Shown here piece by piece: positions 1 to 32,000 of a stretch of DNA of 32,000 nt (positions are counted from its first letter, which is position 1; every line of letters begins with the position of its first letter). This stretch comes from Telmatocola sphagniphila (GTDB lineage: Bacteria > Planctomycetota > Planctomycetia > Gemmatales > Gemmataceae). Below the pieces are notes generated by a model. That model did not search any database, was not told the DNA's origin, and saw only the letters and a program-made list of their open reading frames with translations. A program made the translations under genes and the position numbers. The stretch is from the NCBI RefSeq assembly GCF_018398935.1, contig NZ_CP074694.1, positions 1,980,001 to 2,012,000 on the forward strand, read 5' to 3'.

Positions 1-1
1 A

Positions 2-415
2 GGGTGGATCGCTTTCTTCTCGACGAATCCGGAGGCGACGGTGGCCCAGATCCTGGAAACCGTGGCCAGCCGCAATGCCATCGAGCAGGTCTTCAAGGAC
101 GTCAAGGAAGTTTGGAGAGCCGGTCAGCAGCAATTGCGAAACCTGCACGCCAACATCGGCGCGTTTCACATGAACCTGTGGATGATGACTTTGACCGAAC
201 TGTGGGCTTGGGATCAACCGCAAAGGAAGTTAGTGGATCGTGCCGATCGTCCCTGGGATAATCGGCCGCGACGGCCTTCTCATAACGATCGACGCAAGTC
301 GTTGCTAAAGCTGATTTTGCAAGAAGAATTTCGAGCACTTCCGCAAAGAGGGCCCGGAACGCGAAAATACAAAAAAGCCGTCAAACGCTTGTTCCAAATG
401 GCCTGCTCCGCTTAG
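2..415 (+). CDS. DDE transposase, C-terminal part (IS4/IS701-like superfamily); 5' end lies outside the window
   Basis: Frame 2 is open from nt 2 (GWIAFFSTNPEATVAQILE...), so track ORF 41..415 is only the Met-delimited tail. It carries SRNAIEQVFKDVK, an R-x3-E-x6/7-K string like the C-terminal catalytic-E region of IS4/IS701-type transposases. Family assignment is from memory. Confidence 0.6.
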   Translation, partial: GWIAFFSTNPEATVAQILETVASRNAIEQVFKDVKEVWRAGQQQLRNLHANIGAFHMNLWMMTLTELWAWDQPQRKLVDRADRPWDNRPRRPSHNDRRKSLLKLILQEEFRALPQRGPGTRKYKKAVKRLFQMACSA

Positions 416-447
416 ATTATCTGGGAAAGTGCAGTATTACTACTGAG

Positions 448-651
448 GATGGAAAAGCCGAAGTCGAGCAGGCAATGAAATCGCTCCGGCAAGCTATTGC
501 GGAGGGGTTTACCGGAGTAGGTCGTTTGAAGTCGGCTGCCCCTTTAGAACTTCTTCGTCCGCGTGCGGATTTTCAGAAGCTGGTTAAGGAATTGGAGGCA
601 AAAGTCTCGAAGATACTAGAAGCACCTATGCCATCCCAACAGAAGAAGTGA
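448..651 (+). pseudogene. Severed C-terminal tail of a Ser/Thr-kinase/TPR protein (third paralogue)
   Basis: Frame 1 has no start codon and reads ...EDGKAEVEQAMKSLRQAIAEGFTGVGRLKSAAPLELLRPRADFQKLVKELEAK...KK* (stop 649-651). This is collinear with the tail of ORF 4117..6291 (AMKFLRQAFDGGYDSVSNLRVDISLDSLRTREDFKKLLSEQEKK). It begins right after the transposase stop at 415. Confidence 0.45.
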
Positions 652-809
652 GAACCTGTCGATAGCCTTCATAGTGGAAAGAATGGAGGGGAAGTCAGTT
701 CCGGGCGATTGTCTCGGGTATCAACTCGAGAACATAAATTTTGATTTAATGACCTCAACATTTCCATTGATCGCTGGTAAGTCGGTCCTTCGAAAGCTAA
801 CTTGACGGA

Positions 810-1376
810 ATGACCGAATTAACTCGGATTCTGAACGACCTCAATTCAGGCGACCTGCACGCCTCCGCCAAACTGCTGCCGTTGGTGTACGAAGAGCTCC
901 GAAAGCTAGCCTCTATTCGCATGAACCCGGAATCGTCCGATCATACTTTGAGCCCAACAGCACTGGTGCACGAAGCGTACATTCGGCTGGTCGGCGCTGA
1001 AGACCTTCCTCGATGGGAAAATCGAGCCCATTTCTTTGCCGCCGCCGCAACCGCCATGCGACGTATTCTGATCGATCGAGCTCGACGAAAATCCCGCGCC
1101 ATCCACGGAGGAGAGCATCGGCGTGTAGCTTTTTCCTTAGATACGATTTTAGCGGTAGAGCCGAATGAAGAACTATTGGAGCTGGATCACGCTCTTACGA
1201 AGTTTGCTCAAAAGGATCCCCTCAAAGCCCAACTCGTCGAATTGCGTTTCTTTGCCGGTTTAACGAGCGATCAAGTCGCGGCGATTCTGGGGATTTCTCC
1301 AAGATCAGCCGATCGCCACTGGGTCTACGCGCAAGCCTGGTTGCGACGGGAAATCCTTCGTAGCCAAGACGAGTAA
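810..1376 (+). CDS. ECF-type RNA polymerase sigma factor (TIGR02999-like, kinase-associated ECF43-type group)
   Basis: 188-aa ORF with an ATG start. The N-terminus LLPLVYEELRKLASIRM...LSPTALVHEAYIRL and the region-4 HTH (LVELRFFAGLTSDQVAAILGISPRSADRHW) are characteristic. It sits directly upstream of a Ser/Thr kinase gene. It is paralogous to 30094..30654. Confidence 0.9.
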   Translation: MTELTRILNDLNSGDLHASAKLLPLVYEELRKLASIRMNPESSDHTLSPTALVHEAYIRLVGAEDLPRWENRAHFFAAAATAMRRILIDRARRKSRAIHGGEHRRVAFSLDTILAVEPNEELLELDHALTKFAQKDPLKAQLVELRFFAGLTSDQVAAILGISPRSADRHWVYAQAWLRREILRSQDE

Positions 1377-1461
1377 AAATTATTCAGGATTTTTGGCACT
1401 CGGGACATTCTTTTGTCGCATTGAGAGTAGGAACTACTCCGAATCCTCTCGAAGGACAGCC

Positions 1462-2377
1462 ATGACTGAAGAATCCTTGTTCCACGAAGCCTTAGCACTG
1501 TCCGCGGACGAACGATCCGTGTTCCTCGATAAAGCCTGCGCCAATCAGCCAGAACTTCGGGCATCGATCGAATCTCTATTAAGTGCCCATCAGAAACGTG
1601 GCAATCTGTTCGATCCGTTCGTTGCCAATCGGAATCCTTATTTGCAAACCGGACCTGAGCTAACTTCGGATTATAATCCGCAAATGGAATCGGGCTTAAT
1701 CATCGCGGGACGATATATTTTGCAGGAAAAGATCGGCGAAGGAGGGATGGGCGAGGTCTGGGTGGCCAAGCAAACCGAGCCGGTCAAACGCCGCATCGCA
1801 CTGAAACTGATCAAGGCGGGGATGGATACCAAGAGCGTCCTTCAGCGGTTTGAACAAGAGCGTCAAGCCCTGGCTCTGATGGATCATCCGAACATCGCCC
1901 GAGTTCTCGACGGAGGCATGACGGCAGACCGCCGGCCGTTCTTCGTCATGGAACTGGTCAACGGACTCCCATTAAACAAATTTTGCGATGAAGCCAAACT
2001 CGGAATTCGGGAGCGATTGGAGCTATTCATTCCGATCTGCCAAGCGGTCCAGCACGCACATCAAAAGGGGATTATTCATCGCGACTTAAAGCCGACTAAT
2101 ATCCTAGTGACGATCATAGATGGCCGGCCAATTCCTAAAGTAATTGATTTCGGTGTGGCCAAGGCAACCTCCGGTCATCTTTCGGAGGACTCCCCTTCCA
2201 CACAATTCGGAGCCGTCGTTGGCACTTTCGAATACATGGCTCCCGAACAAGCGGGCTATGCCGGTGAAGATATCGATACCCGAGCGGACATTTATTCCTT
2301 GGGTGTTCTTCTCTATGAACTACTGACCGGCATGAGACCTTTAGATGGCAGGCGATTGAAGAAAGCCGCTTTAATCG
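1462..2377 (+). pseudogene. Ser/Thr protein kinase, N-terminal fragment (sigma-proximal helical region plus catalytic domain), interrupted by an IS
   Basis: ATG at 1462 is preceded by GAAGGA. Kinase motifs are present: GEGGMGEVW, ALK, HRDLKPTNIL, DFGVAK, APE. Homology to the intact paralogue (27406..29961) stops at ...RRLKKAAL, exactly where the IS inverted repeat begins. The track ORF tail (IGSRQFPDFGIFSILRIG*) is IS-derived. Confidence 0.85.
2369..2377. repeat. Left copy of the target-site duplication CTTTAATCG
   Basis: Identical 9-mer at 4127-4135. Removing 2378-4135 restores the in-frame reading AAG AAA GCC GCT TTA ATC GAG ATG ATC (KKAALIEMI). Boundary ambiguity allows 7-9 bp. Confidence 0.8.
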
Positions 2378-4126
2378 GTAGTCGACAATTCCCTGATTTT
2401 GGTATTTTCTCGATTTTGCGGATCGGTTAGAAATTGGCAATGGATGCCAAGGAGCAACTCAAGGAAGATGTCCGGACGGGAAAGGTCAGCACCGATTACC
2501 TGATCGACTTGATTTTTTCCCTCCAGAACCAATTGCAAGCAGCTCTCCAAGAAATCGCAGACCTCAAAAAGCAAATCGCCTCCTCTCCTACGCCCAAGGT
2601 CGCTGAACCGTATTCGATAAAGGCGGAAGAGAAGCGCCAAGAAGCCAAGAATCCGAAAAAAAAGCGTAAGCAGAAGAATGGCAAGAAACGCGGTCGCATC
2701 ACCTCGGCGGAAAAGATCGCTCAGGCCGAACGCAGCGAAGCGATTTATCCTGAAGGCCTGGACAAGAACGCATGTCATTTGTCGCACACTCGACCGGTGT
2801 GGCGAGTAGAAAACGGTCGAGCGGTGCTGATCGCCTACCAGATTTATCGGGGCCCTAAAAACCGCTACGGCCAAATCCCTGGCGTGATAGGCCGCAGCGA
2901 ATTCGGCATAGAAATCTTCGTCGAGATTGCTTTCCTGGTCTACACCGTCGGGATGTCATTCGACAAAGTCTGTCTGTCGCTCCAATTCTTTCAGAATATG
3001 ACTCTGCGAAAAGCGCAGGTCGATGCGTTGCTGCACCGGTTGTCGCGTCATTGGGAAAAGGAATTCGATACGCTGTGCACGCTGGTGGCCAACTCATTGG
3101 TTGTCTGGACCGATGAGACGGGCTGGAGCTTGAACAGCGTGTGGGCGTTCCTCTCGGAGAAAGCCCGGATCCTGTTGTTCGGAGTCAACAAGGATGCCGA
3201 CACGCTGGCGAAAATTCTCGACCCGTCCACGTTCAAAGGTCTGGTGGTCAGCGACGATGCGGCGGTTTACGGGCACTTCACTCATTCGCAAAAGTGCTGG
3301 GCGCACCTGTTGCGGAAGGCCATCAAGCTGACGTTGCTCGAACCGGACAATGCCGAATACCGCCGCTTCACCGATCGGTTAATCGAAATCTATCGGAAGG
3401 CTGTTCGCGTCAAGCGCGACGGACGACTGGGCGAGGCGGGTCGTCTCCAGAAAATTGCCGAACTGGAGGACGAGATCGTCGTCTTGTGCAGGCCCCTGTG
3501 GTCTCAGAATTTGCCGAAGTTGGCCGGAACGCAAGACGATTATCGCAAGCTGAACAACGAAATCATGACGCTGGTGATGAGGGAGGAGTTATTCGCGTTC
3601 GTGACGACCGAGGAGGTGGAGCAACCCAACGGGGTAACTGTGGAAGTCGGGGCGACGAACAACGAAAGCGAACGGACGCTGCGGAAGCCTGCAGAAGCCC
3701 GCAAGACGGGCCGGACCAGCAAGTCGCTGTTCGGGGCTCGTCGGCAATCGATTTTGACCAGCGTGCTGGAATCGCTCCGCTTGTACCTGAAACAGTTCAC
3801 CTTGGCGAACGTAATCGAAGAGATCAACAGTTGGACCGAGGAAGGGATCAGCTGCTTTACGAAATTGTTGAATAAGATGAACTTGTCGCTCCCCAAAATC
3901 TCTGTCCTCAATGGACTGTTTCCCAAGGTTGAAGCAGAGCCCAAACTCAAACCAAGCGGGTAGATAAAAGGTGTCGCCTGTCCTCCTCCAATACAACGGT
4001 AAAAACCAGACCCAATCAAGCGCTAAGCAACGAGTTTTCACCTGTGCCGATAACCCATCTGTCGGCAAATTCAAAAGCCGAGTCAACCTCAGCATGCTCC
4101 ATGCTGCGCACAGATATTGCGGCTAC
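2378..4126 (+). mobile_element. IS66-family insertion sequence, single-ORF (ISBst12-like) type, 1,749 bp
   Basis: Imperfect terminal inverted repeats: GTAGTCGACAAT... at 2378, and reverse-complement GTAGCCGCAAT... ending at 4126. It is flanked by a 9-bp direct repeat, encodes one transposase ORF, and lies inside a kinase gene. Confidence 0.75.
2440..3963 (+). CDS. IS66-family DDE transposase
   Basis: ATG at 2440 (track uses TTG at 2434). N-terminal coiled-coil/basic region (KKKRKQKNGKKRGR), then WTDETGW, VVSDDAAVYGHF and QKCWAHLLRK, matching the D..D..CwAH signature I associate with DDE_Tnp_IS66. Confidence 0.8.
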   Translation: MDAKEQLKEDVRTGKVSTDYLIDLIFSLQNQLQAALQEIADLKKQIASSPTPKVAEPYSIKAEEKRQEAKNPKKKRKQKNGKKRGRITSAEKIAQAERSEAIYPEGLDKNACHLSHTRPVWRVENGRAVLIAYQIYRGPKNRYGQIPGVIGRSEFGIEIFVEIAFLVYTVGMSFDKVCLSLQFFQNMTLRKAQVDALLHRLSRHWEKEFDTLCTLVANSLVVWTDETGWSLNSVWAFLSEKARILLFGVNKDADTLAKILDPSTFKGLVVSDDAAVYGHFTHSQKCWAHLLRKAIKLTLLEPDNAEYRRFTDRLIEIYRKAVRVKRDGRLGEAGRLQKIAELEDEIVVLCRPLWSQNLPKLAGTQDDYRKLNNEIMTLVMREELFAFVTTEEVEQPNGVTVEVGATNNESERTLRKPAEARKTGRTSKSLFGARRQSILTSVLESLRLYLKQFTLANVIEEINSWTEEGISCFTKLLNKMNLSLPKISVLNGLFPKVEAEPKLKPSG

Positions 4127-4135
4127 CTTTAATCG
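4127..4135. repeat. Right copy of the target-site duplication CTTTAATCG
   Basis: See 2369-2377. Confidence 0.8.
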
Positions 4136-6291
4136 AGATGATCCGCATCATCAAAGAAGAAGAACCCTCCAAGCCCTCGACGAGGATCTCGACAGAAGAA
4201 ACGGCACCTTCCCAAGCCGCCTTACGACATACCGAACCCAAAAAGCTTGCAGCTATGTTGCGGGGGGAACTCGACTGGGTAGTAATGAAGTGTTTGGAGA
4301 AGCAGCGCGATCGTCGCTACGAGACCGCCAGTGGATTAGCGAGGGATATTCAACGCTATCTTTCGAACGATATGGTCGAGGCCCGACCGGCGAGTGCCGG
4401 TTACCGCTTTAAGAAATTTGTCAGCCGCCACAAGGGCCAAGTGGCCGCGGTTGCCTTAATTCTCGTTGCACTCTTAGCGGGAATCGTGGGCACGGCGTGG
4501 GGGCTTTTTCGAGAGGATAAGGCCAACACCCAATTAGCAAAGAAGATCGACGAGTTAGCCGAAGAGCAAACAAAAGTGCAGGCTCGATTCGAATTGGCTC
4601 AGAAAGCCATCGCTGCTTTACATACGGGTGTCAGCGAAGATTTTTTGCTCAAGAGTGATCAATTCAAAGAGCTACGTAATCGGCTACTCGGACAAGCCGC
4701 TGACTTCTATAAGGATCTAGAGAAATTATTAGAGGGGCAGACCGATACGAAATCGCGCCGTCTGTTGGCCGAGGGGTATTTTCAGCTGGCCGAGTTGATG
4801 GGCAAGACCGGGTCCCAATCTGGAGCGTTGGATGTTCAACGAAAAGCCTTAGCAATCCGACGAGCTTTGGCGAAAGAGCCTGGGGCTGATGTGGAAATGC
4901 AGTTAGATGTAGCTCGAAGTCTGGGTGCGACAGGCAATATACTGTACGCCACCGGTGACTTGGAGGGTGCTTTGCGTGAATTTGCTGAACAGGAAGATGT
5001 AGCCAGATTACTAGAGATCAAATTTCCGATCGAGTCAGTGCGGACTGCTTTAGCACAATCATTGAATTCCACAAGCTGGACTCTGTATCTGAAAGGTAAG
5101 TCTGATGAAGCGCTGCTCGCAAGCGAGAAAGCTGTGAAAATCTTGGATGAGGTTTCAAAAATCAACCCGAATGCCGCTGCAATCCGATTTGATTTAGCCT
5201 CAAGTCTCATGCGAATGGGTACGATTCTACCGAATGTTGGTAAGTGGCAGGATGCGTTTTCATCCCTGGAGAGTGCGCGGCTCATACTCAAGAAACTAGC
5301 CGACGACCACCCCACCGTCGTTCGGTATCGACACCAATTAGCAGTAACAACTACCAACACTTCCGCTTGTTTATTCGATGTCGGAAATTTCAGGAAAACG
5401 CTCGCGACCACTAAAGAGGCGATATCAATTCTACAGCAACCAGTGGACGGCTATCCTGGATTAATCCAATTTCAGCACACACTCGCCTTGGACTACTTAA
5501 ATTCAGGCCGGGCCATGGGTGAGTTAGGAATGCTCCTGGAGGCAAAACCGGCCTTCGAGACAGCAATGAAAATTTGGAAGAATCTTGTCGAAGCCTCTCC
5601 GACCGAGATCACTTATCAATATTTTTTTGCATTTTGCAGTAACGAGATCGGAAAACTGCAGGCTCGAACAGGCAACCCAGAGAAATCATTTGAAGCTCAT
5701 GAAAAAGCTAAGACTCTGCTTCAAAGCCTCTCTGAAAAGCAACCAACCTTCCATTGGGCGAAACGCGTCCTTGCGAATACTAATGAAAATATTAGCAAAT
5801 TACTGACAGCTTCAGGAAAGTATGAAGAGGCACTTTCGGTCTGCCACAAAGCTTTGGCGATCCGACAAAAGCTCAAAGAGGAGCAGCCCAACGTCACTTG
5901 GACAAGCGAGGAACTATCTGCTACTCTTATCAGCTTAGCAAAAGTACAACGTCAGATGGTGAAGCTAGCGGACGCATTGGTATCGATACGGCGTGCCATC
6001 GCGTTCTTGGAACAATTACCCACACGCACTCCTCGTAACACCTACAATCTCGCCTGCTGTTACGCTCTTCTGGCCGGAATTTCAACGATGAAAGAAGCAG
6101 GAATTCGACTCGATGATGGCGCAAATTATTCTAATATTGCAATGAAGTTCCTACGGCAGGCTTTTGATGGCGGTTATGATAGCGTTTCCAATTTACGGGT
6201 CGACATCTCTCTTGATTCTCTTCGGACCCGTGAAGACTTCAAAAAATTACTCTCGGAACAGGAAAAGAAGTTCGAAGACAAAATGCCCTAG
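4127..6291 (+). pseudogene. Ser/Thr protein kinase, C-terminal fragment (end of kinase domain, one TM helix, long TPR-like region)
   Basis: It continues the paralogue alignment: IEMIRIIKEEEPSKPS...LDWVVMKCLEKQRDRRYETASGLARDIQRYLSNDMVEARP. TM helix VAAVALILVALLAGIVGTAWGLF. This is followed by about 560 aa of repeated helical A/L/E-rich units and a tail like that at 448-651. Confidence 0.85.
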
Positions 6292-6444
6292 TTGCGAGCC
6301 ACACTGAAACTTCCACCACCAGCGCCGGGAATGCCAAATATTGTCCAATATTAAGTGGAAGTATTATTTGCGCTATTCCATTGCCAATCAGCTAAATTTT
6401 GGTCGTAACTCAATTTTTAAACTATAAGCGAAAAGGCGACAGAC

Positions 6445-6747
6445 ATGAATTTTCTCTTTGAGCACCCAATTTTGTGCATTCCTCCAATGTTGAACGTTGT
6501 TGCCATTCTGCTGTATCGAGGAATATTTCGGTATTATGCGATCTTACTACTTATCCCTATAGGTTCAGCAGCGGCTTTCGATTTTTACAGTCTATCGCAA
6601 AATGGGAATCTCACTGGTATTGCGACAATTTTGGTTTCTGGACCTTCCGTTCTAGTCCTTTTCATACTTGGAGTCATAAATCTTTTCTCGCGAGTCACTC
6701 GATCCCGACACCAGTCTAATATTTCTGATGAGGATCTATCAGCGTAG
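6445..6747 (+). CDS. Hypothetical small membrane protein (about 3 TM)
   Basis: 100-aa ORF with three hydrophobic stretches, located in a low-GC stretch. No recognisable family. Coding status rests only on ORF length and hydrophobicity. Confidence 0.4.
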   Translation: MNFLFEHPILCIPPMLNVVAILLYRGIFRYYAILLLIPIGSAAAFDFYSLSQNGNLTGIATILVSGPSVLVLFILGVINLFSRVTRSRHQSNISDEDLSA

Positions 6748-6905
6748 GCGCGGCGGTTGCAAACTACAGCGGTCGGAGAGCCAGCTCAATTAAATACTTT
6801 CCCCGATGTTTACGCAACTTTGTCTGCTTCGAAGCGAATCTTTTATGATTCTTCGGTGATAACCGGCTATCCGGCAAGGGGGGGTGTGATGAAATTTCGC
6901 GTATG

Positions 6906-6986
6906 AGAGTCTGTTCCAAAAGCCGGGATGAACCCTACAAATCCTTGAGATATTAGCCCGAAATAGGGGCTTTTGGAACAGACTCT
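6906..6986. repeat. Perfect 19-bp inverted repeat (AGAGTCTGTTCCAAAAGCC / GGCTTTTGGAACAGACTCT) with a 43-nt spacer
   Basis: Arms at 6906-6924 and 6968-6986, read directly. It is intergenic. GAAATAGGG occurs inside the loop end and again just after the right arm. Confidence 0.8.
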
Positions 6987-7268
6987 GAAATAGGGAACCT
7001 CGGCTCGGTGGATTTGGAAAAGCATTTATTAAAGTGGCAAAATGATATTCTCGAAGTGCTTAGGGCTCTCGAATGTTCGTCGGAATTGCGCTAACGAAAG
7101 GATTGGAGACTACCCTTTTTTGGAACGTTCGGTGGTCAGATTCAAAAAAATCTGCTTCATGACGCGAATGTTTTCTTTCTTCTGACCAGAACAACTTACA
7201 TCATTCGTGGGACAGATTTGATGGCTCGCGTGGAATTTTATGGTCCCATTTCTACACATGAGGGATTT

Positions 7269-7601
7269 ATGAAGAGACAAACAAGCAAATTATCTCTAAT
7301 TTTTGGATCATCAAACATAATTCTTATGAGCGCAATTGTAGGTGTCGAACTATTAAGTATTATTGATGGAATAGCGGTTTCACTGATCGGACTAACCATA
7401 TGCTTTTTCTGGATCCGAAGAAATCGGAAAGAAAAAAGAAGCAGATCAATGGTTGGAATTTCAGAGAACAGGAGTAATAAAAGTAGAGTATTGAGCTATC
7501 TCCCTTATATTTTCGGTGCTATCTGGATCATATTTTTTATTTATCATTTACGCCTTATGTTTGACTTCATTTTCAGCGGAGGAAGTTGGGGGAGCTTTTG
7601 A
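7269..7601 (+). CDS. Hypothetical small membrane protein
   Basis: ATG at 7269 is preceded by GAGGGA (track ORF starts at 7218). Two to three TM stretches are separated by a basic loop (RRNRKEKRSRS). No family recognised. Confidence 0.4.
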   Translation: MKRQTSKLSLIFGSSNIILMSAIVGVELLSIIDGIAVSLIGLTICFFWIRRNRKEKRSRSMVGISENRSNKSRVLSYLPYIFGAIWIIFFIYHLRLMFDFIFSGGSWGSF

Positions 7602-7727
7602 ATTTGGAATCTTTCCGCACCCCTTAATTTGTGAACAGTTCAGCACCCTTACCCTCTGACAACCGAAGCTTTTTACCCGGCTTGCCGAAATCGCTATTAT
7701 GAAATCGACTTCTATCTCCGTTTTAGT

Positions 7728-7991
7728 TCACTTGAGTCCGATGATTTTTGAAACCAATACAGCTTGCAGTATCCCTAAAGGTATCAACGAATAGAACGTG
7801 ATTCTGGGTTTCTTGAAACCTTTGGATATCAAGTACCCAACTATCGGGCCAACAATAGCTCCTATTGCGATAGCGATTGGCCATTTTTCCCGATAGGGAA
7901 GAGTATTCGCTCCAAGAAAGACTACCGTTCCAGAACACATTGCGAACCAGAATGAATACAAGATCAGAATGAAAGAGGGTAATTTTATCAT
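7728..7991 (-). CDS. Hypothetical small membrane protein
   Basis: 87-aa ORF that is almost entirely hydrophobic (3 TM). It overlaps the alternative-frame ORF 7723..7938, which I consider spurious. Confidence 0.45.
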   Translation of the reverse strand: MIKLPSFILILYSFWFAMCSGTVVFLGANTLPYREKWPIAIAIGAIVGPIVGYLISKGFKKPRITFYSLIPLGILQAVLVSKIIGLK

Positions 7992-8425
7992 GTTGGGTTT
8001 AATGCCACTACATTCGAAAAATCACCCGAAATGCAGCTTCTGAGTTATGTCGCGAGATGGATTCACTGGTTCCAGGTGTGGAATAAAGAAGAATCCGGTT
8101 AGAATATCCCACAAGCAAAAATATGACAAGTGGACAACGCGACATTAGAAATAATTCCGGTTACCGATATCGATATCGACAAGTGCAAGTATATTTTTAG
8201 AAACGGATTTTACGTATCTCGAGGGTCAAAAAGACTCCACTAGTGAAGAAAGATAATCCCGACGTGCTTCGCATAACACTGCCCATTGAGACGCGGCTTA
8301 TCTCGCGATGAAAATGAGTATGCGCGGCATCGATTCGACTTTTTATTAACTTGATGAAACCGGCTTTCTGGCGTACAATAAGTTTCGCCTTGCGAATTCG
8401 AAATATATTACAAGCCAAGTGTCCA

Positions 8426-8926
8426 ATGAAGCCTCAAACATCAATCGCCTTGCTGTTGATCCTGGTCAGTGGATGCGGACCGCGCGTCTTTAATTCGATA
8501 CCTGGCAAAGAACCTTTATTTTCTGTTCATCCTGTTGTGGCATGGGGCGCTGTTCAAAATGAAGTGAGTTATTACTTCAAAGGACGACCCTACTTCTATG
8601 ACTCCGATCAAGAATTGACCAACGTAACATTCGTTTCAGCGAGTTGTCTTCCTACCAACGGTATGAATTTTCCCGTACATGCCGAATTAAGTGAACAGCA
8701 ACGAAAGCAATTGAGAGATTTTGCAATTGCGCATCCTGCCAAAGAATACGTTCTTCGTCTTAGCTCCGAAAAGCCAATGAAATCGGCATCTGGCCCTCCC
8801 ATAGCAAAGATCATTGCGAATTTCGATCTCATCAATTTAGATAAAAACAATCTCATTGGTTTCCACGAAATCGATGATAATCATGCAACGGAATTAGCCA
8901 AAAAGCTCACATCAAGTTCTCCTTAA
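8426..8926 (+). CDS. Putative lipoprotein
   Basis: The internal ATG at 8426 gives MKPQTSIALLLILVSGC, a signal peptide with an L-V-S-G-C lipobox. The remainder is soluble with no recognised family. Confidence 0.55.
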   Translation: MKPQTSIALLLILVSGCGPRVFNSIPGKEPLFSVHPVVAWGAVQNEVSYYFKGRPYFYDSDQELTNVTFVSASCLPTNGMNFPVHAELSEQQRKQLRDFAIAHPAKEYVLRLSSEKPMKSASGPPIAKIIANFDLINLDKNNLIGFHEIDDNHATELAKKLTSSSP

Positions 8927-9328
8927 ATATATTTCACACTCTATGATGTGCTGCACTTTGGTGATTCCCTCATCAGCCCTATCGTGTTTCAACCAATTAA
9001 ACCACTTGGAGATTTTTCGCATAAAATACCGACGTCCCCCGGACACTTTTCTCTCCTACCGGGTAATTAACAAATAGCCCTATTTTCTGTCCCCATCAGA
9101 CGACCGATCGTGAGGCGACGTCGCTGAGGATTGTTAAAGCGATTGCTAATTTAATTTGACGAGTGGTTCTGGTAATGAGGATGTGAGGAAATGAAATCAC
9201 CCCTTCTGAGTAGGCAGAAAGGGCATTTAGTCCATGTACCCACTCATAGTCTGTGAGCGTTCTGCCAACTCCCTTCTTGATCGATTTGTTACCCTGAAGG
9301 CTTTCTCAACCTTTCAGGAGTCGGCAGC

Positions 9329-9658
9329 ATGGCGAAGCCCCATTTGCGAGATCCCCAACGCGAGCAATTATGGCGAGCGACTTTTCAGTCTTGGCAATCG
9401 AGCGGTCTGAGCGTCCGCGCATTTTGCGAATTACGCGGCCTCACCGAATCGGCTTTTTACTTTTGGCGTAAAGAACTCCGCAAGCGGGAAGCGGAAGCCC
9501 AGCCGGCCTTCGTACCGGTGACCGTTGTTCCCGTTCCGGCCGCCGCGACCATCGAAGTCCGCTGTCCCTCGGGCCACATTGTGACTGTTCACAGTGTCGA
9601 GGAATCGACCTTTCGAGCCCTCTTCGGCGCGTTATCTGCCCAGGAGGCGTCATGCTGA
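9329..9658 (+). CDS. tnpA: IS66 Orf1 (TnpA) accessory protein
   Basis: 109 aa: WRATFQSWQSSGLSVRAFCELRGLTESAFYFWRKEL...IEVRCPSGHIVTV. Its stop overlaps the tnpB start. A paralogue tail lies at 31800-32000. Confidence 0.85.
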   Translation: MAKPHLRDPQREQLWRATFQSWQSSGLSVRAFCELRGLTESAFYFWRKELRKREAEAQPAFVPVTVVPVPAAATIEVRCPSGHIVTVHSVEESTFRALFGALSAQEASC

Positions 9659-10011
9659 ACTATACCTCGGCGAAGATTCTTCTTTGCGTGACGCCCACCG
9701 ACATGCGGAAGAGCTTCGATGGTCTGGCGGCATTGGCCCGCGAGCATCTCAAAAGTGATCCTCTCTCGGGCACCTGGTTCGTCTTTCGCAACAAAAGAGC
9801 GGACAAGTTGAAGCTGCTCTACTGGGACAAAGACGGCTACGTCATCTGGCAGAAGCGTTTGGAGGCCGGAACCTTCGAGATGCCTCAGATAGCCGCGGAC
9901 GCGGCGGGGGTATCGATCTCCTCGAGTGATCTGGCTTTGATTCTCAGCGGCATCGACCTCTCTTCGGTCCGGCGACGCAAACGCTTTGAACTCGAACGTC
10001 AGGCCGGCTGA
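9652..10011 (+). CDS. tnpB: IS66 Orf2 (TnpB) protein
   Basis: 119 aa: ILLCVTPTDMRKSFDGLAALAREHLKSDPLSGTWFVFRNKRADKLKLLYWDKDGYVIWQKRLEAGTF, the hallmark IS66 Orf2 sequence. Confidence 0.9.
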   Translation: MLNYTSAKILLCVTPTDMRKSFDGLAALAREHLKSDPLSGTWFVFRNKRADKLKLLYWDKDGYVIWQKRLEAGTFEMPQIAADAAGVSISSSDLALILSGIDLSSVRRRKRFELERQAG

Positions 10012-10085
10012 AAATCTTTTCGGCAGATCGCACAATTTTTTTTCGAAGCGTTGAAACTTTTTGGGTTCTGGCGCGTATTATCGGT

Positions 10086-10895
10086 ATGGACAATCCATCC
10101 ATTCTCGCTGATGCGTCGCTGCCCGACGATCCCGTCCTTCTGAAAGCGATAATCCGCGAACTGCTCGCTGCCCACGGCGAATCTCAGAAAGAAATCGACA
10201 CCCTTCGACACCGCCTCGATCTGTTGCTCAAACGCGTCTATGGTCCGAAGTCCGATCGCATTCACCCCGATCAACCCAGCGTCTTCGACGAAGCCGATCT
10301 GCCGCAGCCGGCTCCGGCTCTCGAACCGCCAAGGACCGAAGAGCCGACGAAGAATCGAAAGAAAGGGCATGGCCGCAAAGCGCTTCCCGGGAATCTGCGT
10401 CGCGAGACGACGGAGATCGATATTCCCGAGGTCGAGAAGCGGGCCATCGGCGGTAATTGGGTTCGCATCGGAGAAGAGATCAGCGAGAAGCTCGATTACA
10501 AACCTTCCTCGCTATTCGTGCAGCAAACGATTCGACCCAAATACGTGATTCGCTTCGACGACGGCTCCCAAGATCAATTGAAGGTGGCCGAGCTACCTCC
10601 AGACGCCTTCCCGAAATCCAAGGCGGCTCCGGGTCTAATCGCCGATGTCATCGTCTCCAAGCTGGTCGATCACCTTCCCTTATATCGACAGGAACAACGC
10701 TACGCTCGCCAGGGAGTCGAGATCGCCCGATCTACTCTGTGCGTCTGGCTGGCCGACGCCGCCGAAGTGTTGCATCCGTTGTACCAGTTGATGAAAGCCG
10801 ATCTGCTGAATGCTCCGATCCTGCACACCGACGACACCACGGTAAGGGATAAAATCGCAGGTATCGATACAATTCTCGACAATTACAGTGACTGA
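10086..10895 (+). pseudogene. tnpC: IS66 transposase TnpC, N-terminal about 255 aa only
   Basis: N-terminal leucine-zipper-like region, then ...DHLPLYRQEQRYARQGVEIARSTLCVWL...APILHTDDTTV. After that the reading leaves homology (RDKIAGIDTILDNYSD*). It is truncated at the first catalytic Asp region, about nt 10848. Confidence 0.85.
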
Positions 10896-11191
10896 TCGAG
10901 AAGCTTCCAAGTTCTAGAGCAAGTGAGTCCAAGAGTTTCTCGCCGGAGGTTGCCCAGTCACTCCCGCAAAGTTCATACTCGGTGATATACTAATCGATCA
11001 GAAAATTTCGAAGAGTGAGGCTGACATTAACGGCTCGTCTAGCCTGACCTTTCGCGAGTCAACTCATCCGTCCCAAATTTTTCACTGAACGTTTTCCAGC
11101 CCGGCAGCGAATGAGAAGGATCGTTTGTGAATAAGCGAATGCGGCGGTTCCAAACGTTCTTCTCGATTGCGACCAGAAGAGACAGACAGTG

Positions 11192-11395
11192 CTACTTGAT
11201 CTCGGGATCGTTACTCTTCGCCCCAGCCTCCAGCGCCAACCGCGAATTTAGGCTCAGGTCAATCAGTTCCTTGGAGGCCGCTGCCCGCCGGCGAAACGAA
11301 CCAACTCCTAACTGCTTAACCAATCGAGTCGACTTTTGCCGGAGCTCGGATTGAATCGTCTGAACCGCCAGCACTAGAACGGCCGGCAGAATGAT
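11192..11395 (-). pseudogene. Possible N-terminal fragment of a HEAT-like repeat protein with an in-frame TAG
   Basis: Reads ...IILPAVLVLAVQTIQSELRQKSTRLVKQLGVGSFRRRAAASKELIDLSLNSRLALEAGAKSNDPEIK*. The same frame stays open for about 50 more codons after the TAG. It resembles the L..LG...F..R..A...L motif common in planctomycetal proteins (from memory). No clean start codon. Confidence 0.25.
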
Positions 11396-11453
11396 GCTGT
11401 TTATATGAAGACCCCCTCCCAAGTAATTGGACTCGTCTCTTCGCCAGAACCAA

Positions 11454-12839
11454 CTATGCCATTGCCTTTTTCTTGCGCTGATAATCGCGAAGCATGGCAT
11501 CGGTTCGGTTACGGTCATCCTCTCCCTGCAAGCGGCTCAACTGGAAGGCCAGATAACCGAAGCTGGCTAAGGCCGTCAGTAAAGCCAGCGCATTCATGTC
11601 TTTCTTCAGGAACGTGTCGTAGAGGCCATGCAACACGATCGGTATCGCCAGTATTCGGAAGAGACTCGCCCCGTACTCGAACCAGCCATCGGTATTCACC
11701 CAGTCCGGTTTCTGTTGAATCGTAATGGCTGCGGAACCAGTCCAAAGTGCATGCAACGCGACGCAGGATATAAAGCGGACCAAATAGATGCCTGAACTGG
11801 AAATGCCGTTGTATTGCCCACCCGCGTAAACCACGGCCTCCGAGATGCCGAATCCCGCGCCCGAGGCCATCCCCCAGAGGAACGCATTTCGCCAGCTTTG
11901 GCTTTCCTGCTGGGAATGTTTAAACAAGAGCGGAACGGCCTTGCACACCTCTTCGCAAAAGCCGACTCCAAGAGTAAAGCCGACGAAGCTGAGCAGAAAG
12001 CCGTTATCCGGGTCGGTGGCCGCACGATAAGAGAACCCAATGAATTTGACGATGTAAAAGAAAATGATCAGCACGCTACGGCCGATCAGAGTCACCCCAT
12101 AGGTCGCATCGGCGATGTACTGAAACAAAAATAACATCAGCACGCCAACTGTGCCGGTAAAGAGCCCGATCCAAAGTAATCGCTTGGGGTCGGCAGTGCC
12201 GAATAGAGACAGAGAGTAAATGAATATCAAAAAGACAGTGGCGGAGAGACCCGCGAAAAGCCAGTGAAGTTTGCTGTTACGAGGCAGGAAGGCCCCATCG
12301 AATTTGTGCTGGGGTAATATTTCGAAAATCCGTTCAAAAGCGGCCTCTGGATCATTGCTGCTTTCGAGTGCCGCAGTGATGCGATGTTCTACTTCAGGGT
12401 TGGAATTTTCAAGTGTTCTTAGAAGTCGGGGAATCGGTTCGTCCGCCTCCGATGGCTTACGCAGTAGCGAAAATGCCAAAGGTATCAGCGCGGCGATCAG
12501 CAACCAGTGCAAGTGGCGAAACCAGCCCGGCGGATCGTTCGATTTCACTGGGGAGACTTTTGGCTTCGAAGGCGGGGCGTGAAGTTGGCCTCCGACCGGA
12601 ATTTTCGCCTGGGGCGGATCCTCGAACTGCTTGAGAAGGGTATTCTTCCGCTCGGTCTTGGACAAGGGATCCGAATCATAACAATCCGGTTCGGAAGTGT
12701 TCACTTCGGAGGCGGAGGGAGTATCCTCAGAAATGGGCGAATCCAACAGTAATGCGGCGGCTACTTCATCTTCCGAAGGGGGTGTAGGAATGGTCACCCG
12801 CGTTTTACAACCGGGACAGGCGACGGGTGACACTGGCAC
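11454..12839 (-). CDS. PrsW-family intramembrane protease with an N-terminal CxxC motif and a long low-complexity linker
   Basis: 461 aa with a GTG start. The N-terminus is ACPGCKTRVTIP. The C-terminal polytopic region carries CEEVCK (EExxK), GFGISEAVVY, CVALHALW and LHGLYD, matching the conserved E-E-x-x-K / F-x3-E / H-x3-D pattern I associate with PrsW (PF13367). Confidence 0.75.
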   Translation of the reverse strand: MPVSPVACPGCKTRVTIPTPPSEDEVAAALLLDSPISEDTPSASEVNTSEPDCYDSDPLSKTERKNTLLKQFEDPPQAKIPVGGQLHAPPSKPKVSPVKSNDPPGWFRHLHWLLIAALIPLAFSLLRKPSEADEPIPRLLRTLENSNPEVEHRITAALESSNDPEAAFERIFEILPQHKFDGAFLPRNSKLHWLFAGLSATVFLIFIYSLSLFGTADPKRLLWIGLFTGTVGVLMLFLFQYIADATYGVTLIGRSVLIIFFYIVKFIGFSYRAATDPDNGFLLSFVGFTLGVGFCEEVCKAVPLLFKHSQQESQSWRNAFLWGMASGAGFGISEAVVYAGGQYNGISSSGIYLVRFISCVALHALWTGSAAITIQQKPDWVNTDGWFEYGASLFRILAIPIVLHGLYDTFLKKDMNALALLTALASFGYLAFQLSRLQGEDDRNRTDAMLRDYQRKKKAMA

Positions 12840-13288
12840 CCCATCTCAATAAACGCAAGTCGATGTAAAATCTAGACTTGGGTGGCACTGTCTATCTGAC
12901 AGTGCCATTTAGAACTCACCCATCCTACAACAACAAATCACCCTATTTCAACCCAGAAGGAATTCATGCCCCGGCGGGTGGCACTGGCAAGCATTCTTAA
13001 TCAGCGCATGTCGTTATCCAATAACGGTTTGAGTGGCACTGGCCATCTGCGAGTGCGTTTCTGCAATAAAGCGTTCTTTCTGCTCGAATTTGTGCCTGAG
13101 AGGGTGACAATTCTCTGGCACTTTTTTCTCCCACGCACTGGCAGTTAGCCAGTGCCACACGGAAATTGGACGAGGATTGAGTCCTACAATTCGCAAAGAT
13201 CAATAAAAAAAACAGCAAGTAACCAGTGCCACCCAAACTGTTACTCAATAACGACTTGAGTTGATTTAGTTAGGTTACCAGTGCCACC
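12826..13288. promoter_or_regulatory. Divergent intergenic region carrying about 7 copies of GGTGGCACTGG, forward in the left half and reverse in the right half, plus two short palindromes built on the same core
   Basis: Forward copies: 12826-12836 (GGTGaCACTGG, overlaps the GTG start of the protease gene), 12881-12890, 12977-12987, 13032-13042. Reverse copies (CCAGTGCCAC[C]): 13149-13158, 13223-13233, 13278-13288. Palindromes: TGGCACTGTC-tatct-GACAGTGCCA (12883-12907) and GCACTGGC-agtta-GCCAGTGC (13135-13155). Confidence 0.6.
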
Positions 13289-13405
13289 CCGCCGATTTTC
13301 TGACTCAAACGACGGCACAGCACATTTTAGCGGGATTGAAGGTATTGGAGATGGCATTCGCAATATTACAAGATATGCCCGCCAACGGCTGGAGGAAATG
13401 GTGCA

Positions 13406-13927
13406 ATGATTTTGGGAAAAACGGACCGTTTTGCAATTGAAATTGGTCAACTAGAATTGTACCCAGAAGCTTCTGGACTATTCGTTCAATTCCGATTTTG
13501 GGTCGCGAATTTTCCGGTCGGCGATTGGGACGATCGGATTCCTTTAGGTGCGAGTATTGATACCGCTTGTTTGATTCGAAACACAGAATGGGCACGGCAG
13601 CTTTCGCCTTTCGCCCCGAGCCTGCCTGACGATATGTTTCGTGCAGTTTACGATGCTTTCTTCGCATACGATTACTCCAAAGACCCGGTTGAAGCCCCGA
13701 ACCTACGAGATCGATTCCATTTGGACGATATTGGCTTGGGAGCCATCCAAGACAAGTACGGACTGATTCTTGTTGTGTCCTTAGAAGGTTTGGAGAGAGT
13801 CATTGTCAAAGATTTGAGACAAGAACAGTTTATCGCAGACGTATCAATGCCACTTGGTTTTGTTGAATCTGTGTTGAACGAATATATTGAATGGGGAAGA
13901 ACGAAGTTGCTTGCGGCAAGAAGTTGA
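13406..13927 (+). CDS. Hypothetical cytoplasmic protein; N-terminus resembles polymorphic-toxin immunity proteins (Imm42-like, tentative)
   Basis: 173 aa. ATG is preceded by GGAGGA at -11. No TM or signal peptide. The MILGKTDRFAIEIG...FRFWVANFPVGDWDD pattern recalls the MIxGxxxxFAIE... starts of an immunity family. That assignment is from memory and unverified. Confidence 0.65.
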   Translation: MILGKTDRFAIEIGQLELYPEASGLFVQFRFWVANFPVGDWDDRIPLGASIDTACLIRNTEWARQLSPFAPSLPDDMFRAVYDAFFAYDYSKDPVEAPNLRDRFHLDDIGLGAIQDKYGLILVVSLEGLERVIVKDLRQEQFIADVSMPLGFVESVLNEYIEWGRTKLLAARS

Positions 13928-13988
13928 GGTATGTATCGCCCCAGCTGGCGATTCTAGGTGTTCGCGGTCTGGTCAAAAACCATATTGG

Positions 13989-14040
13989 GTCGAGGTAGGG
14001 ACTGGGATTACTCCGCCCTGGTCAAAAACTATGTCGCACC
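13989..14040 (-). other. Degenerate second copy of a group II intron 3' end (domain VI-like), no ORF
   Basis: 13989-14020 matches 14146-14178 at about 28 of 32 positions (GTCGaGGTAGGGACtGGGATTACTCC-GCCC). On the minus strand it is followed by CCAAUAU, versus CCAAAAU after the full intron. Weaker similarity to the domain V 3' half and the IEP C-terminal codons extends to about 14095. Confidence 0.5.
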
Positions 14041-14145
14041 GTTCGACTGGATATTTCTCGGGTAAAATTCAGATGAAGGTCGATCGGTGTTGTCCCAAAA
14101 TTGGGGTTCGAATACTAGTCGGCAGCTACCAAGGTTGGATTTTGG

Positions 14146-14218
14146 GTCGCGGTAGGGACGGGGATTACTCCCCGCCCCCCGCACAGATCCGTGCATGCGG
14201 AATTACCGCACACGGCTC
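14146..14218 (-). ncRNA. Group II intron domains V and VI
   Basis: A 34-nt domain V with an AGC triad and an internal 2-nt bulge geometry. Domain VI stem with a bulged A 8-9 nt from the 3' end. Both read directly from the sequence. One G.A mismatch lies in the lower domain V helix. Confidence 0.7.
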
Positions 14219-15694
14219 TTACTTCGGGTGTTTGGCATAGAAGCGTTCGTTTGGAGAAGGATGAAGGATTTTCGGGGAAGGAAGAAGTCGATTGGCGAGA
14301 GGGCCGAATCGCTCCCAAATCAAGCGATTTCTCTGGCTCCGACGCCTGAGCGACTTATACCAGATACGTACAACTTGAGTGTGAAACGATTGCAGAGCGG
14401 GCATGTTCCCTGGGATCGCATGATACTGATAGTACCCTGCCAGCACCTGGCGTAACCAACTTGCTTGCTCGGGGATTGGTTCGTGCCGCCTTTTCGAAAG
14501 CACTTCTTTCACCCGTTGCAAGCGAACCCTCATTCGCTTCTTCGCCGTCTTCCTTTTCACCAGAAATGTTCTGCTCAATCGTTTTACGCCACAACAATGG
14601 GTAAAGCCGAGGAACTCGAACGTTTCTGGTTTCCCTTGGCCACGCTTCTGACGATCTTCGCCCGCGAACCGGCCGAATTCGATCAGCCGCGTTTTCTCGG
14701 GGTGCAATTCCAGTCCAAATTTCTGGAATCGAGCTTTCAGGTCGAATAGAAACCGCTCGGCTTCGCGCCGATACTGGAATCCCAGTGCAAAATCATCGGC
14801 ATACCGGATAACAATGACGTCTCCGTAGGCATGCTTTTGCCGCCACTGGTGCACCCAAAGGTCGAAGACATAATGCAGATACAGATTCGCGAGGAGTGGA
14901 GAGACCACTGCCCCTTGAGGTGTACCCATTTTCGTTTCCGACCAGCGACCGTCTTCGGATACTCCCGCTTTGAGCCATTTCTGGATCAGGCGGAGAATCC
15001 TCGGATCGGCGACCCGGTGCTCGACGAATTTCAGTAGCCATTCGTGGTCGATGGTATCAAAGAAACCCCGAATGTCCGCATCGAGCACCCAATTCACCTT
15101 CTTTCCCATGATTCCGACGTGAAGGGCATCCAACGCATCATGCGCCGAACGCTTCGGTCGAAAACCGTAGGAAAAACCCACGAAATCCGCCTCCCAAATC
15201 TCACTGAGAACCGTCACTATAGCTCGTTGGACTACCTTGTCCTCTAGAGCTGCAATGCCCAACGCTCGCATTCCTCCGTCCGCTTTTGGTATGTGCGTCC
15301 TCCTTACGGGGACAGCTCGATAGCTTCCGGTATGAATGCGGCGATGGAGATCCTCGATTCGATGAGTTAGACCAATTTCGTACTCCTTCCACGTGACACC
15401 ATCATTGCCCGGAGCCGCATCCTTCTGCAAGGTTTTGAAGCTCCGAATCAATAAGGGTATTGTCACATGATGAAGTAAAGCGGTGAATTTTACCTTCTTA
15501 TCCTTTCGTGCCACTTCTCGCACTCGCTGCATTCCGGATGACGCGTTGGCTCCGCTCTGTGTCGGAAACGCGACCTTCTGCAGTAAGTTTCCCGATGTTG
15601 ATAGCCTTCCCTCCATCGTCTCCGCCGGTCTCCGACCTTTGTTCGACGACTTCTCGGGTACTACGCCATCATCCGACTTCTCAAGGCCGTACAT
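14219..15694 (-). CDS. Group II intron-encoded reverse transcriptase/maturase
   Basis: The start is chosen at MYGLEKSDDGVVPEKSSNKG... (ATG 15694), which matches the usual N-terminus of this IEP lineage as I recall it. Supporting motifs: FTALLHHV, RT blocks PKADGGMRALGIAALEDKVVQ, DADIRGFFDTIDH, GTPQGAVVSPLLANLYL and YADDF, plus a C-terminal X/maturase region. No HNH/En domain. The 111 codons upstream in the 602-aa track ORF are ribozyme sequence that happens to be open. Confidence 0.9.
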   Translation of the reverse strand: MYGLEKSDDGVVPEKSSNKGRRPAETMEGRLSTSGNLLQKVAFPTQSGANASSGMQRVREVARKDKKVKFTALLHHVTIPLLIRSFKTLQKDAAPGNDGVTWKEYEIGLTHRIEDLHRRIHTGSYRAVPVRRTHIPKADGGMRALGIAALEDKVVQRAIVTVLSEIWEADFVGFSYGFRPKRSAHDALDALHVGIMGKKVNWVLDADIRGFFDTIDHEWLLKFVEHRVADPRILRLIQKWLKAGVSEDGRWSETKMGTPQGAVVSPLLANLYLHYVFDLWVHQWRQKHAYGDVIVIRYADDFALGFQYRREAERFLFDLKARFQKFGLELHPEKTRLIEFGRFAGEDRQKRGQGKPETFEFLGFTHCCGVKRLSRTFLVKRKTAKKRMRVRLQRVKEVLSKRRHEPIPEQASWLRQVLAGYYQYHAIPGNMPALQSFHTQVVRIWYKSLRRRSQRNRLIWERFGPLANRLLPSPKILHPSPNERFYAKHPK

Positions 15695-16340
15695 GTCAGG
15701 ATTATGGGTTATCCCCTTTCCCGACCGATCCGACGAACCATCTTCGACGGATGAACTTGAGATCTCCCGGTTCCCGCGCAAAGAGTTTTCCCACATGCTC
15801 AGGGCCTCCGACTGCGTAGAGTTCCAGGAAGACTCGCCTATGATGCCCTCCTCGATGTGGCCTTCCGCTTCGGATAACAGCGTCGGCACCCCAGATGACG
15901 TGATTTCGCAGCTCGATACCTGGCCTGTGTGTGCCCCTGTCAACGCTTCACCGACAGCCTCGCGACTGGCGGCGTATGACTCGGGGTCGAGATGACTGGC
16001 TAAGTCTTCCTCGCGTGACTCTTTCATTCACTACTCCTTGCCGGTTTCGCCGGCGCACTAACCGTGCTGTGAAATGCGTCCTTGCGTACTTTGCTAGTCT
16101 GGAGAGTTTCTTTAACGGAGACTTTCTGTCCCGAACCGAATTCTGGTCGCATTTGTAGCCGAATTAAAGCTGTAGGGATTTTGGCATTTTGAAGGGTGTT
16201 TTGCCGAATACCGGGGAATATTGGAGCGGTCTGATGACCGAGACCGGGGTGTTGCGATGGGCCGGCGTAGTCCGGCACGAGGCGCTGCCGTTCGCCGCGA
16301 GCAGCAGAGGTTCGTAGAGTAACGGGCTTCCTGCGACTGA

Positions 16341-16619
16341 TTACTTTTTGGCTTGTCGGGTTTGATATTCGTTGAGCCAGCGTTCGAGTAAATCGACGGC
16401 GGTGAGGAAGTCGTAATCGAGGGTGAGCAAGAGGTCGATGTTGTTGAAGTTTTTTTGGCAGTCGAAGCAGTGGGCGAGGTTGTTGCGTGGGTTGACGGTA
16501 GCCCGCATTTCGCCGCAGTTGGGGCAGAGGAAGCGGAAGTAACCTTCGCTCATTTTCGAAGGTGGCCCATCGGCTCCCAGACTGACTAAGTCAACCCGAC
16601 TGTACCCCAGTTTTCCCAC
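16341..16619 (-). CDS. Small CHC2/primase-type zinc-finger protein
   Basis: 92 aa (GTG start; alternative ATG at 16553). FLCPNCGEMRATVNPRNNLAHCFDCQKNFNNIDLL aligns by eye with the DnaG zinc-binding motif CPFHxxxxPSFxVxxxxxxxHCFGCxxxGxxIDF, with CPNC in place of CPFH. Confidence 0.55.
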   Translation of the reverse strand: MGKLGYSRVDLVSLGADGPPSKMSEGYFRFLCPNCGEMRATVNPRNNLAHCFDCQKNFNNIDLLLTLDYDFLTAVDLLERWLNEYQTRQAKK

Positions 16620-16876
16620 CTGGAAAATCTGCTAATCCGGTTAACACTTGGGAGATATTTTGCAGTTCGAACAGTGTCACTCTCGCACACCGAAATAGAC
16701 GCGAACTCGAGTGCCCTATCCCGCTTCGATTCTCAAATATATCCGTAAACTATTGTAAATAATAGGTTTATATCATGTCCCTCAAAAATACTCTCGCCGA
16801 CTTGAGAGTATTTATTCCGAGGAGTGTCACGTTTGGGGAGAGGAATGTCATGAGGCAAATAACTCCACTGACATCC

Positions 16877-18173
16877 CAGGGCCAGCGCACTTTTGGGTAA
16901 TCTTCGCAATTTAGGTTATCTTGCGCTGTTGTCGTTTTGAGTGTAGGATTCTCCTTCAAGTCGCAATTAGTGAGCGACCTTGCAGGAGGCTTCGACGATG
17001 GCGAAAACGAAGGCGACCACAATCGATGAAATTCTCAGTCACTTCAGCTTTTTGGAAGATCCTCGAGAAGAGATTAATCGGAAGCATCCGTTTCGCAGCG
17101 TTCTCGTTATCGCTCTAATGGCCGTGCTGGCCGGAGCAGCGGGTCCGACGGGCATCACCCGCTGGGCCGAGCTTAAAAAGGACCTGCTGTCGCGGGTGTT
17201 GGATTTGCCCAATGGCGTGCCGTCGAAGGATGTGTTCCGACGCGTCTTGATGGCCCTGAATCCGCAGGCCTTTCAACTATGTTTCGAAGCCTGGGTGAAC
17301 TCGTTGCGGGAAAAAGCGGGCGAGCGGATGAAGATCGATCAGCCGATCCTGGCGGTAGACGGTAAGACTCTTCGCCGTAGTCACGACGAGAAAAAAGGGC
17401 TGGGGGCCTTGCATCTGGTAAGTGTCTGGTGCGGCGAACTCGGTCTATCGTTGGGGCAGGTGGCTTGCGAGGAGAAATCGAACGAAATTACGGCGATTCC
17501 GGAGCTTTTAGGGTTGGTGAACGTAGAAGGCGCGATTGTGACGATCGATGCGATGGGCACGCAGAAAGCGATAGCGGAATTAATCGTCGAGAAGAAAGGA
17601 GACTACGTTTTGGCGTTGAAGGGGAATCAGGAAAAATTGCATCGAGCGGTGATCGACTACATCGACCAGCAGAGCGTCAACGGCTTCGAGGGGATCGAAA
17701 CGCGGCAGTTCCTTAGCGAGGAACGCGGGCACGGTCGCGAGGAGGGCCGCGCTTACATTCAGATGCGTGCTCCCAAGGAGTTGCCCGGCTTCGAATTGTG
17801 GAAGGGTTTAAAGACGTTGGGCGTGGTGGTGTCGCAGTCGGTTCGCAAGGGGCAGGAAGTGATTTCGAAGCGATATTTCATCAGCAGTTTGGATTTGGGA
17901 GTGCGGAATTTTGCCCGGGCCGTGCGCGGACATTGGAGCGTGGAGAACGGCTGCCATTGGATACTGGATGTGCAATATCGGGAAGATGAATCGCGGATCC
18001 GGGAAGCGAATTTGCGGGAGAATTTCGCCTGGCTGAACCGCTTCAGCCTGTCGCTGTTGAAGCAGCATAAGAAAAAAGACAGCGTGGCCATGAAACGACG
18101 CTGCTGTGGGTGGGACGATGCGTTCCTACTGCAAGTCCTTACGGGAAAAGATACTTAGTACGCGCTGGCCCTG
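16877..18173 (+). mobile_element. ISAs1-family insertion sequence, 1,297 bp
   Basis: Perfect 12-bp terminal inverted repeats: CAGGGCCAGCGC at 16877-16888, and its complement GCGCTGGCCCTG at 18162-18173. CAGGG is the terminus I recall for ISAs1. Single transposase ORF. No flanking direct repeat is visible. Confidence 0.8.
16998..18158 (+). CDS. ISAs1-family transposase (H-repeat-associated type)
   Basis: ATG at 16998 is preceded by AGGAGG (track starts at TTG 16980). Motifs: FLEDPREEINRKHPFRSVLVIALMAVLAG, AVDGKTLRRSHD, TIDAMGTQKAIA, LALKGNQ, RGHWSVENGCHWILDVQYREDESRIR. Confidence 0.9.
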   Translation: MAKTKATTIDEILSHFSFLEDPREEINRKHPFRSVLVIALMAVLAGAAGPTGITRWAELKKDLLSRVLDLPNGVPSKDVFRRVLMALNPQAFQLCFEAWVNSLREKAGERMKIDQPILAVDGKTLRRSHDEKKGLGALHLVSVWCGELGLSLGQVACEEKSNEITAIPELLGLVNVEGAIVTIDAMGTQKAIAELIVEKKGDYVLALKGNQEKLHRAVIDYIDQQSVNGFEGIETRQFLSEERGHGREEGRAYIQMRAPKELPGFELWKGLKTLGVVVSQSVRKGQEVISKRYFISSLDLGVRNFARAVRGHWSVENGCHWILDVQYREDESRIREANLRENFAWLNRFSLSLLKQHKKKDSVAMKRRCCGWDDAFLLQVLTGKDT

Positions 18174-18419
18174 AGGCTCAGAGTGGGTAACCAGTCCGGT
18201 ATACTGTCTCAATGTGTGGGCAAATTGGGTTTTAAGCCAGCGAGCCTCTTTATGGAAACGGCCGGGACTCCTTTTCCAAAACGGGCCCCCTTCCTTTACT
18301 GAAACCAGATCCCCATGGAGCATTGAAACTAATGCGGGCTGCCGCGGTAAACAATGCTGACCAATTTGTCTGCGCTCAGTAGTTAGCTTTCGCGCTTTTC
18401 TCCAAAGCTTGGAGATCAC
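18174..18419 (-). pseudogene. Very uncertain: 82 codons of a basic ORF whose GTG overlaps the giant-gene stop (GTGA) and which runs into the ISAs1 end
   Basis: Track ORF 18126..18419. Its last 16 codons lie inside the IS inverted repeat, so any original gene was cut at 18174. The sequence (MISKLWRKARKLTTERRQ...) has no recognisable features. Confidence 0.15.
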
Positions 18420-21400
18420 AGCCCGGCAATCGAATCGATCCAGCTGGCATAGACGTCGACTCGCGTGTTGTACTCGTTATCGCCAAAGCTGGAATTCGTC
18501 TGAGTTCCCCCCGAAGTGATCCCGGCTATGTAGTAAACGCCATTCTTCAGGACGAACTCGGGACTGCCCGAATCGCCGACCACCGTATCGTCTTGCTGGT
18601 TATTCTGATATGTCCAGGTTAACAGAGTGCTCGTCACATTTCCGATTGGAGTCGTCCCCTTGTGTTTAACGCCAAAGGCATCTCCATCACGGGCGCCGAA
18701 ACCGACCAGCGTCAGCAACTGGCCCGCCGCGGGCACGGATTCGTTGATCGGGCTTGGAGCAACGTTCAATACGGATTTCGTCAACTCAAGAACAGCGATG
18801 TCATTTGCCGCATTCGTTCCGATCTCTGCCGGATCATATTCGGGATATTCGAATACTTTCGCGACGTTGTAAGTCGCTCCTCCAACTGTAAAAGTCAAAG
18901 TCGAAGGATCGCGGCCATCAATGACGTGGGCGGCCGTCAGTACGAATCGCGGTGCGATCAAAGTGCCGCCGCCGACGCCCTGGCCACTGAAGTTGACGAT
19001 GCCAACCGAGGCAAAGCCCGTGGTTGTCGCCGCATTTCCTTCTTCATTAAGCGGTTGCGAACTATCGGAAGTAGCGGAAGAATTGGTCGAAACGCTGGCC
19101 GAGTTACCGCTGGCGTCGGACCGCAGGTCGCTATCGGGACCGCCCGTGTATCGCGAATAATATTCAACGGAGCCCGCCATCGTCGCAACGACGGCCGCTT
19201 CCCCGGTCTTGGCCATCTGGGTGGCGTTCGATGTTAATCCGGATTGCTCGGGCTGCCGACGGAGCAATTGCTGGTAGAGCAGTAGCGTGCGATCTTGGAA
19301 AGCTTCCGAGCTATTGGCAATTCCCTCCACCACGCTAACGCGATTGTTATTTTTGGTGAATTGCTGTATCCAGCCTGCAGCTTCGGTTGTCGAAACCGTC
19401 CTATTCAGAATATCCTGGTATAGCACCTCCACAAAACCGGTGGGACTGGAATTCCCCTGTGTCCGGTAAAATTCGGGAGAGGAAGCGATGTCGACTCGAA
19501 TCTGTTCGATCGTAGCACCTTTCTGCATGTCACCCAGATACGAGGTCTGGCCGCTCACGTCCACGGACCGGTGGAGCAGGGATTCATAAAGTGCGTTGAT
19601 TTGATCGGCGCGGTATTCCTTCGAACTTTCGATTCCGGTGACCACAGTCGACGGAGCGACTCCCGCATCCAATTGGACCGCCCATCCATCCAGTTCAGCC
19701 AGCGATCCATTGCGGTTCAATAAATCGCGATAGAGTTGGGCCACGAACAATTCGTTGGAAGTCTTGGTGGTCGTCCCGCTTACCGTAATGGGAACCGAGC
19801 GCGTCAGAGCCGTCGGGTCGGGCTGATTCAGAATCGGATTAAAACCGGCAACCGTGAAGGTGAAATTCCCCGAGCCTGACGCGTTTAGCTTCGGTTCAAA
19901 GTTCGCGGACTGAATCTGGGCCAGCGTATAGGTCTGACCTGCCGCAGCCACCGTACCGTCCGAAAACATAACCTGACCGATTGCGCCGGGAACCTGGGTT
20001 ACGGTGTAAATCAAATACGGTTCCTTCGTGGAAGGAGTTGCAAAATTCAAGCTGCCCAGTCCCAGCGAGATTGGTGCGGCGTTGGTCAATAAGTTGAGAG
20101 GATTGATGCTGCCGGCCGTCTGAGTCGGCGGAATCAAAAGAGATTTGACATCGACCGTAACGTTTACAGTGTCCACGCTGGCCATGCCATCGTTGATCGA
20201 GAAAGTAATCGTTCGAGGGGTCGTAACTGGAGCGGGACTGACGTCTTGATACTGAACTGACTCCAGAACCGCCTCGTACTGGGCCTCTGTCGCCGCTCCA
20301 GAAAGCTGCAGAATCCCTTGCGTCGCATTGAACGTTCCGGTAATGCCTCCCGAAGGAGTGAAACTCAGCAGATCTTCGCCTGGAACATAATTACCGATCG
20401 AAACCGAAGCGTTATAGATGGTGTGTTGACCGGAACCATCCGGAAGAGCAGGATCGGGATCTTGGATTGAAAGCGTGGGGGCCACGGGCAACGGAGTACC
20501 GTTTTGCACGAATTGAAGTGTATTGGGGGGAACGCTCAGAGTCGGAGGAACATCGGCTGCATTCACGTCGACCACCACGTAGGCGGGCAGGCTGGTTACA
20601 CTGCCATCGCTGATGCTAAAGTCCACTTCGCGACTTCCTGCTATCGGATTTACTCGCGAATTGTAGTACTCGATTGACTGTAATGCGGTCTGGTAATCCG
20701 CAATAGACGCCGTCCCAGATAACGACAGCACGCCGGTTGCGGAATCAAAGTTCCCGGTAATTCCATTCTGGTTCGTAAAGATCAATTGATCTTCATCGGA
20801 GAAGTAAACGCCCGGGAAGGATATCGTTGCCCCCGAAAGTGTGGCGCCGCTATAGTTTATCGTCACCGTCGGATCGATCGCGAACGCTGTGCGTCCCGCG
20901 GTCACCTGCAAATTCACAAAGCCAGTGGTGACATACGGAATCACGGGAACCGTTAGAGTCAGGGTAGCATTGGCACTTGGAGTTAAGCCGTCGTTAACCG
21001 AGAAACTGATCGTCCGAGGCAGGCCGCTGCGTGCCTGGACCAGGTCGGTGAAAGTCACGCTGGCGAGTGCTATCTGATAGTCGTAAACGGAGGATTCCCC
21101 CGAAAGAGTGAGGATTCCGGTGTTCACGTCGAACGACTCCTGAATACCGCCGAAGAGCTGAGTTGCGTTCAGCGAATCTTCTCCCGGAGAGTAATTCCCC
21201 GAAATGGCGACATGGGCGCCGAGAAGCGTTGCAGCTTCCGAATCAGAAACCGTTAATCCCTTGTCCAGAACGACGGCGTTGGTTCGCGTTGAAGCGGTCA
21301 CGTTGGCCGTGCTCAGGGTCACTACCGGGGTCTGAGGGACCGAAGCGCTGCTGCTCACCTGCAACCGCTCGGTGGCATTCGCGAAATTCTTCGTCGAATT

Positions 21401-24400
21401 GTCATTAATGACGGAGACTGTCAATTCCCGAAACCCGGGCGTGACGGAACCGGAAAGATCGACATATTGGATGCTTTGCAAAGCCGCCGTGTAATCGGCC
21501 GCAGTGGCGTTGCCCGATAGAGTGAGAACGCCCTTCGCGGAATCGAACGCACCGCTGATTCCGTTCTGATTCGTGAACAGGAGTTCATCTTCCCCTGGGT
21601 TATAAGTGGCCGGATAGAACGAGATCACTGCCGCGACGATCTGGCCGCCCTGAGGGTTGCTAACCGTGATTCCCGGATCGAGGGCCGCAGGAGCATCGCC
21701 CTGCATGTAGAGAAGGCCTATTCCCAAAGGCGCGACAACCGGGGGCGAATTATTGGCTTTGGTGACGATCGGCTCGGTCAGGCTTGCCTGATTGCCAGAA
21801 TCGTCGCCGAGGGCGATCACAAGTGACTCGTTCGACGGCGTTCCGCTCGAGTTGTACTGCACGTCGTCGAGGGCAATCTGATACATATTGACCGGTTCTG
21901 TACCGCTCAGCGAAAGAACGCCGGTGGCCATATTGAAAGTGGCTGTGATACCCGTCTGCTGCTGGAATTTCAAAGGCAAGATCAGAAAGTCTTGGCCTTG
22001 AACGTAGTTGCTGATTGAGACGCTGGCGCCGCGAATCATTCCATCTTCGGCATCCTCCACTTGGAGTTGTTCCAACAAGGGAGCGGGACCGGAACCGAGG
22101 GTATATGAAACATTGGTTGCGGGCGAAGGAGTCTGGGTGTCGTTCGGATTGCCCGCGTTGGGATCGCCCAGTACTAGAGACAAAGGATAGATAGTAACGC
22201 CAAAGTTACTGGTTATCGGCGTGGTGAACTCGCCCTGATACCGCGACACGGCTACCTGGACGGAATCTTTGAAGAACGCTCCCGGCTGCGGTGTATAAAT
22301 CATGCCGTCGAGTTCCTGACTGACGTCGAAACCTGGACCGACCAGTGTTAGTTCATTGCTGCCCTGGCCGCTGAGAGTCACATCGCCCTGGAAATTCGAT
22401 ACCTGGAACGAACCGCTGTTGGCGTGAACGATCACCTGTACCTGAGCGTTGTTATCGAATTCCTCCATCGGATCGGTGACCACAATGGCGTTGCCCGACG
22501 CTGAGCTAAACTCGATCGGCGTATTGCTCGAAGTGTTCTGAATCGTCGGAACGGTGACCGTGGGATCGTAATCGGGTGGAATGATGCCCGATGTATAAGC
22601 GGTGTATACCGGCGGATTGGTACCGTCTTTGATGACGCCGTAAAAATAAATCGGCTTGGTCGGATCGTAAGGTTGCGAGGCGAATTCGGCGAAATCGTCC
22701 CATTCGAAGGATTGCTGGCCCGCCTTGAAGGGAAGGTCGGAAGCAATCAGCTGACCGTTGTAACCGCTCGAATTGGTGTCGGCGTAGATATCGATGGTGG
22801 TGTCGGTGGGATAGGAGGTAGTCCCGGTGTAGTCGATGTCGGCCGCCGGCGAACCGCTTTCGGGAGAAGCGCTTAAAGCTAGCGTCGGCGGAGAATCGCT
22901 CGCCGGGGAAGTATCCGGAGCGATTTGATAGGTGACAGGCGCCCCGCTTCCGTCGACAATAACCGTTCGCGTGCCGGGCAGATAGAAGCTGAACCCGGCG
23001 CTGTAAGTGCCGAAAATTCCCAGATCTGCCGAGACACTTCCCTGCACTTCCCCGGTGAGATCCACCTTCAGGGTAGCGCTGATCTTGACGATCACGGTAA
23101 CACTCGCAGTGAACTGCGCGTAGCTGTTGGAAGCCGATTGTTCGGGCCGAATCTGCAGATAGACCGTCAGCGTCCCGAGACTCTTTCCGCCGATCTTCGG
23201 AATATTGCTCGGAACGGTCACATTGAATCCGCCGTTGAAGGTGATGTCGCCCGACTTATCGAGATCGAATGCCAGGTTACCGGTCAACACGCTGCCGTAG
23301 GGCGGGATGGATATGATTGTCGAGCTGCCCGAAATATTAATTAAGTTGGGCCCGGTGAAGTAGAAGATCGCTTTTCCGGAGCCCTTTCCATACAAGCCGC
23401 CCAGATACTCGATATCGCCGTCGATCTCCATCATCTTGGCATTGATTTTGATGCTGCCCGTTACAGTGGCGGCGGCTTCGGTCTTGTTGTAAATCTTGAT
23501 GCTCGGGCCGAATGTTCCCGTCACGCTGCCATCAAATTCAAAATCGTCCGCCAGGTCGTTGAGCCCGCTGACCTGCCCGGAGATGCTGGTGATGTAACCG
23601 AAATCTCCGATCGGAATACCGGGAGTCCGTGAGAAGCTGATGCCGATTTCGCTGAGTTGCCCGTTACTGATTTCGAAAGAGCCACCCACGGTGATTCCGC
23701 CGGGCAGACTGACCATGCCGCTTCCCGAAATCGTCGTATTCCCCTGGCTATCCTGGGCATATTCGAATTCCAGATCCTGGATTCCGATGGGGCCCAGTTT
23801 CAGATCCGCAATCTTGATTTCCAGGCCAAGCAACTGTACGCTGCCGTCAGAGGTATTAATCAGCAAACCCTGACCCGGCAGTGAAACCGTACCGGTAAAT
23901 CCGCTGGCTAGAGAGACCTGAAGGCCACCGGTGATCTGCAGAGTACTCGCCGCGGAATCATACTGGAGCGTCAAGCCTTTCGACGTGGCCGTAACGCCGT
24001 CCAAGTCGATCGAGCCGTCCAGTTCGATATCCAGCGACTGCAGAGAACCGTCCACAATTTCGATGCCGGGATCGTCGGGTCCCGAACCCAGGCTGACGCC
24101 GAAATTATTGAGTACCGAATGGCCACCCTTGGGTGCTGTCGTCAAAATGACCGTACCGAAAATCCCGAAGGAGGAATTGGTACTGTCATATTCGACTCCG
24201 GCATCTTTAATGTGCACTTTCACGCCAAACAGCGAGAAATCGCTGGTGATACTCGCTTCCAGGCTCTGCAGCTGGCCGTTCTGAAGCACGATGCCGGGAG
24301 TCGTTCCTTCGCCCAGCTGCAATTCAACTTTGATCGTCTGTGAGGCGGCTTTGAACGTCGCATTGGCGGTGCCGTCGATCGTGATGGTGTCCGACGGCAC

Positions 24401-27280
24401 ATCGTATTCCAGGGTCAGGCTTTCGACGTTGATCGTCAGGTTGCCCACCGTGAACTTTCCGGTTAACTGCGCGCCGAGCGAGATAATTTGCGCCTGCCCG
24501 TTCGATACACTGAAAGTAAGCCCTGTCGTTCCGCCCCCCCCCAGATTCAGGCTGAAAGTGGCACTGCCGACCTGCAACGTCGTACTGCCCGTGACCGTGA
24601 CGCTCAGATCGGGATTAACGACCTGATTCAACCCGGATATATTGATGTCCCCCAGCGAAGGAAGCTGAACGTCCTCCAAAGGAGGTGGATTGAATCCGTT
24701 GAGCTGCAGATTGCCGTTGACCAGTGAGATGCTCGGGTTCCCAGCACCTCCCACGGTGATCGCCTGGCCGAAGTAATTGCCCGTGCCGGAAAAAGTGAAT
24801 TGATTCTGAACCGGGTCGTAAGTCACCGACAATGTGCCGGGATTGAAAACGACGTTATCGAGAGTTTGCGTGTTCGCGAAAGTATAAGTATTGCTGGCGA
24901 GTGTGACGACTCCGTTCCCAGTAGTCGGGTCTTGAGTGTAATTAAAATTTCCGGTCACCGGGCCGATGATCAGCCCGTCCGCATTGAGATTGAAACTGCC
25001 CTGAATCGTATAGGCCAGCGTGGATTGACTGAAATTGGAGCTCCAAACGAATCCGGAGGTCGATTGGATCTGCACTCCGGCCACATTGATAGACGGCGTG
25101 GAGAAACTGACCGAACTGATCACCCCGTTGACGATCTGAACGCCCTGGCCGACACCAAGAGTGACGGGAATAACCTGGCCATCGAGCGTAAGTGAGGCAG
25201 TGCCCAGAAGAGCAATCGTCGTCGCGTTGACGGCCTGACTGTACAGGCCGTACGGCGTGAACGTCAAGGGCTGCACGCTCAAGGGACCTGCCACCTGGAA
25301 GTTCGACAGACTGTTGCCGTTTTGATCGATGCCAAAGATGTAATTGGTTCCCGTTCCGGAAATCGTCAGATTTTGACCGGAGACTGGGATGGTAGCCTGG
25401 CCCTGGAATATCGTGGTGCCACTGGTCGGATTGAAGGACGCAGTTAGATTGGTGACATTATAAGTAAGCCCATTCAGGGAGACGCTCCCCGACGGACTGA
25501 AGAAATTATAAGTCGATGCGGTTACATTGCCATTGCTGTCCAGAACGAATCCGCTAGTGCCGTCGGCCCCAAGATCGGCGTTGCCTTGCGGTGTCGTGGC
25601 GCCGCCTACAAAAGAGAACGCCTGGCTGTTGGGATCGTAAACCGCGCTCATCGGCGACAAACCGTCCACGGCCGCGGGAGTGTAGGTTATGCCGCCAAGT
25701 GTGAGGCTGTTGAGCGAAAAACTGATGCTGCTGACCGTGCCGTTATTCGCAACGATCCCCGGAGGAGAGGAGCCAAACGTCACCTGCGCATGACCACCCT
25801 GCAAACTTGCCGTGGCACTACCCGAGAGATCGAAGGATGCGGAATTCTCATCGTAAATCGCGGTCAAGTTTCCAAAGAACGAAAGTCCGCCGAAATTGAC
25901 CAGCGTCACCTGGAAGGATATAGGATCCAAAGCTCCGTTGGTTATAGTCCAAGGGGATTGATAGGTGCCTGGAGGCGGTTCATATGTTGAGCCTGACGGA
26001 TAAGGCGGATACGCCTGATTTGCCCCCCCCTGCTCGTTTACCCCGAGTAGGATGATTTGTGTGACCCCGGGTGTCAGAACCGTCTGCGCCATCCCCTGAA
26101 TAGTGAACTGATTTTCCGTCGTGTTAAAACCCAAGAACAACCCCGGTGACTGGATCTGAGGGTAGGCTGTGAAGCTCTGATCCCCGATGGTCAGGCTATT
26201 GATCGTAAAAAGCGGGAGCGGGTTCGCGGGTTGATACTCCAAGTTTTGCAACGACTGAAGAATGCTCAGTTGCCCATTGTTGTACTGCAAACCTCCGGAG
26301 TACTGCGCTTGAGTTCCGAAGGTGACACTCGCAGAACCGACATCGAATTCTGCAGTCGCGGTTCCAGTGATATTGAAGGGATAAACCTCACCGGCATAGC
26401 CGCCGGAGCCGGAATAAGCGACGGTCGCGGTCAAGGCGCTCGATTGAAACGTCAAGCCGTCGAGTGTAAAGGTAAAGGGTCCGGAACCTCCGTTGGCATC
26501 CTGAAAAACTGGCAAGATGGAGAAAGTGTTGTTAGGGGCATAGACGCCAGGAATGAAAGTAAAAGCAGATGTACTGGGATAGAATGGATTCTCGTTAATG
26601 GCCAAAGAGGACGCCGGGATCTGTAGTCCCGCATTGGTGAAGCCGGACAAACCCAAAACCCCCCCCAACGATAAATACGCCGAATCGTAGGTATGGCCAG
26701 AAGAAGTGCTGTAATTGACGAAAAAGTCGCCCGGCACAAAAGTCTGTCCGCCGATCTGGAAAGGTACCGCATCGGCGTTCGGAATCTTGATGTCGGTATC
26801 GTTGACGAGATCGCTCATCGTAAACAAATAAGGATTTCCCGTTCCGGTATCGACAAGAGTTTGATTAGTGGTTTGTGAACCGTTCGAAAGAATGGCCGCC
26901 ATCACTTGAGTGGATATCGTAACGGTGCCAAAAAAACTGTTATTGCTATTGCTGAAGGATAGGTTGCTGAGTGTCAATCCATTAGGAAATGAAAAGAAGG
27001 GTACGAAATTCCCTTTCACTTCACCGCCGGGCACATAGAACCCGGCCGTGACTGCCGAAGTGGAAGTCACCGTTGTCGTTTGTGGTGTCGTGGCCGGGAA
27101 ATTTCCCTGGAATTGCAGATCTGCATAAGGTCCGTAACCCACATTGTAGAAAACATCTACATTTGCGGGGACCACACGATCTTCGAGCAATTGCACGCCC
27201 AGTTTGTGACGACGCACTGGCTTGACAGAGAGAGCCTGATCGACCCAGCAACGCTTCAACCAACTCAGGGGACTTGCCAT
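18416..27280 (-). CDS. Giant secreted/surface protein (2,954 aa) with N-terminal LEDR-type leader, beta-rich repeat modules, five Ig/cadherin-like repeats, DUF4214-like repeats and a C-terminal trypsin-fold serine protease
   Basis: One uninterrupted ORF. The N-terminus is ...HKLGVQLLEDRVVPA. The composition is dominated by T/S/G/N/V. DUF4214-like units include FVAQLYRDLLNR...DGW, LYESLLHR, FVEVLYQDILNR...AGW and LLLYQQLLRR. The protease triad is read directly: LTAAHV (His codon 18926-18928), NDIAVLEL (Asp 18800-18802), GDSGSP (Ser 18569-18571). Confidence 0.9.
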   Translation of the reverse strand: MASPLSWLKRCWVDQALSVKPVRRHKLGVQLLEDRVVPANVDVFYNVGYGPYADLQFQGNFPATTPQTTTVTSTSAVTAGFYVPGGEVKGNFVPFFSFPNGLTLSNLSFSNSNNSFFGTVTISTQVMAAILSNGSQTTNQTLVDTGTGNPYLFTMSDLVNDTDIKIPNADAVPFQIGGQTFVPGDFFVNYSTSSGHTYDSAYLSLGGVLGLSGFTNAGLQIPASSLAINENPFYPSTSAFTFIPGVYAPNNTFSILPVFQDANGGSGPFTFTLDGLTFQSSALTATVAYSGSGGYAGEVYPFNITGTATAEFDVGSASVTFGTQAQYSGGLQYNNGQLSILQSLQNLEYQPANPLPLFTINSLTIGDQSFTAYPQIQSPGLFLGFNTTENQFTIQGMAQTVLTPGVTQIILLGVNEQGGANQAYPPYPSGSTYEPPPGTYQSPWTITNGALDPISFQVTLVNFGGLSFFGNLTAIYDENSASFDLSGSATASLQGGHAQVTFGSSPPGIVANNGTVSSISFSLNSLTLGGITYTPAAVDGLSPMSAVYDPNSQAFSFVGGATTPQGNADLGADGTSGFVLDSNGNVTASTYNFFSPSGSVSLNGLTYNVTNLTASFNPTSGTTIFQGQATIPVSGQNLTISGTGTNYIFGIDQNGNSLSNFQVAGPLSVQPLTFTPYGLYSQAVNATTIALLGTASLTLDGQVIPVTLGVGQGVQIVNGVISSVSFSTPSINVAGVQIQSTSGFVWSSNFSQSTLAYTIQGSFNLNADGLIIGPVTGNFNYTQDPTTGNGVVTLASNTYTFANTQTLDNVVFNPGTLSVTYDPVQNQFTFSGTGNYFGQAITVGGAGNPSISLVNGNLQLNGFNPPPLEDVQLPSLGDINISGLNQVVNPDLSVTVTGSTTLQVGSATFSLNLGGGGTTGLTFSVSNGQAQIISLGAQLTGKFTVGNLTINVESLTLEYDVPSDTITIDGTANATFKAASQTIKVELQLGEGTTPGIVLQNGQLQSLEASITSDFSLFGVKVHIKDAGVEYDSTNSSFGIFGTVILTTAPKGGHSVLNNFGVSLGSGPDDPGIEIVDGSLQSLDIELDGSIDLDGVTATSKGLTLQYDSAASTLQITGGLQVSLASGFTGTVSLPGQGLLINTSDGSVQLLGLEIKIADLKLGPIGIQDLEFEYAQDSQGNTTISGSGMVSLPGGITVGGSFEISNGQLSEIGISFSRTPGIPIGDFGYITSISGQVSGLNDLADDFEFDGSVTGTFGPSIKIYNKTEAAATVTGSIKINAKMMEIDGDIEYLGGLYGKGSGKAIFYFTGPNLINISGSSTIISIPPYGSVLTGNLAFDLDKSGDITFNGGFNVTVPSNIPKIGGKSLGTLTVYLQIRPEQSASNSYAQFTASVTVIVKISATLKVDLTGEVQGSVSADLGIFGTYSAGFSFYLPGTRTVIVDGSGAPVTYQIAPDTSPASDSPPTLALSASPESGSPAADIDYTGTTSYPTDTTIDIYADTNSSGYNGQLIASDLPFKAGQQSFEWDDFAEFASQPYDPTKPIYFYGVIKDGTNPPVYTAYTSGIIPPDYDPTVTVPTIQNTSSNTPIEFSSASGNAIVVTDPMEEFDNNAQVQVIVHANSGSFQVSNFQGDVTLSGQGSNELTLVGPGFDVSQELDGMIYTPQPGAFFKDSVQVAVSRYQGEFTTPITSNFGVTIYPLSLVLGDPNAGNPNDTQTPSPATNVSYTLGSGPAPLLEQLQVEDAEDGMIRGASVSISNYVQGQDFLILPLKFQQQTGITATFNMATGVLSLSGTEPVNMYQIALDDVQYNSSGTPSNESLVIALGDDSGNQASLTEPIVTKANNSPPVVAPLGIGLLYMQGDAPAALDPGITVSNPQGGQIVAAVISFYPATYNPGEDELLFTNQNGISGAFDSAKGVLTLSGNATAADYTAALQSIQYVDLSGSVTPGFRELTVSVINDNSTKNFANATERLQVSSSASVPQTPVVTLSTANVTASTRTNAVVLDKGLTVSDSEAATLLGAHVAISGNYSPGEDSLNATQLFGGIQESFDVNTGILTLSGESSVYDYQIALASVTFTDLVQARSGLPRTISFSVNDGLTPSANATLTLTVPVIPYVTTGFVNLQVTAGRTAFAIDPTVTINYSGATLSGATISFPGVYFSDEDQLIFTNQNGITGNFDSATGVLSLSGTASIADYQTALQSIEYYNSRVNPIAGSREVDFSISDGSVTSLPAYVVVDVNAADVPPTLSVPPNTLQFVQNGTPLPVAPTLSIQDPDPALPDGSGQHTIYNASVSIGNYVPGEDLLSFTPSGGITGTFNATQGILQLSGAATEAQYEAVLESVQYQDVSPAPVTTPRTITFSINDGMASVDTVNVTVDVKSLLIPPTQTAGSINPLNLLTNAAPISLGLGSLNFATPSTKEPYLIYTVTQVPGAIGQVMFSDGTVAAAGQTYTLAQIQSANFEPKLNASGSGNFTFTVAGFNPILNQPDPTALTRSVPITVSGTTTKTSNELFVAQLYRDLLNRNGSLAELDGWAVQLDAGVAPSTVVTGIESSKEYRADQINALYESLLHRSVDVSGQTSYLGDMQKGATIEQIRVDIASSPEFYRTQGNSSPTGFVEVLYQDILNRTVSTTEAAGWIQQFTKNNNRVSVVEGIANSSEAFQDRTLLLYQQLLRRQPEQSGLTSNATQMAKTGEAAVVATMAGSVEYYSRYTGGPDSDLRSDASGNSASVSTNSSATSDSSQPLNEEGNAATTTGFASVGIVNFSGQGVGGGTLIAPRFVLTAAHVIDGRDPSTLTFTVGGATYNVAKVFEYPEYDPAEIGTNAANDIAVLELTKSVLNVAPSPINESVPAAGQLLTLVGFGARDGDAFGVKHKGTTPIGNVTSTLLTWTYQNNQQDDTVVGDSGSPEFVLKNGVYYIAGITSGGTQTNSSFGDNEYNTRVDVYASWIDSIAGL

Positions 27281-27405
27281 GATGGAGACCTTTCAATTCT
27301 CGCGGGAGAGTTCGGCGCGCAGACTGAGCCAGACCGGCGGAAAGCCCGTCGAGCCAAGGCTGTTGATCGCTTTACCTGCTGCGTATAAAAAACGTAAGGA
27401 AGAAA

Positions 27406-29961
27406 TTAAGGCATAGTTTTTTTTCGCAGTTCCAGTTCCCTGCGCCACTTCGCGGCTTCATTTGTCCGGCCACAGTCTTCACACAAATTGACCAGTTGGC
27501 GGACAATAGAGGCAGCCAGATCATTGAGATCCAGTTTCCCAGTGCTACCCAGAATTATCAAACCGTCGTAAAATCGCTCGAGAACACCGATGGCACGATC
27601 TCTGTGACCCGAAGCGATATTGCACTCCACAAGGAAGCCGACGCACCAGCGAACTTCCGCCGATTCGAAGGAAAATTTTGTCCTATAAGCCGTGTAGAGT
27701 TTTTCTCCCACTTCGACTGCTTTGTCGAGTTGTTTCGTGCGCTGATATGTTTCCATCAGGCGTCGCATTCCTCTGAGTCTTAGTGGATGCGAAACGCCCA
27801 ATTGGTCCGTTTCCAGAGGCAGCAGTTCCTCTCTCAGGGCAACCGCCCGCTCGAGTCGGCCGGCGTCCTCGTAAGCCGAAGCCAAATTATCCTTGAAGAA
27901 TAAGACATTGGGGTGCTTCGGAAACTGTTCTTGCGTACTTCTCGCCGTCTCCTCCAGAATGGGCATCGCTAGATCCATCTGTCGGGCCGCCTGATAAACC
28001 AACCCGAGATTGTGACGTTGCCCGATGGTGGTCAAGTCGAACTCGCCCAGATGCTCTTTCATCAGCAGTTGAGTTTCGATGTGAAGAGCTATCGCCTCTT
28101 TGTGCTGACCTCTGAGGGAGTAGATTCCCGCAAGATTGTTCATGCTCCAGAGCGTATCTCGATGGTGGGGCCCGAGGTGTTCCCGCATCCTCTGAAGTAC
28201 GTCTTCGTATAGCTCCTGGGCCTGATTCCAGGAACCGGATTCTTGATACGCTTCTCCCAAAGTTTTCGTAGCAAAGAGGGCTTTCTCGCTCTCCGCACCC
28301 AGCACATCCGTATACAGCGAGCACGCTCGTTTCAGCTGAGGAATAGCCAAAGCAGGCTCTCCTAATCGGCGATAACTCATTCCGATCACCGTTCGAACGG
28401 AAGCCTCGATGAGCGGTTGATCCTTGAACGCAACGCCAATTTCGGGCACCGCGGAATCGATTGCTCTGCGAAGCGTCACCTCGTTTCCCAGCCCGTTGTC
28501 GGCGACCGGTCGCCCGGCTGCTAAAACATTGTTTTCAAGAAAATGCAGCACGGCCGAGACTTCGCGACCTTTGGCTTCCGCCCTTTCCCGCTGCCCGGCC
28601 TCGGCCTTAGCCATCTCCCGTGCCCTCTCATTCGCTCGAGAAGCGCGAAAAGCCAGTATTGTGCTTACGGTGATACCAGCGATCAGCAGCAGGCAGATCG
28701 CCGCTACGGCGGACAAAAGCGCTTTGTGTCGACGGGCCATTTTCCGAAAGCGATAAGCCCGGCTCGGAGGACAGGCTTCGACAGGCTCATCGTTGAGATA
28801 TCGCTCCAGATCGCGTGCCAAGCAATTGGCGGAGGCATAGCGTCGCGTCCGATCTTTCTCGAGAGCTTTCATCACGATCGAGTCGAGTTCTCCATGAAGC
28901 TCCCGACTCCATTTCGCGGCGGCGACCAGTCGATAGTCCAGCTTCGCCGGAGAACTCTCCCCGGGCTCCATTAAACGGAGGCTCGGACGCGGCGGATCTT
29001 CCTCGCGAATGAGACGGAGATTATCAAGCAGAGTGGTTTTTTTGATTCGCTGTCTCGTCAGCGGGGTTGTACCGGTCAACAATTCGTAGATGAGTACGCC
29101 CAGAGAATAAATGTCGGCCCGAGAATCGATATCCAGGGAGTCGAGATTCGCCTGCTCCGGGCTCATGTATTCTAGTGTGCCGATCACTGTTCCCAGACCG
29201 GTCACGAGCGTACTTTCCGTCAGATCCTGACCGACGGCTTTGGCCACCCCGAAATCGATAACCTTTGGGACGGGTTTTCCTTCCTGCTCAGTGACGAGGA
29301 CATTGGTCGGCTTCAGATCGCGGTGAATTATTCCTTTCTGGTGGGCATGCTGCACGGCCTCGCAGACGGGTATCAGCAAAGCCAGTCGCTCGCGAGGTGG
29401 AAGATTATGTTCATCGCAGTATTGCGTGATCGATTTGCCCAGGACCAGTTCCATCACGAGGAAAGGTCTCCCCGAAGAAGTCACGCCACCGTCAAGGACT
29501 TTGGCGATATTCGGGTGATCCATAAGCGCCAGGGCTTGGCGTTCCGCCTCGAAGCGAGCGAGCAGCCCTTTGGAATCCAGCCCCGGCTTGATTAATTTAA
29601 CGGCAACCTTCCGCTTTATGGGCTCCAACTGGAGTGCAGCCCATACCGAGCCCATTCCGCCGCCGCCGATTTCATCGACGAGTCTGTAGCGGCCCGCAAC
29701 AACAGTTCCGGATTCGATTCCTGGATCGGTAAATTGAGAAGCGGAGTGTTGATGGAGAATTTTGGGCACAAACGTGGGAGCAGCCGGTTCCTCGAGAAAG
29801 TCGCCGGCCAACTCGCTTGCTTCAAGTAACGATTCCACCTGCTTCCGGAGCTGAATATTCTCCGCGCACTCCGCATCGAGAAATCGTCCACGCATCTGGG
29901 CGTTGTCGACAAGGAGAGCCTTGAGGAACAATTCGTTAGCTCGGGGGTTCCAGATCTGCAT
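27406..29961 (-). CDS. Membrane Ser/Thr protein kinase with C-terminal TPR region (intact paralogue)
   Basis: Preferred start is ATG 29961 (MQIWNPRANELFLKAL...); the track uses TTG 29988. Motifs: GGGGMGSVW, HRDLKPTNVL, DFGVAKA, SPEQ. TM helix LLSAVAAICLLLIAGITVSTILAF. Several clear TPR units follow (e.g. WNQAQELYEDVL, NNLAGIYSLRGQHKEAIAL). End coordinate taken from the track. Confidence 0.9.
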   Translation of the reverse strand: MQIWNPRANELFLKALLVDNAQMRGRFLDAECAENIQLRKQVESLLEASELAGDFLEEPAAPTFVPKILHQHSASQFTDPGIESGTVVAGRYRLVDEIGGGGMGSVWAALQLEPIKRKVAVKLIKPGLDSKGLLARFEAERQALALMDHPNIAKVLDGGVTSSGRPFLVMELVLGKSITQYCDEHNLPPRERLALLIPVCEAVQHAHQKGIIHRDLKPTNVLVTEQEGKPVPKVIDFGVAKAVGQDLTESTLVTGLGTVIGTLEYMSPEQANLDSLDIDSRADIYSLGVLIYELLTGTTPLTRQRIKKTTLLDNLRLIREEDPPRPSLRLMEPGESSPAKLDYRLVAAAKWSRELHGELDSIVMKALEKDRTRRYASANCLARDLERYLNDEPVEACPPSRAYRFRKMARRHKALLSAVAAICLLLIAGITVSTILAFRASRANERAREMAKAEAGQRERAEAKGREVSAVLHFLENNVLAAGRPVADNGLGNEVTLRRAIDSAVPEIGVAFKDQPLIEASVRTVIGMSYRRLGEPALAIPQLKRACSLYTDVLGAESEKALFATKTLGEAYQESGSWNQAQELYEDVLQRMREHLGPHHRDTLWSMNNLAGIYSLRGQHKEAIALHIETQLLMKEHLGEFDLTTIGQRHNLGLVYQAARQMDLAMPILEETARSTQEQFPKHPNVLFFKDNLASAYEDAGRLERAVALREELLPLETDQLGVSHPLRLRGMRRLMETYQRTKQLDKAVEVGEKLYTAYRTKFSFESAEVRWCVGFLVECNIASGHRDRAIGVLERFYDGLIILGSTGKLDLNDLAASIVRQLVNLCEDCGRTNEAAKWRRELELRKKTMP

Positions 29962-30093
29962 TCCAAGCCCAAACACAGGGTGCGGCAAACAATAGCTGCT
30001 GTGCGTTGGAAAAGTCGCACGAAAGTAATGCGAATTTTAGAGGATTTTTGCAGACAAAAATTTGATTTATTTCGAAAGAAATGTGCCGTCGCC

Positions 30094-30654
30094 TTAATCG
30101 CTATTAATTCGTCGGTATAACCACGCACGGCCAACCGCCCATAATCGGTCGGCCACGCCGCGCGTGATGCCCAGAGCATCTGCTGCTTCCTGATGCGTCA
30201 ATCCGGCAAAGTAACGCAGCTTGATCAACTGGGCGGTTTGTGCGTCGCACTCAGACAGTTCAGTCAAAGCTTCGTCAATTGCCAGCAACTCGACGGAGCG
30301 TTCGGATTCATCCGCGACGGCAAGCAGGTCAAAGTTCCGTCGCTGTCGATCTCCCCCTCTTTTGAGGGTGGCTTTACGGCGTGCGGATTCTACCAATATT
30401 CGACGCATCGCTTCCGCCGCAGCTGCGAAAAAATGACCGCGATTACTCCAGTGGGAACTATCTGAAGTATCCACAAGGCGAATGTAGGCTTCGTGGACGA
30501 GAGCCGTGGGATTGAGAGAATGCCCGCAAGCTTCACTCGCCATGCGGGAGGCCGCCAGTTTGCGCAGCTCTTCGTAGACCTGAGGCAATAACTCGACTGC
30601 GGCCCGTTGATCGCCTTTAGCGGCTGCATCCAGAAGTATCGAAACGCTGCTCAT
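30094..30654 (-). CDS. ECF-type RNA polymerase sigma factor (TIGR02999-like, kinase-associated type)
   Basis: 186 aa: LLPQVYEELRKLAASRM...LNPTALVHEAYIRL...LIKLRYFAGLTHQEAADALGITRGVADRLW. It is the first gene of a same-strand pair with the kinase 133 bp downstream. Confidence 0.9.
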   Translation of the reverse strand: MSSVSILLDAAAKGDQRAAVELLPQVYEELRKLAASRMASEACGHSLNPTALVHEAYIRLVDTSDSSHWSNRGHFFAAAAEAMRRILVESARRKATLKRGGDRQRRNFDLLAVADESERSVELLAIDEALTELSECDAQTAQLIKLRYFAGLTHQEAADALGITRGVADRLWAVGRAWLYRRINSD

Positions 30655-30729
30655 AGCCTATTCGTAATCATCCGAAGACATAAACAGGTGTCGAATTCAA
30701 CCCATGTTGCGAAGAGAGACCCATGCTAA

Positions 30730-30847
30730 CTCACAAGTTTCCCCGTGTAAATAATTTGTGAGTTTGATTAGTCGGGACTACGTTACTTCTTATGCATCAA
30801 AATCAAACTTTTTATTAAAACCAATTTATTTATTGGAAACTTGTGAG
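30730..30847. repeat. Perfect 13-bp inverted repeat CTCACAAGTTTCC / GGAAACTTGTGAG, 92 bp apart, in AT-rich DNA upstream of the sigma gene
   Basis: Arms at 30730-30742 and 30835-30847. An extra TTGTGAG lies at 30756-30762, and ATAATTTG strings sit next to two of the copies. Confidence 0.7.
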
Positions 30848-30974
30848 ATAATTTGAATGGCTCATCCGTTTTTAGTTGTAAAGTTGAGTGAAAATGCTCT
30901 AGATTTGGTTGACGAAGCCGCGAATCTCTGCAATGGTCGGCCCTATTTTTTTCGAGGCCCAATTCACGTCCAGA

Positions 30975-31148
30975 ACGTACTCTCGTCCAGAGCGTAGTTA
31001 GACTCTGAATTCCATAACTTCGGCGTAGCACTACCCGAATCTTGGTATTGAGACCCTCCACTGGGCCGCTGCTTTTGCGTTCCTCGAAGTAGGCTAAAAT
31101 CCCGTCCCAATTATTCTTGAGCATCGTGATGAACGGCTCCCAATCCAT
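30975..31148 (-). pseudogene. ISL3-family transposase, C-terminal remnant
   Basis: WEPFITMLKNNWDGILAYFEERKSSGPVEGLNTKIRVVLRRSYGIQSLTTL matches the ISL3 C-terminal W..IL.YF....TNG.VEG.N.KIK...R..YG pattern. The catalytic part is absent. The rest of track ORF 30783..31148 is AT-rich read-through. Confidence 0.55.
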
Positions 31149-31177
31149 CTCAGTCTCGCGGGCCTGACTGATCGCGT

Positions 31178-31830
31178 TTAAATTTCGGGGATATTGAGGA
31201 ATTCTTGAAGCATGAGTTCCCGCCGTTGATCACTGGCACAGGCGGCCAAGCGTTTCTTGTTTAGGGATTCTTTGCCGCTGGCATTAACTAATATACTTAG
31301 AGCCAATCGTTTCAGACGCGTGAAATTCTGAGGTCCATCGCCCTCTCGAACTCGGCTGTCGTCATCGCCAAACGTCACATCCAAATGCCAATGCAAACCG
31401 TTTTCTACACCCCAGTGATTGCGAACGGCCTGGGCGAAGACTTCCGCGGTCGCTTTCCGGCGGCTGATGTAATATCGAATTTCACTCGTGCTCCGACCTT
31501 TATCGCGGCGATCGGTTACCACAACCCCCACGCTCTTGAGTCCCTGCCAATCCTTCCGGGACGACAGGAATTTCAGATCCGAAAATACCCGGCAACCCCG
31601 GTACTCTTCCCGACCTTGATTCTTCTCGGTCGATTCGCACAACGTCGTCGCCACCTCCGTAAAACCCGACTCCAGATGCTTCTGAAAATGGGACGATATT
31701 TCCGCAGGCAAGCTCGGCTGATTTTCTTTCAGCGCCAAAAGGTAATCCGCTTTCCGCCGACGGATAGCCCGCGCGATTTCCTTCGGGCAGCCCATCGCGT
31801 CAATGGTCCCGATTGAACCGGCGAACCGTC
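31178..31830 (-). pseudogene. ISAs1-family transposase, 5'-truncated (C-terminal about 215 aa)
   Basis: Homology starts at ...SIGTIDAMGCPKEIARAI..DYLLALKENQ and includes RNHWGVENGLHWHLDVTFGDDDSRVR. The N-terminal half (DDE_Tnp_1-associated domain and first Asp) is missing. This is a different, diverged copy from 16998..18158. Confidence 0.75.
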
Positions 31831-32000
31831 ACGACGTGCCCCGATGGGCAGCGGACTTCGATCATCGTCGGGGACGGCTTTGTTGAATCGGAAGCGGTGG
31901 GAACTTCCGTGATCGGAACGAACGCGGGAGACGCCTCGGCCCCCCGACGCTTGAGTTCCCGTTGCCAGTAATAATAGGCCGCCTCGCTGATTCGATGCCG
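31800..32000 (-). CDS. tnpA: IS66 Orf1 (TnpA) fragment; runs off the window and is cut at its 3' end
   Basis: The minus frame is open from nt 32000: RHRISEAAYYYWQRELKRRGAEASPAFVPITEV...MIEVRCPSGHVVTV, collinear with 9329..9658 up to ...TV (about nt 31824). It then diverges (RRFNRDH*) where the ISAs1-like fragment begins. Confidence 0.7.
   Translation of the reverse strand, partial: RHRISEAAYYYWQRELKRRGAEASPAFVPITEVPTASDSTKPSPTMIEVRCPSGHVVTVRRFNRDH

What the first reader, a model, noticed from the sequence alone, without database searches (positions are those of the whole stretch)
18416..27280. 2,954-aa exoprotein with an unusual domain order: LEDR-type leader, unassigned beta modules, Ig-like repeats, DUF4214-like repeats, terminal trypsin-fold protease
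One intact 8.9-kb ORF occupies more than a quarter of the window. About 1,500 aa of its N-terminal half show no motif I can assign. The catalytic His, Asp and Ser of an S1-type protease sit in the last about 200 aa, immediately after three to four DUF4214-like units. I do not recognise a protease placed as the extreme C-terminal module of a giant repeat protein, behind DUF4214, as a described architecture. It is formally similar to polymorphic-toxin layouts (long repetitive stalk plus C-terminal enzymatic head), though it could equally be a tethered surface protease.
Basis: partly seen in the sequence, partly recalled or inferred. Interest (0 to 1): 0.7.

Follow-up and report, generated by a model that had tools for sequence, protein, structure and literature searches.

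The report
Giant planctomycete surface protein carrying a protease
This 2,954-residue protein of the peat-bog planctomycete Telmatocola sphagniphila is real and intact, and belongs to a recurrent but uncharacterised family of giant, probably surface or secreted proteins: a new beta-repeat stalk, cadherin-like spacers and a trypsin-type protease near the far end, encoded next to a sigma-factor/kinase pair; the toxin-like reading is not supported.

Summary
The ORF (18416-27280, minus strand, 2,954 aa) is confirmed and is identical to a T. sphagniphila protein named only 'DUF4214 domain-containing protein'. Pfam assigns only four DUF4214 units and a C-terminal S1 protease. Its His2785, Asp2827 and Ser2904 align with trypsin H57, D102 and S195.

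The 'unassigned' N-terminal half is a real family. An exhaustive HMMER search found 306 relatives. It has at least 10 copies of a ~70-aa repeat plus a conserved ~250-aa cap. AF2 (pLDDT 86) models this as a long antiparallel beta-meander with no global PDB match. The middle region is tandem Ig/cadherin-like beta-sandwiches.

The architecture is not unique. Fourteen representative clusters show the same collinear order, and in 11 of them more domains follow the protease. A full-length orthologue is more conserved in the head half (58%) than in the stalk half (44%). No immunity-like gene follows, and protease-less relatives end in binding domains, not toxins. The polymorphic-toxin reading is therefore not supported.

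A Ser/Thr kinase and/or an ECF sigma factor lies beside the giant gene in the window and in all seven other loci where upstream sequence was available.

Best reading: a sigma/kinase-regulated surface or secreted stalk carrying a tethered protease. Export and activity are inferred, not shown.

The parts
27161..27280 (-). N-terminal leader (aa 1-40): a basic stretch followed by LLEDRVVP, with no hydrophobic h-region.
   Evidence: Read from the sequence. The same pattern of a basic stretch followed by LExR occurs in 60 of 132 Met-starting relatives. Variants of it occur in unrelated small planctomycete-type S1 proteases.
26474..27160 (-). aa 41-269: a T/S/G/F-rich, beta-prone region with no detectable repeat or family match.
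   Evidence: No Pfam hit in tiles at E<=5. Among the 150 listed relatives only P0129, the N-terminal fragment of the L009 orthologue, matches this segment.
23699..26473 (-). Array of at least 10 copies of a ~70-75-aa beta-repeat (aa 270-1194). Each unit is one short strand plus four long strands. The best-conserved copies are at aa 912-1127.
   Evidence: An iterated repeat profile finds 10 copies in the query and about 1,130 in 151 family proteins. AF2 models aa 891-1440 at pLDDT 86.3 as an all-beta up-down meander. The strands are amphipathic. There is no global PDB or BFVD match and no PDB homologue at the sequence-profile level.
22961..23698 (-). Single-copy conserved all-beta 'cap' domain (aa 1195-1440), ending in the conserved motif F-x-F-x-L-P-G.
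   Evidence: 61 of 150 relatives match aa 1181-1440 once. The region is alignable across the family (A2 and A3). It is part of the AF2 model.
22850..22960 (-). S/P/A/T-rich linker (aa 1441-1477).
   Evidence: Read from the sequence.
22181..22849 (-). Two beta-sandwich domains (aa 1478-1700): one Ig-like domain of ~95 aa and one divergent repeat-like domain of ~130 aa.
   Evidence: AF2 model pLDDT 86.5. Foldseek matches Ig-like and cadherin strings at E 1e-11 to 1e-9. 44 of 150 relatives match this segment.
20126..22120 (-). Five tandem ~130-aa cadherin/Ig-like beta-sandwich repeats (aa 1721-2385), each with the motif Y-x-P-G-E-D...G-x-L-x-L-S-G...Y-x-x-A-L.
   Evidence: A repeat HMM gives five hits at E 1e-48 to 1e-58. 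The repeats are 30-36% identical to repeats in giant DUF4347/cadherin/VCBS proteins of Burkholderia and other bacteria. Two of the five were modelled as beta-sandwiches.
19826..20080 (-). Single ~85-aa module (aa 2401-2485) that always precedes the DUF4214 block.
   Evidence: 21 of 150 relatives match it in the same position. It is also present in fragments P0031, P0032, P0034 and P0037. Its fold was not modelled.
19115..19825 (-). Four DUF4214 units (aa ~2486-2722).
   Evidence: Pfam PF13946 scores 96.2 bits against a cutoff of 23.2, in 4 stretches. The motif L-Y-x-x-x-L-x-R starts at aa 2515, 2564, 2620 and 2668.
18419..19030 (-). S1 (trypsin-fold) serine protease domain (aa 2751-2954). His2785 is encoded at nt 18926-18928, Asp2827 at 18800-18802 and Ser2904 at 18569-18571. 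An Asp sits at the position of trypsin D189. The domain has no cysteines and no IVGG-type activation N-terminus.
   Evidence: Pfam PF00089 E 6.6e-18. PDB relatives include TMPRSS2, elastase, factor Xa and VesB. The triad is aligned with bovine trypsin.
27406..29988 (-). Ser/Thr protein kinase with C-terminal TPR repeats, lying 125 bp upstream on the same strand.
   Evidence: Pfam Pkinase E 4e-41 and TPR_12 E 4e-31. No terminator-like site on the coding strand in the gap before the giant gene. A kinase lies next to the giant gene or next to a neighbouring giant gene in six other loci.
30094..30654 (-). ECF sigma factor of the PF07638 type, upstream of the kinase on the same strand.
   Evidence: Pfam Sigma70_ECF E 1.4e-55. 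It is 51% identical to the sigma factor next to relative P0142. PF07638 sigma factors also flank the L002, L005 and L008 genes.

Best explanation
The gene encodes a member of an uncharacterised, mainly planctomycete family of giant extracytoplasmic proteins built as an N-terminal stalk or anchor with a C-terminal working end. A basic/LExR leader, not a classical signal peptide, marks it for export (inferred). About 1,400 residues of ~70-aa beta-meander repeats plus a conserved cap form an elongated, amphipathic all-beta body (fold modelled, role inferred). One Ig-like domain and six cadherin-like beta-sandwich domains act as a spacer. Four DUF4214 units and a catalytically complete, cysteine-free S1 serine protease form the distal functional cassette. 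The protease has an Asp at the S1-pocket position, which suggests but does not prove a preference for Lys/Arg. It lacks the Ile16-type activation N-terminus, so it is probably active while still tethered. Expression is probably governed by the adjacent ECF sigma factor and Ser/Thr kinase, a pairing in which the kinase activates the sigma factor by phosphorylation in studied cases. The most likely job is proteolysis at or near the cell surface: either foraging on extracellular protein or processing of surface or matrix proteins in a stalk-forming peat-bog bacterium.
For: Shown here:
- The ORF is intact and identical to a T. sphagniphila protein.
- The S1 domain scores above the Pfam threshold and has an aligned triad and a GDSGxP motif.
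- There are four DUF4214 units.
- The N-terminal half belongs to a family with 306 HMMER hits, 109 of them below 1e-30. Repeats total about 1,130 copies in 151 proteins.
- The AF2 models are confident: pLDDT 86.3 for the beta-meander and 86.5 for the Ig/cadherin-like string.
- The full collinear architecture recurs in 14 representative clusters and in a full-length orthologue.
- Relatives add typically extracellular domains after the protease, namely PA14, dockerin and DUF5648. Protease-less members end in Big_9/cadherin, FG-GAP, DUF11, LamG, He_PIG or beta-helix domains. This fits a display scaffold with exchangeable binding or enzyme ends.
- The same leader type occurs on small S1 proteases that carry Calx-beta, PPC or dockerin domains.
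- A Ser/Thr kinase and/or an ECF sigma factor lies next to the giant gene in the window and in L002, L004, L005, L006, L007, L008 and L009. There is no terminator-like site between the kinase and the giant gene in the window.

Against: - Export is not shown. The leader has no hydrophobic core, and no secretion-system genes or sorting signal were found in the window.
- I found no paper describing the LExR leader.
- The three-dimensional shape of the beta-repeat array (rod, groove or barrel-like) could not be inspected, because only secondary structure and confidence values are returned. Foldseek gave only local matches with TM 0.15-0.24.
- No shared promoter motif was found upstream of the giant genes, so sigma/kinase control rests on synteny alone.
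- In L002 the sigma/kinase pair lies downstream of the relative and upstream of a second giant gene. In L008 only a sigma factor was seen.
- Protease activity, specificity and substrates are untested.
- Lys/Arg depletion of the stalk is family-wide and also occurs in protease-less members, so it gives no support for trypsin-like self-protection.
Confidence: 0.55

Rival explanations
1. Polymorphic toxin or contact-dependent antagonism effector: a conserved stalk delivers a variable C-terminal toxic head (here a protease) into competitors, with an immunity gene downstream.
For: The layout is formally similar, with a long repetitive stalk and a C-terminal enzyme. Across the wider family the N-terminal module is combined with different C-terminal regions.
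Against: In all 14 protease-bearing representatives the head is collinear with the same spacer modules. In the full-length orthologue the head half is more conserved (58%) than the stalk half (44%), and the L001 fragment gives 58% for the head against 61-64% for the adjacent repeats. The alternative C-termini are lectin, Ig, FG-GAP or DUF11 binding domains, not toxins. Downstream genes differ in every locus: an IS transposase here, and elsewhere Mn catalase, DUF3267, ferredoxin, GLUCM-like or DnaK-operon genes. No TPS, PAAR, LXG, Rhs or pre-toxin domain was found.
Confidence: 0.04
2. Inverse-autotransporter-like or outer-membrane-anchored protein: part of the N-terminal beta region, for example the single-copy cap at aa 1195-1440, inserts into the outer membrane as a barrel. 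It would export and anchor the C-terminal Ig-like string and protease as a surface passenger, as in intimin/invasin.
For: The topology of an N-terminal beta region, then an Ig-like string, then a distal functional domain parallels the Int/Inv family (PMC3008723, abstract). The best Foldseek hits of the beta model are large outer-membrane barrels: LptD, FimD/PapC ushers, porins and VDAC. The strands are 9-17 residues long and amphipathic, with mean hydropathy +1.8 on one face and -1.0 on the other. The cap ends in a conserved aromatic-rich F-x-F-x-L-P-G strand that resembles a beta-signal.
Against: TM-scores to barrels are only 0.10-0.24. Repeat number varies from about 2 to 14 between relatives, which a closed barrel would not tolerate. 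Nearly all loops are 2-5 residues on both sides, and aa 891-1440 contain no Trp. There is no Sec-type signal peptide. No Pfam match to autotransporter, intimin, usher or OMP families was found.
Confidence: 0.12
3. Lipid- or hydrophobic-ligand-binding beta-groove or belt, in the manner of LptA, AsmA or the repeating-beta-groove proteins, or of the ApoB100 beta-belt. The amphipathic meander would form a long open groove that carries or coats hydrophobic material, and the protease would be accessory.
For: The highest query-normalised TM matches are to the ApoB100 beta-belt, and the lowest E-values are to LptD. Repeat-rich relatives accumulate LptD_N whole-protein scores above the curated cut-off (E 1e-12 to 1e-5), but with no single matched stretch significant on its own, and P0160 also gives a sub-threshold ATG2 score. 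One face of nearly every strand is hydrophobic.
Against: The query itself has no LptD_N, AsmA or TamB hit, even at E<=5. The Pfam signals in relatives have no individually significant stretch and may reflect composition. There is no N-terminal membrane anchor. The C-terminal partners are extracellular binding domains. An amphipathic strand pattern is equally expected for an ordinary two-layer beta structure.
Confidence: 0.08
4. Adhesin or matrix fibre in which the protease serves only for self-processing, that is maturation or release of the fibre, rather than acting on external substrates.
For: The stalk and spacer resemble adhesin extenders. Protease-less paralogues carry binding domains at the same position. 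The organism forms dendriform, stalk-connected cell clusters (PMC3327967, title and abstract). In most relatives further binding-type domains follow the protease.
Against: The query has no domain after the protease that could be released. The whole protein contains few Lys/Arg residues (2.6% after the leader), which limits self-cleavage sites if the specificity is trypsin-like. The close S1 relatives are stand-alone secreted proteases with carbohydrate- or Ca-binding domains, which suggests external substrates.
Confidence: 0.18

Closest known systems
Small planctomycete-type secreted S1 proteases (570-730 aa; trypsin domain plus Calx-beta, PPC, dockerin or PKD), e.g. hits P0040 and P0044
   Same: The protease domain is 45-50% identical with the same catalytic motifs, and there is a similar basic/LExR-type leader.
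   Different: In these proteins the protease is N-terminal, starts with an R|IVNG activation-type N-terminus and keeps the Cys42-Cys58 pair. In the giant protein it lies at the far C-terminus behind DUF4214, lacks IVNG and has no cysteines.
VesB of Vibrio cholerae and related surface-tethered trypsin-like S1 proteases (PDB 4lk4)
   Same: An S1 fold and the concept of a trypsin-like protease held at the cell surface. The concept part rests on my own knowledge of VesB.
   Different: VesB is about 400 aa, with an Ig-fold domain and a GlyGly-CTERM anchor. The protein here has a 2,700-aa N-terminal stalk and no C-terminal sorting signal.
Giant repetitive adhesins with cadherin/Ig-like extenders (DUF4347/Cadherin_3/VCBS proteins of Burkholderia, Paraburkholderia and Pseudoduganella; RTX adhesins)
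   Same: The five ~130-aa repeats are 30-36% identical to repeats in those proteins. They are tandem beta-sandwich spacers.
   Different: The match covers only 8-26% of the query. No RTX/HemolysinCabind repeats, no DUF4347 head and no T1SS genes were found. The N-terminal beta-meander module and the DUF4214-trypsin cassette are absent from those proteins.
Polymorphic toxins (CdiA, Rhs, MafB and similar)
   Same: A long stalk with an enzymatic domain at the C-terminal end.
   Different: The head is conserved with the stalk, there is no immunity-like neighbour, and there are no delivery-system domains.
Inverse autotransporters (intimin/invasin, type Ve)
   Same: The order is an N-terminal beta region, then an Ig-like string, then a distal functional domain (PMC3008723).
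   Different: There is no signal peptide, LysM domain or 12-strand barrel family match. The beta region is about 1,400 aa of variable-number repeats.
ECF sigma factor / Ser-Thr kinase regulatory pairs (ECF43 and the planctomycete kinase-linked ECF groups)
   Same: A PF07638 ECF sigma factor lies directly next to a Hanks-type kinase, and the pairing is conserved beside relatives of the giant gene. The literature describes such pairs (PMC7826278, PMC13147305).
   Different: Which ECF group this sigma factor belongs to was not determined. The target promoter was not found, and regulation of the giant gene is inferred from synteny only.

Membership tests
Peptidase family S1 (Pfam PF00089 Trypsin) | Profile match above the curated threshold | tested here: met
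   65.8 bits against a cutoff of 20.6, covering aa 2751-2948 and profile positions 7-220 of 220. 126 PDB S1 chains match at E<=1e-3.
Peptidase family S1 (Pfam PF00089 Trypsin) | Catalytic His57, Asp102 and Ser195 in the correct alignment columns, with the GDSGxP oxyanion motif | tested here: met
   H2785 (TAAH), D2827 (NDIA) and S2904 (GDSGSP) are invariant columns shared with bovine trypsin and four relatives.
Peptidase family S1 (Pfam PF00089 Trypsin) | Zymogen-type activation N-terminus (I/V-V-G/N-G) and the Cys42-Cys58 disulfide. These are typical of the chymotrypsin-like S1A branch but are not required for S1 membership. | tested here: not met
   The aligned positions read EEGNAATT in place of IVGG/IVNG, and G/V in place of the two cysteines. 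The small relatives P0040 and P0044 keep both features.
Peptidase family S1 (Pfam PF00089 Trypsin) | Peptidase activity and substrate specificity | not testable with these tools
   An Asp aligns with trypsin D189, but positions 216 and 226 could not be aligned reliably. Specificity is only suggested.
DUF4214 (PF13946) | Profile match above the curated threshold | tested here: met
   96.2 bits against a cutoff of 23.2, in four stretches, the best at aa 2598-2661.
Polymorphic toxin system | C-terminal head varies between close relatives while the stalk is conserved | tested here: not met
   All 14 protease-bearing representatives are collinear. In orthologue L009 the head half is 58% identical and the stalk half 44%. 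In L001 the head is 58% identical against 61-64% for the adjacent repeats.
Polymorphic toxin system | Small cognate immunity gene immediately downstream | tested here: not met
   Downstream in the window is a convergent IS transposase. Downstream genes in L001, L002, L004-L007 and L009 are unrelated to one another.
Polymorphic toxin system | Recognised delivery or pre-toxin domains (TPS, PAAR, LXG, Rhs/YD, PT-domains) | tested here: not met
   No such Pfam or NCBIfam hit in the whole protein or in tiles at E<=5.
RTX/T1SS giant adhesin | C-terminal RTX nonapeptide repeats and neighbouring T1SS genes | tested here: not met
   No HemolysinCabind hit. No ABC, MFP or TolC genes among the window ORFs scanned.
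Type V secretion (classical, two-partner or inverse autotransporter) | Autotransporter barrel, TPS domain or intimin-type barrel family match, plus a Sec signal peptide | tested here: not met
   No Pfam match. The leader lacks a hydrophobic core. Whether any part of the beta region forms a barrel could not be seen, because coordinates are not returned.
LptA / AsmA / repeating-beta-groove lipid-transfer proteins | Family profile match and an open hydrophobic groove | tested here: inconclusive
   The query has no hit. Relatives show LptD_N whole-protein scores above the curated cut-off but with no individually significant stretch, and a sub-threshold ATG2 score in P0160. The strands are amphipathic. 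Groove geometry could not be inspected.
Kinase-linked ECF sigma regulatory unit | ECF sigma gene adjacent to a Ser/Thr kinase gene, with conserved synteny to the putative target | tested here: met
   The window has the order sigma, kinase, giant gene on one strand. Kinase and/or sigma genes lie beside the giant gene in L002, L004-L009.
Kinase-linked ECF sigma regulatory unit | Sigma-dependent promoter in front of the target, and phosphorylation-dependent activation | tested here: inconclusive
   No bipartite motif is shared beyond shuffle expectation. Phosphorylation cannot be tested with these tools.
New 'beta-meander repeat plus cap' family (defined here) | Significant homology to aa ~890-1440 and multiple ~70-aa repeats | tested here: met
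   306 HMMER hits. 145 of 150 match aa 891-1180 and 61 of 150 match the cap. There are 10 repeats in the query.

The most novel reading that the evidence does not exclude
The ~70-aa beta-meander repeat array plus cap is a previously undescribed fold and domain family. It would serve as the common stalk or anchor of a planctomycete-specific surface-display system, addressed by the non-classical basic/LExR leader and switched on by a dedicated ECF sigma/Ser-Thr kinase pair. Different family members would display different working ends (lectins, cadherin/FG-GAP binders, or here a tethered trypsin-type protease). That would give a first molecular handle on how planctomycetes export and deploy their many giant proteins.
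Probability: 0.3. Interest if true: 0.65.

Novelty: new variant of a known kind. Interest (0 to 1): 0.45.

Why it matters
Planctomycetes are known for many giant genes whose products are only loosely assigned to surface, transport or extracellular roles (review PMC12673574). This locus turns one of them into a defined and testable object:

- a recurrent family with a new, confidently modelled beta-repeat module that Pfam and the PDB do not cover;
- a conserved functional cassette (DUF4214 plus S1 protease), which gives DUF4214 a concrete partner;
- a conserved regulatory neighbourhood (ECF sigma plus Ser/Thr kinase), which suggests what controls it.

It also removes a tempting but unsupported reading (polymorphic toxin). 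If the display-scaffold model holds, it would bear on how these bacteria, which lack recognisable signal peptides on such proteins, export and use giant exoproteins for foraging or for building stalks and matrices.

Tried and rejected
- The self-BLASTP of the protein printed no off-diagonal match; the repeats emerged only with profile methods.
- The word-indexed homologue search with aa 891-1440 found only 2 proteins. The exhaustive HMMER search was needed to find the family.
- PDB sequence-profile searches with A2 and A4 found nothing.
With a 5-sequence alignment it returned a single locus, in a Fuerstiella MAG, so the taxonomic breadth is poorly sampled.
- Idea tested and rejected: the stalk's lack of Lys/Arg (none in aa 201-800) protects it from its own trypsin-like head. 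The depletion is family-wide (median 5.9%, minimum 0.4%) and is also strong in protease-less members.
- A search for a shared bipartite (ECF-type) promoter upstream of the giant genes found at most 3 of 8 sequences sharing a motif, the same as in shuffled controls.
- Literature searches for the LEDR/LExR leader and for a DUF4214 function gave nothing relevant.
- The small conserved ~165-aa ORF found upstream of distant relatives has no homologue in the window and is not fused to the giant protein.
Full report
**Observation**

The window holds one uninterrupted ORF on the minus strand, 18416-27280, starting with ATG and encoding 2,954 aa. It is 100% identical over its full length to an NCBI protein of Telmatocola sphagniphila. 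That protein comes from a 6.59-Mb contig and is named only 'DUF4214 domain-containing protein'. An ORF of this length cannot arise by chance.

Pfam recognises only DUF4214 (96 bits, four stretches) and Trypsin PF00089 (aa 2751-2948, E 6.6e-18). NCBIfam recognises nothing. Tiled scans at E<=5 add nothing for the leader, the N-terminal half, or the middle repeats.

**Protease**

The last 230 residues were aligned with bovine trypsin and four relatives. His2785 (TAAH), Asp2827 (NDIA) and Ser2904 (GDSGSP) fall in the H57, D102 and S195 columns. The PDB sequence search returns 126 S1 chains, including TMPRSS2, elastase, factor Xa and VesB. An Asp aligns with trypsin D189, which hints at Lys/Arg specificity.

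The domain lacks the IVGG/IVNG activation N-terminus and both Cys42 and Cys58. Its small planctomycete-type relatives keep all of these. The whole protein has a single cysteine, at residue 11 in the leader. I infer that the enzyme does not depend on classical zymogen activation and can work while tethered. This is an inference.

**C-terminal cassette**

A search with aa 2478-2954 found fragments at 56-59% identity that carry the same DUF4214 plus trypsin arrangement (P0031, P0032). It also found many 570-730-aa proteases at 45-50% identity in which the protease is N-terminal and is followed by Calx-beta, PPC or dockerin.

P0032 lies at the end of a frameshifted contig. tblastn shows that this contig encodes a collinear orthologue of aa 1907-2954.

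**N-terminal half**

An exhaustive HMMER search with aa 231-1430 found 306 proteins, 109 of them below 1e-30. The conserved core is aa ~890-1420.

An iterated profile of a ~70-aa unit detects 10 copies in the query, between aa 270 and 1194. It detects about 1,130 copies in 151 family proteins.

AF2 with a 19-sequence alignment models aa 891-1440 at pLDDT 86.3 and pTM 0.60. The model is all-beta, with about 38 strands of up to 17 residues in an up-down meander. Each repeat is one short strand plus four long strands, and a single-copy cap of ~250 aa follows. The strands are amphipathic, with mean hydropathy +1.8 on one face and -1.0 on the other.

Foldseek against the PDB gives only local meander matches: LptD, usher barrels and the ApoB100 belt, with TM 0.15-0.24. 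BFVD gives nothing global. A profile search of PDB sequences finds nothing.

This is therefore a real, widespread and uncurated module whose overall shape I could not inspect.

**Middle region**

AF2 on aa 1478-1972 (pLDDT 86.5) gives four tandem beta-sandwich domains. Their best PDB matches are PrgB Ig-like domains, antigen I/II C123 and cadherin ectodomains, at E 1e-11 to 1e-9.

A repeat HMM delimits five ~130-aa repeats at aa 1721-2385. These are the only part shared with giant DUF4347/cadherin/VCBS adhesins of Burkholderia and other bacteria, at 30-36% identity over 8-26% of the query. 'Ig-like repeats' is therefore right at the level of fold.

**Is the architecture unusual?**

Query segments were mapped onto the 150 best relatives. 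The full order (beta-module, cap, Ig-like, five repeats, F module, DUF4214, trypsin) is present and collinear in 14 representative clusters of 1,727-4,936 aa, ten of which carry a basic/LExR leader.

The protease is terminal in only 3 of the 14. In the other 11, a further 214-1,156 residues follow. In the two of these whose loci list Pfam hits, the additional families are PA14 and dockerin, or DUF5648.

All the relatives that were looked up are named 'hypothetical protein' and come from metagenomes. One relative lies in a Fuerstiella MAG.

Contig L009 encodes a full-length collinear orthologue, split by a frameshift. It is 44% identical over aa 1-1208 and 58% identical over aa 1205-2953.

**Polymorphic-toxin test**

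- The head is the better conserved half and always accompanies the same spacer modules.
- Protease-less family members end in Big_9/cadherin, FG-GAP, DUF11, LamG, He_PIG or beta-helix domains, not in toxins.
- Downstream genes are unrelated between loci. In the window the downstream gene is a convergent IS transposase.
- No delivery or pre-toxin domains were found.

I consider this reading refuted as far as sequence data can go.

**Gene neighbourhood**

Upstream on the same strand lie a PF07638 ECF sigma factor (30094-30654) and a Ser/Thr kinase with TPR repeats (27406-29988). The gaps between them are 105 and 125 bp. No terminator-like site lies on the coding strand before the giant gene.

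The same kind of neighbour recurs in the relatives' loci:

| Locus | Relative | Neighbouring genes |
|---|---|---|
| L004 | P0142 | divergent sigma and kinase |
| L005 | P0150 | sigma and kinase upstream |
| L006 | P0143 | sigma-like gene and kinase |
| L007 | P0131 | sigma-like gene and kinase |
| L009 | orthologue | divergent kinase |
| L008 | Fuerstiella MAG | divergent sigma |
| L002 | P0172 | sigma and kinase directly downstream, preceding a second giant gene |

[quoted passage not shown] No shared promoter motif was detectable, so regulation is inferred from synteny alone.

**Mechanism proposed (confidence about 0.55)**

The sigma/kinase pair senses a signal and turns on the giant gene. 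The product is exported by a route that recognises the basic/LExR leader. The beta-repeat array and cap form the proximal stalk or anchor, and the Ig/cadherin-like domains act as a spacer. The DUF4214-S1 cassette acts at the distal end on extracellular or surface proteins.

- Shown here: the sequence features, the homologies, the confident models, the collinearity and the synteny.
- Inferred: export, localisation, enzymatic activity, specificity and regulation.

Rivals retained are a self-processing adhesin or fibre (0.18), an outer-membrane-anchored, inverse-autotransporter-like topology (0.12), a lipid-binding groove or belt (0.08) and a polymorphic toxin (0.04).

**Rejected side idea**

The stalk has no Lys or Arg at all in aa 201-800, and the protein has 2.6% Lys+Arg after the leader. 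I asked whether this protects the stalk from a trypsin-like head. The depletion is family-wide and equally strong in protease-less members, so it gives no support.

**Verdict**

The interpretation as a singular, toxin-like layout is not supported. The protein is a new variant of a known kind, the giant modular bacterial exoprotein or adhesin. It belongs to an uncharacterised planctomycete family whose N-terminal module is new to the curated libraries and to the PDB. Interest is moderate (0.45): nothing here overturns expectations, but the family, its fold and its sigma/kinase linkage are concrete and testable.

Noticed in passing
window 810-6291 (+): A second ECF sigma factor (810-1376, PF07638, 52% identical to the one at 30094-30654) is followed by a kinase gene. 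The kinase is cut off after its kinase domain (1393-2430) by an IS66-family transposase (2434-3963). A TPR-only ORF (4117-6291) looks like the kinase's displaced C-terminal part. This appears to be a paralogous sigma/kinase pair disrupted by an insertion sequence.
   Followed up: partly
window 14146-16022 (-): A group II intron. Rfam group-II-D1D4-6 matches 15802-16022 (179 bits) and Intron_gpII domain V/VI matches 14146-14220. A 602-aa reverse-transcriptase ORF lies at 14219-16027.
   Followed up: partly
window 41-415, 10086-10895, 16980-18158, 30783-31795: The giant gene sits in a region crowded with mobile-element genes and fragments. These include a DDE_Tnp_1 transposase convergent with the giant gene's 3' end (16980-18158), an IS66 fragment (10086-10895), an ISL3 fragment (30783-31148) and DDE_Tnp_1 fragments (31178-31795 and 41-415).
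   Followed up: partly
window 6000-9000: A low-GC stretch (0.40-0.44, against about 0.53-0.56 elsewhere) with only short ORFs. Its origin was not examined.
   Followed up: no
window 11454-12839 (-): A 461-aa ORF with a PrsW-family intramembrane protease domain (E 1.5e-14).
   Followed up: no
L002:7301-7819, L004:7429-7923, L005:7132-7761, L007:7127-7627, L008:2758-3264: A conserved ORF of ~165-210 aa with no Pfam family lies upstream of and close to the giant gene in five more distant relatives, separated from it in L008 by a PEP-CTERM ORF. Copies are 26-46% identical to each other. It is absent from the window and from the closer relatives in L006 and L009, and it is not fused to the giant protein. 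It may be an accessory factor or chaperone of the family.
   Followed up: partly
window 24881-26680 (-), aa 201-800 of the giant protein: 600 consecutive residues contain no Lys or Arg and only 24 Asp+Glu. Low Lys+Arg content is a trait of the whole family (median 5.9%, minimum 0.4%) and remains unexplained.
   Followed up: yes
proteins P0033, P0040, P0044; leaders of P0129-P0214: The N-terminal pattern of a basic stretch followed by L-E-x-(L)-E-x-R-x-x-(P/L/M)-(S/A), with no hydrophobic core, also occurs in variant forms on unrelated small secreted-type planctomycete proteases. No description of it was found in the searchable literature.
   Followed up: partly
L008:3296-4207 (+): In the Fuerstiella MAG a 303-aa ORF with a PEP-CTERM sorting motif (E 2e-8) lies between the small conserved ORF and the 4,946-aa giant gene.
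   Followed up: no
L002:21997-26353 (+): A second very large gene (at least 1,884 aa, running off the locus) follows the sigma/kinase pair downstream of relative P0172. Whether it belongs to the same family was not checked.
   Followed up: no
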